Below are positions 1 to 64,000 of a stretch of DNA of 64,000 nt, piece after piece. The position numbers and the translations under genes are program-made. The stretch is from an uncultured candidate division Zixibacteria bacterium (lineage in GTDB: Bacteria > Zixibacteria > MSB-5A5 > UBA10806). How positions within the stretch are numbered: position 1 is the first letter of the stretch; every line of letters begins with the position of its first letter. The stretch covers positions 256,001 to 320,000 of the forward strand of contig CAWFQL010000012.1 of assembly GCA_963817915.1 (NCBI GenBank), given 5' to 3'. The notes below the pieces were generated by a model. That model saw only the letters and a list, made by a program, of their open reading frames with translations, made no database searches and was not told the origin of the DNA.

Positions 1-126
1 AATAAAGCGAGATCCTACCCGTTCTCCCATGCCGATCAGCACTACCATTGAAAGCAGAAGGATATAATCTCGTTTCAGGCCCAGGAAGCCTAAGACTGCA
101 TGAGTTTTTGAGTTTTCTTCTGACAT
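1..126 (-). CDS. MFS-type membrane transporter, N-terminus (runs off the window)
   Basis: Manual translation from the ATG at 126: MSEENSKTHAVLGFLGLKRDYILLLSMVVLIGMGERVGSRFI; hydrophobic first helix resembling MFS TM1. Confidence 0.55.
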   Translation of the reverse strand, partial: MSEENSKTHAVLGFLGLKRDYILLLSMVVLIGMGERVGSRFI

Positions 127-609
127 GAGGCAAGTATATGACGGCTATTCGGCCAAATCAACTTGCTTCTAATTTTAATTTCACCAAGCAATTTTTTTGC
201 GTGTCAAAGCTTGCTTTGACCGCAAAATTCTGTTGCGGTCGCAGTAAACTGCGACACGCATAAAAATCAATATCCATCTATAGCGACTTTCAAGCGGGCG
301 ACTATTGGAAAGCGCCGTATCAAAAATCTGTTTTATAATTGACTTGCGGGGAACGAAATTATAGATATTAGTGTTCGAATACTATTATTGAACAGCTATC
401 TGTGATGACGGGAATTTAAGAAGAATAGGGGACAAGATGGCAAGAGAAAAACGGCAATTTTCGGAAATGATTCGCAAGAATCTGTTGCAAAAGCCGATTA
501 AGTATTATGTGGGCTAATTGATTTGCTTAGACACACTAAGTGATTAGAAGACTTGAGCATAGAGAAAGATAAGAAAACAATTTAAAATAAAAAGGGAGGA
601 ATAATCCCG

Positions 610-1637
610 ATGGCAAAATCAGATAAAGAACAGTCCCTAAAGCAGATCGGGCTTTCGGAGGATGTTCTCGTGGGGCTTTATACCAACCTCATGAAGACCA
701 GATTACTCGATGAGAGATTCCGCAAACTTTTCAGGCAGGGCCGATACGCGGGTACCTATTTTTCGGCAGTGGGCCAGGAAGCGACAACTGTTGGTCCGAC
801 CTATGGATTGCGGGATGATGATATCATCGGCCCATCGCATCGCGAAATAGGCGCCAATGTCACCAAGGGAGTGCCATTGTACGCCATAGCGGCCCAGAGT
901 TTATGCTCGTTCAAATTCGCCGGATAAGGGGAAATCACATCCCTGCCATTACGGTTGGAAACCTAAGGGAGTTATTACTCCTGCCTCGACTGTGGCTGGC
1001 CAGACAGTCGTCGCAACCGGATGCGCCATGGCATTCAAAATTCAAAAAAAGGATAATGTCGTATTGGCATTTTTTGGCGAAGGAGCAACTGCGCGCGGAG
1101 GCTGGCATGAGGCATTGAATTATGCCGGAATCCACAAACTCCCGATAGTGTATATTTGCCAGAATAATCTCTGGGCAGAGTCGGTACCATCATCAATGGC
1201 CGCCGGAATTGAAAAATTTTCCGATAGGGCAAAAGCCTACGGATTTCCCGGTATTACCATTGATGGCAATGATGTTGTGCTGACTCACAAAACGGCCGCG
1301 GAAGCAATTGTCAAGGGCTAGGCGCGGCGAAGGGCCGACATTTATCGAATGCCTTACATATCGCTGGTATGGGCATTCGGAGATCGATCCTGCCAATTAC
1401 CGTCAGAATACAGAACTAGAGGAATGGAAGAAAAAAGACCCAATCCCTCGCGCCGAAAATCTATTGATGAATCTCGGAATTTTAACCACTCAGAAACGGG
1501 AGGCGATCGTCGAATCTATCGAACACGAAATCGATGAAGCCATCAAAATCGCTGAGGAAGCCAAATATTCCGAGCCGGAGGAAGCATACAAAGATGTCTA
1601 CTCGGACGCGTTCCCGGTATTGAGAGAGGAATTATAA
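610..1637 (+). CDS. 2-oxoacid (probably branched-chain) dehydrogenase E1 alpha; two apparent +1 frameshifts (~897, ~1316)
   Basis: ORFs 610-927, 992-1321 and 1308-1637 join into one E1a: GQEA, SHRE, TPP motif GEGA..HEALN..QNN, YRWYGHS; RBS GGAGGA. Confidence 0.9.
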
Positions 1638-1638
1638 A

Positions 1639-2133
1639 ATGCCTGAAGCATTAGCGCAAAAAGGCAAAAGACCGTCTGAATCTGCTATTGCCATGACTGA
1701 ATTGGTTATTCCCAATGATGCCAATATACTTGGCAATGTCCTTGGTGGACGAGTCATGCATTGGATCGATCTGGCGGCTGCAACTGCGGCTCATCGTCAC
1801 TGCAATTCAATATGCGTGACAGCGGCTATTCATGGGTTGTCATTCCTGCATCCGATCAAGATCGGTCAATTGGCTCATCTTGATGCCCGCGTAATTTATG
1901 TGGGGAGTTCGTCGTTGGTCGTTAAGGTTGATATTCATTCCGAGGATATGGATAGCGGCGTAAAACAGCAAACATCGGAAGCATATCTGAGTTTTGTATG
2001 TATCGATGCGCTCGGCAAATCGAAAAAAGTACCGCCGTTGATCATTGAATCCGAGCAGGAAAAGGCCGAATGCGAGAAGGCCAAACAAATTAGAAAAAGA
2101 ATGTTGGAGATAAAAGAACAGGAGAAAGGATGA
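1639..2133 (+). CDS. Acyl-CoA thioesterase (hotdog fold, YciA-like)
   Basis: PNDANILGNVLGGRVMHWIDLAA, VTA, FLHPIKIG motifs. Confidence 0.9.
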   Translation: MPEALAQKGKRPSESAIAMTELVIPNDANILGNVLGGRVMHWIDLAAATAAHRHCNSICVTAAIHGLSFLHPIKIGQLAHLDARVIYVGSSSLVVKVDIHSEDMDSGVKQQTSEAYLSFVCIDALGKSKKVPPLIIESEQEKAECEKAKQIRKRMLEIKEQEKG

Positions 2134-3113
2134 AGAAGGTAACGTATATCGACGCCATCACCGAGGCCATGGCCGAGGAGATGGAACGAGATAAAAACGT
2201 ATTCCTCATCGGGGAAGATATAGGGCTTTACGGGGGAGTATTCAAGGCCACAAAGGGACTTCTGGAACGATTCGGCGCCGATCGCGTAATCGATTCGCCG
2301 ATTTCCGAAGCCTATATCGTCGGTGGATGTGTCGGTGCCGCCATGGTAGGCATGAGGCCGATTCCCGAAATTCAATTTGCCGATTTTATTACGCCATCGA
2401 TGGATCAGATAATTCAACAGGCGGCGAAGATCCGTTACCGCACGGGCGGTCAATGGACATGCCCGATGACTCTCAGGGTCTGCTGCGGAGGCGAAGTTGG
2501 CGGCGGATTGTATCACTCTCAAATCAATGAGCAGTGGTTTTTCTCGCAGCCTGGGTTAATCGTGCTATTCCCTGCGACTCCATATGATGCCAAGGGATTG
2601 CTTAAGTCAGCAGTCAGAGGCGATGACCCGGTAATTTATTTTGAGCATAAAAGACTATATCGTTCGATAAAAGAAGATATCCCCGAAGATGATTTCACCG
2701 TGCCTATAGGAAAAGCGGCAGTCAGAAAAGTCGGCAAGGATATAACCATAGTGGCATACGGATTAATGTACCATAAATCTCTCGAAGCGGTCCAATCGCT
2801 GGAAAAAGAAAATATTTCGGTCGAGCTTATCGATATGCGATCATTGCGTCCTTGGGATAGAGAAACCATTTTCGAATCAGTCAAGAAGACATCGAGAGTC
2901 GTGCTTGTTCAGGAGAATTCAAAGACTGGTGGAGTCATGGCCGAAATTTCGGCGTCGATTACCGAAAATGTTTTCGATTATCTCGATGCGCCGGTAACGA
3001 GAGTCTGCGGACTCGATGTTCCCATGCTGCCATTTGCCCCGCCGCTGGAGCATTTCTTCCTACCCAATGCTGAGAAAATCGCGGCGACAGTCAAAAAAGT
3101 AATGGAATACTGA
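2130..3113 (+). CDS. 2-oxoacid dehydrogenase E1 beta
   Basis: GEDIG.YGGVF, DSPISE, EIQFADF, GGGLYHSQ, FEHKRLY. Confidence 0.95.
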   Translation: MKKVTYIDAITEAMAEEMERDKNVFLIGEDIGLYGGVFKATKGLLERFGADRVIDSPISEAYIVGGCVGAAMVGMRPIPEIQFADFITPSMDQIIQQAAKIRYRTGGQWTCPMTLRVCCGGEVGGGLYHSQINEQWFFSQPGLIVLFPATPYDAKGLLKSAVRGDDPVIYFEHKRLYRSIKEDIPEDDFTVPIGKAAVRKVGKDITIVAYGLMYHKSLEAVQSLEKENISVELIDMRSLRPWDRETIFESVKKTSRVVLVQENSKTGGVMAEISASITENVFDYLDAPVTRVCGLDVPMLPFAPPLEHFFLPNAEKIAATVKKVMEY

Positions 3114-3122
3114 GGGGGACTG

Positions 3123-4406
3123 ATGGAAGTAAAGATTGTTGTTCCGCCATTGGGTGAATCGGTTGTCGAGGGCACGATTGTCAAATGGCTCAAGAATGAA
3201 GGCGAGAAGGTAAAAATCGATGATCCCCTTGTCGAAGTGATGACCGACAAGATCAATGTTGAATTGCCATCGCCATATAATGGGGTAATGAAAAAGCATC
3301 TCATCGCTCCAGATACGGTGGTCGAGATTGGTACGGAAATCGCGATTCTTGAAGTCGAGGGCGAAGTCGCCCAATCAAAAGCGTTTCAGGTAAAACCGGA
3401 TTCTGGCAAAGAGAAAATACCTGTCGAGCAGGAATTGAAGCCGCCGCCGGAGGAATTTGTCGGCACATTGGCGCATCATGAGCAGATGGGTATCCATGCC
3501 GATAAGGATGCCATCGAAGCCGGCATCAAGGCCGTGCATTCATCGCCGATAGTCAGACGATTGGCTCGTGAGCATTTTATCGATCTGCGGATGGTCAAAG
3601 GCACTCACAAGAATGGTCGAGTAAGCAAAGACGACGTAATCAAATATATCAATTCCCGTCATGCGATCGACAAGTGGAAACCAGATTTCGCCTGGCCGGG
3701 AGCCGAACTTGAGGAGATTATACCTGTGACCGGAGTTCGCAAGGTCATCGCGGATCATATGGTGAAATCGGCCTTTACAATCCCGCATGTAACTACCTAT
3801 GACGAATGCGACATGACAAAATTGGTTCTCTGGCGCAAAAAATATGTAACCAAAATCGAAGAGAAGCACGGCGTACATATCACCTATATGCCGTTCTTCA
3901 TCAAAGCTATAATTTACGCGGCTAAGGATTTTCCCTGGGTTAATTCCACGTTCGAGGGTGAAAATCTTCACGTTAAAAAATATTTCAATATTGGAATCGC
4001 GGTTGGCCGAAATAATTCGTTGATAGTGCCTGTCGTAAAGAACTGCGAACAGAAATCGATACTACAGCTTGCGAAAGAAATGAAAGACCTCGGCGAGAAG
4101 GCCATGGCCGACAAGCTTTCGTTGAATGAGATCACCGGTGGGACGTTCACGATAACCAACGCCGGCATGTACGGCGCGACGGCCTCGACACCGATAATCG
4201 CCCATCCGCAGGTCGCGATTCTCGGAGTGCATAAGATTACGGAAAAACCGGTGGTGCGCGAGGGCGAAATCGTAATCAGGCCGATTCTGAATTTCGGATT
4301 GTCATTCGATCATCGGGTAGTCGATGGTTCATACGCGGTGCAGTTCTTACGCCGCATGATCGAGTATCTCGAAGACCCGGATAGCTGGTTGATAGGAGTA
4401 ATTTAA
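3123..4406 (+). CDS. Dihydrolipoamide acyltransferase E2
   Basis: Lipoyl domain EVMTDKIN, E3-binding SPIVRRLA, catalytic FDHRVVDG. Confidence 0.95.
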   Translation: MEVKIVVPPLGESVVEGTIVKWLKNEGEKVKIDDPLVEVMTDKINVELPSPYNGVMKKHLIAPDTVVEIGTEIAILEVEGEVAQSKAFQVKPDSGKEKIPVEQELKPPPEEFVGTLAHHEQMGIHADKDAIEAGIKAVHSSPIVRRLAREHFIDLRMVKGTHKNGRVSKDDVIKYINSRHAIDKWKPDFAWPGAELEEIIPVTGVRKVIADHMVKSAFTIPHVTTYDECDMTKLVLWRKKYVTKIEEKHGVHITYMPFFIKAIIYAAKDFPWVNSTFEGENLHVKKYFNIGIAVGRNNSLIVPVVKNCEQKSILQLAKEMKDLGEKAMADKLSLNEITGGTFTITNAGMYGATASTPIIAHPQVAILGVHKITEKPVVREGEIVIRPILNFGLSFDHRVVDGSYAVQFLRRMIEYLEDPDSWLIGVI

Positions 4407-5804
4407 ATGGCTGATAGATTTAAAGTAGTTGTAATCGGCGCGGGGCCCGGCGGATACGTGGCGGCATTGAGAGCCGCACAATTGGGATTCAAGACCGCGA
4501 TAGTCGAAAAAGAGTATATCGGCGGTGTCTGTCTCAATTGGGGATGCATACCATCGAAAGCGCTTTTGTATGTAACAGAGCTCAAACGAACGATTGAGGC
4601 TTCGGAGCGGATCGGCCTCAAAGCCCAGAATGTCTCTATTGACCTCGACAAGCTCAAGAAGCATCGGGATGATACAATCAAACGGCTGACGGGCGGAGTC
4701 AAATTGCTTCTCGATAAGGCCGGAGTTAAAATCTTTATGGGGCAGGCGAATTTTGTCTCTGCCAATAGCCTCGAAATTACAGCCGGTGCGGAAAAGACTG
4801 TTATCGAAGCCGACAATTTTATTATAGCGACAGGCTCTTCGACCGGCGATCTGCCGATATTGCGTATCGATGGCAAATCGATTATCGGATCGAGAGAAGC
4901 TATCAGTCTATCGCGCATTCCGGCCAGTCTCGGGATAATCGGCGCAGGGCCGATCGGCATGGAGATGGGCACTGTCTATAAGACGCTCGGCTCCAATGTA
5001 ACAGTAATCGAGCTTTTGGATGCCGTGCTTCCGACACTCGATCCCGAAATGTCGGCCGCCGCCGAAAAAGCGTTTGTGAAGCAAGGCATGGAGATTCACA
5101 CGTCGGCGCAGGTGTTATCATCCAAGAAGAACGGCGACAAGATCGATCTCGAAGTCAAAACCAAAGAGGGCAACAAGACCATGTCATTCGATATGGTCCT
5201 GGTTGCTGTCGGCATGAAACCGAATTCTGCCAATCTCAATCTCGAAAAGGTCGGAGTCAAAACCGATTCGCGCGGATTTATTGCGGTCGATAAAACTATG
5301 CGAACCAATATCCCCAATATCTACGCTATCGGCGATGTCGCGGGCGGAATGCTCTTAGCGCATAAGGCATCGCATGAAGGTATTGTTGCCGCTGAAGCCA
5401 TCGGCGGATCGACTGCGGGCGCAGATTGGAAAGCGGTGCCGTACGCTGTCTTCACCGATCCCGAAATCGCCGGTATCGGTCTGACCGAAAAAGAAGCAAA
5501 GTCTCAGGGACGGAAAATCAAAATCGGCAGATTCCCCTACAGAGCAGTCGGCAAGGGTATCGCGACATTGGCGACAGAGGGCTTTAGTAAAATCATCTCC
5601 GATGCCGATACCGATGAGATATTGGGCGTGCATATATTCGGGCCGCATTCGGGCGATATCATTTTCGCGGGCACGGCCATAATGGAATTCGACGGCACGT
5701 CCGAGGACCTAGGGCATATCATGGGCATCCATCCGACTCTCTCGGAGGCGTTGATGGAAGCCGGCCTGAATGTCAACAAGAAGGCCATTCATATTATTAA
5801 TTAG
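4407..5804 (+). CDS. lpdA: Dihydrolipoyl dehydrogenase E3
   Basis: GAGPGGY, GGVCLNWGCIPSK, HPTLSE. Confidence 0.97.
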   Translation: MADRFKVVVIGAGPGGYVAALRAAQLGFKTAIVEKEYIGGVCLNWGCIPSKALLYVTELKRTIEASERIGLKAQNVSIDLDKLKKHRDDTIKRLTGGVKLLLDKAGVKIFMGQANFVSANSLEITAGAEKTVIEADNFIIATGSSTGDLPILRIDGKSIIGSREAISLSRIPASLGIIGAGPIGMEMGTVYKTLGSNVTVIELLDAVLPTLDPEMSAAAEKAFVKQGMEIHTSAQVLSSKKNGDKIDLEVKTKEGNKTMSFDMVLVAVGMKPNSANLNLEKVGVKTDSRGFIAVDKTMRTNIPNIYAIGDVAGGMLLAHKASHEGIVAAEAIGGSTAGADWKAVPYAVFTDPEIAGIGLTEKEAKSQGRKIKIGRFPYRAVGKGIATLATEGFSKIISDADTDEILGVHIFGPHSGDIIFAGTAIMEFDGTSEDLGHIMGIHPTLSEALMEAGLNVNKKAIHIIN

Positions 5805-5812
5805 CTACTATT

Positions 5813-5877
5813 GCGCTGTCAGGAACCCTTTCCTGACAGCTCACAAGTTGAGGGTCGGGAAGAGGTTCCCGACCCCG
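5813..5877. repeat. 65-bp double-hairpin REP-like element, copy 1
   Basis: GCTGTCAGGAA..TTCCTGACAGC plus GGGTCGGGAA..TTCCCGACCC; near-identical copy at 6574-6638. Confidence 0.8.
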
Positions 5878-5889
5878 CTTTCAGAGCTC

Positions 5890-5969
5890 GTCATTGCGAA
5901 TCCGCCGCAGGCGGATGAAGCAATCTGTGGGAGGCCTCCTTCAGATTGCTTCGCTTCGCTCGCAATGAC
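5890..5969. repeat. Palindromic interspersed element (GTCATTGCGA...TCGCAATGAC type)
   Basis: 10-bp terminal inverted repeat with nested GAAGCAATCT/AGATTGCTTC arms. Confidence 0.75.
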
Positions 5970-6006
5970 AAATAAAACAATTGGTCATTAATGGCGAGGA
6001 GGGAAT

Positions 6007-6552
6007 ATGGCGGTTAAGAAGAAAAATACCAAGTCGGTGAAAAGCAAAAGCCCGATAAATCAGATTAAAAAAGGCCTGGCGATAGCGATTCAGACCGAAG
6101 TCGAGGGGTATGAATTTTACAGACTCGCCTCGGTAAAAACCAAAGATGCCGGAGCCAAGAAGATGTTCGAATCATTGGCCAACGATGAGATCAATCATCA
6201 CAACATGCTCAGAGAAAATTTCGCCTATCTGGCCAACGAGATGAAATTCAAGCCGTTCAGGAAGCCAAGCCGTTCGAGGCTGTCATTCAAATCGCCGGTA
6301 TTCAGCAAATCGTTTCTATTGTCGCGCAGGCAGAAGAATTTCGAGATGTCGGCTCTATCGATTGGGATACTGCTTGAGCAAAATTCAATCGAATTCTACA
6401 AGGCCCAGCTTGAGATCGCCCCGGATAACGCCGCCAAGAGCTTTTTCAGAGATTTGATTACATGGGAAGGGGAGCATCTGCGCGCCCTCATCGCCCAAAA
6501 GCAATTCCTCCAACGCGAGATTTTCGCCCAGGCGAGGTTTGAGCCGTTTTAG
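6007..6552 (+). CDS. Ferritin-like/rubrerythrin family protein
   Basis: Two E..FY / E..H diiron helix-pair motifs (EVEGYEFY..DEINH; EQNSIEFY..WEGEH). Confidence 0.85.
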   Translation: MAVKKKNTKSVKSKSPINQIKKGLAIAIQTEVEGYEFYRLASVKTKDAGAKKMFESLANDEINHHNMLRENFAYLANEMKFKPFRKPSRSRLSFKSPVFSKSFLLSRRQKNFEMSALSIGILLEQNSIEFYKAQLEIAPDNAAKSFFRDLITWEGEHLRALIAQKQFLQREIFAQARFEPF

Positions 6553-6573
6553 GGAATCGCTGGTGCTTTTACG

Positions 6574-6638
6574 GCGCTGTCAGGAATCCTTTCCTGCAAG
6601 CTCGCATGAATAGGGTCGGGAAAGAATTCCCGACCCCG
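6574..6638. repeat. 65-bp double-hairpin REP-like element, copy 2
   Basis: Direct repeat of 5813-5877. Confidence 0.8.
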
Positions 6639-6878
6639 TAAAAAGGCCGACAGTTTTTTATTCCAAGTCGTCGGGTTTCTCGTCCGGCAGTTGCCGGACT
6701 CGGAACGCCGACCTACAATTGCTGACAGAAGATGCCCCTCCACTTTTTCTTTCATTATCCCAAAATACTGCTTGCTAAATGAGGTTATAATTCGATATTT
6801 TGGCGGCGATTAGAAAGACTTGCGGCTGATGACCACGAGCAACGTGAATACGTTGGATCGATTTGAAAGGAGAACTCC

Positions 6879-7067
6879 ATGAAGGCCGAAATAAACAGAG
6901 ACGAATGCACAGGCGATCAGATTTGCTGCGATCTTTGTCCGGAAGTATTCGAAATGGACGGAGACACCGCCAAGGTGATTGTTGACGAGATTCCAGGCGA
7001 ACTCGAAGACGCAGTCCACGAGGCTGTCGAAAGTTGCCCGGCTGAATGCATTAAGATTATCGACTGA
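6879..7067 (+). CDS. Single-cluster ferredoxin (CxxDxxC type)
   Basis: CTGDQICCDLCPEVF...SCPAEC; RBS AGGAG. Confidence 0.92.
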   Translation: MKAEINRDECTGDQICCDLCPEVFEMDGDTAKVIVDEIPGELEDAVHEAVESCPAECIKIID

Positions 7068-7090
7068 TCATTAAATATCAGATGATATTG

Positions 7091-7122
7091 AAAAGCCCCG
7101 AAGCTATTTCGGGGCTTTTTTC
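7091..7122 (+). terminator. Intrinsic terminator
   Basis: AAAAGCCCCGAA-gctat-TTCGGGGCTTTTTT. Confidence 0.85.
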
Positions 7123-7245
7123 TATCTAAAATCATGCCTTTTACGGAATAATGCTCACTCAAAGTGAAACCACTTGACCTGTTCTATCGTTACAGTATAA
7201 TGACAGCCATTGTCAGGATCGATATGGCGAGATAGATGGAGTTAG

Positions 7246-7956
7246 ATGAAAATGAACGATAGCGAATATAAAAGACTCTACAAAATAGATTTGGGGCGAA
7301 CCCGTTATCGCGATACCTGGGAATTGCAGAGGCGGCTGGTCGGGCTTCGTTTCGAAGGCAAAATACCCGATTGCCTGGTTCTAACCGAGCACGAGCCTGT
7401 GATTACGATGGGTCGGGCAACCTCGAAAGCGAATCTTCTGGTATCGCCGGGGGAACTGGAAAAGCGCGGCATCGATCTTTTCGAGGTCGAACGGGGCGGC
7501 GATATCACATTCCATGGTCCCGGACAACTGGTAGCCTATCCGATAATCGATCTAAATGATAGAGGCCGGGACCTGCATCGTTATCTGCGCGACCTGGAGC
7601 AAACGATTATCGCAACACTTGGTCATATCGGGCTTGAAGCGGGGCTGAAGGCTGGTTTAACCGGAGTCTGGGTGAATGATCAAAAAGTAGCGGCTATTGG
7701 AGTGGCTGTATCGAAATGGGTCACATATCATGGATTGGCGTTGAATGTAGCTACCGATCTGGATTATTTCAAATTGATAAATCCCTGTGGCATTACTCAA
7801 TATAAAGTCGGTTCGATATCGTCATTGACCGGCCATAATTACAATGTCAGCGAAATCAGCAGCGTCTTGGCCGATACATTCGCGAAAATGTTTGAATACG
7901 AAATGGAAACAATCGAGGACGTCGGCGCGATTATAAACGAAAGCGCGACGGCGTAA
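7246..7956 (+). CDS. lipB: Octanoyltransferase LipB
   Basis: EHEPVITMG, RGGDITFHGPGQLVAYP, KVAAIG, HGLALN, INPCG. Confidence 0.95.
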   Translation: MKMNDSEYKRLYKIDLGRTRYRDTWELQRRLVGLRFEGKIPDCLVLTEHEPVITMGRATSKANLLVSPGELEKRGIDLFEVERGGDITFHGPGQLVAYPIIDLNDRGRDLHRYLRDLEQTIIATLGHIGLEAGLKAGLTGVWVNDQKVAAIGVAVSKWVTYHGLALNVATDLDYFKLINPCGITQYKVGSISSLTGHNYNVSEISSVLADTFAKMFEYEMETIEDVGAIINESATA

Positions 7957-7959
7957 AAT

Positions 7960-8283
7960 ATGGGAAATCTAATTGAATTTATAAAAGTCGCCAGAACCAG
8001 CGATGTGGATGAGCACGGCTGGATCAAGGTCAATCTGCTGGGACGAGAAGTTGTTATCTTCCAGCATGCCAATTCATATTCGGCAATCGAGCTCAGCCGC
8101 AACGGCGAACCGTTGATGCAATATTCGATGTTCGATAAAAACGATCTATCGAATACCAAGGTCAAAGATATAATTAAGGGTCTGATGGAAGGGCCGTCCG
8201 GCGAAAAATGGGGCAAACTACGCGACCATCCGGTTAGAGTCGAAGGCGATTATCTTTATTTGGGAATCGAAACACCTGATTAA
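7960..8283 (+). CDS. Rieske-fold/NirD-like small protein without cluster ligands
   Basis: N-terminal VARTSDV..GREVVIF and C-terminal LRDHPVRVEGDYLYL resemble Rieske ferredoxins; no Cys in the protein. Confidence 0.55.
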   Translation: MGNLIEFIKVARTSDVDEHGWIKVNLLGREVVIFQHANSYSAIELSRNGEPLMQYSMFDKNDLSNTKVKDIIKGLMEGPSGEKWGKLRDHPVRVEGDYLYLGIETPD

Positions 8284-8295
8284 TAGAAGGTAGTT

Positions 8296-8922
8296 ATGGA
8301 AATAATCAACACCAAAATCAATGATTATGTTCAGAAGGTCATGCCTGCCCGCGACGCTCAGCAAAAGGAGATGGAGAAATACGCCAGTCGCAATGGCTTT
8401 CCCATTATCGGCCCATGGGCGGGATCATTTCTGCGGCAGATGGCATATGCGATAAACGCTCAAAAGGTATTCGAGATGGGCTCGGGTTATGGTTATTCGG
8501 CATATTGGTTTGCCGGCGGGATGAGAAACGGCGGCAGGATTATCTGCACCGACGGCGACGAAAATAACAAAGCCAAAGCGATGGATTTTCTCAAACGTGG
8601 CGGATTCGATGCTATGGTCGATTTCAAAGTCGGCAACGCGCTTGATATTATCAAAGGCTACGATGGGCCATTTGATATAATTCTCAATGATATCAATAAG
8701 GAATCTTATCCCGAGGCGTTCGATCTGGCTATCGCTCGCTTGAGGCAGGGCGGCCTTTTTATCACCGATAATGTGCTTTGGTCAGGCAGAATTCTCGCTG
8801 CCAAGAAGACTAAGGAATCATTGGCGATATTGGAATTCAATCGGAAGCTTTTCGGAAGTCCGGGTTTGATATCATCGATTGTGCCTATACGTGACGGTTT
8901 GGGAATGGCAGTAAAGCTTTAG
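8296..8922 (+). CDS. SAM-dependent O-methyltransferase
   Basis: FEMGSGYGYS, FDIILNDINK, GGLFITDNVLWSG. Confidence 0.9.
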   Translation: MEIINTKINDYVQKVMPARDAQQKEMEKYASRNGFPIIGPWAGSFLRQMAYAINAQKVFEMGSGYGYSAYWFAGGMRNGGRIICTDGDENNKAKAMDFLKRGGFDAMVDFKVGNALDIIKGYDGPFDIILNDINKESYPEAFDLAIARLRQGGLFITDNVLWSGRILAAKKTKESLAILEFNRKLFGSPGLISSIVPIRDGLGMAVKL

Positions 8923-8935
8923 ATTAATAAACAAT

Positions 8936-10885
8936 GTGATGAAAAATAAATTTCTCGCTCTCTCTATTTTTGTCTTCTTTATGATTTATTCAGATTATTC
9001 TTACGCCAAAGAAAAAGCGCCTGAATTTCCAACTGATCTAACCTGGCTTAATTCGCAGCCATTGACATTAAAAGATCTTAAGGGCAAAGTCGTCCTGCTT
9101 GATTTCTGGACTTATTGCTGTATCAACTGCATGCATATTATCCCCGATCTCAAAAAGCTCGAGGCCAAATACCCCAATGAATTGATAGTCATCGGAGTTC
9201 ACTCGGCAAAATTTCAAAACGAAAAAGACACCGATAATATTCGCAACGCCATTCTCCGCTATGGCATCACGCATCCGGTGATCAATGATAATAAATTCAA
9301 GGTCTGGAGCGATTACGGAGTCAACGCCTGGCCGACATTGGCATTGATAGACCCCGAAGGCAATCTGGTCGATGAGGTTTCCGGCGAAGGGGTATATGAT
9401 AATTTCGATCCTGTCATCGGGCCGATGATCAAGCAATTCGATTCGAAAGGCTTAATCAACCGCGAAGCGATAAAGCTTTCTCTGGAAAAGGATAAAATGC
9501 GGTATGACATGTTTTCATTTCCGGGGAAGATCGCCGGCGATGAAAAATCGGGAAGGTTATTTTTCACAGATTCGGATCATAACTTCATAATCGAGTCAAA
9601 GATTGATGGCTATCTGATTCAAGACATAGGCCAGGGCGAAATCGGATTGAGAGACGGGAATCTTAGAACCGCCCAATTTTCCCATCCTCAAGGGCTTTAT
9701 TATGACAGCACTGCAAATATCATCTATGTCGCCGACACTGAAAATCACGCGATCCGCAAAATCGATCTTAATAACAATTCTGTCGAGACATTGGCCGGAA
9801 ATGGTCATCAAGCCGGATTCGGAGCCGATGGTGGTATCGGCAAGCAAGCCGAACTTAATAGCCCGTGGGACCTGACTTTAATCGACGGTAAGCTTTATAT
9901 CGCCATGGCAGGGTCCCATCAAATCTGGACGCTCGATGTGAAGACATTAGAAGCAAAAGTGTTTGCGGGCTCAGGGAGAGAAGATATTATCGATGGCCCG
10001 TTGTTGTCGGCGGCATTGGCTCAACCGAGCGGGATCACAACTGACGGGAAGAAGCTGTATTTTGTCGACAGCGAAGCCAGCGCGGTTCGCATGGCTGATC
10101 TAAATACAAATGGCAAAGTGGAGACCATCATTGGCAAAGGCTTATTCGAATTCGGTGATATCGATGGTAAGTACCCCGACGCGCGGCTCCAGCACCCGAT
10201 AGGAATTACCTATCACGATGGTTTTCTCTATATCGCCGATACCTACAATCATAAAATCCGCAAGGTAAATCCAGCCACGAAAGAAATCACGACTGTTATC
10301 GGCTTGGGACATTCTGGAAATATCGATGGTAATATTATGCAGGCGACCTTGAATGAACCGAATGGATTAGTCTTTATCGGCGAGAAAATGTACATCACCG
10401 ATACCAACAATAACCTGATTCGCATATTCGATCCCAAAATCGGAATTCTTTCAACTTTGTATTTTAGGGTGCGAGATAAAACTTCATCAAAAACCGAAGA
10501 TGAGTTTCGAGGAGCGATTGTAAATCTGCCGGAAATCACTATTTCACCCATAGCAAAGAACCTGACCTTGAATATTTCATTGCCGCCGAGATCTAAATTT
10601 GAAGACGAGGCGCCATTCGATGTTAAAATTAAATCCAACTCGACTAAGATTATCTCCATCGGTCAAAGCGATGCCAGGAAAGCATCCGGCACAATTGTAT
10701 TTCCTATTAAAAAACTGACCAAAGGGAAGGCCGTCGTAACTGTCGACTTGAATCTATATTATTGCAGTTCGGGAAATAAATCATTATGCTTTCTGAAGGA
10801 AGCTCGGTTGGTGATTCCGGTTAATGTAGCTAAAGGCGGTAAGGAGAAATTCGCCATCAACTACTCGGTTGAAGAACGCGATTAA
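8936..10885 (+). CDS. Exported thioredoxin-like + NHL-repeat protein (NHLRC2/SOQ1-like)
   Basis: Signal peptide, DFWTYCCINCMH, GVHSAKF, multiple NHL repeats (YVADTENH, LNSPWD, LQHP.G). Confidence 0.9.
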   Translation: MMKNKFLALSIFVFFMIYSDYSYAKEKAPEFPTDLTWLNSQPLTLKDLKGKVVLLDFWTYCCINCMHIIPDLKKLEAKYPNELIVIGVHSAKFQNEKDTDNIRNAILRYGITHPVINDNKFKVWSDYGVNAWPTLALIDPEGNLVDEVSGEGVYDNFDPVIGPMIKQFDSKGLINREAIKLSLEKDKMRYDMFSFPGKIAGDEKSGRLFFTDSDHNFIIESKIDGYLIQDIGQGEIGLRDGNLRTAQFSHPQGLYYDSTANIIYVADTENHAIRKIDLNNNSVETLAGNGHQAGFGADGGIGKQAELNSPWDLTLIDGKLYIAMAGSHQIWTLDVKTLEAKVFAGSGREDIIDGPLLSAALAQPSGITTDGKKLYFVDSEASAVRMADLNTNGKVETIIGKGLFEFGDIDGKYPDARLQHPIGITYHDGFLYIADTYNHKIRKVNPATKEITTVIGLGHSGNIDGNIMQATLNEPNGLVFIGEKMYITDTNNNLIRIFDPKIGILSTLYFRVRDKTSSKTEDEFRGAIVNLPEITISPIAKNLTLNISLPPRSKFEDEAPFDVKIKSNSTKIISIGQSDARKASGTIVFPIKKLTKGKAVVTVDLNLYYCSSGNKSLCFLKEARLVIPVNVAKGGKEKFAINYSVEERD

Positions 10886-10923
10886 TGTTGAATAATTCAA
10901 TATTGATATATTATGTTTGACCA

Positions 10924-11883
10924 ATGGAAAATAATATAAAAACCGCAATAATTGAAAAAGCGTTTGAGCTTGGATTTTCCGCGATTGGGGTTACATCGGC
11001 GGAGTATGATCCGGTCGGCCATAATCAATTCGAGCAATGGCTTTCCAAAGGTTATCATTCCGAGATGGAATATCTTGAAAACGATACCCGAAGAAGATTC
11101 GATCCGACATTGCATCTGGCCGATGCGAAATCGGTTATAGCCTGTGCTGTGAATTATTATAGCGAGCCGTTGAATGACCCCCAAAAAGGGTATGTATCAT
11201 TGTATGCGCGTGGCGATGATTACCACATTCTGCTTAAAGATATGCTCAATGCCCTTTGTGAATCTATAAAGGAACTCGTTCCGGATTTCCACTTCAAGGT
11301 CATGGTTGATTCATCGCGCGTTTCTGAAAGAACATTCGCAATTAAGGCCGGGCTTGGTTTTCAGGGCAAAAACGGGTTGATGATTTTTCGACCTTCTCGC
11401 AAGAGCGATGGAAACAGGGCCAGGGGCAGTTTTCATTTCTTAGGCATAATTGTAACAAATCTAGTACTTGATTTCGATGAACCGGTAAAAGGCGATTGCG
11501 GGAAATGTCACAAATGTATCGATGCTTGTCCAACACATGCGATAGTCTCGGATCATAATGTCGACGTCAATAAATGTATATCTTATCATACTCTTGAGAA
11601 TGAAAAAGTTATACCGGCTGATATATCATCTAAGATGGGTAACATTATTTATGGCTGCGATATTTGCCAGTTGGCCTGCCCGTTCAATTCAGGGATTCCG
11701 TGCACTACAAATCCACGTTTAACGCCCAGGGCTGATCTCTTGAATCTGGATATGAAGACATTATTAGAGATGACCCAATGCGATGTGAAGCAAAAGTTCA
11801 AGGGCAGCAACATAAGCGAAATTAGCAACGAAATGTTCAGAAGAAACATCAGCGTTGCCTGCAAGAACATCACCAGTATTTGA
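10924..11883 (+). CDS. queG: Epoxyqueuosine reductase QueG
   Basis: YARGDDYH, AGLGFQGKN, CGKCHKCIDACPT, CISY, YGCDICQLACPFN. Confidence 0.92.
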   Translation: MENNIKTAIIEKAFELGFSAIGVTSAEYDPVGHNQFEQWLSKGYHSEMEYLENDTRRRFDPTLHLADAKSVIACAVNYYSEPLNDPQKGYVSLYARGDDYHILLKDMLNALCESIKELVPDFHFKVMVDSSRVSERTFAIKAGLGFQGKNGLMIFRPSRKSDGNRARGSFHFLGIIVTNLVLDFDEPVKGDCGKCHKCIDACPTHAIVSDHNVDVNKCISYHTLENEKVIPADISSKMGNIIYGCDICQLACPFNSGIPCTTNPRLTPRADLLNLDMKTLLEMTQCDVKQKFKGSNISEISNEMFRRNISVACKNITSI

Positions 11884-11963
11884 ATTAACGCCTTACTTAA
11901 CAAGGCCTTATAAGATTGTGGACAAAAAGTAGAATTATTTTTAATTTTTGGGAACGTTTTGAC

Positions 11964-12020
11964 TTGACCTGGAGTATTATGATTTGTAATATGAAGATAA
12001 GTGGACTGATTAACTCCACT
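11964..12020 (+). promoter_or_regulatory. Sigma70-like promoter plus inverted-repeat operator upstream of the Rrf2 gene
   Basis: TTGACC-N17-TAATAT (11964-11992); AGTGGA-N9-TCCACT (12000-12020). Confidence 0.55.
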
Positions 12021-12037
12021 AATTAAGGAGAAAAATT

Positions 12038-12511
12038 ATGCAAATATCAAGGAAATCCGATTACGCGCTCAGAGCAATGGTTTACATCGCGGCCTGGGAA
12101 GACGATAAAATTTGTTCTATCAATGAGATCTCGGACGCTGAAAAGGTGCCGCGCGAATACCTCGCCAAGATCCTGAAAGAATTATCGCTCCAGGGATTCC
12201 TCACAAGCTACAAGGGTATCAATGGCGGTTATCGGATGGCCAGACAGAGAGACAAGGTAACCTTCCTTTCGATCATCGAGGCCATGCAGGGGAAGATCGC
12301 GGTCAATGATTGCATCAGACATTCGAACGAGCAGCAGGAATGCACTCGTAAGGGCGGATGCGCCATGCACAGCTTCTGGAAGGGCGAACAGGAAAGAGTC
12401 ACGAAGTCATTGGGCTCGGTAAGTTTGGCATCGCTTGACTACGATACATTCTACCCGTTTGCCCGCAGGAAAAACAAAAAGCAGCAACCGGCAGTAGCCA
12501 AGACTGCGTAG
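12038..12511 (+). CDS. Rrf2 family Fe-S transcriptional regulator (IscR-like)
   Basis: DYALRAM, YLAKIL, GINGGY; three Cys plus His (C..C..CAMH). Confidence 0.9.
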   Translation: MQISRKSDYALRAMVYIAAWEDDKICSINEISDAEKVPREYLAKILKELSLQGFLTSYKGINGGYRMARQRDKVTFLSIIEAMQGKIAVNDCIRHSNEQQECTRKGGCAMHSFWKGEQERVTKSLGSVSLASLDYDTFYPFARRKNKKQQPAVAKTA

Positions 12512-12557
12512 TTTTGCTATTGACTTAGATAATAATAAGCTTTAGTTCTTTCTTGTC

Positions 12558-13571
12558 ATGAGTGAGAGCAGGAAAGTTAAGGCTATTTCTTTATATTCCG
12601 GTGGCCTTGATTCGACATTGTCTGTTTTGCAGATGATGAAATACGGTGTCGAAGTCGAGGCCATTACGTTTATGACCCATTTCGGATGCGATGCCACCGA
12701 TTCGTCGTCGTGCGGGTCCAATCCCTATCCCGCCGCCAATAAATTCGGCTTCAAGGTCAAATTATCCCATCTTGGAGAAAAATTCATAGAGATAGTCAAG
12801 AATCCCCGTCACGGGCACGGGAAAAATATGAATCCCTGCATCGATTGTCGGCTTTTGATGATCCAAGAAGCCAAGAGCTATCTCGAAATGGTCAATGCCG
12901 ATTTCATAATCACGGGCGAAGTATTGGGGCAGAGACCGATGTCGCAACGCCGTTTCGCGCTCGATTTAGTTGCCAGGGAATGCGGGCTCGAGGGCAGGCT
13001 GGTCAGGCCGCTTTCGGGACGGCTGCTTCCGCAGACATTGCCAGAAAAAGAAGGGCTTATCCAACGAGACTGGCTGCTCGATATCGAGGGGCGTACCCGT
13101 AAACGCCAGATGGCGCTGGCGAAGGAATTCGGGCTGACCGAATATCCCAACCCCGCGGGTGGATGCCTGCTGACAGACCGAAATTACTCCGACCGGCTCA
13201 GGGATTTATTGAAATATAAATCAGATGTAACATTTGACGATCTCAATCTGCTTCGAGTCGGACGGCATTTCCGGCTGGGGGCGAATGCCAAGTTAGTGAT
13301 CGGACATGACGATGCCGAAAATCAGGCGATACGTTCGTTGGCCAAAGAGAATGATGTTATATTGGAGGCCGCGGATTTCCCATCGCCGACCGGCCTGCTG
13401 CGCGGACAGATCGATGACAATCTGATTGCGGCCGCCGCGTCTATCGTGGCTCGCTATAGCGATGGCAGACGCCAATCCGGCCTGCGTATCGAGATCACCC
13501 CGTCAACAGAGCCCAAATTCGTAATCGTAAATCCGATCGACGAACCGGCGCTGGTGGCGTGTAGATTGTAA
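12558..13571 (+). CDS. PP-loop tRNA sulfurtransferase (ThiI/MnmA-like)
   Basis: SGGLDS PP-loop, NPCIDCR, TGEVLGQRPMSQ, PAGGCLLT. Confidence 0.8.
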   Translation: MSESRKVKAISLYSGGLDSTLSVLQMMKYGVEVEAITFMTHFGCDATDSSSCGSNPYPAANKFGFKVKLSHLGEKFIEIVKNPRHGHGKNMNPCIDCRLLMIQEAKSYLEMVNADFIITGEVLGQRPMSQRRFALDLVARECGLEGRLVRPLSGRLLPQTLPEKEGLIQRDWLLDIEGRTRKRQMALAKEFGLTEYPNPAGGCLLTDRNYSDRLRDLLKYKSDVTFDDLNLLRVGRHFRLGANAKLVIGHDDAENQAIRSLAKENDVILEAADFPSPTGLLRGQIDDNLIAAAASIVARYSDGRRQSGLRIEITPSTEPKFVIVNPIDEPALVACRL

Positions 13572-13846
13572 CAATATTTGCGTGTGTGTCGGATCGCCTG
13601 ACCCGACGATAACCCGCTATAGGTCGGCGTGCCCTTAGGGCGGTATTTGTTTTATCCCAGACTATTCAGCTCAACTTGTGGTTATTATGCGTTTGCATAT
13701 AGGAGACATCCGAGTCCGAGACATAAATTGTAGCTATTTCAAGGAGGCCTTCTTAATTTTATCACTTGCGCTGTGTTGTTGATTTTATTTATTTTCCAAT
13801 AATGATTGATTTCGTGTTAATTAAAATAGAGTGAAAGGAACTGCCA

Positions 13847-14389
13847 ATGTCCAAGAATTCCCCTGCAGAAATTAACATAAGCCCGGTAACCTTAGCCGCA
13901 TGGTCGGTCAAATCGCTTGCCTTCCAATTCCTGTTGATCTCGGCGGCCGTGCTTTTGCCATCGATGGCACATTTAGCCGGCGCTCCGGTTCGGATTCTCC
14001 TCCCGATGCATTGGCCTGTGATAATAGCGGGGCTGGTTTACGGTTGGCGTGGTGGAGCCTTGGTGGGTGCCTTATCGCCCTTAGCCAGTTATGCCATTTC
14101 CGGATACCCTTTGCCAGCTATTTTGCCATCAATTATTGCCGAATTGTTCGCGTACGGATTTGTCATCGGCTTACTAAAAGGGCAACTTCGCTTGAATAGT
14201 TATTTGTCCGTGGCGATTGGTTTGCTAACTGGTAGAATTATCTTCATTATTACCACGCTCATCACCGGCGGGGCAGTCATCAATATAACATATTTATCTG
14301 TTGCTTTGCTTCCTGGAATTGCAGCGTCTATCGGTCAATTGGCGCTACTGCCATCCCTGGCAAAATGGTGGGTCAAAAAAAGTAAATAG
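13847..14389 (+). CDS. ECF transporter S component
   Basis: LLPMHWPV..GLVYG...GALSP, several TM segments. Confidence 0.8.
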   Translation: MSKNSPAEINISPVTLAAWSVKSLAFQFLLISAAVLLPSMAHLAGAPVRILLPMHWPVIIAGLVYGWRGGALVGALSPLASYAISGYPLPAILPSIIAELFAYGFVIGLLKGQLRLNSYLSVAIGLLTGRIIFIITTLITGGAVINITYLSVALLPGIAASIGQLALLPSLAKWWVKKSK

Positions 14390-14403
14390 CAAAACCATTA
14401 ATT

Positions 14404-14770
14404 GGCGGCAGGCATCCCGCCTGCCCCAAAAGTATCCAGTTTGGAGGGACCGTCGTAGGTCATTTCCCCTGGGAAATGACGTCTTATTATCTGCGGCTTC
14501 TGTAGAGACATGCGATCGCATGTCTCTAGTAAATAGAATATCCCATTCGAGTCTCAATCGTTGAGACGCAAGATTTTGCGTCTCTACCTGCCGGAAAAGT
14601 ATTCCACTGAAGTGCGGCAGTCGTCATCGACTGCCCCAAAAGTATCCAGTTTGGAGGGACCGTTAGTAGGTCATTTTCCTTGGGAAATGACGATAGGTTC
14701 TGCGAAGTCAGTAGCCCAAATCTCGAAGAGATTTGGGAAAATGACCCAAAACCACAAGGGTTTTGGGCTA
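14404..14770. repeat. Mosaic cluster of REP-like palindromes with a ~61-bp direct repeat
   Basis: 14421-14481 matches 14631-14692; GTAG-headed hairpins (GTAGGTCATTT..AAATGAC, GTAGAGACATGCGATCGCATGTCTCTA, GTAGCCCAAA..TTTGGG). Confidence 0.8.
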
Positions 14771-14936
14771 CAAGCTTCCTGCGAGTCACGGTTTACCGTG
14801 ACCGCATCCTGCCGTTGTATGCGGTCAGGGCAAGCCCTGACGCGCAATATATACTCATCTATGTCATCATCAATCCGGCCGATAATTCACAAGCCTTGCC
14901 AATGAGCCATTGTCATCGTATACTGGCGGCGGAGCT

Positions 14937-15554
14937 ATGATGAAATTGACAGACGCAAAATACGTGGGGTCATACCCTGATTACAAAATGGCGCCCAAAT
15001 CGAGCCTGCCGGAGATATCGTTCGGCGGCCGTTCCAATGTCGGCAAATCCTCGCTGATAAATTCATTGGTGAAGAAGCGGAATCTCGCCCAGGTCGCCAA
15101 AGCGCCGGGCAAAACCAGGCTTCTCAATTATTTCGCGCTCAGCGATAAGCCGGGACGGGATTTCATGCATTTTGTGGATCTGCCCGGATTCGGATACGCC
15201 AAGGTGTCGATGGATACCCGTCAGAACTGGCAGAAGATAATCGAGGCTTATATCGAAGGCTCGAAGAATCTCAAGGGGTTTTGTATTCTCATAGACAGCC
15301 GTCGGGGCTTGCAGGACGAGGAGATACAGCTGATCGAATATCTGAAAATTCAGAAAAAAAATATTTGTCTTATACTGACAAAATCTGATAAGTTAACCCG
15401 TCAGGAAGGCAGTCTGATTGTAAAAAAGACTGCGGAGGAATTAAAGCATCTGGGGGGCGAAGCAATATTCCCGGTGCTGCATTCTGCGAAAACAGGGGTT
15501 GGCAACGATTTAATCTGGCGTTGGATTGCGGAAAGGATAAAGCATGACGGGTAG
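14937..15554 (+). CDS. engB: Ribosome biogenesis GTPase EngB/YihA
   Basis: GRSNVGKSSLIN, PGKT, DLPGFG, TKSDK; GGAG before the ATG at 14937. Confidence 0.95.
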   Translation: MMKLTDAKYVGSYPDYKMAPKSSLPEISFGGRSNVGKSSLINSLVKKRNLAQVAKAPGKTRLLNYFALSDKPGRDFMHFVDLPGFGYAKVSMDTRQNWQKIIEAYIEGSKNLKGFCILIDSRRGLQDEEIQLIEYLKIQKKNICLILTKSDKLTRQEGSLIVKKTAEELKHLGGEAIFPVLHSAKTGVGNDLIWRWIAERIKHDG

Positions 15555-16827
15555 TGGTATAGCGGTATTGGGGCTCCAATGGGGGGATGAGGGCAAAGGG
15601 AAAATTGTCGATTATCTGAGCGAATCCTGCGCCGGAGTAGCGAGATTCGGCGGCGGCTCCAACGCCGGTCATACGATAGTCAGAAATGGTGAGAAATTCA
15701 TACTGAGATTGTTGCCGTCGGGGATACTGCATAACGATAAGCTATGTTTTATCGGCGCGGGAGTGGTCTGCGACCCCGAAGTGCTGGAATCGGAAATAAC
15801 TGAACTTGAAAAGCGAGGCATCTCAACCCGCGGCAGATTATTCATTGATTACGCCACTCATCTGGTATTGCCGTTGCATAAGCTCAAGGATGTCTACGAG
15901 GATGCCTGCAGAGGCAATAACGCGCTCGATACTACCAAGCGTGGAATCGGGCCCGCCTATGCCGACAGGGCATCGCGAATTGGCATAAGGGTGGCGGATC
16001 TATTTGATAAAGAGATGATAGAATCGAGGCTGAAACAGCTTTCAATTATCTATAAGGAAATGGATGGCAGCGAAGGCAACGAATGGATGACCGATATCGC
16101 CGCCCTATATAAATACTTGATAAAATACGAGCCGCTTTTAAAAAGACTGGTTTCCGATGTCGGTCCGAAAATCATGGATATGTTGAATTCCGGCAAGCAG
16201 GTGCTGTTCGAGGGAGCGCAGGGCTCGCTGCTCGATATCGATTTTGGCACTTACCCATATACGACATCATCGCATACGACTATTGGCGGGATATTTATCG
16301 GACTGGGGATTCCGCCGTCTTATTTGAATTCCACTGTCGGCGTAGTGAAGGCTTACACGACCCGTGTTGGTCATGGACCGTTCCCCACCGAAATCCAGGA
16401 TGATACCGCGACAGAGATCAGGATAAAGGGCGGTGAATTCGGCTCGGTGACAGGCCGTCCAAGAAGAATCGGATGGCTCGATATGGTGTCATTGAAGAGG
16501 ATCATCAGGATCAATGGTATAACCAAACTTGCGATTACCAAGCTCGATGTCCTTGATGGCCTTGATCAAATCAATGTCTGCGAATCATATGAAATCGATG
16601 GTCATCGTACTCCCGATATTCCCGCCAACAATCCCGATTTCTGCAAGGCACAGCCGATATATACGAAAATCGCCGGGTGGAGCCAGCAATCGCGTGGCGC
16701 GAAAAAAGTTGATGACCTTCCAAAAGAAACAAGAAAGTATCTGGATTTTATCGAAGAGAAAACCGGCGTGCCGATATGGCTGGTATCCACCGGGCAGTCT
16801 CGCGAGGACACGATAATTCTTGAATAA
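15544..16827 (+). CDS. purA: Adenylosuccinate synthetase
   Basis: QWGDEGKGK, NAGHT, GIGPAYAD, EGAQG, TRVG.GPFPTE, TGRPRR. Confidence 0.97.
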   Translation: MTGSGIAVLGLQWGDEGKGKIVDYLSESCAGVARFGGGSNAGHTIVRNGEKFILRLLPSGILHNDKLCFIGAGVVCDPEVLESEITELEKRGISTRGRLFIDYATHLVLPLHKLKDVYEDACRGNNALDTTKRGIGPAYADRASRIGIRVADLFDKEMIESRLKQLSIIYKEMDGSEGNEWMTDIAALYKYLIKYEPLLKRLVSDVGPKIMDMLNSGKQVLFEGAQGSLLDIDFGTYPYTTSSHTTIGGIFIGLGIPPSYLNSTVGVVKAYTTRVGHGPFPTEIQDDTATEIRIKGGEFGSVTGRPRRIGWLDMVSLKRIIRINGITKLAITKLDVLDGLDQINVCESYEIDGHRTPDIPANNPDFCKAQPIYTKIAGWSQQSRGAKKVDDLPKETRKYLDFIEEKTGVPIWLVSTGQSREDTIILE

Positions 16828-16857
16828 AATAGTCTATGGTGTGCGGGATGTGATTTC

Positions 16858-18165
16858 ATGAAGCGGATTATTCTATTAACGCTTTTATTATCGATCTCAA
16901 CGAATTATCTGCAGGCGCAGGAAAAAATTGACAGCCTCGATTTCAATCAAGCCCTGAAGATGGCGTTCACCAACAACGCCGGTCTCGAAGCCAGGGAAGA
17001 CGCCATCCGGTCCGGCGAATTCAGTATCGAGCAGGTCAAATCATCTTATTATCCCAAACTAAGCTTATATTCGACATATACGAGAGTATCCAAGACGAGC
17101 TCAATCGAGATTCCCAACCCATCGACCGGAAGACTGACATCGATACAATTCAATCCGTTGGATCGATATGATTTCGGAGTCGCTTTATCGCATGAGATTT
17201 TCACATTCGGCAGGCGGCCAGCCCTGAAACGGATTTCGACGCAGAGTGTCGAATCGGCAAAGCTCGATAGAGAAGACCACCGCAGAATGATTTTCGATAA
17301 CACAGTACGGGCATTCGCGGCTATGCTTCTGGCCAAAGAGAATCTTTCGACACAATCTGATAATATTAAACGGGCGTCAGAGAAAGTTGAAATCATAAAA
17401 TCGAGAATCGAACAAGGTCAGGCCATCGACCTGGATCGATTGAGAACCGAATTGCTGCAATCTCAATTCATGTTCAATTACAATTCGGCCATGGGCGATT
17501 ATAATAAAGCCAGGGAATCGTTGAAGGCCATAATCGGATTGAGCACTGCGGGCAATTTCGAACCATTGGGTTCGCTTGAAGAGATAATGATCGCCATCCC
17601 GGAAACATTGGTATACGAGCCGGAAACGCGCAATGAATTCAAAAGACTGAATATCGGATATTCGATTCAACAGGAAAATCTTTCGGTAGCCAAAAGCTCA
17701 TACTTTCCCAGTCTTTTTCTCAATGCCAAATATGACTGGCAGAATGGCTATCAACCGGACCTGAATAAAATTGAAAGCTCATGGAATTTAGGATTATCAC
17801 TGAATTGGCTGATATTCGATGGTTTCAATCGCAAGGGCCAGTTGTCGTATAATCGTTCGGAAATGAAGAAGATTAGTAATTTTATCAACGACCTCAAGCC
17901 GCAAATAAGATCGCAGATTCAATCGGCGTCGATCGATCTCGAAACCGTCACCAATGGTCTCGATCTGGCGCGCAGGCAGCTGATATTGGCACAGAAGGCT
18001 CTTGAAATTGCTGAAGCGCGATTTAATGAAGGGTTGATATTGACATCCGATTTGATCGATTCCGAAATCGATCTTTCCAATGCCGAGCAGGGGCTCCATC
18101 TCGCCAACTATAAAATCATCATGGCTAAATTGACATTGAAGTCGGCAATTGGGTATCTATCCTGA
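16858..18165 (+). CDS. TolC family outer membrane efflux protein
   Basis: Signal peptide; two OEP repeats (SSYYPKL / SSYFPSL, IFDGF, ARFNEG). Confidence 0.85.
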   Translation: MKRIILLTLLLSISTNYLQAQEKIDSLDFNQALKMAFTNNAGLEAREDAIRSGEFSIEQVKSSYYPKLSLYSTYTRVSKTSSIEIPNPSTGRLTSIQFNPLDRYDFGVALSHEIFTFGRRPALKRISTQSVESAKLDREDHRRMIFDNTVRAFAAMLLAKENLSTQSDNIKRASEKVEIIKSRIEQGQAIDLDRLRTELLQSQFMFNYNSAMGDYNKARESLKAIIGLSTAGNFEPLGSLEEIMIAIPETLVYEPETRNEFKRLNIGYSIQQENLSVAKSSYFPSLFLNAKYDWQNGYQPDLNKIESSWNLGLSLNWLIFDGFNRKGQLSYNRSEMKKISNFINDLKPQIRSQIQSASIDLETVTNGLDLARRQLILAQKALEIAEARFNEGLILTSDLIDSEIDLSNAEQGLHLANYKIIMAKLTLKSAIGYLS

Positions 18166-18315
18166 GCTAAATTGACCTATATAGCCGCCAGGATTAATAA
18201 AACATGCAATATGCCCGACAATTATTATATAGAAAAATAACTTGTTGACGTTCAATTTTGAAGGTACAATCAATTATAATGTTTGAACCAGGGAATAATC
18301 GTTTTTGGATGAAGG

Positions 18316-18645
18316 ATGAATATAATGGTAGAAGTAAATGATACGAATTTTAAATCGGTAGTGCTTGAATCTAAATCGCCTGTTCTTGTTGATTTCTGGG
18401 CCGAATGGTGCGGGCCATGCAAGGCAATCGCTCCCGTATTGGATGAATTATCCAATGAATACGGAGGGCGCGTTGTCTTTGCCAAGCTTAATGTCGAAAA
18501 AAGCCCTAAGACGGCGGCGCAATTGGGAATTCGAAGCATTCCGACTATGATATTATTTCAAAAAGGCAATGAAATGGATCGACTGGTCGGGGCATTGCCC
18601 AAAATACAAATATCGAAAAAAATTGAATCATCGTTAAAGAAATAA
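18316..18645 (+). CDS. trxA: Thioredoxin
   Basis: DFWAEWCGPCK, IRSIPT. Confidence 0.97.
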   Translation: MNIMVEVNDTNFKSVVLESKSPVLVDFWAEWCGPCKAIAPVLDELSNEYGGRVVFAKLNVEKSPKTAAQLGIRSIPTMILFQKGNEMDRLVGALPKIQISKKIESSLKK

Positions 18646-18666
18646 ATGGATATGCGGGAGGATTAA

Positions 18667-20160
18667 ATGAGAGTAAGGATGCTCATTATAATATTGATTA
18701 TATCATCATTCGCGATTTCGGCCAATGCCCTCGAGTGGAATGGCAAATTCGGTGTCGGGCTTCGCGGGCCGGTGTTCGCGCCGATGTTCAGGGGCTCGAA
18801 CTATACATCGCCACGCGGCGATTTCGAGCGATATATGATGGGTCTGAATGGTTCCCTGGATCTTCGATATGGATTATCGAAGCAACTTGTATTGAATCTC
18901 ACTGCCGGATATGCCTCGACATATGACGACTCAACGGCAAGCGCTGATCAGACATTCAAAATGAATTCATCCGATAGAGCCTATACGAAATTAAACGGGC
19001 TTCTACTTGGCCTTACTGGAAATTACTATTTTATGCCCGAGGGTAGTGTTCAACCTTATTTGATTTTTGGCCTTGGAATGGATAATTGGTCGGTCAAGAC
19101 TCAGGTGGGCGATAGCTCATTTAAGGTCAGCGATCTTAATCTTAAATTTGGGGCGGGCCTGAATTTTTGGATCGGCGAGAAAATATCGATTGATGGACAG
19201 ATCAAATTCTCGAAGGGTTTGTCTAATCTTTCTACTGATATGCCCAAGGGATTTTACGGCAGCGGCGATTGGTCAGGTTTCAAGGATAGGCCGTTCGGGG
19301 GATATTTGGAACCATCGATTGGAATAACTTATTATTTCGGCGGCTCCCGCGATTCAGATAAAGACGGAGTGAAAGATAAATACGACCAATGCCCTGACAC
19401 ACCCATAGGAGCGATTGTAGACCAATACGGCTGTCCATTGGATACGGATGGCGACGGTGTCTATGATGGCCTGGATCAATGTCCTGATACGCCCAAGGGA
19501 TGCATTGTCGACATAACCGGCTGCCCGCTTGATACCGATAAAGATGGTGTTTGCGATGGTCTCGATAAATGCCCCGATACGCCTCCGGGCATCGCTGTGG
19601 ATGTTCATGGATGCCCACTCGATACCGATGGTGACGGAGTGCCGGATTATAAGGATCAGGAGCCGAATACGCCTAAAGGCGCCATAGTCGATGCTAATGG
19701 TGTCGCTATTGATAGCGATAAGGACGGCGTGCCGGATGGTCTCGATAAATGCCCCGATACTCCTATCGGAGTTGCGGTCGACGAGTTCGGCTGCCCCAAG
19801 GCGAAGCCGTTCACGGAAAAGCTGGTGCTGCATATCACATACTCTGCAGGCTCATTTGAACCAGACCAGGCGGCCAAGACCGCGCTCGATGGCCTTGCTG
19901 AGACATTGAAGGCATTCTCAAACCTTAAGATCGAGATCAATGGCTACACCGACGCTCTGGGTTCCGAGAGAAGCAATCTGAAGGTCTCGCAGACTCGTGC
20001 TTCTGCGATAATGGATTATCTGGCATCTAAGGGTGTGCCTGCTGAGAGAATGACCGCTAAGGGATACGGTGAGGACCCGAAATTCTTTATCGCAGATAAT
20101 GCCACACCGGATGGCAGAGCTCAGAATAGAAGAATTGAAATAGTTCCGGTCCAGCAATAA
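18667..20160 (+). CDS. OmpA family protein: beta-barrel, thrombospondin type-3 Ca-binding repeats, OmpA C domain
   Basis: Repeated DxDxDGVxDxxDxCPxTP; GYTD..N..SQTRA..NRRIEI. Confidence 0.9.
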   Translation: MRVRMLIIILIISSFAISANALEWNGKFGVGLRGPVFAPMFRGSNYTSPRGDFERYMMGLNGSLDLRYGLSKQLVLNLTAGYASTYDDSTASADQTFKMNSSDRAYTKLNGLLLGLTGNYYFMPEGSVQPYLIFGLGMDNWSVKTQVGDSSFKVSDLNLKFGAGLNFWIGEKISIDGQIKFSKGLSNLSTDMPKGFYGSGDWSGFKDRPFGGYLEPSIGITYYFGGSRDSDKDGVKDKYDQCPDTPIGAIVDQYGCPLDTDGDGVYDGLDQCPDTPKGCIVDITGCPLDTDKDGVCDGLDKCPDTPPGIAVDVHGCPLDTDGDGVPDYKDQEPNTPKGAIVDANGVAIDSDKDGVPDGLDKCPDTPIGVAVDEFGCPKAKPFTEKLVLHITYSAGSFEPDQAAKTALDGLAETLKAFSNLKIEINGYTDALGSERSNLKVSQTRASAIMDYLASKGVPAERMTAKGYGEDPKFFIADNATPDGRAQNRRIEIVPVQQ

Positions 20161-20175
20161 CCGGAGTTAAGACTG

Positions 20176-20208
20176 AAAAAGGCGAGGTCGTCATGGCCTC
20201 GCCTTTTT
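20176..20208 (+). terminator. Intrinsic (bidirectional) terminator
   Basis: AAAAAGGCGAGG..CCTCGCCTTTTT. Confidence 0.85.
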
Positions 20209-20243
20209 ATTATTATCAAATTTTTTATTTATGGTTTCGCGTT

Positions 20244-20330
20244 TAGGCAGGTCGTAGACCGCTATAGGCGGTCGTGACCTGCCTACCAAGTCGCTGTCGG
20301 GTCACATCCGGCGGCTGCCGGACACGACCA
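20244..20330. repeat. REP-like palindromes
   Basis: TAGGCAGGTC..GACCTGCCTAC and TCCGGC..GCCGGA hairpins; the latter resembles 6667-6716. Confidence 0.6.
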
Positions 20331-20361
20331 GAGGGAACCAATGGTTATTTATATTTACCGC

Positions 20362-21135
20362 CTAAGGCAATTTTGTTTTGGCCTCATTCCAGAGGTGATC
20401 CATTTCTTCCAAAGACGAATCCGAGAGAGTCTTGCCCTTATCTCTGAGCCTGTCCTCGATATATTGAAATCGATTTATAAATCGGCGTATTGTGCCATTC
20501 AATGCTTCCTCGGGCTGCATACCGAGGTGCCTTCCAAGATTAACAAGTGAGAAAAGCAGATCGCCGAGTTCGTGCTCTTGTTTTGTCTTTTCACCTGACG
20601 CTAAGGCTTCTTCAAATTCGCGGATTTCCTCTTTGACTTTGACTATCACATCATCAGGCTTTTTCCAATCGAAACCGTAGCGTCCAACCTTCTCCTGAAC
20701 GCGATATGCCTTAAGCAGAGCAGGCAATGCTTTCGGCACACCTTGCAGAACCGAGTAATTCGTATTATTGGCTTTTTTCAGCTTGATCTGCTCCCAATTA
20801 TGCAGGACCTCTTCGGATGTCAAATCCTTACGGTCGCCGAAAACATGGGGATGCCGTTCGATGAGCTTGTCGGCGATTTTGCCTGCTACAGTTTCCATAT
20901 CGAATGCGCCTCGTTCTTTGGCCAGTTGGGCGTGCATGACGATCTGTTCGAGCAGGTCGCCAAGCTCCTCGGCAAATTTGGCATCATCGGCTGATTCGAT
21001 CGCCTCGATGACCTCGTAGGCCTCTTCGATAATGTAAGGTTTTAGCGATTTATGATCTTGTTCTTTATCCCACGGGCAACCGTTGGGCCCGCGCAATATA
21101 GCGGCAATCTCAAGCAGTCTTTTATAGTTTTCCAT
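20362..21135 (-). CDS. mazG: Nucleoside triphosphate pyrophosphohydrolase MazG
   Basis: GCPWDKEQ, EEAYE, EELGDLL, RHPHVF, ELGDLLF. Confidence 0.95.
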   Translation of the reverse strand: MENYKRLLEIAAILRGPNGCPWDKEQDHKSLKPYIIEEAYEVIEAIESADDAKFAEELGDLLEQIVMHAQLAKERGAFDMETVAGKIADKLIERHPHVFGDRKDLTSEEVLHNWEQIKLKKANNTNYSVLQGVPKALPALLKAYRVQEKVGRYGFDWKKPDDVIVKVKEEIREFEEALASGEKTKQEHELGDLLFSLVNLGRHLGMQPEEALNGTIRRFINRFQYIEDRLRDKGKTLSDSSLEEMDHLWNEAKTKLP

Positions 21136-21239
21136 GGAGATTGAAATTATCGAGATATGATGAGCAAGTCAATCTGAAAAAGATATGGATTTGTCGGGTG
21201 CTACATACATCAATTTTCTATAAGATAAATAAGAGGAAA

Positions 21240-22001
21240 TTATCGAATATGAAGATATGGCCCCATATTTTTCATTATCACTTCATGTTTAGCGATATTT
21301 AATGAATCATCATATGCTCGAAAAACCCAATGCTCTAAATCATTTCCGCCAAGTGTATAAAAATCGATTAAGTAAAAACCAATATCTTTCTGCCATTTTG
21401 GGGCGGTGACGATGTTTGAAGCCTGCAATTTTTCATTTCGCATATAATTTATTTTTGCGGAATTATGAGAGGAATCAGCGAAATTATAAAATTGATCATA
21501 ATCATTATTGAAATCATCAACGCTTGAAAGTATGCAATACATACTCAATTCTGTTCGAGTATGAAAGTAAAGCGTTAGCAATTCCAATACATATGAAGAG
21601 GATAAATTGTTGCGAAGTTCATGGCAAAAAACGCCATTGAAGCCTTTGAGATCACCCCCATAATGATAGACATTATTTGTATTTTTATTAAAAAAGAATA
21701 ATTTGATGGGACTTTCGGGTTCAGAATACACTCCATCCTCCCTGAACCAACAAAAATAGACCCCTTGCAGATTTTGAAATTTCCCTTTTTCTATTATTGA
21801 AATTTGAGTTGTATCGATTGGATGATGTTTTATTAGGATTGATTTCGCGTTTTCTATCAATAGCGAATCAATTTCAGGATTTGATAATGAATCCATCTGA
21901 AATCCAAAGAGCCCTTTTAATTGAGCCCTGTGAGGAGGAAATGACCATTCGAAATTGCCCGAAAGCGTTAACGTGGCAAGCAACAAATATAGATATTTCA
22001 T
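21240..22001 (-). CDS. Hypothetical AT-rich exported protein
   Basis: 253-aa ORF with hydrophobic N-terminus; no recognised motif. Confidence 0.6.
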   Translation of the reverse strand: MKYLYLLLATLTLSGNFEWSFPPHRAQLKGLFGFQMDSLSNPEIDSLLIENAKSILIKHHPIDTTQISIIEKGKFQNLQGVYFCWFREDGVYSEPESPIKLFFFNKNTNNVYHYGGDLKGFNGVFCHELRNNLSSSYVLELLTLYFHTRTELSMYCILSSVDDFNNDYDQFYNFADSSHNSAKINYMRNEKLQASNIVTAPKWQKDIGFYLIDFYTLGGNDLEHWVFRAYDDSLNIAKHEVIMKNMGPYLHIR

Positions 22002-22222
22002 TTCATTACTCTCGTTTCTAAGAATAAATGCTATTGAGTTCTAGCAATAAGCAACACTGATCTATTCCCAAGGCCATTGCATAGTTCCATTTAAGAGCAC
22101 CTGAATCGTCATATTCGGTCATTATTTCTCCGCCAATATATATCAGATAAACATCCAGCGTGTCCACCTATTTTCAGAATATGCCCGCCAATAGCCTTCA
22201 AAAAATCGTCGAAAACTGCATC

Positions 22223-22251
22223 TTGACAAGCTGGTTTTGCCGGACTATCTT
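22223..22251 (+). promoter_or_regulatory. Sigma70 promoter of tRNA-Ser
   Basis: TTGACA-N17-TATCTT. Confidence 0.65.
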
Positions 22252-22270
22252 GGGTTTAGAGCGGTATTTC

Positions 22271-22359
22271 GGAGAGATGTCCGAGTTGGTCTAAGGAGCA
22301 CGCCTGGAGAGCGTGTAACCCCCAAAAGGGGTTCCTGGGTTCAAATCCCAGTCTCTCCG
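22271..22359 (+). tRNA. tRNA-Ser(GGA); CCA not encoded
   Basis: Acceptor GGAGAGA/TCTCTCC, anticodon arm CACGC-CTGGAGA-GCGTG, long variable arm, T arm CTGGG-TTCAAAT-CCCAG, G discriminator. Confidence 0.95.
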
Positions 22360-22608
22360 CATTCATTTTTCGCCATTTAATTATGATTTGGGAATAGCGT
22401 TAGCAGATGTCAACGGACTTTTCTGCCCTTTTAGCAATATATATTGATCCATCCATTCATCATCAACCGATTCCGAATATGCTCGTTATAATATTTGCAA
22501 AGTAAAATTATCAACTGAACAGATTGTGCCTTCAATAGCATGATGAATCGCATAATATATTTAAGATAGCTTAATTCGACAAAAAGGAATAAGCCCTCTA
22601 TTTTTGAA

Positions 22609-22637
22609 TTGACATTGTGGGATATCTATTCTATGCT
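22609..22637 (+). promoter_or_regulatory. Sigma70 promoter upstream of the giant-protein operon
   Basis: TTGACA-N17-TATGCT. Confidence 0.55.
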
Positions 22638-22903
22638 ACGGATATGGGTCTCTATTGCCATTATTATGTTGGTGATAGGTTTGATGATCGGACAAGTTTA
22701 GTGGTAAAAAAATGGCATTGGTGAAAGATCTAATTAGCCAAAAACATTCTGTTATGTTGGCCCGCTTAAAGGTCCAATCGAGCAATCCTTTTAAATCAAT
22801 ATATTATGCATCTTAAACAAACGTTGTTGGTGGTTTTTGTTTCTTGCATGCAGATAGTTTTAATGATTCCCAGATGAATTAATCACTTGAAATAGGAGGC
22901 CAT

Positions 22904-25900
22904 TTGAAGCTCAAAATCTTGGCTTCATGCGCCATCGCGCTGCTTTACTTTGGCGTTCCGGCATATGCTCAAAGCGATTGGAGTGCTACTGTATTCATGC
23001 AGCCCTATCCCTCGCCCTACGTCAGCGATTGGGAATCCAATCCTAATTTGGGCTATTTAACCGTTTACAATAATACGGGTAGCGAACAAAGCATCAGATT
23101 GTTTTTGCGTTTGCTGCGAAACCGCGAACAAACGATTATCTCTGCCACTAGCACCCCGATCCTTATTCCCTCGAGCCCACCAGCCACTATTCTGGATAAC
23201 ACCAGTTTCTCCGATTATGAAAATGCGGATTATGATGAAGGCCTTCGGAGCGATATAGCCATGACCGGTCGTCTGCCCGAGGGTCAATATCAGGCCTGTC
23301 TGAGATTGGAAAATCTGGAAGGTGCGGTCCTGGTTGATAACATCTGTACCGAGTTCTACATTGTATACCCCGATCCTCCGGGTTTAATCTATCCTTCAAA
23401 TGGTGAAATAGTTGTCTCCGATTATCCTCTTTTCCAGTGGACGCCGCTGCAGGTTCCGGTGCAGTTTCAGATTGTGTACAATTTGAGAATTGCTGAGATC
23501 CTTCAAGGCCAAACCCCGCAACAGGCCATCGAGGCCAATATCCCTCAATTAGAAACTTTTGAGATTACAGCTCCAAATTATTTATATCCGCTTGATGCTT
23601 TGCCATTGGAACAGGGCAAAACTTACGTCTGGCAGGTTCAGGCTCTCGATCAATACGGATATCCGCCATCTGAAAATCAGGGTAGAAGCGAGATATGGGG
23701 CTTTGCATTTGGCGATACTACGCCTCCGATCCCACCGGGGCCGGTATACCGCACCATCTCCGGGCGGCTGCTCGATTCCGGAACGTCCCAACCGCTTTCT
23801 CAAAGTCAGATCGTCTTGCGTCTTGTTGAATCTCAGAGCGGGCCCAATGGTGATGAGTATATCGATTTACCCGAATCTCTAACGACCATTTCAAATAACG
23901 AGGGTTTTTTCAGTTTCGATGATGTCCGCGATGGTACTTACTTTAAAATTTGTGCTCAACCGACCGGCTATCTTGCGGCCTGCCGTATCGGCCTCGATCA
24001 GTACGGCCATGGCGATATCGCAAATTTTGATATTCTCGTTGGTGAAAACTACGCGGATATAAACGGACACTTGGTAGATATGTACTCAAATCTTCCGGTC
24101 TCGAATATAATAGTTCAGTTGTGGCAGATTGGCACTGTTCTGGTTCCCGATACCAGCGGAGGCGAGCCATCACAGGAGAATGTGAACAGGCAAATTACTT
24201 CGGCGCGCTCCGATAGCCTTGGCGTATTCAGCATGACTCATATTCCCGGAGGGGATAATTACTATATTATTATAAACGATCCTCAATACGATAGTCTGCA
24301 ATCCAGTCAATTCACAATTTATGGCGGCCCCCTCCAGGATCTGGGATCGTACGCCATAAGACTTAAGGTTGGTGGAATTACCGGAACCGTGAGGATTGCC
24401 GGTACTGATTCGCTTATCTCGATGGCCCGGGTTTTTGTTTATGCCGATACTGGCTTTGCGTTCCCCGACGACCCTGAGGATTTCAATCAGCCGCCGTTCG
24501 AGGCTTTGCCGCTTTATGGCCCCGATACAACCGATCAATTCGGCGCGTTCACATTTGTTGATATTCCCCTGAACAATTTCGATCAAATTACCAGCCGCTA
24601 TGCAGTCTTTGTCCAGGCGCAGGGATTCAATAGCACACTTTTACCGGCCAGGATCACATCCGATAGCCCTCGTCTTAATTTTGACGTGGAGCTTTCTCAC
24701 GCGCAGGCGATTATTTACGGTACAGTCATCAGCGCGCTTGATGGTATCCCCGTCGGTGATGCCGAAGTGCGGTTGGTATCGCAACGCTCTGATGCAGTAG
24801 CACCTGACCCGTCCCGTATTCTGGAAGATCCTATCGCCTACACAAATCCCGATGGAGGATATGTTTTAGGCGATATCCCTCCCGCAATTTATTCATCCTT
24901 GATCATTTATAAATCTGGCTATGATGCATATGAAGCAGCAGGTCCAATTACCGTTGTTGCCGGGCAGTCAATTAGAATTGATGCTACACTTGATCGCCCC
25001 AGTGGATTTGTTCAGGGAACCGTTAGTGATGATCAGCAGGCACCACTTTTCGGTGTCATCATCACCTCGCCGGATGCTCCGAATATATCCGAGGTCAGTC
25101 AGGCAGACGGCTCGTATTATATTGCGGGAATGCCTTCGGGATCCGTACGTCTCGAATTCCACAATCCTGGTTATGCCGACACGACCCACAACCTGGAAGT
25201 CGCTGCCCAAGAGACGACCATAGTAAATATGGTCATGTCATCTTACAAGGGAAGCATTACATTTATTGTTAGAGACTCTACTACTGGCAATCCAGTACCC
25301 AATATTACAGTTAAAATTACAGGACAGGAAGATCAGCAAACAGATCCGGCCGGTACGGTTTCGTATAACGGCTTGCCAGTCGGCCCAACCAGGGTCGAAT
25401 TCGCTCCGCCCTCAGGAGAAAATGATTCAATAGATTACTGTGGCCATTCCACTAATGTTGAAATTGCCAATGGCCCCAATCTGCCCGTTACGATTGCCCT
25501 GACTCGTGGCGGCCGCATTTCGGGGTTTGTCCGAACATCGGCTGGCAGTCCTATTCAGGCTGCGTCAGTTGAAATCGAGGGAAACAGCTTTATCAATAAT
25601 CTGACAACTGAGGCGGGACGCTTCGTATTGCGTCACGTTCCCGCTGGAAACAATATTGTTCTGACGGCTTCCAAAGTCGGCTATAGAACCGGCCGACTTG
25701 AAAATATTAATCTGGCCGTTGGACAGCAGCTTGATTCACTAATCATCCGATTGGAAGATTCGCCCATCGATTCTGTCTTCGGCTTTGCCATAGAGGTCGA
25801 CTCCATTGCCGATCTCGGGGGCGGAAATAAGAGAGTCATAGGGGCGATCGTCAGGGTCCCGACTACTCCGGTTCTGCGTCTGGCTGACAACAATTTCCGA

Positions 25901-28033
25901 TTCTATTTCAACGATCTCCAAGTCGATTCCCGATACGCACCGCTGTCATCGAGGTTTGCGCTTTCAGTCACTCAAGTGCCAGTAAAAGTCTTCAGCAGAC
26001 TCGAGGCAACCCTCTGCGATACCAGCGGCGGATATCTTTATGCTCAAATGGTAGATTCGCTGCATGTCGGCGAAATTCGCGGCGACCTGGTTATGGAAAA
26101 TGCCATTCCACGGTGGATTCCAGGCTCCGCCTGGGCAACGGAAAAGATCGAGCGTAATCTTGCCCCGGCCTTTTGGGCTGATGGTGTTTATCACGGCGCC
26201 GAGGGGGCAAACTATGGCCTTACGGTCAACGGCAATAGCGTCAGTGCCACGTTCTGGGGTTTCAGCATCTCGGTCGATTACGCCCGCACGACCATAGACT
26301 CTGCGGGCTTCCATTACTACGGAGCGTTGCGATTCCCAAGATTAACCAGAGAGATCGGCATTGAGGATCTTAACATCAAGAAAAACGAATCGACCGGAAG
26401 GCTGGAATTTGTGGGAGTGGGTGTTAAAACAACCCCACCAATAGAAATTGCCATCGGCTCCTTCCGCGTTATCGATAGCATTGCCGCCTGGAATGCTTCC
26501 GGCTTCCGCGCTGACGGCGCGATTGTAGTCGGGGCGCTTGGGCGAACATTCGGCTTCAACAATCTGCGCATTTCGCCCGAGGGTGACTTCTTAAGTCTGA
26601 TCGTCACAGCCGATAGCGCTTCCGGAACCATCAATGTTCTCTCGTCGCAGTTTAGAATAGAATCTCTCGAATTTGGAACCGATGAGGCCACTCGAGTGCG
26701 ATACTTCCAGTTTTCGGGCGGCTTAACTATCCCCCGTATCAGTCAGCCTGTTCTATTCCGCAATTTGAAATATACCGAGGAAAACGAGTTTTCCGGAGTC
26801 ATTCAGTTCAACCAAAGTAAGACCTTCGCCAGCATTCTCACAGTCCAGCTTCAATCAATCGAATTCAATCGCGATGATCGAGGCCGTTTCATCTTTGTGA
26901 GAGGCAACGTGGCATTTGATATTCCAACTCTGCATGTTCAGGCTGGCAACTTTCGTTTCTATGAAGACGGCACATTCAATCTTGAGCAAATAAGTATCAG
27001 CTTTAACGCCGGGCCGGTTTTAGTGGCTGTCGAGGCCTCATGGTCAGATGACAAGTTCGAGGGCAGCGGTACCCTGGTGGTTCAGCCAGTCTTGAACGCC
27101 GCCTGTCAGTTCCGTTACGCCGGAACCTCCGATTGGTGGATCAAGGTCAGAGCTGGTATAAATATTCCGATCGGCACCTTCACTATTGTAGAAGTGTCCG
27201 GTGAGGTTGGTTATCAGGAAGGGACCTGGATATTCGGTTTGGGAGGCGGCGTCACAGTCGGGCAGCTTGAGAAGGCAGTACGCCTTAATGCATATCTCCG
27301 GGTAATGAGAACGCCTGATGGGCCGATAATCAACGGCAACGCTCAAGTGATTGCCTTCTCCGGAATGCAGCTTGGTGAGGCCACCATCAATCTCGATTTC
27401 GCCCATGATCGATTCACTGGCAATATCCTATTCGGGTTCAACAGATCCGGCGTCGAGGTTTCCGCGCAGATTAATGTTGATGTACAATCGGGGCAATACT
27501 GGTATGTCGGAGGAGGCGCTTCGTTGAATTTCTTCCGACTTGCGCAACTCAATTCCACGCTTTGCGCCGCCAACAATTACAATGGTTGGATGCACACATT
27601 CCCCGTCACTTACCATCCCGACAACCAAACCATCAATGGATTCCATGCTGATCTTAACTATCATACCGGAGCCAGCGGCTATCGTTGGAGCATGAGCATT
27701 GATACCTGGGCTTATCTTATGGTTAACTGGAACGGCGACCTCGCCGCCGGAGCCAAATTCACTTTCGATTGCTATGCAGACCTCTGGATTATCGGCGGAT
27801 CGGCCACCGTAAACATGGAAGTGGCTATTCAGAATGTGCAGAATTGCCTAAGCGCCTATGGCAGCGCCAGCGCCACTTTGAAGCTCTGGATCGGTTGCTG
27901 TAATCGCAATAGCGGATGTTGGAGTGTCTGCTGGGCTTGGATATTCCCCTGTGGCGGCTCCGCTTGTTTTAATATTTCTCTGGCGGCCAACTACAACTGC
28001 AATTCAGGTTGGGATTACAACCTCACTTGGTAA
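22904..28033 (+). CDS. 1709-aa secreted/surface protein: TANFOR-like N-terminus, Fn3-like domain, CarboxypepD_reg-like repeats, beta-rich and Cys-rich C-terminus
   Basis: RBS AGGAGG + TTG start; signal peptide (AYA-Q); PYPSPYVSDW, LPEGQYQAC, PLFQWTP..YVWQVQA; repeated ISG.V.D...P..A.V..G.F motifs. Confidence 0.8.
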   Translation: MKLKILASCAIALLYFGVPAYAQSDWSATVFMQPYPSPYVSDWESNPNLGYLTVYNNTGSEQSIRLFLRLLRNREQTIISATSTPILIPSSPPATILDNTSFSDYENADYDEGLRSDIAMTGRLPEGQYQACLRLENLEGAVLVDNICTEFYIVYPDPPGLIYPSNGEIVVSDYPLFQWTPLQVPVQFQIVYNLRIAEILQGQTPQQAIEANIPQLETFEITAPNYLYPLDALPLEQGKTYVWQVQALDQYGYPPSENQGRSEIWGFAFGDTTPPIPPGPVYRTISGRLLDSGTSQPLSQSQIVLRLVESQSGPNGDEYIDLPESLTTISNNEGFFSFDDVRDGTYFKICAQPTGYLAACRIGLDQYGHGDIANFDILVGENYADINGHLVDMYSNLPVSNIIVQLWQIGTVLVPDTSGGEPSQENVNRQITSARSDSLGVFSMTHIPGGDNYYIIINDPQYDSLQSSQFTIYGGPLQDLGSYAIRLKVGGITGTVRIAGTDSLISMARVFVYADTGFAFPDDPEDFNQPPFEALPLYGPDTTDQFGAFTFVDIPLNNFDQITSRYAVFVQAQGFNSTLLPARITSDSPRLNFDVELSHAQAIIYGTVISALDGIPVGDAEVRLVSQRSDAVAPDPSRILEDPIAYTNPDGGYVLGDIPPAIYSSLIIYKSGYDAYEAAGPITVVAGQSIRIDATLDRPSGFVQGTVSDDQQAPLFGVIITSPDAPNISEVSQADGSYYIAGMPSGSVRLEFHNPGYADTTHNLEVAAQETTIVNMVMSSYKGSITFIVRDSTTGNPVPNITVKITGQEDQQTDPAGTVSYNGLPVGPTRVEFAPPSGENDSIDYCGHSTNVEIANGPNLPVTIALTRGGRISGFVRTSAGSPIQAASVEIEGNSFINNLTTEAGRFVLRHVPAGNNIVLTASKVGYRTGRLENINLAVGQQLDSLIIRLEDSPIDSVFGFAIEVDSIADLGGGNKRVIGAIVRVPTTPVLRLADNNFRFYFNDLQVDSRYAPLSSRFALSVTQVPVKVFSRLEATLCDTSGGYLYAQMVDSLHVGEIRGDLVMENAIPRWIPGSAWATEKIERNLAPAFWADGVYHGAEGANYGLTVNGNSVSATFWGFSISVDYARTTIDSAGFHYYGALRFPRLTREIGIEDLNIKKNESTGRLEFVGVGVKTTPPIEIAIGSFRVIDSIAAWNASGFRADGAIVVGALGRTFGFNNLRISPEGDFLSLIVTADSASGTINVLSSQFRIESLEFGTDEATRVRYFQFSGGLTIPRISQPVLFRNLKYTEENEFSGVIQFNQSKTFASILTVQLQSIEFNRDDRGRFIFVRGNVAFDIPTLHVQAGNFRFYEDGTFNLEQISISFNAGPVLVAVEASWSDDKFEGSGTLVVQPVLNAACQFRYAGTSDWWIKVRAGINIPIGTFTIVEVSGEVGYQEGTWIFGLGGGVTVGQLEKAVRLNAYLRVMRTPDGPIINGNAQVIAFSGMQLGEATINLDFAHDRFTGNILFGFNRSGVEVSAQINVDVQSGQYWYVGGGASLNFFRLAQLNSTLCAANNYNGWMHTFPVTYHPDNQTINGFHADLNYHTGASGYRWSMSIDTWAYLMVNWNGDLAAGAKFTFDCYADLWIIGGSATVNMEVAIQNVQNCLSAYGSASATLKLWIGCCNRNSGCWSVCWAWIFPCGGSACFNISLAANYNCNSGWDYNLTW

Positions 28034-28053
28034 ATTTGAGGAATTGGAGATAG

Positions 28054-30093
28054 ATGATGAAAATAATCCAAATGGCATTAATCGGGTTTTGCGTTGTGCT
28101 GTTCGCAAATCCCTGCCGAGCTCAACAGGGTGAATATGGTGTCGCCGCGATATCCGGCCCCGACGGTGTTCGGCTTCTTATCGGCCGTGATATCTTGAGC
28201 CAAAGCAGCGCCTCCCAGACTGGCGGGTGGATCGGCTATAATATTTACAAAAAAGAGTCCGGGAAAAATACATTCAAAAAAATAAATGACCGCCCGGTGG
28301 CCCGAGTTAAGACGTTGGCGGAACTTGAGAGTCGGCTTGGAGAGGAATTAAATCTCCTATTGGGTTTTGTAAAAATTGATAACAAGACAGAATTCTGGCG
28401 AATGATTGAAAATCGAGAGGAAAAAGTTCTGGTTCTTACTATGCTCGATCCGCCTTTACGCGAGGCCCTTGGCCTTTCGTACCTCGATAAAGATGTCAAA
28501 AAAGGAAATAAATATATTTATGCCGTAACCAGGGTCAATACCGAGGGAAAGGAATCACCTTATTCGGACTCCTCCGCTGTTATCTTTGGCAAAGCCCCGT
28601 TTGATTTAAATGGCCCGCTCAACTTCAAGGGGAAAGCATCAGACAATCAGGTTCGTTTGGAGTGGCAGGTAAACCCGGCCGACACCGGAGCCTTTTTCTT
28701 CTCCGTTTACCGCGCTTCGGCGAAGGAAGGACCATTTGAGCGCTTGAACGACAGGCCTATAATGCTCTTCTACTCCAACGAATCAAACGAGCTTCCTACA
28801 GGGGCATTCCTCGATACCACTGTTCAAAACGGACGGGTCTATTACTACGCTGTAGTCTCGATTGATATCGCAGGCAACGAAAGCCCAAAGCGGCCGCTGA
28901 TGCTTTGCCCCAAAGACAACCAGCCCCCCGCCATCCCCCAAGAGGTAATCGCCAAATCATCGGCGATGGGAGTGACGCTTAGTTGGAAGGTGATACCGGA
29001 GCCCGATTTGGCCGGCTTTATAATCTACCGCAGCCAAATACCTGAAAGTCTTTTCACCCGTCTCAACAACGCCCTAAGCCCGCCTGATAGCGGCTATTGG
29101 GAGGATAAATCGGCCGCGCCAAATACTCAGTATTACTACTATATTGTGGCGGTAGATAAATCCGGCAATCTGTCCGAGCCTTCGGCTACCACTTTCAGCC
29201 TTTTCGAAAATCGAAAGCAACCGTTGCCGCCCGAAATCCTTATCGCTGAGGGAACGCCCGAGGGTGTTCGTATCCAATGGCGCCCCAATACCGACCCAGA
29301 TCTTTTTGGTTATTACGTTTTCCGAGGCGATGGCATCGATGATGTTCCTGTTCAGGTTTCGCCATTAATTGGAAAGGATACGACTTTTTATCACGATACG
29401 GATTCCCATCTTTCTCCGAAGGGTACTTACCGTTATCATATAAAAGCTGTAAACTACACTGGTGTTTTGAGTATGCTTTCAGCGCCTATGTTCGCCAAAC
29501 CCGGTATTATTGTCCCTGTCGATCCGCCGCTCTCATTTTACGGCTACCAGGATGTTATAGGCAATCGGCTATTTTGGACACCCACCAGCGACAATACTGC
29601 TGCCGGCTATTCCATCTATCGAACTCTGGCTTCAGATACCTCAACCTGGCAGCTTATCAACTCTTCGCCGCTTCCTTCATCATCTAACAATTTCACCGAC
29701 AGCATCGCCGGGGTCGGCATATCTTATCTCTATCGCATCAAGTCTGTTGATCAAAGAGGCAACGAGGGAAAACCATCGCTTTCAATCTCCCTTTCCAAAT
29801 TCGCGCCGCCGCCGCTGCCGCCGCCCAACGTGACAATAAGCAAAGCCGAAGTTGGCTTAAAAATAGTTTGGGATATATCTCTCGAACCGCGTGTCGCCGG
29901 ATATCGTATCTATCGCCGAAGCGGCATGGAGCCGTCCGTATTGCTTAATCAAGAATTGCTTAAAGTATCAATTGGCGAGTACCGCGATAAGTCTGTAAAG
30001 CCGGGTGCCAGATATTTTTACACGGTTACTTGCGTCGGAGCCGATGGGCGGGAGGGTGCCCACAGTAATGAAGCCACCTATTTTGCCAGGTAA
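28054..30093 (+). CDS. Exported multi-fibronectin type III protein
   Basis: Signal peptide; about six repeats of W...GY.IYR....D..V..G..Y.Y.V.AVD..GNES. Confidence 0.85.
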   Translation: MMKIIQMALIGFCVVLFANPCRAQQGEYGVAAISGPDGVRLLIGRDILSQSSASQTGGWIGYNIYKKESGKNTFKKINDRPVARVKTLAELESRLGEELNLLLGFVKIDNKTEFWRMIENREEKVLVLTMLDPPLREALGLSYLDKDVKKGNKYIYAVTRVNTEGKESPYSDSSAVIFGKAPFDLNGPLNFKGKASDNQVRLEWQVNPADTGAFFFSVYRASAKEGPFERLNDRPIMLFYSNESNELPTGAFLDTTVQNGRVYYYAVVSIDIAGNESPKRPLMLCPKDNQPPAIPQEVIAKSSAMGVTLSWKVIPEPDLAGFIIYRSQIPESLFTRLNNALSPPDSGYWEDKSAAPNTQYYYYIVAVDKSGNLSEPSATTFSLFENRKQPLPPEILIAEGTPEGVRIQWRPNTDPDLFGYYVFRGDGIDDVPVQVSPLIGKDTTFYHDTDSHLSPKGTYRYHIKAVNYTGVLSMLSAPMFAKPGIIVPVDPPLSFYGYQDVIGNRLFWTPTSDNTAAGYSIYRTLASDTSTWQLINSSPLPSSSNNFTDSIAGVGISYLYRIKSVDQRGNEGKPSLSISLSKFAPPPLPPPNVTISKAEVGLKIVWDISLEPRVAGYRIYRRSGMEPSVLLNQELLKVSIGEYRDKSVKPGARYFYTVTCVGADGREGAHSNEATYFAR

Positions 30094-30160
30094 TCATTAT
30101 CATTCGATGAGAATTTGCCTGGCTAAATCTCAGGAGCCATTAAATCGAAAAGCTTGACTT

Positions 30161-31874
30161 ATGAAAACTCGAAAAAAATCAAATTGGACAGTAGGCTCAG
30201 CCATCTTGGCAGCAGTGATTCTTTTTTCGTTTCCAGTTGCGGTCTTCCCGCAGGTAACGGACACCTATAGAGAGGCCGGCGGAACCCAGAAAGTCCAGTA
30301 ATTTTATATTTTCGGGGAGCATTGGTGTATACGGCGAGCTTTACGATAAATCAAATGGGCCAAGCCGACGACCTGGCAGCACGTCCAGGCTGTTTTTCCG
30401 TCCTACTTTCTCACTTTTTCGTTCGGTATCAGTCTCGTCAGACATCATCCTATCATCCGATGGAAGCTCCAATCGTCAAAACATTAATCAATTCGATTTC
30501 AATCCCAAATGGAGTTGGGGCAGCGCCCACTTGGGGGATTTCACCGATACCTATTCCTCTCTTACACTCAACGGCATCCGGATAAGGGGTGGAGGGCTGA
30601 CAATCAATCCCAAAAAATTCCGCTTTTCTGCCCTGGGAGGCCAAACTCGGAGGGCTACCTCAAACACGTCCGGCACGCGCAGTTTCTCGCGAAATCTATT
30701 CGGGGGGCGCATTGGAGTCGGCAAGGATGGAGGCTCCCGGATCGATCTCATCATGCTGAAATCTAAAGATAAGGCATCCTCACTTCCACCTTTGGAGGGA
30801 GAATTCGGCGTTGTCGATACAGCCCAAAATCAAAATTTCGCCAACCCCTGGTCGCAATATCCCGAGGAAAACTTTATCACCGCCATCTCGAGCAATTTAC
30901 TGCTTTTCGGCGGCAAAATAAAATGGGGGAACGAGCTTTCCGGAAGTGCATTTACGCGAAACACTGAAGGGGGGAGTATTACCGACGAAAAAATTCCTTC
31001 TTGGACCGAACAGATTTTTAAGATTCACACAGGGTCGAGAGTCGACATTGCATATAAGACCGAGTTTGGCTATTCCAATCAGGTTTGGAATGTCACCAGC
31101 GGTTATGAGTTTATAGGCCCCGGTTATGTTTCGCTAGGACTCTCATCGCTAATGTCCGATCGCCAGGCATTTCGTTTGGGCGGTGCTTTCAGGCAAAAAA
31201 ATTGGTCGATCAACCTGAACGGCGCCCGCGAGAACGACAACCTGCTGAATCAAAAGACTTACACTACTGTTCGCCAGAGATACGGCGGCACCATCAGTTT
31301 CCGGCCTGTTACCTGGTGGAATGTAGTATTCTCCGGAAATTTCCTTAACATGGGTAACAACGCCGCCAACGATACGATGCTTATAGACAATACCAACGTA
31401 GTCGTAGGCCTTAATCAAACTTTCATCCTGAACTACTTGAGAATTCAAACTATCTCTATCAACTATATTAATCAGAGCGCTTCCGATTCCAATCCATTGC
31501 GAATCGATTCACGCCTCCGATCTCAAACATTTGATTTACGATTAACTATTAAAGCCGCTTCCCAAATAACGGTCTCTCCTTCCGTGGGAGTTGTAGCCAG
31601 CCGCATCGGCAGCGCGGGAACCAAGACAACCACGGTCATCGGTGTTAATGCCCAGTGCCGTGCCCTGGCAGATAGACTCACGGCCAGCCTGACAACCGGG
31701 CCATCAATTGCTACAGATATGAGACTCTTCAGGACCACATTGACCTGCGCCTATAAGCTCACAGGTGCCGATCTGATTCAAACCGATTTGAGGCTTAACA
31801 ACTTCAGCAACAAAAATACGACAAACAATTACAACGAGACAATATGGAGTATAAGTCTTACTCATCAATTCTAA
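30161..31874 (+). CDS. Probable outer membrane beta-barrel protein; apparent +1 frameshift near 30270
   Basis: ATG 30161 gives a signal peptide; the 30531 frame is open back to ~30259; amphipathic strands, LGDF..YSSLTLNG, GPGYVSLG, C-terminal ISLTHQF. Confidence 0.7.
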
Positions 31875-31919
31875 ATTTCTAGCTTTCCCGATGTCTTTAG
31901 GTTAACATTAAATTTCAAT

Positions 31920-31958
31920 AGCGAATCATAAACCTCGTGTCCGGGGTTCGAATCCCTG
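31920..31958 (+). other. Degenerate 3' half of a CAT-anticodon tRNA (att-site scar)
   Basis: GAATCATAAACCTCGTGTCCGGGGTTCGAATCCCTG: anticodon loop and T arm, with no D arm or 5' acceptor strand; next to an integrase remnant. Confidence 0.6.
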
Positions 31959-32095
31959 CGAAGTTAAAATAATATCAAGACATTCAACGAGTTACAGACA
32001 CCTATATTAAACGAATTTTTCTGCGCAATCGCCATTACAACACTTTGGCTCTATAATCGTTTTACCGAATAAGGATATTCAAATTAAAAAAGTTG

Positions 32096-32535
32096 CTACC
32101 AAAATAGCAGCGGCTTTATCTTTTTTATGTAAAGTGACAGCAAATACGGCAGTTTTGCCATCATTTCAACACTATAATCTTCAGCTAAATGTGCATAGAT
32201 CATTGTCGTATCAATCTGCGCATGACCTAATAGTCTTTGTACTGTGAATAATGGTACACCAGCCATCACTAAGTGGCTCGCAAAAGTATGCCTGAAAGTG
32301 TGACATGTAGCCCAGGGAAGGCCAATCGAGGTGAGCACATTCGAGATGTGCCGGTCTAACCACCATTCAGACCATTGCGGAAGTTCTTTTCCTTTTTTAG
32401 TAAAGGGGCCGAATACCTTCCAATCAGTCCGTTTTTTCAATCTATTTAGCATTTCAATAAAACTTGGTGAATACTTAAGTGGGATTACCCTATTTCGTTT
32501 TCCTTTGGCATTAATGCCCTTAACTAACTCATGTC
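32096..32535 (-). pseudogene. Tyrosine recombinase/integrase C-terminal remnant
   Basis: AKGKRNRVIPL, HTFRHTFASHL, LLGHAQIDTTMIYAHL; in-frame stop upstream, so the N-terminal half is missing. Confidence 0.88.
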
Positions 32536-32650
32536 ACCTATTGTAAACCGAGTAATAGATTCCGGGAGTGTTCTTGATAATTGAAGTATAGCGTTCATCC
32601 ACCATTTAATTACCTTAATGGCTTGGATGTCGCCCGGCATAAAACATAGT

Positions 32651-32668
32651 TAGTGAAAAATTTCACTT
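32651..32668. promoter_or_regulatory. Rex-like operator abutting a -35 (TTGACT) upstream of the hdr/nuo/mvh operon
   Basis: TAGTGAA-AAAT-TTCACTT versus Rex consensus TTGTGAA-N4-TTCACAA. Confidence 0.55.
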
Positions 32669-32808
32669 GACTTGCTTCCATATAAATGTAAATAGAATGC
32701 TTGTCGGAGCAGCATGGTGGTGCGCCAATAGATTGTTTTTATTGCGAGGTTTATGGTGTCCTGACTAATGCTTATGAATACAATTAAAAATTAATATTCG
32801 GAGGATCC

Positions 32809-33396
32809 ATGAAACACAACATTGATCCATTTCCCAAGAAGGAGGCCGAACTGAGAGCCGCATTCTGGGAACAGATCAGCAGTTTCCCCGATGGTCACAA
32901 TATCAAAAACTGCCTGCAATGCGGCACCTGCACCGGAACTTGCCCCGTCTCATATGCAATGGACATTACGCCAAGACAAATTATCGCCATGTTTCGGGCG
33001 GGACTTGTCGAGGACGTGCTACAAAGCAGGACAATTTGGCTTTGCGCCTCGTGCTATTCCTGCACCGTGCGGTGCCCATCGGGAATCAGGGTGACCGATA
33101 CGCTCTACGCGCTGAAACGTACCGCCATGGATAAGAAAATCTATCCCCCGAAATTCCCCGTGCACACCCTGTCTCGAGCCTTCATTCAAAATGTCTATAG
33201 ATATGGGCGCAACTATGAACTTGGATTAGGCATTAGATATTTTCTTTCTACAAATTTCATTAAACTTTTCACCAATATAGGATATGGATTCTCAATGATA
33301 CGGCGCGGACGCCTTAATATTATTCCTAGACGACTCAAACGAATAAATCAGGTTCGGGCGATTATTAAAATAGCCGACCAATTCGGGGAGGGCTGA
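32809..33396 (+). CDS. hdrC: Heterodisulfide reductase subunit C
   Basis: CLQCGTCTGTCP; IWLCASCYSCTVRCP. Confidence 0.92.
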   Translation: MKHNIDPFPKKEAELRAAFWEQISSFPDGHNIKNCLQCGTCTGTCPVSYAMDITPRQIIAMFRAGLVEDVLQSRTIWLCASCYSCTVRCPSGIRVTDTLYALKRTAMDKKIYPPKFPVHTLSRAFIQNVYRYGRNYELGLGIRYFLSTNFIKLFTNIGYGFSMIRRGRLNIIPRRLKRINQVRAIIKIADQFGEG

Positions 33397-34277
33397 TGCT
33401 GGAATATGCTTATTACCCGGGTTGCAGCCTGGAAAATTCGGCCGGTTCATACGATAAATCGATTCGCGAGGTTTTTAATCGGTTGGGAGTCGGCTTGCAT
33501 GAGATAGAAGATTGGAATTGCTGCGGTGCAACAATGTATATGTCCGTTAAAAAAATAATCGGCTATGCCATCAGCGCCCGCAATCTCGCTATCGCCCAGA
33601 ATATGGGAATGCAGATTTGCGCCCCATGCAGCAGCTGTTACACGATTCTGCGAAAAACAAATCGCCATATCGCCTGGAATGATAAAGAACGCATCAAAAT
33701 CAATGAAGCCTTGAAAGCGGCAGGGCTATCTTATGATACCATAGTCGAGGTTCGCCATCCGCTGGATATTTTGACCAGGGATATCGGTTTGGATTTTATC
33801 AAAGAGAAAGTGGTTAAGCCTCTAAAGGGAATCAAGGTTGCGCCATATTATGGATGTCAGATAGTCAGACCGCATGGATTTTTCGATAATGTCGACAACC
33901 CGATGACAATGGATCATCTTTTTTCGGCCATTGGCGCTCAGGCGGTCGATTACCCCGCCAAGGTCCGCTGTTGCGGTGGCATGCTGATGACAACTCAGGA
34001 GGATGTCGCCTTAAAATTGAATCTCACTCTTCTTCAGGCCGCTGTCGATAACGGCGCCGATATAATCGCTACCGGCTGTCCGCTTTGCGAAATGAATCTC
34101 GAAGCCTATCAAAATAAGATTAATAAAAAATTCGGACAGAATTTTGATATCCCGATTGTCTATTTCAGCCATTTGGTAGGCATAGCATTGGGGGCAAAAC
34201 CGGAAGCGATGGGTATCGACAAACTCCTGAAACAACCCACGAAATTGAATTCTATCGCTAGGGAGGTGATGACATGA
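33396..34277 (+). CDS. hdrB: Heterodisulfide reductase subunit B
   Basis: YYPGC, WNCCGA, PCSSC; YYGCQ, RCCGG, GCPLC (two CCG domains). Confidence 0.95.
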   Translation: MLEYAYYPGCSLENSAGSYDKSIREVFNRLGVGLHEIEDWNCCGATMYMSVKKIIGYAISARNLAIAQNMGMQICAPCSSCYTILRKTNRHIAWNDKERIKINEALKAAGLSYDTIVEVRHPLDILTRDIGLDFIKEKVVKPLKGIKVAPYYGCQIVRPHGFFDNVDNPMTMDHLFSAIGAQAVDYPAKVRCCGGMLMTTQEDVALKLNLTLLQAAVDNGADIIATGCPLCEMNLEAYQNKINKKFGQNFDIPIVYFSHLVGIALGAKPEAMGIDKLLKQPTKLNSIAREVMT

Positions 34278-35251
34278 ACAATATTTCTACCAACGGTAAT
34301 GGCTATAACCCACCCCGTATAGGAGTTTATGTCTGCCATTGCGGCACCAATATCGCGAAAACAGTCGATGTCGTCAAAGTTGTAGACGCGGTCGCGGCAG
34401 TACCCGGTGTCATCATCGCCCGACATTATCGTTTTATGTGCTCTGATCCCGGCCAGGAGCTTATTCAAAAAGATATTAAAGAACTCAATCTAAATAGAAT
34501 TGTGGTCGCGGCCTGCAGCCCGTTGATGCATGAAGCGACATTCAGGAAAGCCGTCGAATCCGCGGGGCTGAATCGATATCTATTCGAAATGGCGAATATA
34601 AGAGAACAGGTAAGCTGGGTTACCGTCGATTCCAATGCCGCCACGAGAAAAGCCATCGCTTTGCTAAGGGGCTCGATAGCCAGAGTCAAATTACATGAGC
34701 CACTTGAGATGCGGCAGGTATCAATCACCAAACGAGTCATGATTGTCGGCGCGGGGATTGCTGGCATTGAAGCGGCCTTGCAGATTGCCGACGCCGGATT
34801 CGAAGTCATTCTGGTTGAAAGAGAATCTTCCATCGGCGGGCATATGTCGCAATTCGATAAGACTTTCCCGACTCTGGATTGCGCAGCCTGTATTCTAACC
34901 CCGAAAATGGTAAGTGTCGGCAAGCATCCAAATATCCGTTTGATCACATGGGCCGAGGTCGAGGAGGTCAAAGGGTACATTGGTAATTTCAAAATAAAGG
35001 TACGGAAAAAAGCCCGCTACGTCGATACCAAGCTCTGCAATAGCTGTGGTTCCTGCTATGAGGCCTGCCCGAGCCGTCCATATCCAAAATATAGAAGGAT
35101 GCTGCTTGGCGATAAGGTTTTCAAAGAGGGCAAGGCTCTTGATATACGCCATCCCGATTTATTAGGACCGGAGCATGATTTGACAGCATTGACTAGTGCC
35201 CAGCCGATGCCAGAAGCCGTGATTATTCCAGTCAATGGAGGCACAAAATGA
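34274..35251 (+). CDS. hdrA: HdrA N-terminal half (N domain, first FAD-binding part, first ferredoxin motif)
   Basis: RIGVYVCHCG, CSDPGQ, AACSP, NIRE, GAGIAG, DKTFPTLDCAACIL, CNSCGSCYEACP, then an unrelated tail. Confidence 0.92.
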   Translation: MNNISTNGNGYNPPRIGVYVCHCGTNIAKTVDVVKVVDAVAAVPGVIIARHYRFMCSDPGQELIQKDIKELNLNRIVVAACSPLMHEATFRKAVESAGLNRYLFEMANIREQVSWVTVDSNAATRKAIALLRGSIARVKLHEPLEMRQVSITKRVMIVGAGIAGIEAALQIADAGFEVILVERESSIGGHMSQFDKTFPTLDCAACILTPKMVSVGKHPNIRLITWAEVEEVKGYIGNFKIKVRKKARYVDTKLCNSCGSCYEACPSRPYPKYRRMLLGDKVFKEGKALDIRHPDLLGPEHDLTALTSAQPMPEAVIIPVNGGTK

Positions 35252-35769
35252 AAACGATGATTGATTCGAAATACGATCTCGAGCAGGCTATTGATTCTAT
35301 TGTCAAAAAATATGAGGCCCAACCGACGGCATTGATAATGATCCTTCAGGATGTCCAGAAACATTACCGTTATCTGCCAGAGGCGGCCATTCGTCTGGTA
35401 TCAGCAAAAATGAATTTGCCGTTAGCGCAGATATACGGCGTGGCGACCTTTTATAGATCATTCAGCCTGAAGCCGAAAGGCAAAAATCATGTATGTGTCT
35501 GCACCGGGACAGCTTGCCATGTTCGTCAGGCGAATGTCATTGTTGAACGGCTGGAAACGGATCTCGGGTTAAAGGCCGGAGAAACATCAAAAGATCTCGA
35601 ATTTAGTTTAGAGACGGTCAATTGTCTCGGAGCCTGCGCTCTGGGGCCATTGGTGACAGCCAATGAAGTCTATTACGGAAATATGACCGTATCGAAGGTT
35701 GACCGGATGCTGGCGAAATTACAGGGCAAAGAAGAATCTCCTGATAATGATGAGGAGGAAGCCGCATGA
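35248..35769 (+). CDS. nuoE: NuoE/HydC-like [2Fe-2S] subunit
   Basis: GVATFY, CTGTACH, CLGACALGP. Confidence 0.93.
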   Translation: MKTMIDSKYDLEQAIDSIVKKYEAQPTALIMILQDVQKHYRYLPEAAIRLVSAKMNLPLAQIYGVATFYRSFSLKPKGKNHVCVCTGTACHVRQANVIVERLETDLGLKAGETSKDLEFSLETVNCLGACALGPLVTANEVYYGNMTVSKVDRMLAKLQGKEESPDNDEEEAA

Positions 35770-37781
35770 GCGCATTGAAATTGTCATCTCCTCAGGAATT
35801 GGAAAAATTCAGGGCTCAACTGATAATGGGCCGTCAGACTAATAAGACTGTCATTACAATCTGCGCCGGCACCGGATGCCTGGCGTGCGGATGCGAATCA
35901 GTTACAAAAGCTTTCCGGGATGAATTAGCCGAAAGCAATCTATCCAAAGACGTTGATATCAAAACCACCGGATGCCATGGCTTTTGCGAACGGGGCCCGC
36001 TGGTAGTGATTCAGCCAAAGGGGATTTTTTACCAGAAGGTAAAGCCGTCCGATGTAAAATTAATAATAGACCAAACTATCAAGGGCGGACAGTTAGTCAA
36101 TCGTCTTCTTTACAAAGACCCCCAGACTAAACAGACCATAGTCGAAGAAAAAGATATCCCTTTTTACAAAAAACAGATGCGCCTGATATTCGGCAAAAAC
36201 GGTTTCATGGACCCGACCTCAATTGAGGATTATATTATTTTAGGCGGATACAAGGCGATCTCCAAAGCCCTCACCCAAATGCAGCCTGAACAGATTGTCG
36301 AAGAAGTAAAAAAGTCTGGCCTTAGGGGCCGAGGCGGCGGTGGATTTCTAACTGGAAAAAAATGGGCAACATGTCGCAAAGCCAAGGGCATTCCCAAATA
36401 TGTAATATGTAATGCCGACGAAGGCGATCCCGGAGCTTTCATGGACCGTTCGCTTCTTGAAGGCAATCCACATTCCGTAATCGAAGGCATGATTATCGGA
36501 GCGTTCGCCATCGGGAGCAATGACGGTTATGTATATGTCCGCAATGAATATCCTTTGGCGGTAAAAAATTTGACCATTGCCATCGCTGCGGCGAGGGAGT
36601 ACGGCCTTTTAGGAAAAAACATACTTGGGAGCGGATTTAATTTTGATATAGGAGTCTCTCGGGGCGGAGGCGCCTTCGTTTGCGGTGAATCGACAGCATT
36701 GATGGCGTCGTTGGAAGGCAAGACCGGCGAGCCGCGCGCTAAGTATATTCATACTGTTGAATCGGGACTTTGGGAAAAACCATCCAACCTGAACAATGTC
36801 GAAACCTGGGCTAATGTGCCATTGATAATCGAAAAGGGCGCCGAATGGTATGCCAGTATTGGCACTGAAAATTCCAAGGGCACAAAAGTTTTCGCGTTAA
36901 CAGGCAAAGTCAACAATACTGGCCTAGTCGAAGTCCCCATGGGAATAACTCTTCGCGAAATACTCTATGATATCGGTGGAGGCGTTCCCGGCAAAAAGCG
37001 GTTCAAAGCTGTACAAACCGGTGGGCCATCCGGGGGTACGCTGATAGTTGAAACCAGAGAAGAGAAAATTCACGATAGCCTGGTAGCGCATGGTGACATA
37101 CGCCAGGAAGAAGAAGTAATCAGCCTACTCGACCTACCGGTTGATTTTGATGAGCTAACCAAGGCAGGTTCGATGATGGGGTCCGGCGGCATGATAGTCA
37201 TGGACGAGGACTCATGCATGGTGGACGTGGCTAAATACTTCATCAATTTCCTGCAGGAGGAAAGCTGTGGGAAATGTTTGCCTTGTCGCGAAGGTTTGAG
37301 AACCATGCTCGATGTGCTTACCAGAATCTCCGACGGCCGCGGCGAGATGGAAGATATGGCGCTTTTAGAAGAGCTTTCGCAAGTTATTATTGATACCAGC
37401 CTTTGCCAGCTCGGCGGCAGCGCTCCCAATCCCATCCTTTCGACTCTAAGGTATTTCCGCCAGGAATATACCGCGCATGTTAAAGATAAACGTTGCCCGG
37501 CTGGTGTCTGCAAGGAACTTGTATCTCACGCCATTAGCGAAGACTGCAATGGCTGTCATGCCTGCGCCAAGCCGTGTCCTACTAACGCGATTAAAGGAGA
37601 TCTCAAGGGGCTTCATACGATTATTCAGGATAAATGCATTCAATGCGGCGCCTGCTATCAAATATGCAAATTCAACGCCATAAAGCGGGTGAAACGAGGC
37701 GAAGGGGATATAATCCAGCAGAAAGCAGGACAACAATGGCAGCCAAGAGCAAAAACTCAGCAACCATCGGTGAGCGCATAG
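35766..37781 (+). CDS. nuoF: NuoF/HydB-like FMN/NADH subunit with extra Fe-S domains
   Basis: N-terminal CAGTGC..GCHGFC; GRGGGGF; NADEGDPGAFMDR; NNVET; GGPSG; SCGKCLPCREG; C-terminal 2x[4Fe-4S]. Confidence 0.95.
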   Translation: MSALKLSSPQELEKFRAQLIMGRQTNKTVITICAGTGCLACGCESVTKAFRDELAESNLSKDVDIKTTGCHGFCERGPLVVIQPKGIFYQKVKPSDVKLIIDQTIKGGQLVNRLLYKDPQTKQTIVEEKDIPFYKKQMRLIFGKNGFMDPTSIEDYIILGGYKAISKALTQMQPEQIVEEVKKSGLRGRGGGGFLTGKKWATCRKAKGIPKYVICNADEGDPGAFMDRSLLEGNPHSVIEGMIIGAFAIGSNDGYVYVRNEYPLAVKNLTIAIAAAREYGLLGKNILGSGFNFDIGVSRGGGAFVCGESTALMASLEGKTGEPRAKYIHTVESGLWEKPSNLNNVETWANVPLIIEKGAEWYASIGTENSKGTKVFALTGKVNNTGLVEVPMGITLREILYDIGGGVPGKKRFKAVQTGGPSGGTLIVETREEKIHDSLVAHGDIRQEEEVISLLDLPVDFDELTKAGSMMGSGGMIVMDEDSCMVDVAKYFINFLQEESCGKCLPCREGLRTMLDVLTRISDGRGEMEDMALLEELSQVIIDTSLCQLGGSAPNPILSTLRYFRQEYTAHVKDKRCPAGVCKELVSHAISEDCNGCHACAKPCPTNAIKGDLKGLHTIIQDKCIQCGACYQICKFNAIKRVKRGEGDIIQQKAGQQWQPRAKTQQPSVSA

Positions 37782-37790
37782 GAGGATGAG

Positions 37791-39542
37791 ATGGCAAAAA
37801 TCAAAATAAATAATCAGCCGATCGAAGTCGAAGACGGATCATTCATCCTCGAAGCCGCACGCAGTCTGGGCATCGAAATTCCGACATTATGCTATTACCC
37901 ATTCATGACTCCCTATGCCGCCTGCCGTATTTGCGCTGTCGAAGCCGGCGATGGCAGGGGCTGGACGAAAATTGTTACCGCCTGCAATTATCCGGCCTGG
38001 GATGGTCTCGAAATTCAAACCGCGACACCGAGAGTCTTGAATGCCCGCAGAATAAATCTCGAAATGATATTAAGCCGTTGCGCCCCTGCGCCGGTTCTCC
38101 AAAAGCTCGCCGATGATTTGGGTATCAAAAAACCTCGATGGGAGGTAGGCGATGATACATGCATTCTGTGCGGTTTGTGTGTGCGGGTATGCGATGACAT
38201 AGTCGGCGCTCATGCCCTGTCATTCGGAGAACGAGGCATTTACCGCAAAGTGACCACGCCATTTAATGAGCAAAGCGGAGATTGCATTTTATGCGGAGCC
38301 TGCGCCAAGGTCTGTCCCACAGGCCATATCGCGATGGAAGAAATCCACAACCGCGAGATTGTGCATAAAGATATTTCATTGGGCCCCAATACTGCGATAT
38401 CATTACAGTTTCGACAGGCTGTTCCCAATGTCCCCAGAATCAATCCCGAACATTGCATTCATTTCAAAACCGGCGGATGCGAGGTATGCTCGAAGGTCTG
38501 CCCGAAGGATTGCATCAATTACGACGAAAAAGATTCAATTGAGGAATTCGATATTGGCGCGGTCATCATGGCAACAGGATTTGATAATTTCGATCCGACA
38601 CCGATGACCCAATACGGCTATGGCAAATATCCCAATGTCATTACCGCTGAAGAGTTCGAAATGATGAACAATGCCGCCGGACCGACCGGCGGGAAAATCG
38701 TAATGGAAAACGGCCAGGAGCCGCGGGCGATAGGAATACTTCATTGCATTGGCAGCCGCGATCAGAATTACCATAAATACTGCAGCCGGGTTTGCTGTAT
38801 GTACGCCTTCAAATTTTCTCATCTGGTTAAGGAAAAAACTAAAGCGGAAGTATATCAATTCTATATTGATATCCGTAGTTTCGGCAAGGGGTACGAGGAA
38901 TTCTATCAGAGGATACTCAATGAGGATGTCAATGTTATTCGCGGCAAAGGAGCGGAAGTAATTCCATCCGGATTCAGGCGCGGCGAAGAGGGACCGCTCT
39001 TGATTCAATGCGAAGATACGCTTGTCGGCAAATTCCGCGAGATCCCGGTTGATATGGTAATTCTCTGCACGGCTCTTGAGGCCAGATCTGACGCTAAAGA
39101 AGTCGGCCGCAAATTCAATATCTCGACCGGTGCGGACGGCTGGTATATCGAGGCCCATCCCAAGCTTGGCCCTGTTTCGACAACAACTGACGGAGTATTT
39201 CTCGCCGGAGCCTGTCAGAGCGCTAAAGATATCCCCGATTCAGTAGCACAGGGTGGAGCGGCTTCATCACATGCCATGAAATTACTCTGCCAGGGCGAGA
39301 TCATGATGGATGCCGCCTACGCGGTGATCAAAGAGGAAAATTGCAGCGGGTGTAAAATCTGCAATGACCTTTGTCCTTATACCGCGATCGAATTTATAAT
39401 AAACAAGAAAGTAAGTTCGGTTAACTCAGCATTATGCAAGGCATGCGGTACTTGTGTTGCCGCCTGTCCATCGGGCGCGATTGTTGCCAGACATTTCACC
39501 GACGATCAAATATATGCCCAGATTGAAGGGATGCTATTATGA
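37791..39542 (+). CDS. Fusion of a NuoG/HydA-like N-terminal Fe-S module with the HdrA C-terminal half
   Basis: PTLC..ACRIC..TAC, CILCGLCVRVC, CILCGACAKVCP; then QAVP, ATGF, HCIGSRD, YCSRVCCMY, DIRSFGKGYEEFY, EAHPKL, KDIPDSV, 2x[4Fe-4S]. Confidence 0.92.
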   Translation: MAKIKINNQPIEVEDGSFILEAARSLGIEIPTLCYYPFMTPYAACRICAVEAGDGRGWTKIVTACNYPAWDGLEIQTATPRVLNARRINLEMILSRCAPAPVLQKLADDLGIKKPRWEVGDDTCILCGLCVRVCDDIVGAHALSFGERGIYRKVTTPFNEQSGDCILCGACAKVCPTGHIAMEEIHNREIVHKDISLGPNTAISLQFRQAVPNVPRINPEHCIHFKTGGCEVCSKVCPKDCINYDEKDSIEEFDIGAVIMATGFDNFDPTPMTQYGYGKYPNVITAEEFEMMNNAAGPTGGKIVMENGQEPRAIGILHCIGSRDQNYHKYCSRVCCMYAFKFSHLVKEKTKAEVYQFYIDIRSFGKGYEEFYQRILNEDVNVIRGKGAEVIPSGFRRGEEGPLLIQCEDTLVGKFREIPVDMVILCTALEARSDAKEVGRKFNISTGADGWYIEAHPKLGPVSTTTDGVFLAGACQSAKDIPDSVAQGGAASSHAMKLLCQGEIMMDAAYAVIKEENCSGCKICNDLCPYTAIEFIINKKVSSVNSALCKACGTCVAACPSGAIVARHFTDDQIYAQIEGMLL

Positions 39543-40003
39543 GCTTCGAACCAAAAATAATAGGCTTTTTGTGCAATTGGTGCAGCTATACGGGGGCCGA
39601 TCTGGCCGGGACGGCGCGAATGAAATATCCCGCCAATATGTTGAGCATTCGGGTAATGTGCAGCGGTCGTATTGATCCGGGATTTATCTTCGATGCCTTC
39701 AGCAATGGCGCCGATGGTGTTATCGTCTGCGGATGTCATCCCGGCGATTGCCATTATGTCGAGGGCAATTATAAGGTCATGCGCAGAATTCCTCTCACAA
39801 AGAAGATTCTCGAAAATATGGGGATTCCACCGGAGAGGCTTCAACTGGAATGGGTATCGGCTTCAGAAGGCGGCAGGTTTCAGGAAGTGGTGACTAAATT
39901 TACAGAGAAGATCAGGGCTATGGGGCCGTTGGACCTTAAAGAGCTGAAATTTGTCCCGGAGGCGATAATGGAGCAACATCTTGAAGGCAGGGACGCGACA
40001 TGA
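39539..40003 (+). CDS. mvhD: MvhD [2Fe-2S] adaptor
   Basis: CNWCSYTGADLAG, RVMCSGR, GCHPGDCHY, WVSASEG. Confidence 0.95.
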   Translation: MSFEPKIIGFLCNWCSYTGADLAGTARMKYPANMLSIRVMCSGRIDPGFIFDAFSNGADGVIVCGCHPGDCHYVEGNYKVMRRIPLTKKILENMGIPPERLQLEWVSASEGGRFQEVVTKFTEKIRAMGPLDLKELKFVPEAIMEQHLEGRDAT

Positions 40004-40974
40004 CACCAAAACCTAAATTAGCGATCTATTGGGCGTCATCGTGCGGTGGATGTGATGTCGCTATTCTTGATATCGAAGAAAAAATTCTCGATGTGGCCAA
40101 TTTTTTCGATATAGTATTCTGGCCCTGCGCGACCGATTTCAAATATGATGATGTCAGAAAAATGGCTGATAAATCAATCACTCTTACACTTTTCAATGGC
40201 GCCATTCGGAGCGATGAAAATTTCGATATCGCCAGGCTGCTCAGGCAAAAATCACTTTTGCTTTGCGCATTTGGGAGTTGCGCGTCTGATGGCAGTATCC
40301 CTGCACTTGCAAATCTGGTCGACAAGGAATCGATTTTCGAATATGTTTACGGCAAATCCCCATCCTTAGATAATCACAATGGAACTATTCCTCAAACCAA
40401 GTGCTCGGTTCCCGAAGGAACTCTTACAATCCCGAATTTGTGGAATACTGTTCGCACCCTGGGGCAGACAGTCGATATCGATTATATTATTCCCGGCTGT
40501 CCGCCGCAATCAGATCAAATTGCCGGGGTAGTCGCGGCGGTAATTGATATTATCAGCAATGGCAAACAGCTGCCGCCCAAAGGAGTTGTCCTTGGCGCTG
40601 GCGATAAAAGCTGCTGCGATGAATGTCCTCGCGATCGCAATATCAAAAAGATCAAAAAATTTATAAGGCCATTTGAAATAATACTCGACCCTAAATTATG
40701 CCTTTTAGAGCAAGGGATTGTTTGTCTCGGACCGGCGACCCGATCCGGATGCAAAGCCAAATGCGTCTCGGCCGGTGTTCCCTGTAGAGGATGCTATGGT
40801 GCACCAGTCAATGTGCGGGATCAGGGGGCAAAGATGGTATCGGCCCTGGCGAGCGTAATAGATTCATCAGATCCCGCAGAAATCGATTCAATTATCGATA
40901 CGATTGCCGACCCCGTCGGGACATTTTATAGATTCAGCCTGGCGGATTCCATGTTAAGGAGGGTACAGCGATGA
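40000..40974 (+). CDS. mvhG: Group 3c [NiFe]-hydrogenase small subunit
   Basis: SCGGC, FGSCA, PGCPP, CDECP, CLLEQG..CLGPATRSGC..PCRGCYG. Confidence 0.93.
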   Translation: MTPKPKLAIYWASSCGGCDVAILDIEEKILDVANFFDIVFWPCATDFKYDDVRKMADKSITLTLFNGAIRSDENFDIARLLRQKSLLLCAFGSCASDGSIPALANLVDKESIFEYVYGKSPSLDNHNGTIPQTKCSVPEGTLTIPNLWNTVRTLGQTVDIDYIIPGCPPQSDQIAGVVAAVIDIISNGKQLPPKGVVLGAGDKSCCDECPRDRNIKKIKKFIRPFEIILDPKLCLLEQGIVCLGPATRSGCKAKCVSAGVPCRGCYGAPVNVRDQGAKMVSALASVIDSSDPAEIDSIIDTIADPVGTFYRFSLADSMLRRVQR

Positions 40975-42452
40975 AGCAAATTTTGATTGACCCAATTACC
41001 CGATTGGAAGGACATGGCAAAATCCATCTTTTCGTAAACGACGACGGCAGTCTGGCGAATTGCTATTTTCAGGTGCCGGAGCTTCGCGGATTCGAGAAAT
41101 TTTGCGTGGGGCGACCAGTCGAGGAAATGTGCCGCATAACAACTCGCATCTGCGGAGTTTGCCCCGAAGCCCATCACATGGCGGCCGCCAAAGCCGCCGA
41201 CGCTGTCTACGGTGCTACAATTCCGTCAGCGGCAAGAAAGCTGCGGGAATTGGCATATAACGCATTCTTTGCGGGCGACCATACCACTCATTTCTACGCC
41301 CTGGGCGGGCCCGATTTTGTCTGCGGCCCGGATGCCCCTGCTCCAGAACGAAATATTCTCGGGGTCATTGCCAAAGTCGGTATCGATGCTGGCAGGAAAG
41401 TTATCGCACAACGTGCCGGAGGCCAGCGAGTAATCGAGATTATCGGCGGCAAAAAGATACATCCGGTTACCGCCTTGCCGGGCGGCATGTCCAAGCGAGT
41501 TACAAAGGAAGAACAGCAGGAAATAATCAAGATCGCCGAGGGAATGGTTGAATTCGGAAAATTTACAATAAAAGTGCTGAATGATATCGTGCTGGCCAAT
41601 AAGGCGTATGTCGATTTAATTCTTTCCGATACATTTACGCACAAAACCTATAACATGGGCCTGGTCGACAATAACAATAAGGTTAATTTTTACGACGGCC
41701 TTGTACGGGTTACAGCGCCCGACGGCACAGAACACGCCATATATGCGCCAAAAGATTATCTTGATTATGTTGCCGAGCACGTGGAGCCTTATAGTTATCT
41801 CAAATTCCCATTCTTGAAAAAAGTTGGCTGGAAAGGATTTGTCGACGGCAAGGATTCGGGCGTTTATAAGGCCACCCCTCTTTCGAGATTAAATGTCTCC
41901 GATGGTATGACAACGCCGCTCGCGCAAGCAGAATATGAACGGTTTTATGAAACACTGACCGGAGACCGATCGGGAAAGACACCGGTGCATTCAACATTGG
42001 CGACACATTGGGCCAGAGTAGTCGAGTTGATGTATGCCTGCGAGGCGACATTAGCACAAGCCAAAGACGACGAGATTATATCGGATCATATATTCGATCC
42101 CCCAACCGGAATCGTCGGAGAAGGTGTCGGAATCGTGGAAGCGCCGCGAGGTACGTTGACTCATCATTATAAGACGGACAAGAATGGTATTATCACGGAG
42201 GCTAATCTTATAGTCGGCACCACAAATAACAACGCCCCAATTTCAATGTCGATCAAGCGCGCGGCCGAAGGCTTGATAAAAAAGGGCGAAGCCATTACCG
42301 ACGGGACATTGAATAAGATCGAGATGGCTTTTCGTGCATATGATCCATGTTTCGGATGCGCGACTCATTCATTGCCGGGTCAGATGCCAATGGAAGTAAT
42401 TGTTCACGATAGCCAAACCGGTGAAATCATCCAAAGCGTCCGGAGAAATTGA
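40971..42452 (+). CDS. mvhA: Group 3c [NiFe]-hydrogenase large subunit
   Basis: [36 protein letters not shown] plus cleavable extension. Confidence 0.95.
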
Positions 42453-42476
42453 CGCCTAATTAGCGGGCAGTACAAA

Positions 42477-42968
42477 ATGGCGAAACCGTACTTGATTCTT
42501 TGTCTCGGTAATGAAATATTATCAGACGACTCCTTTGGATTTAAAGTTTCCAATGTTTTAAATAATGGAGACGATCTCGGAGAGAAGATCGATGCAGTTT
42601 TTGCGCCGCTGGCCGGGTTCAATCTTCTTGATCTTCTTAAAGACCGTTCGTCCGTTCTGATCGTAGATACCATAATTACTTCTAACGCGAAGCCGGGGAC
42701 TATCCACTATTATCCCATGGGGCATTTCACGCCATCGAAACATCTGACCTGCTCGCATCAGGTCAACCTTCCCACCGCGCTTGAATTCGGCAGGCTTCTA
42801 GGAATGACCATACCTCAAAATATCGATGTCCTGGCAATCGAAGCCCAGGATGTCGAAACATTATCGGAAAAAATGACCGAAAATGTCTCCGCCTCATTGG
42901 AACCGGCAATCGAGACCATAAAGAATTGGATAACGCTTAGAAATAATGGAGACAATGCTGACGAATAG
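42477..42968 (+). CDS. hycI: Hydrogenase maturation protease
   Basis: LGNEILSDDSFG, IVDT, SHQV. Confidence 0.88.
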   Translation: MAKPYLILCLGNEILSDDSFGFKVSNVLNNGDDLGEKIDAVFAPLAGFNLLDLLKDRSSVLIVDTIITSNAKPGTIHYYPMGHFTPSKHLTCSHQVNLPTALEFGRLLGMTIPQNIDVLAIEAQDVETLSEKMTENVSASLEPAIETIKNWITLRNNGDNADE

Positions 42969-43319
42969 AATCATTAAATAATGTCAATGATAGATAATAG
43001 GGGTAAAATTTTTAAAGTTCCGTTGGAATGATTTTCCTGTCGCCATGGACTATTTGAAAAACTCCCTTTCCGAGAAATGACCACAGCGACACCCCAACGG
43101 AAACAAGATGATACGCGACGGAATCCATTGAATACTACTCGAAATCACTTCAGATGGGCTGACTGTCTGGAAATATAAAGATCCGATGATTTGTAATTAC
43201 TAATACCCAAGCTAGTAATTCCATTTTTAATTTACTGTCAACCCCATCAAACTCGACATTTATTGGCCACTCTCTGCTACTCTCTGGTGCTCGATGGTTG
43301 CGAATGGTGCAGGTCATAG

Positions 43320-43883
43320 TTGATGGTACAAGAGGGCAAGCCCAGCTATCTCGTTCAACTTCACCGGTTTCAGCGCCCGATGCTCCGATATATAATTTCC
43401 CTATGAACAGGGGATACCATTTCTAATACAAACCGAACCTTTTCTTGGGATCATTCAGATCAAGTCCTGCAATATGATTTGCGTTTAGGCATGACTAACC
43501 CACCTCTCTCTGAATGCATAATCTCCGATACGTCTTATGAAGGTTCGATGCTTTTCGGGGATTCCACATATTATTGGCAAGTCGTCGCATTTAATTCCAT
43601 AGATTCAGTAGCTGGCCCAATCTGGGCATTTCATGTGGAAATGGATACAATGCGCCTTTTAGGAGGATGCACCTACCTCCCCGGCGATGTGAACGGCAGC
43701 AATTCCTTCAATGGCCTTGACGTAACCTACGCCGTCAATTACTTTAGGGGCTCCGGTAATTCACCTACATATTCGTGCGAGCGCCCCCCGCCGGACACTT
43801 GGTATGTCGTTGGTGATGCAAACGCTTCCTGCAGCTTCAATATAATAATCAGATTGTCAATCCGGCTGAATAAACGTCATTAA
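43320..43883 (+). pseudogene. Degraded Fn3-like + dockerin-like protein; second dockerin repeat truncated
   Basis: YYWQVVAFN; GDVNGSNSFNGLDVTYAVNYF; homology breaks after GDANASCSFN; frameshift ~43442; no clear start. Confidence 0.65.
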
Positions 43884-43945
43884 TCCAGATTTTAAATATG
43901 GCCGTCCCACCGGGCCGCCTTTTTTATTTATTGATTCCAATTTTA

Positions 43946-44042
43946 TAGCACAAATTTAGCACACGCCCCGTAACCTGCAGGTAGACAATATGGGAAACAG
44001 GCTTCAAATTCCAGTCTCTCCGTACTAATTTTCGCTATTTAA
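43946..44042 (+). mobile_element. att-like junction: tRNA-Ser 3' duplicate (44003-44022) with upstream paired direct repeats
   Basis: TTCAAATTCCAGTCTCTCCG is 19/20 identical to 22340-22359; TAGCACA at 43946 and 43957. Confidence 0.7.
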
Positions 44043-44317
44043 GCCGTTGTAAATCAAGCATGTCCGATTGTGTCATGGGAGACAATGCCTACACCTGACT
44101 AAAAGAATGGGACGAATTCTATAAAATTTTCTATTTGAGAAAAATCCCTGGTGCCGATTATATAGTCACCTTCTTTTATTAAAATTAAATATGAAATCAT
44201 ATTGCGCAGTTACGGGTTATAGGTATATTAGTTAGTGTGCATTTGTCCCAAGTCTTTTGGGATATTTTGGAAATTTGAGTCTTGCATTAAATTTTAGCCA
44301 TAGCCTTGGAGGAAACG

Positions 44318-46867
44318 ATGAAACTGAAAGCTATCATTTTGTTGAGCAGCATCATGACCATATCGGTGACATCTACTCTTTGGGGACAAGAGATCACCAG
44401 GGATCAGTTTCGTAGAAATGAATGGGAAATGAAATCTCGCCGATGGCAGAACGAGAAAGCTCGTCAAAACCAGGGGACTATTCTCGATCAGACTGATTTT
44501 GACGCCAAGTATTGGGAATTACATTATGATGTGACCAATATTTCCGGCCAGATATTGACAGGCAAGGCGATCCTGACATCCCAATCCAATATCAATGGGC
44601 TTTCTTCAATCGATTATAATTTCACGACCGGCATGACTGTCGATTCTGTCCGCATGAACGGTGCTCCCGTAACCTACACCCGGCCTACTAATATCCTTCG
44701 AATTACCCTGAATCGGGGCTATAATACCGGAGAACTTTTCACCACCACAGTCTATTATCATGGCCACCCCGATCCCAGCGGCTTTGGCTCTTTTACCTGG
44801 AACAGCCATAACGGCCAGCCGATTATATCCACTCTTTCCGAGCCCGAAGGGGCTAGAGATTGGTGGCCCTGCAAAGACGGACCCCACGACAAGGCCGACT
44901 CTGCCGATGTTTACATCACATGCGGTTCGAGTTACACAGGGGTATCCAATGGCGTGCTTGTCAGCAACCAGGATAACGGCAACGGCACCCGTACTTTCCA
45001 TTGGCATATTTCATATCCTATTACGACCTATCTGATTTGTATCGCAATCAGCAACTATCAATCATTCACGGATTGGTATGTGGGAATTAACGGCGATTCC
45101 ATGCCGGTAACAAATTATGTTTATCCAGAATTGTACAGTCAGGCGGTTGAGGATTTCAATATTGTCCCGGGGGCGCTGGAAATCTATGCCAGCATGTTTG
45201 GTGAATATCCGTTCTTCAGGGAAAAATTCGGTTACTCTTTATTTCCCTGGGGCGGCGGTATGGAGCATCAAGACAATGTCTTTTTCGGCTCTATGCTAAT
45301 CTCCGGAAACCATTATTATGATTGGATCACGGTGCATGAGATGAGTCATCAATGGTTTGGCGACGCCATCACTTGCGATATCTGGCCCGACGTTTGGATG
45401 AATGAGGGATTTGCCTCATATTGCGAAGCGCTTTATTATGAGCGGCTGTATGGTTTTGATTATTATGTCAGCTACGAACAAGGCAATAACGGGGTCTACG
45501 ATCCCAGCGGCCCAATTTATAACCCGAGCGATCTTTTTAATGGCAATACCGTCTACAACAAAGGCAGTTGGGTTCTACATATGCTTCGGGGAGTAATGGG
45601 AGATTCGGCTTTCTTTCAAGGGATGCGTTCTTATGCCACAAATCCAGCCTGCTTTCAGGGTACAATAACGACCAGAGGTTTTCAGCATCTGATGGAGCCA
45701 TTCTATGGGGATAGTCTTGGTTGGTTTTTCGATGAGTGGGTATGGGGGCAGAACCGTCCCATATATCGATATTCATGGACAAAATCAAATTTGGGCAATG
45801 GCCAGTATGAGGTCTTCCTGCATGTTCGCCAGACCCAGACCACTCCTGCTCCCAATGTTTTTATAATGCCTATTAAAATCTATCCCCGAATCAATAACGT
45901 CGATACGGTTATCGCGATCTGGAATGATGCCCGCGTAAATGATCTTAGATTTGTGGTCAATGGCAATCCGGCAACCCTCGATTTTGACAAGGTGCCCTGG
46001 ATTCTGCGAGATGCTGCTTCTGAAGCTTATACGATGAATATAGTTACTACTTCACTCCCGAATGGTGCAGTCGGAATTGCCTACGGCGATACCATTGAGG
46101 CTCGCGGAGGGATTCTGCCGTATCATTTCAATATCCAAAGCGGACATCTGCCAGCAGGATTAGCGTTGAATAGCAATACCGGAGTCATCAGCGGCACACC
46201 GACAACAGTCGAGATAGATTCATTTACCGTGCGATGCACGGATTCATCTGGCCCGACCAAAACCGATGATCAGAATTATATAGTCGCAATTGCTTCTTCA
46301 CCGGTTTTGGAAATCCTGACGTTATCATTACCCAACGGCCGTCAGGATAGCACCTATGAAGAGATAATAAACGTTCTGGGCGGCATCCAGCAATATCATT
46401 TTAGTGTGGCGAGCGGTATTTTACCCGGAGGATTGATATTAGATGCAACTGGCGGTAATATAAACGGTGTACCGACAACAGCCGAAGTAGATACATTCAC
46501 GATTCATTGTGAAGACTCGTCTATCCCGCCGCTTTTTGATAACCAACTCTATATAGTCACTATTGAGCCCGCGGCTGGCTGTCAATATGTTCCGGGTGAT
46601 ATAGCAGGCAATGGAGTCTTCAATGGCCTCGATGTTACCTACAGCGTAAATTATTTCAAGGGTGGTACGCCACCGCCGTTTAGTTGCGAATGCACTCCCG
46701 GCAATATCTGGTATGTGGCGGGCGACGTGAATAACTCATGTTCGTTCAACGGGATCGATGTTACCTACATGGTCAATTATTTCAAGGGAGGACCAGCCCC
46801 GATACCATGCGTTGATTGTCCACCTGCCGGCTTTTCTCGCTCGTCTTCAATTATTCCCGAACAATGA
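44318..46867 (+). CDS. Secreted M1 family aminopeptidase + two putative Ig domains + dockerin-like domain
   Basis: GGMEH, HEMSHQWFG, NEGFASY, YNKG; LPNG..G.LP.GL.L...G.I.G.PT x2; GGAGG RBS before ATG 44318. Confidence 0.92.
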   Translation: MKLKAIILLSSIMTISVTSTLWGQEITRDQFRRNEWEMKSRRWQNEKARQNQGTILDQTDFDAKYWELHYDVTNISGQILTGKAILTSQSNINGLSSIDYNFTTGMTVDSVRMNGAPVTYTRPTNILRITLNRGYNTGELFTTTVYYHGHPDPSGFGSFTWNSHNGQPIISTLSEPEGARDWWPCKDGPHDKADSADVYITCGSSYTGVSNGVLVSNQDNGNGTRTFHWHISYPITTYLICIAISNYQSFTDWYVGINGDSMPVTNYVYPELYSQAVEDFNIVPGALEIYASMFGEYPFFREKFGYSLFPWGGGMEHQDNVFFGSMLISGNHYYDWITVHEMSHQWFGDAITCDIWPDVWMNEGFASYCEALYYERLYGFDYYVSYEQGNNGVYDPSGPIYNPSDLFNGNTVYNKGSWVLHMLRGVMGDSAFFQGMRSYATNPACFQGTITTRGFQHLMEPFYGDSLGWFFDEWVWGQNRPIYRYSWTKSNLGNGQYEVFLHVRQTQTTPAPNVFIMPIKIYPRINNVDTVIAIWNDARVNDLRFVVNGNPATLDFDKVPWILRDAASEAYTMNIVTTSLPNGAVGIAYGDTIEARGGILPYHFNIQSGHLPAGLALNSNTGVISGTPTTVEIDSFTVRCTDSSGPTKTDDQNYIVAIASSPVLEILTLSLPNGRQDSTYEEIINVLGGIQQYHFSVASGILPGGLILDATGGNINGVPTTAEVDTFTIHCEDSSIPPLFDNQLYIVTIEPAAGCQYVPGDIAGNGVFNGLDVTYSVNYFKGGTPPPFSCECTPGNIWYVAGDVNNSCSFNGIDVTYMVNYFKGGPAPIPCVDCPPAGFSRSSSIIPEQ

Positions 46868-47204
46868 GCAGAATAAGCTGACAGGGAAATTGCATTAATT
46901 GATCCATTTTAAGGCAGGTCAACAATTGCCTTGACAAGAACCAATATATCCTATTATTTATTACAAAGGTCATTTGCTTCAGACCATGCAGGCTTAGAGC
47001 CTGCAAAAAAGACGGTCTTAAAAACATAAAATTTATATGATTAACAAATTGAGCTTATCACATTTTCACAGCATGGAGGTAAACTATAAATGATATTCTG
47101 CCTTTTAATGCTACCCGCAAAAGAAACTTAAGAAACTTGGAAATCAGGAAAATTATCGCAAAAAGATCTTTTTGAAACCCGTTAGAATTGTCTGGAGAGA
47201 GAAA

Positions 47205-49268
47205 ATGAAAAATAATTGTCTGCTTTTTGCGGCCTTGTTGCTTCTTATGACTTGGTCGATCGCTGTGGCCAATGTTAATCCTTTCGATAATTCTCAGACG
47301 CCCATTATAGCTGATCAGGGCGGCCCGGACGCTTATGGTTATCGGTGGATTGATAGCGACAGCGCCGGCGGCCCCACTTATAACTGGATTGATATTACCA
47401 GTATTGGTATTCCAGTCCTGGGACTTGGCGACGATAACAACGTCGGCCCTATGCCGATTGGATTCGAATTCCCATATTATTGGTATACAGTTAACCATAC
47501 TTGGATTGGCTCCAACGGCTACATTGAATTTTTAAACAACTATAATTACGCCCCCGCCTTTGCTAATATACCGCTTGCAACCCCTCCAAACGATTATCTC
47601 GCGCCTCTCGCAAGCGACCTCGATTTTTCAAGAGGAAACCCGTCATGCTATTACTACAGCAATAATGCCGATAGCTTTGTAGTCTCCTGGATTAATGTGG
47701 GCGAATATGACTATATCGACTCTGTGCATACATTTCAAGTGATCCTGTCCGGTAGTGATTCTTCTATCACTTTCCAGTACGGTATCTGTAACCTTGGATC
47801 AACCAATAATGTCATTGGAATCGAGAATGTCAATGGACAAGTGGGCATACAGTATCTGCGGCAAAATCTCCCCGCAAATCACATGTGGCATGATGGCCTG
47901 GCATTGAAATTCCACCCGGTTCCCAACCCTAGTTTTGTAGTTCATGATGCTGGTATGTTAGATGCGTTCCAAGATGGTTCGGGGGCTAATTTCATTCCAA
48001 GAAATATCGGATATACTATTCGCGCCCAGGTCAAAAACTTCGGCAACCAGGTCGAGACTCTAATTCGCTGCAGCTGTATAGTTAAGCGCAATACAACTAC
48101 GGTATTTCACGATACGCTCGATGTGGGGACACTTAATCCCAGCCAGGCAATTTGGTTAGATTTTCCTGAATTATTTATTCCTGATAGGGATACGACCTAT
48201 AAGGTAACTTTCGTCACCTTAATGGCCAGCGATGCCAATACTACTAATAATACGCTTATCGCCGAGCTGGAATCGTTTACGACGCCGCAGACATTTAGAT
48301 ATGACGATGGTTTAGGGGAAACGAGTCGCAGTTGGACTGGCGATTTTTCTGGTTTTGCAGTCGAATTTCAGATACCTGAAGCTGTATCTCTTGACACGGC
48401 CAGCATCGATATTTTTTCAGTCACCCTGGCGGGCCCGCTTTATGTATGGATTTTGCCGGATGACGGCACTGGAAGACCCGATGGCGCCAATCCACTGGCG
48501 GGCGACACGGTGGATGTTTCAGCCGCGGGCTGGGTAAATGTCGACGTAACTGCGGCGAATTTGATTATTCGCCCCTAATGCCAAGTTCTTTATTGTAGGG
48601 GTGCATGCCCTGCAAAATACTTTTACGTTCGCTATGGATCAGACTCCGCCTTTGTCTAATAGAGGCTGGGAATTTACGAGTGGATACGCGCCTGACCGCG
48701 ACAGGTCGATATCCGACAACATGTTCAGAGCATACTGCTCGGCCGCCCCTCCCGGAACATATCGGGAGTTGTATACAACCCGGACGGCACAACGCCTTTA
48801 GCTGATGTTGCTATCACGACCTATGACACCGCGGATGCGGTCGTCGCAAATAACACTTCCGGCGTGGCTGGTGATTTTCTTGTGACGTTGCCCAGTGGAA
48901 CATATCATCAGCTATTCCATAAGGATGGATTCCGCGATACGACGGTCCAGAATATTGTAGTTACGTTTAATCAAACCACAACACTCAACGTTGTAATGCA
49001 ATTGAGGGGCGGCTGTGAATATGTTGTTGGCGACATTAACAATAGCGCTACATTCAACGGCCTTGACGTTACCTATGGCGTCAACTATTTCAAGGGAGGA
49101 GCGGCGCCTCCGTTCAGTTGCGAATGCACTCCCGGCCATACCTGGTTTGTTGCGGGCGACGTCAATAACAGCTGCAGTTTCAATGGACTCGATGTTACTT
49201 ACATGGTGAATTATTTCAAGGGAGGGGCTGGTCCTATCCCTTGTGTTGATTGTCCTCCGGCGAGGTAG
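47205..49268 (+). CDS. Secreted protein (GPD-GY domain, CarboxypepD_reg-like domain, dockerin-like domain); apparent frameshifts at ~48575 and ~48756
   Basis: Signal peptide; GGPDAYGYRWIDSD; ORFs 47172/48601/48864 join by removing one C and adding one A in short runs. Confidence 0.75.
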
Positions 49269-49367
49269 GGCTCCCGCTTGCATTGGCTATTCGGGCGATA
49301 AAGACGCCTATTCCGATGAAAGCCTCCGAAAGCCCAATTGATTAAATGGCGGCAAAATATTGTTGCT

Positions 49368-49400
49368 AATAAGGCGGCCTAACACGGGCCGCCTTTATTA
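49368..49400 (+). terminator. Intrinsic terminator
   Basis: AAGGCGGCC-taacacg-GGCCGCCTTT. Confidence 0.75.
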
Positions 49401-49584
49401 TCCCTTATGACTCTTACGCCGTCAGAAAGAGGTTTCTGGTGCCACCTGGAAATCGACCAAGACCGGCCGAGAAGGCTAAGATCGAAAGACTCGAAGCAAT
49501 TTATATTCCTGGTAACGCTTGACTTAATTTTGAAATGATGTATTTTTGAATCAAATAGAGCTTCTGCTTCTTCGAGGTGAAGAT

Positions 49585-52582
49585 ATGCGCTGGCAAAAAA
49601 CTCTTATAATTCTAATCGTGAACATATATCCATTGATGTCTCGTGCTGAGGTTGCACAAGTGTCATGGGCCGGGGCATATGTTCTCACAATGTCGAAGAC
49701 AACGCCGGTTATCGATGCAAGGTTGAGCGTGAGCTTGGCGACCAAGACTGACGATGATGTTACGCCTGTCTGGGTCTTTTTTACTGACAAGGGAATTGCT
49801 GATAAGGCGGAATATGCCGACGCCATTAGCGCCTTGGAATCGAAAATGACCTTCGCGGCGTACGAATCGTCGACTGAAAACTCGAGGCAAAAACGATATT
49901 TCCGATTTCAGAGATTTGCCTGTGGATATAAATTACGTTAATCGAGTACTCGGTACGGGAGCTCATTATCGGCAAAATCTTAGATGGTTCAATGCGGTGA
50001 CAGTTGACGCAACACCTGAGCAGATAAGAAAAATCGCGAATTTTCCATTTATCAGGTATATAAGATTGGTAGCCAGCTGTAGGATTGATCATGATGTTGA
50101 TTTGTCGCCAATCTCAGAAAATTCAGAGCTTGTTACTCTGGATTATGGGCCGTCCGCAATTCAGCTAAATCAGATTAACGTCATCCCTGCTCATGAGCTT
50201 GGATTTAAGGGGCAGGGAGTTATTATTTGTATGATGGATGTTGGCTATAAGCAGGGCCATGACGCGTTCCAAAATATCATTAATTCCGGCAGGCTCCTGG
50301 CACAGTATGATTTTATTAATCACGATTACAATACCGATTATGATTCCAATCAAGATGTTCCCGGCCAGGCGGACCATGGGACGCTTACATGGTCAACTTT
50401 GGGGGGAGAAGCATCCGGAAATCTTTATGGGCCGAGCTATATGGCTAGCTTCATCCTGGCGAAAACAGAGGATATATCATCCGAGCATCATATTGAAGAA
50501 GATAATTGGGCAGCCGGGGCTGAGTGGGCAGATTCGATAGGAGCCTCGGTCATATCATCGTCGCTTGGTTATCGCTATTTCGATTCAGGGCAGGGCGATT
50601 ATCAATATAGCGAATTGAACGGCCACACTACTATCGTGGCGATTGCCGCATCCTTAGCGGCCTATAATGGAATTGCAGTCTGCAATGCGATGGGGAATGA
50701 AGGTAATACTCCGGGGTCGTTGATCTCTCCAGCAGACGCCGACTCCATTCTATCTTGCGGGGCGGTTGCTTCCGACCGAACGCTGGCATATTTTTCATCA
50801 TGGGGACCGACCTACGATGGCAGAATCAAGCCCGAAGTTTGCGCCCAGGGTGTGTCGACTGTTTGCGCCGATCCTTACAATTATCACGGATACACAACCG
50901 CCTCAGGAACATCGTTATCTACTCCATTGGTCGGAGGCTCATCGGGAGTGTTGTTATCAGCGCATCCCAATTGGACTCCCTTGATGGTCAGAGAAGCATT
51001 GATGATGACAGCCGACCGGTATGATTCGTCCGGAAATGATTACGGATGGGGCATCATGGATGTATCCAGGGCGTTGTATTATAATCCTCAGGGTGACATA
51101 ATTTTTGATTATCGGCCGACTATTTTTATTGGAATAAATCAACCGTTAACCGTCAATGCCTCTATCACTGGCGGGGCGGGAATTGCCAATGCTTATCTTT
51201 ATTATCGGATAGGAGAAAGCGGCGGCTATAATGAGATTCTGATGACGACATCGGATAATATACATTATTCGGCACAGATACCGGGACAGCCGGGCGGGAC
51301 AATCTATTACTATATTAAGGCGGTTGACGCTAACGGCAAGTATGCATTCAATCCTCTTGGCGGGCAAGCCCATCCATTTACCATAATTCCGGGCGCGCTT
51401 TCATTCATCGATTCATTTGAGAATGGCCTTCAATATTGGAAATCGGGAGGCGCGAACAATTTTTGGGGTTTGACTGCGGCCTATGTTCAATCAGGCAATC
51501 TTAGCATTACCGATTCCCCTACAACCGATTATCGAGATAATACAAATAGCTGGATGCAGTCTCAATTCGGACTTGACTTGACTGGCGTATCATCTGCGAC
51601 TCTTTCGTTTTACTGGCGCGGAATTTTGCAGTCGGGCCACGACACGGTATTTGTCGAGGCCTCTACTAACGGTGGGACAACCTGGAATCGGTTTTCTCAA
51701 TCCCTCACGGGCAGCATGACGAGTTTCACGCAGTATTCTGCCAACCTGAATTCCTATTTCGGCCAGCCTGACGTTCGTCTCAGGTTCCATTTTGTGAGCG
51801 ACGCAGCCACTCGCCGCGAAGGAATTTATATCGATGATATACAGATTACTGAATCAAGGCCTGCTAATATCGCTTATCGGCCATCATCGGTAAGCGATAC
51901 GCTCAGTGAAGGGCAAAACCATAATACGAATATCATAATAAGTAATACCGGGGGAGCCAATCTTATCGTAAACCTGAGCGCTACTGAATTTGGCATGGTT
52001 GCCGGGGCCAAAATTCAAGGTGATACGCCCAGAATTCTAAACACATGGCTGTTTGTTACCCCAGCGGCTGATACTATAGCGAGCGGCGATAGCCTGATTG
52101 CACAAGTAACATTGAACGCCAGCGCGATAGCCCATGGAAATTACTCCGGGCAAGTCCGTTTAGCCTCGAACGATCCCGATTCGGGCCTGATAATCATTCC
52201 CGTAGCTTTGAATGTGGTGGGGACATGTCAATATGTTACCGGCGACGCCAACGGAAATGGCAATTTTAATGGTCTTGACGTTACCTATAGCGTCAATTAC
52301 TTCAAAGGCGGTGCTTCACCAACCTACTCTTGCGAATGCACTCCGGGCCATACTTGGTTTGTCTCCGGCGATGTCAACAACAGCTGCAGCTTCAACGGTC
52401 TTGACGTAACCTACATGGTAAATTACTTCAAGGGCGGAGCAGGCCCGATACCGTGCGTGGATTGTCCTCCGGCGGGACTTGCGCCACCGGCGCAGATTGC
52501 GCCCCCAATTTCTGCGGTTGAGCCAATCATTACGCCGACTCTTAGACCAGACAGGAAAGAAAAAGCGATCAATGTGGAATAA
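49585..52582 (+). CDS. Secreted S8 subtilase + accessory beta domains + dockerin-like domain; apparent +1 frameshift ~49860
   Basis: Triad MMDVG, DHGT, GTSLSTP; AMGNEG; propeptide VWVFFTDK in ORF 49546. Confidence 0.88.
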
Positions 52583-52613
52583 TTTAGGGGCATTGAACTA
52601 ATTTAAAGTAATA

Positions 52614-52638
52614 GGGGCGGCTGAAAAGCCGCCCTTTA
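52614..52638 (+). terminator. Intrinsic terminator
   Basis: GGGCGGCT-gaaa-AGCCGCCC-TTT. Confidence 0.8.
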
Positions 52639-52656
52639 TATTTGCCTCAATTCCCG

Positions 52657-52751
52657 TAGCCATTATGTAGCACGGCCTATAACGTCTTGAAAGACAAGGG
52701 CATTCCTGGCTTCAAATCCCAGTCTCTCCGACACTATTTTTCGGCACTTAG
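52657..52751 (+). mobile_element. att-like junction: tRNA-Ser 3' duplicate (52703-52730) with upstream paired direct repeats
   Basis: 27/28 identical to 22332-22359; TAGCCAT (52657) and TAGCACG (52668), 11 bp apart as at 43946/43957. Confidence 0.75.
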
Positions 52752-52979
52752 GTCATTACGAATCATTCATACTCGGGCAGGAAAGTCAATGCCGGCAGAC
52801 ACGCTGGACTCAAAATCCAGGGCTTCTGAGCCCCAAATCGGTTCTATCGCTGAATATCGCATATTTTATTTTTCAAATTTATATTTTAGTATTTGATTTG
52901 GAAGGCGAAAATACCTATAATATAATGTCTTTTGTAGTGGCTTCTTTGTAAAGCGTGTGTTGATCTGCGATCGGGTGGA

Positions 52980-55349
52980 ATGGCGCTAATTCGAAGAGTA
53001 GTTGTATTAATAGCAATTATATGCGGTGCGGCGTATAGCGATACGCTGCCATCTAAATATCATACATTTGCCGGAGCAGTATCCGAGCTCCAGGCACTTG
53101 TTGCGGCAAACCCTTCCATATGTAAATTAGATTCTATTGGTTATTCTCATCGCGATTCGCTTCCATTTTATCAATTCAAGATCTCAGACAATGTCGTGAC
53201 CGATGAGGACGAACCCGCGATCTTCTTCAATGGCGGCGTGCACGCCGACGAGGTACTGGGCGTCGAAGTCGTTCTCAATTTCTGCCATGATATCATTGCA
53301 AAATATAATTCAGGAGATACTGCCATACAGAGGTACATTAATAGCTATGAGATTTTCGTCTTCCCATTCCTGAATCCCGAAGGACATGTGGCGGTTGAAG
53401 ATGGCGATCTCGACTGGCGCAAAAATAAGGCGGATAATAATAATAATGGCCTATTCGATTTTCACGATGGAGTCGACTGCAATCGGAATTTTGATTTTGG
53501 CTGGAATATCGATGATGGGCTGGCGGCGACCACGCCTGAAAGCCTGATGTATAAAGGGCCATTTCCATTCTCCGAGCCTGAATGCGTGGCGGTGCGCGAC
53601 GCTGGAATGAAATATAAACCGATTATCGCGGTTGATTACCATGCGCCAACTTACGGTCTGGGAGAAGTCGCTTATTATTGCTGGTACTGGTACGCGACCG
53701 AGGGCGGCCATGGATTCGCACCCGATGAGGTATCGATGTACCATATTGGTGTCGGATTTGCGGCTTCGATTGTCAACGATAGAGGGGACTCTACATATCA
53801 GGCTCGTCGCGCCTTGGTGAATAAAGGGGATTATAAAACATTTTTTTATGGCAATTTCGGCACGGCGGCCATGGTTTGCGAAATCTCGGATACCACTATT
53901 CAAGATACATCGATGGTTGATTCCATATGCCGACGACATTTGCCAGGAATGTACTATCTGCTCGGCCGCGCCGGATACGCAAGACTAACCGGGGTTGTCA
54001 CGGATTCATTAACGGGCCAGCCACTGGATGCTACAGTAGAGGTGCTTGAAGCCACAAGCCTTGATATAAATCCTCGTCATACGAAGCCCAATACAGGGAG
54101 ATATGACAGATTGATCGATCCCGGCACATATACATTGCGGTTCCAGAAGACCGGCTATACTACAAAAACCGTTAACATGGTCACCGTAAATAATTCTGGA
54201 CCGACAGTCAGGAATGTACAATTGGCTTCGCAATCTATCCCGCCTCAGGCTCCAGTCCTGGTATCGCCGGCAAATGGTACATCATTCGTAGATTCGGTGG
54301 CATTGAATTTCGATTGGAATGATGTTCCCACCGCGACGAGATACATAATTGAAATCGCCAGAGATTCCAGTTTTGCGGATATATTTCAATTCGATTCATT
54401 ATTGACCGCGTCTAATTATAGAAATACGATATCATTTACGCCGTCACGATATTATTGGAGAGTGACTGCCCATAATATTTTTGGTTACTCGCCCTGCAGT
54501 ACAAAATCGTGGTTCGATATTCTTGAAGGTTCACCTCCGGCAGTACCGATATTGCTTTTGCCTTTGAATGGTTCTACTCCGGGAACGCCTCGTCCCCTTT
54601 GCGATTGGAATAACTCAGCCGGAGCAACCGGATATATATTTGAAATCGATACTGATAGCCTGTTCGATCCGCCAGTCGAAGTCGATTCCAATATTATTCC
54701 TTCGCAATATCAGATTGTCGATTCGTTGATGAATGACAGATATTTTTGGCGCGTGACAGCATTCAACGGGCATGGTTTTTCTGCGCGGAGCGCAATATGG
54801 CATTTCGATATTAATATTGGCGATTTACCCGCGATTCCTTCGTTGATTTTACCCGCCGTCGGATTTATTTCCGATAGTGCTTATGTAAATTTTGATTGGT
54901 CGGATATTTCCGGAGCAATCAGATACGCGATACAGATTGATAATGATAGCCTGTTTAATTCTCCAGCAATATCAGATACGAGTATAATTTCTTCTAATTA
55001 TAGGAATATCGATTCGCTAACTAATTCGAACTATTACTGGCATGTGAAGGCAAGGAATGACATTGGATGGTCTGCCTATTCGCCTTCACGGTCTTTTAAT
55101 GTTCAAGTAGATACCGCAATTTTTTATCTCGTTGGAGACGTCAATCATTCAGGCGCGGTAAACGGTCTGGATGTTACCTACCTTGTAAACTTCTTCAAAG
55201 GAGGAACTCCTCCACCTCTTAACATTGATGGTTTATATGTCGAGGCAGACGCTAACGGCAGCTGTACCGTCAATGGCTTAGATGTGACATACCTCGTAAA
55301 TTATTTTAAGGGTGGCCCTTCCCTCATCGATGGGCATTGCATTCATTAA
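52980..55349 (+). CDS. Secreted M14 zinc carboxypeptidase + CarboxypepD_reg + three Fn3-like domains + dockerin-like domain
   Basis: GVHADE, NPEG, RKN, DCNRNF, DYH; Y(Y/F)W(R/H)V repeats. Confidence 0.9.
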   Translation: MALIRRVVVLIAIICGAAYSDTLPSKYHTFAGAVSELQALVAANPSICKLDSIGYSHRDSLPFYQFKISDNVVTDEDEPAIFFNGGVHADEVLGVEVVLNFCHDIIAKYNSGDTAIQRYINSYEIFVFPFLNPEGHVAVEDGDLDWRKNKADNNNNGLFDFHDGVDCNRNFDFGWNIDDGLAATTPESLMYKGPFPFSEPECVAVRDAGMKYKPIIAVDYHAPTYGLGEVAYYCWYWYATEGGHGFAPDEVSMYHIGVGFAASIVNDRGDSTYQARRALVNKGDYKTFFYGNFGTAAMVCEISDTTIQDTSMVDSICRRHLPGMYYLLGRAGYARLTGVVTDSLTGQPLDATVEVLEATSLDINPRHTKPNTGRYDRLIDPGTYTLRFQKTGYTTKTVNMVTVNNSGPTVRNVQLASQSIPPQAPVLVSPANGTSFVDSVALNFDWNDVPTATRYIIEIARDSSFADIFQFDSLLTASNYRNTISFTPSRYYWRVTAHNIFGYSPCSTKSWFDILEGSPPAVPILLLPLNGSTPGTPRPLCDWNNSAGATGYIFEIDTDSLFDPPVEVDSNIIPSQYQIVDSLMNDRYFWRVTAFNGHGFSARSAIWHFDINIGDLPAIPSLILPAVGFISDSAYVNFDWSDISGAIRYAIQIDNDSLFNSPAISDTSIISSNYRNIDSLTNSNYYWHVKARNDIGWSAYSPSRSFNVQVDTAIFYLVGDVNHSGAVNGLDVTYLVNFFKGGTPPPLNIDGLYVEADANGSCTVNGLDVTYLVNYFKGGPSLIDGHCIH

Positions 55350-55371
55350 TTAACCCCCCCCAGGAGGTCCG

Positions 55372-58300
55372 ATGCGAATTGCGATCAGAGTTGTATTGAT
55401 GATTCTGGCGCTATTCATGATCGCTCAATCCTCATCGAACAGGGTTGTGCTCAATCAGGCCAATATCGATGTTGCGCCTATGATTATGAATAGTTCTTCC
55501 CAGGCACAAACCAGCCTAAGTTTTAGAATTGCTGGAATTGAAGAAGAGCCGACGGCGGTCGCCGGCATGACCTACCAAAATATTACTGCGATTACACCCA
55601 ATCCGATGAAGTTCGGTGTTACCGGAGAGGAAGGTCTTCCCGAATTGCCCGTATTCGCCCATTTGATTGGGATTCCGGATCAATCAGGCGTTAGAATCGA
55701 AATTTTATCTTCATCATACGAGATCATCGAGAATGTCGATGTCATGCCATCACAGCCATCGCCGGTCGAAGGATCACCAGAGATCCCGCCATTCACCAAG
55801 GATGACGCTTTTTATCAAAAGAATGAATTTTACCCATCGGAAGTGGCGCAATTGGGCGAGCCCATAATATGCCGCGATCTAAGAATGATACAGGTAGAAA
55901 TAAATCCTGTTCAATACAATCCGGTGACAAAACAATTAAAGGTATATACGAGTATTGATTATAATCTCGTCTATGAAGGAACTGATTCAAGGAATATCAA
56001 GATACGACGAAATAACAATATCTCCGAGACGTTTCTGCCATTATATAGATCGCTTATACCCAATGCCGATGAAATGCTGGCAGATTACAATCCAATCAGG
56101 GGCGGATATTTGATTCTTACCCCGGATGCATTCGCAGACACAATCCAGCAACTAGCCCGCTGGAAGCATCTCAAGGGATATTCCGTGGTCGTCACCAGAG
56201 CAACGGAATTGGCGCCATCGGGCACGCCATCATCAAGCCAGATTTTCACTTATATACAGAACGCCTACCAAACTTGGGCAGTCCCGCCCGAATTTGTTTG
56301 TATTGTAGGAGATGAGAGCGGATTAACAACTTATTTTCAGGATTCTCCATATGGTGGCGGTTACGCGTCCGATCAAGACTACTCCTGCGTAGACGGTTCC
56401 GATTATTTATCGGATGTTATGGTAACAAGAATGTCTGTTCCAAATTCAATTGCGACTCTTCGGGTAGCAATGTGGAAAGCTATTAAATATGATAGCGATC
56501 CGTTTATGGGAGATCCCGGTTTCTATGCCAGGGGACTGTCAGTCGGCGGCAATGTCGGCGGCGCGATAACTCCGAGGCTAACAACTTTATGGGTTCGCGA
56601 GCAACTTCTACGTCACGGTTATTCTCAAGTAGATACGGCGTTTTGCACAAGTTCGAGCTGGAGCTGCAATGCTGACCCGCAAATACCATTATCGTTCAAT
56701 AATGGCGTTGGTATCACGAATGTAAGAGGCGCTGGAAGCGCGAGCGGCTGGTGGGCTCCGCCTTTTAATACTGGTAATATAGACCAACTAACGGCGAATA
56801 ACAAGATGGGTGTGCTTGCCGTCTTAACATGCGGGACGGGGCAATTCGGCGAGCCTGATTGTTTTGGCGAGCACTGGATTCGCGCTGGAATTTTACCAAA
56901 TGCGTTGAAAGGAGGCCCGGCATATTATGGAGTTTCCGATGGAAGCACTCATACAAAGTGGAATAACCCCATAATGATCGGGTTCAATTGGGCTTATCTA
57001 GAAGAGGGCATATACAATTTCGCGAGCGCTGCCTTCAGGGGAAAATTAGAGGATTATAATACCTATCCCAGATTCGTAGGACCCGGAAGCTGGGTTGAAC
57101 ATTACTTCCATACATATAATACGCTCGGGGAACCTGAACTCGAAATTAGAACCGCTGCCCCCGTGGCAATGACGGCGACATATACTACTACAATCCCGGT
57201 TGGCTCCAGTATGTTAGCAGTTCATGTTACGGACGCAAGCAGGCCTCTTGTCGGTGCCTATGTTTGCCTTCAAAAGGATGCTGCCGCTCCAGACGGCGAA
57301 GTATTTGTGGGAGGCAGGACAGACAGCAACGGCGACATTACTTTTAATTTCAATACTACTGTCGCCGGCACTATGAATGTCACAATAACATCTCATAACT
57401 ATATTCCCCACAGAGGCACTGTAGCAGTGCAGGCACAGGCGGTTGCCGTCAATATCAATAGCATAGCGCTGGATGACGACAACAGCGGCAATTCATCTGG
57501 CAACAGCGATGGCAATGTTAATCCATCGGAGACCGTGGAGTTCGCAGTTGCCTTAAGGAATTTCGGCAACTCAATTACGGCCACCAATGTCAACGCAACA
57601 TTGACGACGCCAAATTCTGATATCACGATAACGGTTCCGACTCAATCCTACGGCAGTATCGCCCCGGGAGGAATTGCGAATTCCAATAAATTCGCGGCGC
57701 ATTTCGCCAATAATCTCCCCCAGGGTGAGCATTACATACTGCAATTGAATATCACATCCGACCAGGGATCCTGGACGGCCGCGGTACCTGTCGATATCAA
57801 ATCCATGCTGTTTTCATTGCAGGGAATGACATTCCCCAATGATCCCAATAGCAGACTCGACCCCGGCGATTCCTCCCAATTCGTAGTCACATTGCAGAAT
57901 ATCGGTGAGCTTGGCGGAACATCACTGGTCGGTAACCTGACTTGTCCCGACACGGGAGTTGCCATAGTCAGCGGCACCGGCAGCTTTGGGAATATTCCGA
58001 TTGGAGGCTCGGGATCCAATTCAGGCACACCGTTCATAGTTCAAATATCCCCGGAAATGTACCAGGGACATAATCTGAATTTTAACCTGATGATTACATC
58101 CAGCAACGGAAGTGTTACCAACAAGGTGATATCGGTCGTCGCAGGAAATATTGTTTCTACCGATCCCATGGGGCCGGACAACTATGGATATTATATTTAT
58201 GATAATACCGACGCCGCCTTCATGCCATCCCCAATATATAATTGGGTAGAGGTTAGTCCCTATGCCGGAGGTTCCGGAACCAGGGTTGTATTCCCTGGAA

Positions 58301-61023
58301 GTAATACCGACGACAACGCCGAGGTAATTTCGCTTCCATTCAATCTTAAATATTATGGGCAAAATTTCACAAATGTCCTTGTTTGCATCAATGGTTTTGT
58401 CGCTTTCGATACTTCCCGAGTCGACATCGGAGGCAATCACTGGACAGCATTTGACAACAGCCAGATTCCAGAACCGGGAGCTCCCGATGGTATTATAGCG
58501 CCATTCTGGGATGATCTTGAATACACCGGGAATGATGGCGTCTTCAAATACTATGACACCGCCAACAATAGATTCATTCTGGAGTGGAAAAATTGCACTC
58601 ATGCGGGCCAATCGACTCCGTATCCGGAAACATTCCAGATGATAATCTACGATAACAATTTTTACCCCACTCCCACTGGTGATTGCGAAATCGTGTTTCA
58701 ATACCAGGTTGTTTATAACAACGATAACGATACTGATAATCCACTACAGCCGGGACTTTACTGCACTGTGGGAATGCAAAATCTTTCAAATAGTGACGGT
58801 CTTCAATATACATACGATAATTTCTACCATCCGGGCGCAGCAGTACTGGAGGCGGGCCGTGCGATAAAGATAACAACTGCCGTCGGATTGCAGCAGCCGC
58901 CAAACATGGCCTACGACCCATCGTCGTTTGCGAAGAATGCTAATATGGGTCAGATCGTCCTGGATACACTAACAATTTCCAATACGAGCGGCGGCCCACT
59001 TGTATTTTCGCTTAATTCATTTGCCGATAATCGCCTGCTTTCTGAAAATGTAGATAGAAGGAGAATACAGGAAGAATATGCCAATCAGAAACCGATCGGA
59101 TATACGCAATCGATAGGGGCAAAACCCGACGATGCTAATCAGCCAATATATCCGCCGATGCCTCTTAATCAGGGTGGTCCTGATATCTTTGGCAATATTT
59201 GGATTGATTCTGATGAACCCGGGGGACCGTCATATAGTTGGGTCGACATAAGCGGCTCGGGGACACCGGTTTCATTGACAGACGACAGCTTTGCCGGGCC
59301 GATCGATATGGGAATGAATTTCTATTTCTATGGCACGGACTATTCTCAAATTTATATCGGTTCAAATGGCATCGTATCATTTGGCGCAGGGACGAATTCT
59401 TATAGCAATATAAATATACCCAACGCGGCAGACCCGAATAATTTTATTGCCGCATGCTGGGATGATATGAATCCCGGCGCGGGCGGTTCGATCTATTATT
59501 ATCATGATACCGCAAATAATAGATTCATAGTGAGCTATGTTGCCCTTCCGTTCTATTCGGGCGCCGCTGATGCTACATTCGAAATTATACTATATCCCAA
59601 CGGCCGGGTATTAATGGAATATGGTTCGTTGAATCCTGGATCCAGAGGACTAAATCAGCTCACTGTCGGTATTGAGAACGTTGACGGTACCGATGGCCTT
59701 CAGGTAGTAAACAATGCCAATTATTTGCACACCAATATGGCGATATTATATTCTCCCCCCGCCCGGTGGCTTTTGACGAATATTCATGAAGGCATAGTGG
59801 TGGCAGGAATGAGCGCTCCGGCAGTAGTGACATTCGACGCGACCGAATTGCCCGCCGGTATCTATACCGGACACCTTGACCTCGATACCAACGATCCGAA
59901 CCTGGCTTCAGTGGATATTCCCGTGAATTTCAATGTTGGCAATGCTCAACTTCCTAATATTGTTCAGACTCCAAATAGCTTTACGGATACGCTTTATGTC
60001 GGCAACTCTCGGAATCACACGTTGAAGATTAAAAATACTGGGGTGGGAATTTTAACAATCTCGTTTACTCATGTCGGATCATGGATTACAATCGCTCCGG
60101 GACCATACAACATCAATCCAAGCGACAGCCTTATGCAGACACTCACGGTAAATGCTTCCGCGATGTCACCTGGAGCATATTCCGGCAGCATAACTACGCT
60201 GTCAAACGATCCTGATTCCCCATCAATTAATACACCCTTGACACTCCTTGTGCGAAGCTTGCCGCGTCCGCGAATAGATGTAGCATCAACAGGGATAGTG
60301 GATACGTTAAATCAAGGGACTCAGACTACCAGAAATATTAAGATCAGGAATTTGGGCGACGCGCCGCTTATCGTAACTCTAAGCGCCATCGAAAACAGCA
60401 TCGCGCTGCATAATTCAAATGATGCTATCAATCCATTAAATATTTCCGGCAAGAAACCTATCGAAGGACAGATCCAGACTTTAGATAATCAGTCTTATGA
60501 TCCGCCCCTAATTCTGAATACTTGGTTATTCATCAGCCCCGCGGTTGATACTGTTGCGGCTGGAGACAGCATTACGGCGATTGTCACTCTGAATGCTTCC
60601 GCAATCGCTCCCGGTCCCTATCTTGGTCATATCAATTTGGCGTCCAACGACCCAGATTTTCCGTCGATTAATATACAGGTAAATCTACAGGTATTACCGG
60701 CAGGACCCGACTGTATCTATGTTGCGGGCGATGTAAACGGCAACGGAAGTGCCAACGGGCTTGATGTGACGTATGCTGTGAATTTCTTTAAAGGAGGCAG
60801 TGAGCCGCCTATCTCGTGCGATTGCCCACCGCATGGAATCTTTTTCGTCGGCGGAGATGTCAATGGCAGCTGCTCCTTCAACGGTCTGGACGTGACTTAT
60901 ATGGTAAATTACTTCAAAGGCGGTCCCTCCTACGCGCCTTGCGTAGATTGCCCCCCAACGGGAATTGCCCAGCCGGCATCTCCGGTTCAGCCAGTAAAGA
61001 AGCCAGATACAAGTACCAATTAA
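55372..61023 (+). CDS. 1883-aa gingipain-family (C25) protein with propeptide, Ig-like and GPD-GY domains, and dockerin-like domain
   Basis: GLPELP propeptide, PVQYNP, WKHLKG, IVGD, SDQDY..DG.DYL.DV, TCGTGQF..CFGEHW, YNTLGEP. Confidence 0.85.
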   Translation: MRIAIRVVLMILALFMIAQSSSNRVVLNQANIDVAPMIMNSSSQAQTSLSFRIAGIEEEPTAVAGMTYQNITAITPNPMKFGVTGEEGLPELPVFAHLIGIPDQSGVRIEILSSSYEIIENVDVMPSQPSPVEGSPEIPPFTKDDAFYQKNEFYPSEVAQLGEPIICRDLRMIQVEINPVQYNPVTKQLKVYTSIDYNLVYEGTDSRNIKIRRNNNISETFLPLYRSLIPNADEMLADYNPIRGGYLILTPDAFADTIQQLARWKHLKGYSVVVTRATELAPSGTPSSSQIFTYIQNAYQTWAVPPEFVCIVGDESGLTTYFQDSPYGGGYASDQDYSCVDGSDYLSDVMVTRMSVPNSIATLRVAMWKAIKYDSDPFMGDPGFYARGLSVGGNVGGAITPRLTTLWVREQLLRHGYSQVDTAFCTSSSWSCNADPQIPLSFNNGVGITNVRGAGSASGWWAPPFNTGNIDQLTANNKMGVLAVLTCGTGQFGEPDCFGEHWIRAGILPNALKGGPAYYGVSDGSTHTKWNNPIMIGFNWAYLEEGIYNFASAAFRGKLEDYNTYPRFVGPGSWVEHYFHTYNTLGEPELEIRTAAPVAMTATYTTTIPVGSSMLAVHVTDASRPLVGAYVCLQKDAAAPDGEVFVGGRTDSNGDITFNFNTTVAGTMNVTITSHNYIPHRGTVAVQAQAVAVNINSIALDDDNSGNSSGNSDGNVNPSETVEFAVALRNFGNSITATNVNATLTTPNSDITITVPTQSYGSIAPGGIANSNKFAAHFANNLPQGEHYILQLNITSDQGSWTAAVPVDIKSMLFSLQGMTFPNDPNSRLDPGDSSQFVVTLQNIGELGGTSLVGNLTCPDTGVAIVSGTGSFGNIPIGGSGSNSGTPFIVQISPEMYQGHNLNFNLMITSSNGSVTNKVISVVAGNIVSTDPMGPDNYGYYIYDNTDAAFMPSPIYNWVEVSPYAGGSGTRVVFPGSNTDDNAEVISLPFNLKYYGQNFTNVLVCINGFVAFDTSRVDIGGNHWTAFDNSQIPEPGAPDGIIAPFWDDLEYTGNDGVFKYYDTANNRFILEWKNCTHAGQSTPYPETFQMIIYDNNFYPTPTGDCEIVFQYQVVYNNDNDTDNPLQPGLYCTVGMQNLSNSDGLQYTYDNFYHPGAAVLEAGRAIKITTAVGLQQPPNMAYDPSSFAKNANMGQIVLDTLTISNTSGGPLVFSLNSFADNRLLSENVDRRRIQEEYANQKPIGYTQSIGAKPDDANQPIYPPMPLNQGGPDIFGNIWIDSDEPGGPSYSWVDISGSGTPVSLTDDSFAGPIDMGMNFYFYGTDYSQIYIGSNGIVSFGAGTNSYSNINIPNAADPNNFIAACWDDMNPGAGGSIYYYHDTANNRFIVSYVALPFYSGAADATFEIILYPNGRVLMEYGSLNPGSRGLNQLTVGIENVDGTDGLQVVNNANYLHTNMAILYSPPARWLLTNIHEGIVVAGMSAPAVVTFDATELPAGIYTGHLDLDTNDPNLASVDIPVNFNVGNAQLPNIVQTPNSFTDTLYVGNSRNHTLKIKNTGVGILTISFTHVGSWITIAPGPYNINPSDSLMQTLTVNASAMSPGAYSGSITTLSNDPDSPSINTPLTLLVRSLPRPRIDVASTGIVDTLNQGTQTTRNIKIRNLGDAPLIVTLSAIENSIALHNSNDAINPLNISGKKPIEGQIQTLDNQSYDPPLILNTWLFISPAVDTVAAGDSITAIVTLNASAIAPGPYLGHINLASNDPDFPSINIQVNLQVLPAGPDCIYVAGDVNGNGSANGLDVTYAVNFFKGGSEPPISCDCPPHGIFFVGGDVNGSCSFNGLDVTYMVNYFKGGPSYAPCVDCPPTGIAQPASPVQPVKKPDTSTN

Positions 61024-61056
61024 ATTCAGATGAATTAGCGCAATTGTGACAAGGAA

Positions 61057-61082
61057 AAGGGCCGCCCGGAAGAGCGGCCCTT
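61057..61082. terminator. Terminator between convergent genes
   Basis: AAGGGCCGC-ccggaaga-GCGGCCCTT. Confidence 0.7.
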
Positions 61083-61148
61083 AGTCTTATCTACGAATCA
61101 TCATTTAGCTGACGCCCATCGGCTTCTGCAAACTGAAAAATCTATTCG

Positions 61149-62318
61149 CTATTCGGATCGTAGCGCCTCGATAATTTTCAGCCGAGAGGCGCGTACGGCC
61201 GGCAAAAATCCGCCTACAAGTCCCATCACTAAAGCGAATATCATTACAGAAATAATTATAGTGGGAGATAAGGCGAAATTAAACGCGATTTCCGAAAATG
61301 TATCAAAATTAATGGTCGAAATACTTATAACCTGCAAAAGAGAAGCGGCCAGCAATCCCAGGATTCCACCAGTGACAGCAATCACGACCGCCTCTATCAA
61401 AAAAGCGACTAATATACTGCGGCGGCGAAATCCCAATGCGCGCATGGTAGCAATCTCCTTAGTACGGTTAGCCACCGCGCCGTACATAGTAATCATGGCG
61501 CCAATTATCGCTCCTAAACTGAAGATAATGCTGATAGCATAGCCCAGCACTTTAATAAAGGTGGTCGTGGATTGTGTCTGCTGTTCGTAGTACTGATTTT
61601 CCGGTTTCATGTCAATTGTCATTCGGGGATCGACAATTACCCGGTCGCGCATCTGTGTAAATTGCGAGGGATCGCTCATTTTGAAAATTATTGATGAGAA
61701 TACCGGCCGATCCGCTGCCGCCATTACAAGGTTGACATCTCCCCAGATTTCTGATTCGATCGAAGAGCCATGAGCGTCAAAAATACCAACAACCGTCCAT
61801 GTCATATTGCCGAATGTCAATATCTCGCCCAGGCCGCATTGCTGAAATCTCTCCGAAGCCTTCCGTCCTACGATAACCTCTGTCTTTCCCTGTTCGGGCA
61901 TTCTGCCTTCAATCAATTTGACTCCTGTGCGGATCGCCATTGATTTTGGGCCGATTCCCCGCATGGTGACATTGGCCATTTTGTTCACTGCGCCGCGGCG
62001 GTCTTTATTTACAATTACAACGACCTCTCCTTCGACAAGCGCCTTGCCATCGCTGTCCATTGCGACCTCGGGAAGAGTCTTTATAATGCCGGCTTGTTCA
62101 CGGCTGACATAACTTGACATTTCATTTCCGGATGACTGACGAATAACAACTACGTTATCGGGACTACCTGATGACACCAGGGCATATTTCAACCCATAAG
62201 CCATCATCATAACACCGGCAAAAACAAATACGACAAGGGCGACGCCGCCAATTGTTAAAGCCGAAGTGAGTCTGCGGGCGAATAAATTCCTAACTGAGTA
62301 TTTCAATGGTATTTTCAT
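61149..62318 (-). CDS. ABC transporter permease (MacB/FtsX family)
   Basis: RNLFARRLTS, TMYGAVANRTKEIATMRALGF, GFLPAVRA. Confidence 0.92.
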   Translation of the reverse strand: MKIPLKYSVRNLFARRLTSALTIGGVALVVFVFAGVMMMAYGLKYALVSSGSPDNVVVIRQSSGNEMSSYVSREQAGIIKTLPEVAMDSDGKALVEGEVVVIVNKDRRGAVNKMANVTMRGIGPKSMAIRTGVKLIEGRMPEQGKTEVIVGRKASERFQQCGLGEILTFGNMTWTVVGIFDAHGSSIESEIWGDVNLVMAAADRPVFSSIIFKMSDPSQFTQMRDRVIVDPRMTIDMKPENQYYEQQTQSTTTFIKVLGYAISIIFSLGAIIGAMITMYGAVANRTKEIATMRALGFRRRSILVAFLIEAVVIAVTGGILGLLAASLLQVISISTINFDTFSEIAFNFALSPTIIISVMIFALVMGLVGGFLPAVRASRLKIIEALRSE

Positions 62319-62321
62319 CTC

Positions 62322-63482
62322 TTACCCCACATTCCTTAGGCCATCGACAATTGTAGTCTTCAGTGTTCGATAAATAGGGAATAGCGCGGCAAGTAACCCG
62401 ACAATGCCCGAAAATACCAGCGAAAGGATGATTGTCAATATCCCCACATGAATTTGAGAAAAATATGTTTCCAGCATTTTCGCTATCGCTCCAGTTGTAA
62501 TAAAAGTCAAAAACACTCCCAAAATCCCGCCAAATGTAGCAATAGCCAGCGATTCACCTGTCACCAGGCCAACAAGGTGGAATGGTCTGAATCCCAAAGT
62601 CTTAAGTAGGGCAAATTCGCCGATTCGTTCCCGGGCGCTCATTATCATTGTATTGGCAAGGACCAAAAGAATAACACCTATGATCAGATAGCTAATTACT
62701 TTTAACCCTAAGATAATAGTATCAAAACCCGATATAAAACTTGCGCTAAATGCTTTTTCGGTTTCGGTTACAGTCTGCTGCGGCGAATTTTTAAAAAGCT
62801 GATCGACCGCCGCGCTAACTTCCGGGGCCATCTTGGGATCGTTAATTTCGATTACATACCATCCAGCCTGTCCGGCCCAACCCTCTGAAATTGTGCGAAC
62901 CTTATCGTCGAAATAATCCCAATTGAAATACATGGAATTCTCATCGACACCCGGCGCGTTGCCTCGATAAATAGCCTTTAAAACGAATTCCCATTGGCCT
63001 GGAAATATCTGGCTTGTCAAATGGATAACATCGCCAACTTTCCAGCCAAAGCGATCAACCAGTTTTTGCCCCGCCATGCAGCCATCTTTTTGATTGAGGA
63101 ACTGGTCTTTTTCGTCGGCCGGGATGATATATTCAGGATACATATCCCAGACCTCTTTCGGGCCTATCGCGTACTGAGCAAAGAAATTCTTTGGATCGTT
63201 GTTATAGATGCCGCCAAACCAGTTTGCATAAGCAACATTGCTGACACCTGTCACTTTAGCGATTTTGGCATCGTATGCAATAGGCAGCGGGAACGTAAAC
63301 GATACTGCATTACGGGTGATCAATCTTCTTGGAGATGCTACTTCAAGCTGCGCGTTCCAGGCTTCCAAAATCGTTCGAATCATGCCGAACGCTACTATCG
63401 CTATAGCCAAGCCCAGAATGGTAAGCATCGCACGAAGTTTATGCCGGGCAGTATTTCTAAGAATCAATCTTAAGACCCACAT
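62322..63482 (-). CDS. ABC transporter permease (MacB/FtsX family)
   Basis: RNTARHKLR, NWFGG, NTMIMSARERIGEFALLKTLGF. Confidence 0.92.
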   Translation of the reverse strand: MWVLRLILRNTARHKLRAMLTILGLAIAIVAFGMIRTILEAWNAQLEVASPRRLITRNAVSFTFPLPIAYDAKIAKVTGVSNVAYANWFGGIYNNDPKNFFAQYAIGPKEVWDMYPEYIIPADEKDQFLNQKDGCMAGQKLVDRFGWKVGDVIHLTSQIFPGQWEFVLKAIYRGNAPGVDENSMYFNWDYFDDKVRTISEGWAGQAGWYVIEINDPKMAPEVSAAVDQLFKNSPQQTVTETEKAFSASFISGFDTIILGLKVISYLIIGVILLVLANTMIMSARERIGEFALLKTLGFRPFHLVGLVTGESLAIATFGGILGVFLTFITTGAIAKMLETYFSQIHVGILTIILSLVFSGIVGLLAALFPIYRTLKTTIVDGLRNVG

Positions 63483-63484
63483 AT

Positions 63485-64000
63485 TTATTTCAGCTCCCCT
63501 TTATCGAGATACATGCGAACATGGGCTTTGTCGGCGGCGCGGGGATCGTGTGTGACCATTATGATCGTTTTTTTAAATTCAGAATTGAGTCTCGATAGTA
63601 ATGTCATGATTTCTTCGGCTGAGGTCTTATCCAAATCGCCGGTCGGTTCATCGGCAAGAATCAATTTAGGATCTGTAACCAGGGCCCTTGCTATCGCCAC
63701 GCGTTGCTCCTGGCCACCTGACAATTGGCGGGGGTAATGCTTCATGCGATCTTCAAGGCCGACAACCTTGAGAGCGAATATTACATGTTCGTGGCGCTCT
63801 TTTCGAGTTAGCTTTGTGAGGAGCAGGGGCAATTCGACATTTTCATAGGCGGTTAATACGGGGATGAGGTTGTAGAATTGGAATATGAAGCCGATATGCC
63901 CCGCGCGCCATTTGGCCAGCGCGCTCTCATTCAATGAGCTGATTTTGACTCCGGCAACAGTAATATCGCCTGAAGTCGGTCGATCAAGCCCGGCAGTCAG
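63485..64000 (-). CDS. ABC transporter ATP-binding protein (LolD/MacB-like); 5' end outside the window
   Basis: [28 protein letters not shown]; frame open to 64000. Confidence 0.93.

Follow-up and report, generated by a model that had tools for sequence, protein, structure and literature searches.

The methanogen MvhAGD-HdrABC complex (PDB 5ODC, 8RVU/8RVV, 9SW2-6) contains homologs of HdrA, HdrB, HdrC, MvhD, MvhG and MvhA of the operon described here. The hdrCBA-mvhDGA order of the latter is the same as in canonical bacterial relatives. To our knowledge, Flx is not of the NuoEF/Bfu type and hdrA is unsplit in the FlxABCD-HdrABC system. In that system of anaerobic bacteria, an NADH-linked module is reported to be encoded with HdrABC (Ramos et al. 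2015). In type III HdrA (PMC12054007), often found with mvhDGA, an NAD(P)H-binding module likewise separates the first and second Cys motifs of the inserted ferredoxin domain, but it is a GltD-type domain within a single unsplit chain, whereas the insert here is a Bfu module of three genes and involves both the splitting of hdrA and a fusion. The Bfu family (BfuABC/HydABC), above all its Type 2 members, in which BfuA is small (Wor-Bfu 9MQX, NiFe-Bfu 7T2R), provides full-length homologs of BfuB and BfuC with all cofactor sites; no Hdr- or Mvh-linked Bfu class is mentioned in the abstract, part 2 of section 5 and the term passages of Schut 2022 (PMC9304861).

Judging from excerpts of the literature, class II benzoyl-CoA reductase (BCRII) BamBCDEFGHI (Bam-Bfu) is the closest known case, being the sole described complex that joins HdrA-type and HydBC/Bfu-type bifurcation modules, and it has an MvhD-like adaptor. 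Electrons from its Bfu module enter on the input side, at the C-terminal ferredoxin domain and the MvhD-like BamF (excerpts of bioRxiv 10.64898/2026.04.10.717634 and of Schut 2022, PMC9304861), and its inserted ferredoxin domain passes low-potential electrons to BamBC (excerpts of the same preprint). The comparison with BamE-I made in an initial annotation of this DNA was apt, but the wiring differs: in these excerpts the BCRII Bfu module sits on the input side of the HdrA-like subunit and BamE, a fused HdrA dimer, is a single chain, whereas here HdrA is split, Bfu appears to be set into the output arm formed by the inserted ferredoxin domain, and the hydrogenase is on the input side. A split HdrA with a second, different NADH/ferredoxin electron-splitting module in the gap is an apparently undescribed design; the initial annotation did not recognise the nested architecture, and a full-text literature search, with the Appel 2021 review outside its coverage, likewise found no published description of it.

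The gene order hdrC-hdrB-hdrA(N)-bfuC(nuoE)-bfuB(nuoF)-[bfuA(N)::hdrA(C)]-mvhD-mvhG-mvhA-hycI (Table 1), obtained from ORFs and Pfam domains, exactly reproduces the order first annotated. Stop and start codons had been described as mostly overlapping or abutting, and overlaps of 1-4 nt, ATGA among them, are indeed present at seven of the nine junctions, the remaining two being gaps of 9 and 24 nt.

Table 1. Features of the operon. Positions are those of the window, i.e. the whole stretch of 64,000 nucleotides that was analysed.
Feature	Position	Strand	Basis
Ten-gene co-directional operon	32809-42968	+	ORF calls, Pfam domains
hdrC, 2x[4Fe-4S] ferredoxin-like subunit	32809..33396	+	Pfam Fer4_8/Fer4_17
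hdrB, two CCG domains, disulfide-reducing subunit	33396..34277	+	Pfam CCG x2
hdrA(N), 325 aa	34274..35251	+	alignment to solved HdrA 8RVU
hdrA(N) domains: N-terminal 4-Cys, first part of FAD/TrxR fold, Cys motif 1, ~60-aa tail		+	
Cys motif 1 of split inserted ferredoxin domain, C255-x2-C258-x2-C261-x3-C265-P	35036..35068	+	alignment
HdrA(N) C-terminal tail, residues 268-325	35075..35248	+	without canonical HdrA counterpart
bfuC (nuoE/hydC-like), thioredoxin-like [2Fe-2S] subunit	35248..35769	+	Pfam 2Fe-2S_thioredx, full profile
bfuB (nuoF/hydB-like), 671 aa; predicted sites: N-terminal [2Fe-2S], FMN/NAD(H), [4Fe-4S], B2 ligands, C-terminal 2x[4Fe-4S]	35766..37781	+	Pfam, PDB matches
Fusion protein bfuA(N)::hdrA(C), 583 aa	37791-39542	+	alignments to HdrA, HydA1, BfuA-like chain
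BfuA-type N-terminal module, fusion residues ~1-195	37791..38375	+	Pfam Fer2_4, Fer4_7, Fer4_Nqo3
BfuA-type module, predicted clusters: [2Fe-2S] C34, 45, 48, 65; 2x[4Fe-4S] C124..134, C165..175			invariant Cys
HdrA(C) part, fusion residues 197-583	38379..39542	+	alignment to 5ODC HdrA
HdrA(C) domains: Cys motif 2, remaining FAD/TrxR fold, C-terminal 2x[4Fe-4S]		+	
Cys motif 2 of inserted ferredoxin domain, C222, 230, 233, 237	38454-38501	+	
FAD-site Glu E290	38658-38660	+	invariant in 53 sequences
FAD-site Lys K341	38811-38813	+	invariant in 53 sequences
mvhD, [2Fe-2S] adaptor	39539..40003	+	Pfam FlpD 1.1e-55
mvhG, [NiFe]-hydrogenase small subunit	40000..40974	+	Pfam Oxidored_q6
mvhA, [NiFe]-hydrogenase large subunit	40971..42452	+	Pfam NiFeSe_Hases
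hycI-type hydrogenase maturation protease	42477..42968	+	Pfam HycI

The two halves match solved HdrA over complementary stretches that do not overlap: residues 12-272 of HdrA(N) align to residues 10-270 of 8RVU HdrA (E 1.5e-105), with no alignment past residue 272, and fusion residues 164-582 align to residues 245-650 of 5ODC HdrA (E 1.3e-106). At the level of sequence, this layout confirms that HdrA is encoded as two halves with the Bfu module in the gap and the second half fused to a Bfu part, and that the break separates the two Cys motifs within the inserted ferredoxin domain, the low-potential arm of HdrA; chance is excluded by the E-values together with the recurrence of this layout across many independent assemblies. 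The first annotation had placed the split within this domain, and its boundaries hold, as the first alignment ends just past C265-P, the end of the first CxxCxxCxxxCP, HdrA resumes at LGPNTAIS (fusion residue 197, nt 38379), and motifs 1 and 2, on HdrA(N) and the fusion respectively, are both invariant. The [2Fe-2S]+2[4Fe-4S] NuoG/HydA-like module reported ahead of HdrA(C) is borne out by alignments of fusion residues 11-185 to BfuA-like 9MQX_A (1.8e-33, the best match of the N-terminus) and of residues 3-211 to HydA1 8A6T (8A6T_A 1.3e-32); the motif for a His-ligated cluster is absent from the module, which corresponds to the Type 2 (small) BfuA cluster set but, unlike in the Bfu family, is joined to one half of a different bifurcating flavoprotein. 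The sequence shows HdrA here to be made from two polypeptides, the second fused behind a BfuA-type iron-sulfur module, whereas the cluster ligands and FAD-site Lys and Glu of methanogen HdrA are all retained. The Glu (EFEM) and Lys (CCMYAFK) annotated as retained are both present; by a hand count on the alignment they correspond to E356 and K409 of 5ODC HdrA, which are named as FBEB residues (PMC12054007). The invariant cysteines of HdrA(N) are 21, 23, 56, 81, 203, 206, 255, 258, 261 and 265, and in its tail P269, P271, R274, G286 and E314 are invariant and 12 further positions near-invariant (53 sequences).

The neighbouring subunits were assigned with comparable matches. HdrB has only HdrB among its best PDB matches (8RVV_B, E 2.8e-54), hdrC is kept upstream of hdrB in related loci, and the best match of MvhA is MvhA 5ODC_F (1.5e-115). 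The genes called NuoEF/HydABC-like at first are of the HydC/HydB type of Bfu rather than plain complex-I NuoEF, according to PDB matches and B2 ligands: BfuC best matches HydC (8A6T_C 6.4e-44, 7P5H_C, 7T2R_C) and BfuB the Bfu-type B subunits (9MQX_B 3.3e-235, 7T2R_B 8.4e-235), the best matches of both taking in all solved bifurcating BfuB/BfuC subunits, with the N-terminal [2Fe-2S] and C-terminal 2x[4Fe-4S] domains covered. The B2 ligands, mapped on 7T2R_B, are C484, S522, H571, C577 and C582; excerpts of Schut 2022 (PMC9304861) report that the B2-site His is missing from non-bifurcating homologs and propose the C-terminal 2x[4Fe-4S] of BfuB as the ferredoxin route.

Both halves belong to conserved families, HdrA(N) with at least 120 clusters (317-334 aa) and the fusion with at least 120 clusters (579-604 aa), in which each predicted ligand Cys is present at 99-100% (120 sequences per family). 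The search for the same split point and fusion in other genomes, proposed initially, found both across several phyla. The nested order recurs in four genome loci (L001, L002, L003, L006) whose record titles read Ignavibacteriaceae, Ignavibacteriales, Zixibacteria and unclassified bacterium, and in partial contigs of Calditrichaeota (L004) and Ca. Tariuqbacter (L005); the nested class accounts for 31 of 85 HdrA-core rows, and a full-length fused match was detected in at least 45 of 285 genomes sampled from the phylum of the host. The split/fusion design is common to many uncultured bacteria. In the host genome (93.9% complete), the HdrA of this operon is the only one found.

Reassembly of the two halves into an ordinary HdrA fold, which the initial annotation took to be necessary, is supported by this conservation and by a complex model of two of the nine subunits, HdrA(N) and the fusion. 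The model reached an ipSAE of 0.82 (best of three controls, 0.00), a pass that may be attributable to likeness to solved single-chain HdrA; 116 of 157 solved complexes attain that ipSAE mark, and so do 2 of 215 mismatched pairs. Contacts agreed between runs by at least 91%, with partner pLDDT of at least 82. In the model, HdrA(N) residues 254-279 contact fusion residues 165-174 and 199-244, Rossmann strands 155-158 and 253-261 pair, and motif 1 touches the motif 2 region.

It is fairly probable that the products form one soluble complex in which the low-potential exit of HdrA is hard-wired into the Bfu core and two bifurcation sites link H2, a disulfide, NAD(H) and ferredoxin. The two chains would jointly complete the FAD Rossmann sheet as well as the inserted 2x[4Fe-4S] ferredoxin domain, and the attached BfuA-type module ([2Fe-2S]+2x[4Fe-4S]) would, from the anatomy, prolong the cluster chain from that domain into the BfuB/BfuC core. 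In methanogen Hdr and BCRII, low-potential electrons leave the bifurcating FAD through the inserted ferredoxin domain (excerpts of bioRxiv 10.64898/2026.04.10.717634); given the cut and the BfuA-type fusion, this exit would therefore meet a tethered NAD(H)/ferredoxin module instead of free ferredoxin or polyferredoxin. The core, with its hallmarks of the bifurcating Bfu family, would bind FMN, NAD(H) and ferredoxin, while MvhAGD, placed as usual on the input side, would give or take electrons of H2 and HdrBC would handle a disulfide. In the likeliest mode, the HdrA FAD would bifurcate electrons from H2, sending the high-potential one to the disulfide and the low-potential one to the Bfu core, which would share electrons between NAD+ and ferredoxin at the second site. 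Such coupling through two centres is consistent with the predicted anatomy, from which we infer its direction and stoichiometry. By a rough potential estimate, the exergonic disulfide and NAD+ branches could cover the cost of reducing ferredoxin at H2 pressures below those for plain Mvh-Hdr, and the four-partner complex should be reversible; the benefit of a second bifurcation is an argument only, because by our reasoning H2-to-NAD+ transfer needs no coupling. The sole DsrC-family protein of the host genome has a single C-terminal Cys, which counts, as regards the disulfide substrate, against the four-substrate reading. Since Hdr-Bfu, mvhDGA and nuoEF are separable in relatives, no single four-substrate stoichiometry applies to the whole family.

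The same complex could work with reversed logic, Bfu being the electron input (NADH, or NADH and reduced ferredoxin confurcated) that feeds HdrA through the inserted ferredoxin domain towards the disulfide, while Mvh evolves H2 or serves as an alternative branch. Such an enzyme would be an NADH-dependent heterodisulfide reductase/hydrogenase, in the manner of FlxABCD-HdrABC or of what has been proposed for type III HdrA, and is considered rather unlikely here. One relative, L037, carries hdrC-hdrB-hdrA(N)-nuoE-nuoF-fusion and no mvhDGA downstream, so that NAD(H)/ferredoxin would be the sole non-thiol partners and the Bfu module must be the electron input in operons of that type. Where GltD-inserted HdrA is encoded alongside mvhADG, NADH has also been proposed to be the mid-potential donor (PMC12054007), the HydBC-like module of BCRII is a confurcating input in excerpts of bioRxiv 10.64898/2026.04.10.717634, and the queries used retrieved no [FeFe] hydrogenase and no Rnf/Nqr from the 93.9% complete host genome, where an outlet from NADH/ferredoxin to H2 could consequently be useful. 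However, in solved Hdr complexes and, as far as the excerpts on it extend, in BCRII the inserted ferredoxin domain is the low-potential output and MvhD/the C-terminal domain the input, the present operon and most nested loci keep MvhD, MvhG and MvhA, and H2 evolution driven by thiol plus NADH would by our own estimate be unfavourable unless H2 is very low.

Less probable still is a Bfu-like module that does not bifurcate and simply takes the place of free ferredoxin as acceptor. The complex would then be an oxidoreductase passing H2 electrons to NAD+ and a disulfide, with one bifurcation or none, along the lines proposed for GltD-inserted HdrA. In L008 (860 aa), L103 (1132 aa) and L102 the same HdrA site carries a simple NAD(P)H module of the GltD type, and L007 and L058 have the split and fusion but manage without adjacent nuoEF (BfuBC); nevertheless, BfuB keeps every feature by which excerpts of Schut 2022 (PMC9304861) distinguish bifurcating homologs, namely the N-terminal [2Fe-2S], the C-terminal 2x[4Fe-4S] and the B2 His. 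An assembly chimera, or a decayed hdrA with dead halves beside an unrelated Bfu enzyme, is hardly credible: the one DNA run does not bridge the junctions and an integrase fragment lies just upstream, but the reading frames of both halves are intact, their stop/start codons overlap and their ligands are invariant, the complex model reunites them, and the split point, fusion and order are shared by many independent assemblies from several phyla, a conservation of layout that effectively refutes this explanation.

Ten genes running in one direction were identified, and their Pfam content reads, in order, hdrC (2x[4Fe-4S]), hdrB (two CCG domains, aligning with 8RVV_B over residues 2-275), an FAD-oxidoreductase fragment (hdrA(N)), a thioredoxin-like [2Fe-2S] NuoE/HydC, NuoF/HydB, an iron-sulfur protein (hereafter the fusion), mvhD, mvhG, mvhA and a HycI-type protease, which reproduces the gene order and coordinates of the initial annotation. 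Seven of the nine gene junctions overlap by 1-4 nt, hdrA(N)/nuoE among them (ATGA), and gaps, of 9 and 24 nt, are found at the remaining two; a single translationally coupled operon is suggested by this spacing. The MvhA, MvhG and MvhD homologs (Pfam) encoded alongside Hdr are as expected of an Mvh-type (group 3c) [NiFe] hydrogenase, and MvhA has 5ODC_F as its top PDB match (1.5e-115), above the other hydrogenases listed. In the single DNA run found (0.06 share of words; no RNA run came up), short contigs of the operon were recovered with 0 differences, none of them spanning a junction.

Positions of the operon features and of the related loci discussed in the text
Feature	Sequence	Position (nt)	Strand	Length (aa)
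Ten-gene operon	window	32809-42968		
hdrA(N)	window	34274-35251		325
nuoF/bfuB	window	35766-37781		671
Fusion, BfuA-type module and HdrA(C)	window	37791-39542		583
Restart of HdrA homology in the fusion	window	38379		
Insert in NuoF	window	37044-37121		
Phage-integrase fragment	window	32096-32452	-	118
Contigs from the DNA run (examples)	window	34951-35101, 39967-40117		
Other CCG protein, own genome	G000:C16	226766-227401		669
DsrC-family protein, own genome	L104 (G000:C9)	227-544	-	105
Fusion gene, first copy	G259:C99	15020-16765		
Fusion gene, second copy	G259:C9	12429-14192		
Fusion/mvhG join	L001	8001-10454		
Unsplit HdrA with GltD-type module	L008	6486-9068		860
Unsplit HdrA with GltD-type module	L103	2076-5474		1132
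Genes between hdrA(N) and nuoE	L055	402-4290		
NuoF fused to GltD-type domain	L050	3779-6949		1056
Nested operon lacking mvhDGA	L037	2212-8752		
Adjacent halves after etfBA	L058	1374-8339		
Canonical operon followed by nuoEF	L071	9489-12198		
nuoE after hycI	L087	7827-8831		

HdrA is not a single polypeptide here, being encoded by two genes 2.5 kb apart, and no other HdrA was found in the genome (3.33 Mb, 93.9% complete). Residues 12-272 of HdrA(N) align to residues 10-270 of the solved HdrA 8RVU (E 1.5e-105), and the homology stops right past C255-x2-C258-x2-C261-x3-C265-P, followed by about 60 further residues without an HdrA counterpart. Fusion residues 164-582 align to residues 245-650 of the 5ODC HdrA (E 1.3e-106). 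As the motif at fusion residues 164-178 is already part of the BfuA-type pair, its alignment to HdrA motif 1 is one of motif on motif, and the true motif 1 partner therefore sits on HdrA(N). The HdrA part of the fusion restarts at residue 197 and carries Cys motif 2 (C222-x7-C230-x2-C233-x3-C237-P, with a 5-residue insert relative to 5ODC), so that the inserted 2x[4Fe-4S] ferredoxin domain has both of its Cys motifs, motif 1 on HdrA(N) and motif 2 on the fusion, and each is invariant. The break within this domain, proposed at the outset, is thus borne out by the 8RVU and 5ODC alignments of the two halves, and the EFEM and CCMYAFK motifs and the restart coordinate noted with it are correct on the sequence and the 5ODC alignment.

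The remaining parts of HdrA are retained. The N-terminal [4Fe-4S] domain is kept (C21, C23, C56 and C81 in the 8RVU-aligned stretch), FAD/Rossmann Pfam matches lie at HdrA(N) 154-251, with the TrxR-like FAD domain divided between the two chains, and the C-terminal 2x[4Fe-4S] ferredoxin domain at fusion 512-564 (Pfam Fer4_10/Fer4_21) has eight invariant Cys. By hand count, fusion E290 and K341, invariant in 53 sequences, align to E356 and K409 of 5ODC-type HdrA, which PMC12054007 gives as flavin-site residues of bifurcating HdrA. Across the family the halves are separate proteins of about 320 and 585 aa, and the tail of HdrA(N) is conserved (P269, P271, R274, G286 and E314 invariant, plus 12 near-invariant positions) and therefore under constraint.

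Reassembly of the halves, which the initial annotation had required, is supported by complex prediction of the fusion with HdrA(N), each with its own alignment, in three runs with controls. The median ipSAE was 0.82 against 0.00 for the best control, on a scale calibrated with 157 solved complexes, of which 116 attain that mark, and 215 mismatched pairs, of which 2 do, the calibration being only rough with own alignments; because HdrA has been solved as one chain, the pass reflects likeness to a known fold and is not independent proof. The runs share at least 91% of contacts, with a partner pLDDT of at least 82. The best-defined contacts are those of fusion 253-261 with HdrA(N) 155-158 and 239-243, by which the FAD Rossmann sheet is completed. 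Further contacts join HdrA(N) 254-279 and 282-291 to fusion 165-174, 179-186 and 199-244, and the modelled motif 1 faces motif 2 and adjoins the BfuA-type ferredoxin pair; the inserted ferredoxin domain is accordingly formed in trans in the model. Residues 292-325 of the HdrA(N) tail have no partner in the two-chain model and may dock on BfuB/C.

For the genes lying between the two halves, the closest structural relatives are bifurcating enzymes, and the HydABC-like character first ascribed to this module holds for all three subunits. The top PDB matches of NuoF are B subunits of structurally characterised Bfu/HydABC-type enzymes (9MQX_B, 3.3e-235; 7T2R_B, 8.4e-235), followed by others of the same kind (8A6T_B, 7Q4V_B, 9N5U_B, 9BOV_B and 7P5H_B), whereas matches to complex-I NuoF are far weaker at about 1e-100. 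The alignment with 9MQX_B and 7T2R_B runs end to end and includes the N-terminal [2Fe-2S] and C-terminal 2x[4Fe-4S] domains (Pfam 2Fe-2S_thioredx 24-103, NADH_4Fe-4S 487-571 and Fer4 593-640), which are the domains of the extra BfuB clusters B5 and B3/B4, respectively. The ligands of cluster B2 are retained in a gap-free alignment to 7T2R_B at an offset of 46 (C438 to C484, H525 to H571, C531 to C577 and C536 to C582). According to Schut 2022 (PMC9304861), clusters B2-B5 are missing from non-bifurcating homologs, and the B2 His ligand is kept in BfuB with 8 exceptions among 1558 and absent from non-bifurcating HydB. In the same source the BfuB position of 7T2R_B C476, which maps to NuoF S522, is Thr in about two-thirds of the family. 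NuoF also has an insert of roughly 26 residues (427-452) relative to both templates.

NuoE matches its Pfam profile in full (1-145 of 145) with HydC/BfuC chains as top PDB matches, as expected of a BfuC with a predicted [2Fe-2S] cluster C1. The N-terminus of the fusion finds its best match in the NuoG-like chain 9MQX_A (247 aa; residues 11-185, 1.8e-33), and over residues 3-211 it also matches the HydA1 chain 8A6T_A (1.3e-32), which comes from a bifurcating hydrogenase. It holds a [2Fe-2S] set (C34, C45, C48 and C65) and a full 2x[4Fe-4S] ferredoxin pair (C124..C134 and C165..C175-P). The motif of a His-ligated cluster is absent from this N-terminus, with one Cys (C97) in the stretch where His-x3-C-x2-C-x5-C would lie. 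The predicted cluster set is that of a Type 2 BfuA, without the A3 and A5 clusters, and we infer that it corresponds to A1/A2/A4 of Schut 2022 (PMC9304861).

The architecture is not confined to this genome. The fusion protein is represented by at least 120 clusters (64-83% identity, 579-604 aa, 99-100% coverage) with source names that include candidate division KSB1, Thermoanaerobaculaceae, Ca. Eisenbacteria and Zixibacteria, and HdrA(N) likewise by at least 120 clusters (317-334 aa). In 120 sequences per family, which are the closest relatives and so inflate the figures, the Cys of all 4-Cys motifs, the [2Fe-2S] set and the C-terminal ferredoxin stand at 100%, and those of the HdrA N-terminal domain at 99-100% (C21 and C23 at 99%). 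The full nested order recurs in four reference genomes (L001, L002, L003 and L006) and on two partial contigs (L004 and L005), the six record titles naming Ignavibacteriaceae, Ignavibacteriales, Zixibacteria, Calditrichaeota, Ca. Tariuqbacter and an unclassified bacterium. At least 45 of 285 genomes sampled from the same phylum, the window's included, have a full-length fused match (query residues <=4 to >=581 covered in one open frame); in six more the fused matches are incomplete at the N- or C-terminus, and in many others HdrA is canonical and unsplit, with a frame of about 660-710 aa, or the frame is one of 1146-1177 aa. The same split point and fusion thus occur in many assemblies under several phylum names, and this conservation of the fusion, HdrA(N) and the nested order leads us to reject an assembly artefact. 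One genome of the same family (G259) has two full-length fusion genes, of 82% and 49% identity to that of the window (first and second copy, respectively). In L001 the fusion match ends at residue 564 and mvhG begins at residue 66, with mvhD missing between them, which looks like a deletion or an assembly collapse.

For the wider family, the best 80 of 573 relatives in a metagenome scan were combined with the genome loci, giving 85 HdrA-core rows classed by layout; since loci were chosen by similarity to the fusion, the counts are not prevalences. Nested (31 rows, the window included) and canonical (35) layouts predominate, and the others are adjacent halves without nuoEF (2; L007 and L058), fused with context cut off (6), partly fused (2), canonical-like with context cut off (4), large insert (3) and insert-like with context cut off (2). 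In L008 and L103 HdrA is unsplit, and the two Cys motifs that flank the window's split site enclose a module of the GltD type (Fer4_20 plus NAD(P) Rossmann / Pyr_redox_2). The archaeal 'type III' HdrA has the same insert design, as described in PMC12054007, and is the nearest known parallel for placing an NAD(P)H module here.

Several related loci carry additional genes or domains. Between hdrA(N) and nuoE, L055 encodes kinase-like ATPases, a HydS-like [FeFe]-hydrogenase homolog (Fe_hyd_lg_C + FeS) and a PHP protein, presumably the usual accessory genes of HydABC operons, and a gap of similar size is found in L038, L057, L059 and L060. This hints that a HydABC-type operon segment was captured, with its accessory and sensory set carried along with the Bfu genes. 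In L050, NuoF is C-terminally fused to a GltD-type domain (Fer4_20 + Pyr_redox_2), which would give the nested module a further site, of NADP(H) type, and NuoF frames of 1022-1092 aa occur in L049, L035 and L061. In L058, etfB, etfA and an HdrD-like CCG protein of 669 aa precede a 392-aa HdrA(N), the fusion and mvhDGA, with no nuoEF. Pairing of Hdr-Mvh and Bfu modules is achieved in another way in L071, where unsplit canonical hdrCBA-mvhDGA-hycI is directly followed by nuoE and nuoF, and in L087, where nuoE follows hycI before the contig ends.

In a quick tree built by maximum likelihood for the HdrA core (85 rows of tblastn segments, midpoint root, the careful search being unfinished), the window falls in a clade of 10 with 100% support, of which 7 rows are nested, one is L007 and two have truncated context; the missing nuoEF of L007 therefore looks secondary. 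The idea that L007 borrows its genome's other BfuBC was set aside as less likely, since that set comes with a BfuA of 225 aa and a glutamate-synthase-like partner and so seems to form an enzyme apart; some sharing may nonetheless occur. In this tree the nested forms do not group together as a single clade, the starred branches forcing at least 8 changes, and nested L037/L039 are, for instance, sister to the insert forms L102/L103 (98%). A single origin of the split is accordingly not supported by the quick tree, and repeated module exchange at one site is suggested with low confidence.

Electron bifurcation is the way in which strict anaerobes get from weak reductants to low-potential ferredoxin. 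In BamBCDEFGHI, a benzoyl-CoA reductase of class II (BCRII), as described in the preprint (bioRxiv 10.64898/2026.04.10.717634), electrons enter the HdrA-like subunit via its C-terminal ferredoxin domain and an MvhD-like adaptor, and from the bifurcating FAD the high-potential electron goes on to the HdrBC-like subunit. The low-potential exit domain, the inserted ferredoxin, is in our operon the split one, and it is covalently continued by the BfuA-type cluster chain, which in Bfu enzymes is the mid-potential feed to the FMN/B1 site of BfuB (Schut 2022, PMC9304861). As the simplest reading, we propose that MvhAGD would bring H2 electrons to the HdrA FAD, that HdrBC would reduce a disulfide, and that low-potential electrons would pass into BfuABC and be shared there between NAD+ and ferredoxin; NAD(H)- plus ferredoxin-coupled catalysis by the Bfu core is likewise proposed from the sequence. 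A rough estimate from textbook potentials suggests that the overall reaction would be more favourable than plain Mvh-Hdr, and as two exergonic branches would pay, ferredoxin reduction might run at lower H2. The anatomy fits reverse operation, or input of NADH/ferredoxin into Hdr, equally well, and operons of the L037 type require one or the other; in these, nested hdrC-hdrB-hdrA(N)-nuoE-nuoF-fusion has no mvhDGA downstream, and in its place L037 has convergent genes, namely hypB, one for a sensor kinase and those of a distantly related [NiFe] hydrogenase (24-26% identity).

The first interpretation, reassembly of the two HdrA halves with an NADH-linked module placed at the ferredoxin arm, is supported at the level of sequence and model; the coupling that it puts forward and the direction of electron flow are putative. 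It is possible, at a confidence clearly short of even, that one soluble hydrogenase complex contains two mechanistically different bifurcation sites in series, one at the HdrA FAD and one at the Bfu FMN/iron-sulfur site, with the inserted ferredoxin domain serving as a plug-in socket. If so, it would be a two-stage redox transformer with four substrates (H2, disulfide, NAD(H) and ferredoxin), H2 could serve bacteria for ferredoxin reduction even where its pressure does not suffice for plain Mvh-Hdr, and the socket would have repeatedly captured NAD(P)H modules, namely a Bfu operon segment as the gene was split, GltD as an insertion, and variants of the NuoF::GltD kind. HdrABC, Mvh and Bfu are all known families, and what is new is their combination and the split/fusion geometry. 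No published description of the nested form was found in full-text searches, whose coverage ended short of the Appel 2021 review and the supplementary clade tables of Schut 2022, in keeping with its being unfamiliar at first inspection. For two bifurcation modules per complex the nearest known case is BCRII, and its preprint (bioRxiv 10.64898/2026.04.10.717634, April 2026) describes such a pairing as not reported earlier. The operon would be a second two-module case, wired differently from BCRII, much more widespread and hydrogenase-based.

The operon is of high interest for the electron-bifurcation field, as a natural test of whether HdrA-type and Bfu-type sites can be chained and of the real role of the inserted ferredoxin arm of HdrA. 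It also bears on the use of trace H2 by uncultured bacteria of sediments and soils (by record title, Ignavibacteria, Zixibacteria, Calditrichaeota, KSB1 and others). As source labels of the halves are mixed ('heterodisulfide reductase subunit A', 'FAD-dependent oxidoreductase', '4Fe-4S dicluster domain-containing protein' and 'hypothetical protein'), reconstructions may score the operon as ordinary Mvh-Hdr plus a stray NuoEF.

Among the families searched in the rest of the genome, there were no [FeFe] hydrogenase and no Rnf/Nqr; three 2-oxoacid:ferredoxin oxidoreductase-type genes, one further [NiFe] hydrogenase and one other CCG protein, of the same length as that of L058, are present. DsrC was dropped as the disulfide substrate, since the only DsrC-family protein has a single C-terminal Cys and so appears to be TusE-like and not a two-Cys redox-active DsrC. 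A promoter/terminator scan of the operon gave no interpretable signal. Its neighbours are unrelated (an fn3 protein, a hypothetical protein, an opposite-strand integrase fragment and an M1 peptidase). The fragment, just upstream of hdrC, has the C-terminal part alone of a phage-integrase domain and may be a relic of mobile DNA.

Follow-up and report, generated by a model that had tools for sequence, protein, structure and literature searches.

A dockerin tag on secreted peptidases and other proteins of an uncultured Zixibacteria bacterium, with probable cohesin partners on its surface

Introduction

In the genome of an uncultured Zixibacteria bacterium, six consecutive genes within a 64,000-nucleotide stretch of DNA (the window, hereafter) end in copies of the same C-terminal domain, and four of the six belong to peptidase families. 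This raises the question of what the shared tail is, and whether it gathers these enzymes into one complex. A sequence-only reading had taken the tail for a dockerin-like tag, and the genes for a candidate set of complementary peptidases docked on a common cohesin scaffold or surface anchor, with a sorting signal as the alternative.

The six tagged genes

The features of the locus are, in order:

43407..43883, + strand: gene remnant (gene 1), a pre-tail-like fragment plus a truncated dockerin
43662..43841, + strand: truncated dockerin, copy 1; repeat 1 complete, repeat 2 ending after SCSFN
44318..46867, + strand: M1 aminopeptidase gene (Pfam M1) with C-terminal dockerin
46577..46825, + strand: six-Cys dockerin of the M1 gene; GL / GI at positions 10-11; source of the structure model
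47205..49268, + strand: gene 3, secreted, with NIDO-like and CarboxypepD_reg domains and C-terminal dockerin
49011..49259, + strand: six-Cys dockerin of gene 3; GL / GL
49373..49393, + strand: GC-rich hairpin, then T-rich run; read by eye, absent from the terminator scan
49585..52582, + strand: S8 subtilase gene with intact D/H/S motifs, a MAM-like domain and a C-terminal dockerin
52226..52471, + strand: six-Cys dockerin of the S8 gene; GL / GL
52613..52636, + strand: terminator-like hairpin in the S8-M14 gap (terminator scan)
52980..55349, + strand: gene for an M14 zinc carboxypeptidase with HADE / NRN / His / Glu motifs and a C-terminal dockerin
55125..55346, + strand: short two-Cys dockerin of the M14 gene; GL / GL; above the Pfam Dockerin_1 cut-off
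55372..61023, + strand: C25 (gingipain-like) gene; propeptide, NIDO-like and Ig domains, C-terminal dockerin
60712..60957, + strand: six-Cys dockerin of the C25 gene; GL / GL
61057..61082, no strand assigned: bidirectional terminator-like hairpin downstream of C25 (terminator scan)

All six domains translate where the sequence-only reading had placed them, save that the M14 copy begins at 55125 and not at 55124, and Pfam confirms the M1, S8, M14 and C25 families. The description of five intact genes did not hold for the assembly, in which gene 3 is spread over three frames, with the reading frame broken near 48570 and again around 48750-48770, and a single frameshift close to 49850-49865 interrupts the propeptide region of the S8 gene; the orthologues of both are single ORFs. 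Gene 1 is a remnant with stops and without a start, signal peptide or catalytic domain, and its fragment resembles the region preceding the tail in other tagged proteins. Of the signal peptides that had been claimed, a hydrophobicity check only found signal-peptide-like N-termini in the M1, gene 3, M14 and C25 proteins, that of the N-terminal piece of S8 being weaker. The M1 gene has a signal-peptide-like start, intact GGMEH and HEMSH-x18-E motifs and two He_PIG Ig domains, the M14 protein also carries CarboxypepD_reg and fn3-like repeats, and a Pfam scan found no catalytic domain in gene 3.

In the C25 protein, Ala replaces the catalytic His of gingipain R (RGAGS versus TGHGS) and the Cys is retained, so that the His-Cys dyad of a gingipain-type C25 protease is lacking. 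The His was absent at this position in 12 of 12 aligned C25 homologues.

A single operon is ruled out by the intergenic gaps, mostly ~300-430 nt, together with the hairpin at 52613-52636. The M14 and C25 genes, 22 nt apart, are the only closely linked pair, and their adjacency is kept in relatives. A conserved six-gene cluster was also rejected, the M1, gene 3 and S8 genes not being found within 10 kb of the fetched C25 orthologues.

A type I-like dockerin with a predicted dockerin fold

Using a profile built from the window copies and a threshold of at least 70 bits, we found 61 tag domains genome-wide (the genome is 94% complete) and none in reversed ORFs at E<=10. This custom-profile search, which the sequence-only reading had proposed, places the tag across the genome. 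The domain is built of two loop-helix repeats, each with a Ca-binding loop that carries D/N at positions 1, 3, 5, 9 and 12, the calcium-ligand residues being D1 in 58/58 copies, N3 in 57-58/58, N9 in 55-57/58 and D12 in 58/58, with S, N or D at position 5. In the window, the D-x-N-x-x-x-x-x-N-G-L-D loop recurs in every copy, as had been described, and its one GI variant belongs to the M1 gene. Against a cut-off of 22.9 bits for Pfam Dockerin_1 (PF00404), the M14 copy scored 29.5 bits within its whole protein and the six-Cys copies 16-21 bits within theirs, the isolated C25 copy reaching 29.5. The AF2 model of the M1-gene dockerin (pLDDT 95) had its closest structural match in 4dh2_D (Z 10.4, rmsd 1.8, 68 residues aligned), and the top 14 rows of the structural search were all dockerin-containing entries. 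By its loop sequence and predicted fold, the tail is thus a type I-like dockerin, in agreement with the original proposal.

Six cysteines are present, as claimed, in four of the window copies; the M14 copy has two, whereas copy 1 ends prematurely after SCSFN. From the co-loss of cysteines only, we infer that three disulfides, putatively C2-C37, C39-C81 and C55-C78, brace the long, six-Cys form. Folding of the tag would be Ca2+-dependent.

Cargo and tail exchange

Peptidases form the largest catalytic class among the 61 tagged ORFs (14/61; M14 proteins with the tag number five) and beta-propeller repeat proteins account for about 15. The 47 ORFs not recognised as peptidases bear the same recognition residues as the peptidases. 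Tagged cargo reaches about 1900 residues. The scanned tagged and cohesin ORFs, a set that leaves out some split-gene upstream halves and cohesin proteins, contained no GH or CBM family.

That the domain takes the place of a T9SS tail can be seen directly in orthologues. The dockerin, the T9SS type A CTD (TIGR04183) and the IPTL-CTERM exosortase tail (TIGR04174) interchange on orthologous S8, C25, M14 and gene 3 proteins, sharing one C-terminal slot with unrelated sequence and fold; orthologues of gene 3 end in a T9SS tail in place of the dockerin. The genome has at least 150 T9SS CTDs, and the motif was found on 0/61 tagged ORFs, as type A cargo would carry it, and nowhere within 600 nt downstream of them. 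SprA, PorU and PorV-family T9SS genes are present, with seven PorV-profile matches. T9SS and exosortase tails entail cleavage and covalent anchoring, whereas a dockerin implies non-covalent docking instead.

Cohesins outside the window

The window holds no cohesin, as had been noted, and the genome-wide search for a scaffold found cohesin proteins encoded elsewhere. A profile count gave 23 cohesin-family domains in about 20 proteins across the genome, 14 of which carry a T9SS CTD motif; candidate partners include PF00963 matches above cut-off. The A subfamily combines a cohesin sequence profile, matching solved cohesins at E 9e-13, with a predicted jelly-roll fold; one cohesin domain model (pLDDT 94) matched cohesins at E 9e-10 with a TM of about 0.75. 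A B subfamily of cohesin-like domains is tied to A by profile comparison alone (98.7%). A complex prediction for the window dockerin with the cohesin of C18:28402-29367 covered one of several cohesin subfamilies, with controls that were not folded, and scored 0.14 against a mark of 0.32, which speaks neither for nor against the pairing.

No protein in the genome (94% complete) has more than two profile-detected cohesins, and a multi-cohesin primary scaffoldin was not found. The largest cohesin protein (1,869 aa) has one cohesin plus Ig repeats, and some consist of a signal peptide, one cohesin and a CTD, nothing more. Many of the cohesin genes lie in one cluster, interleaved with dockerin genes, which is conserved across the order, keeps its gene order in all 9 fetched family and order genomes and includes a conserved adaptor (a cohesin fused to a C-terminal dockerin). 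A stand-alone cohesin, here at C11:106800, adjoins tagged genes in each of the four family genomes fetched to examine it. Other cohesin loci include C18:28402, C18:29397, C18:30268 with two cohesins and C18:8205 with A and B domains.

As a counterpoint to docking of the GL tags, six T9SS-tailed cohesin proteins bear a divergent internal dockerin directly beside the cohesin, and some cohesins may therefore pair with these. The domain that follows the internal dockerin compares with cohesin at 13% probability.

These counts bear on the idea that the six genes encode a cellulosome-like complex dedicated to proteolysis, in which a single scaffold would hold complementary endo-, amino- and carboxypeptidases. 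In its favour, peptidase families account for four of the six genes, peptidases are the top catalytic class among tagged proteins genome-wide, and the M14-C25 adjacency is conserved. However, 47 of the 61 tagged ORFs share the recognition residues without being recognised peptidases, the six genes do not form a conserved block, the genome yielded no multi-cohesin scaffoldin and the C25 protein is without its catalytic His, which makes such a complex very improbable. With cohesins on T9SS anchors and the tag on about 60 genes, general surface display is likelier than one dedicated protease complex.

Recognition residues and co-occurrence across the phylum

At positions 10/11, G and L occur in 56/58 and 51/58 copies of repeat 1, and in 51/58 and 46/58 copies of repeat 2. 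Among the tags, synonymous identity stands at 0.47, where saturation would give 0.45-0.46. The tag is thus under purifying selection, its recognition residues being kept while synonymous sites are saturated; given this saturation, we also rejected gene conversion and recent DNA duplication as explanations of the uniformity. The recognition residues are uniform within one genome and different between genomes: GL here, GS/GA in genome G119 (G-[SAG] in 10/10 rows), IL in G045 (10/10 full rows) and, with a one-residue insertion, mostly L-x in G080. Among nine aligned cohesin orthologue groups, drawn from few lineages, none stood out as co-varying with the dockerin code.

The dockerin profile was positive in 116 of 121 phylum genomes and the cohesin profile in 118. 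Two cohesin-positive genomes missed by the dockerin profile have 32 and 67 Pfam dockerin matches; the three cohesin-negative genomes, which represent only two families, have 0, 1 and 2. SprA is kept in all five dockerin-profile-negative genomes, including the three cohesin-negative ones. The co-occurrence of cohesins and dockerins is partly due to fusions inside single proteins.

Another way to view the tail is as a stand-alone Ca2+/disulfide cap, or as a signal recognised by some receptor other than a cohesin, for instance a PorV-family barrel, with the cohesins serving the internal dockerins only. Such a view would accommodate the internal dockerins that adjoin cohesins in six T9SS proteins, as well as the seven PorV-profile matches. 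A cap, however, has no need to keep positions 10, 11, 17 and 18 the same in about 58 unrelated proteins whose synonymous sites are saturated, nor to follow a different uniform code in each genome. Under either version, it would also have to be reconciled with T9SS-keeping genomes that lack both cohesins and a dockerin expansion, and with the conserved adaptor of the cohesin cluster. We regard both as improbable.

Surface display and the route of export

On the sequences and models, we consider it likely that the dockerin tag attaches these secreted proteins, among them peptidases, beta-propellers and adhesin-like ones, to cohesins on surface proteins predicted to be T9SS-anchored. Docking is backed indirectly but consistently by the selection on the recognition residues, the genome-specific codes, the co-occurrence with cohesins and the tail exchange among orthologues. 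In this scheme, tagged proteins would leave the cytoplasm by Sec export, the tag would fold with Ca2+ (the long form holding three disulfides), and the dockerin, able to bind in either of two orientations, would dock on one- or two-cohesin anchors predicted to be surface-held through type IX secretion, with cohesin-dockerin adaptors extending the array. This would give a mixed coat, with peptidases as its largest catalytic class, instead of a fixed protease machine.

The dockerin could also double as an export ticket, binding a cohesin-CTD carrier in the periplasm, passing the T9SS together with it and staying docked. The CTD motif is missing from all 61 tagged ORFs, whereas orthologues of these proteins carry one; several cohesin proteins consist of just a signal peptide, one cohesin and a CTD; and no canonical T2SS pseudopilin was found in the source genome (no GspG or GspK match, at 94% completeness). 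Against this stand the size of the cargo (up to about 1900 residues), two PilMNOPQ-type systems that could export (both secretins of the genome lie within PilM-type clusters), weak and partial GspG-like matches in 12 of 24 order genomes, and the lack of a piggyback T9SS mechanism in the literature passages matched. We think this double role unlikely. Equally doubtful is its broadest form, in which the Zixibacteria dockerin is a piggyback secretion and anchoring signal by which each genome would send dozens to hundreds of proteins without a CTD across the outer membrane, in complex with single-cohesin carriers that pass the type IX translocon, a species-specific code keeping the enzymes private to their producer.

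Relation to known cohesin-dockerin systems

We found no report of Zixibacteria dockerins in the literature, where supplements or subscription journals could hold a mention, and the matched passages of the RBG-1 paper (PMC3903129), a survey (PMC11557425) and a preprint (10.1101/2023.11.21.568195) contain no statement on them. Surface display of the kind we favour would extend cohesin-dockerin assembly beyond plant-polysaccharide degraders to nearly the whole of an uncultured Gram-negative phylum; the cargo would be peptidases, propellers and adhesin-like proteins, and three alternative tails can each place one enzyme at the surface. It raises the testable question of how CTD-less proteins exit a T9SS-equipped cell, and the genome-specific, possibly disulfide-braced pairs could serve designer enzyme scaffolds as orthogonal components. 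The surprise is limited because the idea had already been put forward in silico for two other phyla, Cloacimonadota and Planctomycetes.

In the former, Williams et al. 2021 (PMC8542988) propose in silico a cellulosome-like complex for Ca. Stygibacter, with a 3,755-aa scaffoldin bearing tandem cohesins and CBM2/CBM3, and with GH18 and GH57 also among the cargo. Shared with it are signal-peptide proteins with C-terminal dockerins, S8 and C25 among them, and a cohesin protein with a surface CTD, in both cases in silico only. Here, no such giant protein with CBM2/3 and cohesins in tandem was found; instead, about 20 proteins have one or two cohesins each, and the system shows 61 tagged ORFs, a Cys-rich dockerin, no GH among scanned ORFs, phylum-wide spread and genome-specific codes.

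The 'planctosome' of freshwater Nemodlikiaceae (Planctomycetes), a hypothetical assembly described by Andrei et al. 2019 (PMC6461901), likewise joins cohesin-dockerin pairs and peptidases including M14 (five dockerin-bearing M14 proteins here) in a diderm host with no cellulose link. Its proposed anchor is a lamin-tail protein with P-domains and TSP3 repeats, and its cargo M12B and M14, whereas here anchors are T9SS-tailed and cargo is much broader; the scanned cohesin proteins, which end in T9SS tails, include no lamin-tail, P-domain anchor or HYR adaptor.

Clostridial and ruminococcal type I pairs (PF00404 / PF00963; PDB 4dh2, 5nrk, 3ul4, 6kgc) differ in setting, the present system having a Gram-negative host, GL at positions 10-11, a longer inter-repeat linker, up to six Cys and T9SS-predicted anchoring. 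Neither a primary scaffoldin with many tandem cohesins (at most two per protein, genome 94% complete) nor, among scanned tagged and cohesin ORFs, CBM3, cellulases or other dockerin-bearing glycoside hydrolases were found. Type I pairs show species-specific recognition and dual binding through symmetric repeats, according to PMC12484212. The predicted folds here are the same, with two symmetric Ca-loop-helix repeats and recognition residues that are uniform per genome and differ between genomes.

The tail and the genes that carry it

The C-terminal tail shared by six window genes is a real feature, described wrongly in part by the sequence-only reading, and sequence and structural models suggest that it belongs to a non-cellulosomal variant of known cohesin-dockerin assemblies: a display system that spans the phylum and is linked to type IX secretion (T9SS). 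On translation, all six domains were found where they had been reported, with six Cys in four copies and two in the M14 copy, the first copy ending inside repeat 2.

Gene 1, first of the run at 43320..61023: remnant
44318..46867: M1 peptidase
47205..49268: gene 3, NIDO-like and CarboxypepD_reg domains only (Pfam)
49585..52582: S8 peptidase
52980..55349: M14 peptidase
55372..61023: C25 peptidase

Pfam assigned the four proposed peptidase families to four genes, and M1, S8 and M14 have intact catalytic motifs. The C25 protein retains Cys and has Ala at the site of the gingipain R catalytic His, which is also absent in 12 of 12 aligned homologues, making its catalytic activity uncertain. In this subfamily (window 55372-57180 and loci L096-L105) xRG[AWYE]x replaces the gingipain GHG motif with Cys retained; at least six C25-like ORFs of this kind occur in the genome, of which three bear the dockerin tag and three a T9SS C-terminal sorting domain (CTD).

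The claim of five intact genes does not hold in this assembly, where gene 3 runs across three frames and S8 has one frameshift; their orthologues are single ORFs. Since split genes occur elsewhere too (other tagged genes, a secretin gene), assembly error is a plausible source of the broken frames. Genome-wide, splits also affect an S8 paralogue and a PorV-like match with stops, an abundance that suggests an assembly rich in indels.

Intergenic gaps in the run are about 300-430 nt, except for 22 nt between M14 and C25, and a terminator-like hairpin precedes M14. M14 adjoins C25 in 5 of 11 fetched loci, in none of which M1, gene 3 or S8 neighbours C25; by label, these closest C25 relatives are Candidatus Zixiibacteriota (6), Ignavibacteria (2) and unclassified (3), which makes it probable that the genome belongs to Zixibacteria. 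Directly upstream of the tagged genes lies a hydrogenase/heterodisulfide-reductase-type operon (32809-42968), and at 22904-30093 a 1,709-aa CarboxypepD_reg repeat protein is followed by a 679-aa fn3 protein, both without the tail.

Structure and distribution of the tail

The tail modelled from an alignment of 59 copies (pLDDT 95) had only dockerins in the top Foldseek rows, at weak E-values (at least 0.017) and over a very short domain, and a second, independent structure search gave Z 10.4 and rmsd 1.8 over 68 residues. All six Cys are present in 37 of the 59 rows and two in 15; C2 and C37 are jointly missing in two rows and C39 and C81 in one, and such joint absences suggest the disulfides C2-C37, C39-C81 and C55-C78.

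Across the 3.33 Mb, 94% complete genome we counted 61 copies that reach 70 bits, each at most 55 residues from its ORF end; three weaker partial matches were left out, and the tag profile had no match in reversed ORFs. By a crude check, 43 of the 61 tagged ORFs have signal-peptide-like starts; among the remaining 18, many represent the downstream half of a gene that is split.

The six genes had been read as a candidate protease set. Peptidases, however, make up 14 of the 61 tagged genes (one M1, three S8, five M14, one M6, one C1 and three C25, three of the 14 being recognised in split genes, from the part lying upstream). Propeller proteins (LVIVD, FG-GAP, SBBP, sortilin) account for about 15, and the rest include beta-helix, phosphoesterase, cupredoxin, Omp28 and long Ig-repeat proteins, many others lacking a Pfam match; the tagged genes scanned included no glycoside hydrolase. 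Given this diversity, the tag marks a general class of cargo and not a set of six proteases. Four small secreted proteins of 175-195 aa (L023, at contig C12:532895-542087 of the host genome, and L034:1697-2221) consist of a short domain without Pfam match plus a dockerin.

Candidate cohesin partners and proposed export

Matches to PF00963 lie on contigs other than that of the window. Iterated profiles found 23 cohesin-like domains on 20 proteins, 14 with a CTD motif, a total that includes one weak match and one fragment and whose scores are inflated because the same sequences were built into the profiles. As the sequence-only reading had noted, the window holds none of the 20. The profile of subfamily A matched solved cohesins (E 9e-13), as did a model of one domain (E 9e-10); subfamily B is connected to A through profile comparison only. 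Contig C18 carries many of the cohesin proteins in one cluster, whose gene order is conserved in 9 of 9 fetched family and order genomes (partially in some, at contig ends), with these members:

Adaptor: a cohesin joined to a dockerin at the C terminus
Proteins that combine a cohesin with a CTD
Proteins whose dockerin is internal and divergent
Tagged long protein of Ig repeats

Six proteins have another type of dockerin, internal and EIAD/TVAD-like (L007, L008, L009 and L010; contigs C18 and C7), after the cohesin and before a beta-rich domain and CTD. In related genomes, giant open frames of the cluster end in a dockerin (L084, G080 contig C13, 7,588 residues; L082, G119 contig C10, 5,825 residues). 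Two stand-alone cohesins with signal-peptide-like starts lack a CTD (L012:5801-6349, equal to C11:106800-107348, and L005:1276-1755), and could possibly be a shuttle or chaperone; the former is highly conserved and, in several genomes of the family, lies next to propeller genes that bear the tag.

Besides genes for SprA, PorU and the PorV family, the genome has at least 150 CTDs, and in none of the 61 copies does a T9SS motif share the tagged ORF. The analysis shows folds, gene content, selection and tail swaps; export, binding and location are inferred, and we consider it probable that tagged proteins would be exported by Sec, that the tail would then fold, stabilised by Ca2+ and disulfides, and that the dockerin would bind T9SS-anchored cohesin proteins in two orientations, giving a mixed coat with peptidases as its chief enzymes. 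That tagged proteins instead ride out on cohesin-CTD carriers seems unlikely. As to passage across the outer membrane, GspG and GspK had no match in this 94% complete genome, which has two secretin clusters, both PilM-type; weak GspG-like matches occur in 12 of 24 order genomes.

Indirect evidence that dockerins and cohesins act together

Evidence for joint action of the two modules is indirect. Positions 10-11 and 17-18, which set specificity, and the residues near them are conserved in both repeats across 58 copies. Synonymous identity among these copies is 0.47, at saturation (0.45-0.46 expected). PMC12484212 gives the general principle of dockerin specificity residues. Every genome has a code of its own: judged from about 10 top-scoring copies each, it is G-[SAG] in G119, I-L in G045 and mostly L-x plus an insertion in G080.

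The dockerin profile matched 116 of 121 genomes of the phylum and the cohesin profile 118, a co-occurrence inflated by proteins fusing both modules. Two cohesin-positive genomes missed by the dockerin profile have 32 and 67 Pfam dockerin matches, and the three cohesin-negative genomes, representing only two families, have 0-2; SprA is present in all five genomes that the dockerin profile missed.

For Cloacimonadota, Williams et al. 2021 (PMC8542988) proposed in silico that dockerin-tailed S8 and C25 proteins go with a cohesin scaffoldin bearing a CTD; the planctosome of Andrei et al. 2019 (PMC6461901) is likewise an in silico proposal. The Zixibacteria system, known here from sequence and models, would function like both but differs from each in architecture, and it is not a cellulosome. 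A literature search, with supplements and subscription journals outside it, found no paper on this system in Zixibacteria.

Orthologous proteins exchange C-terminal tails. C25 orthologues end in a GL dockerin (2 loci), other dockerin codes (3) or a CTD (2), or are cut off (4); gene 3 orthologues end in a CTD in 7 of 7 fetched; and S8 orthologues in a CTD (2), a dockerin (1) or IPTL-CTERM (1), with one cut off. The IPTL-CTERM case, L117:898-3399 (minus strand), has this exosortase tail and neither dockerin nor CTD.
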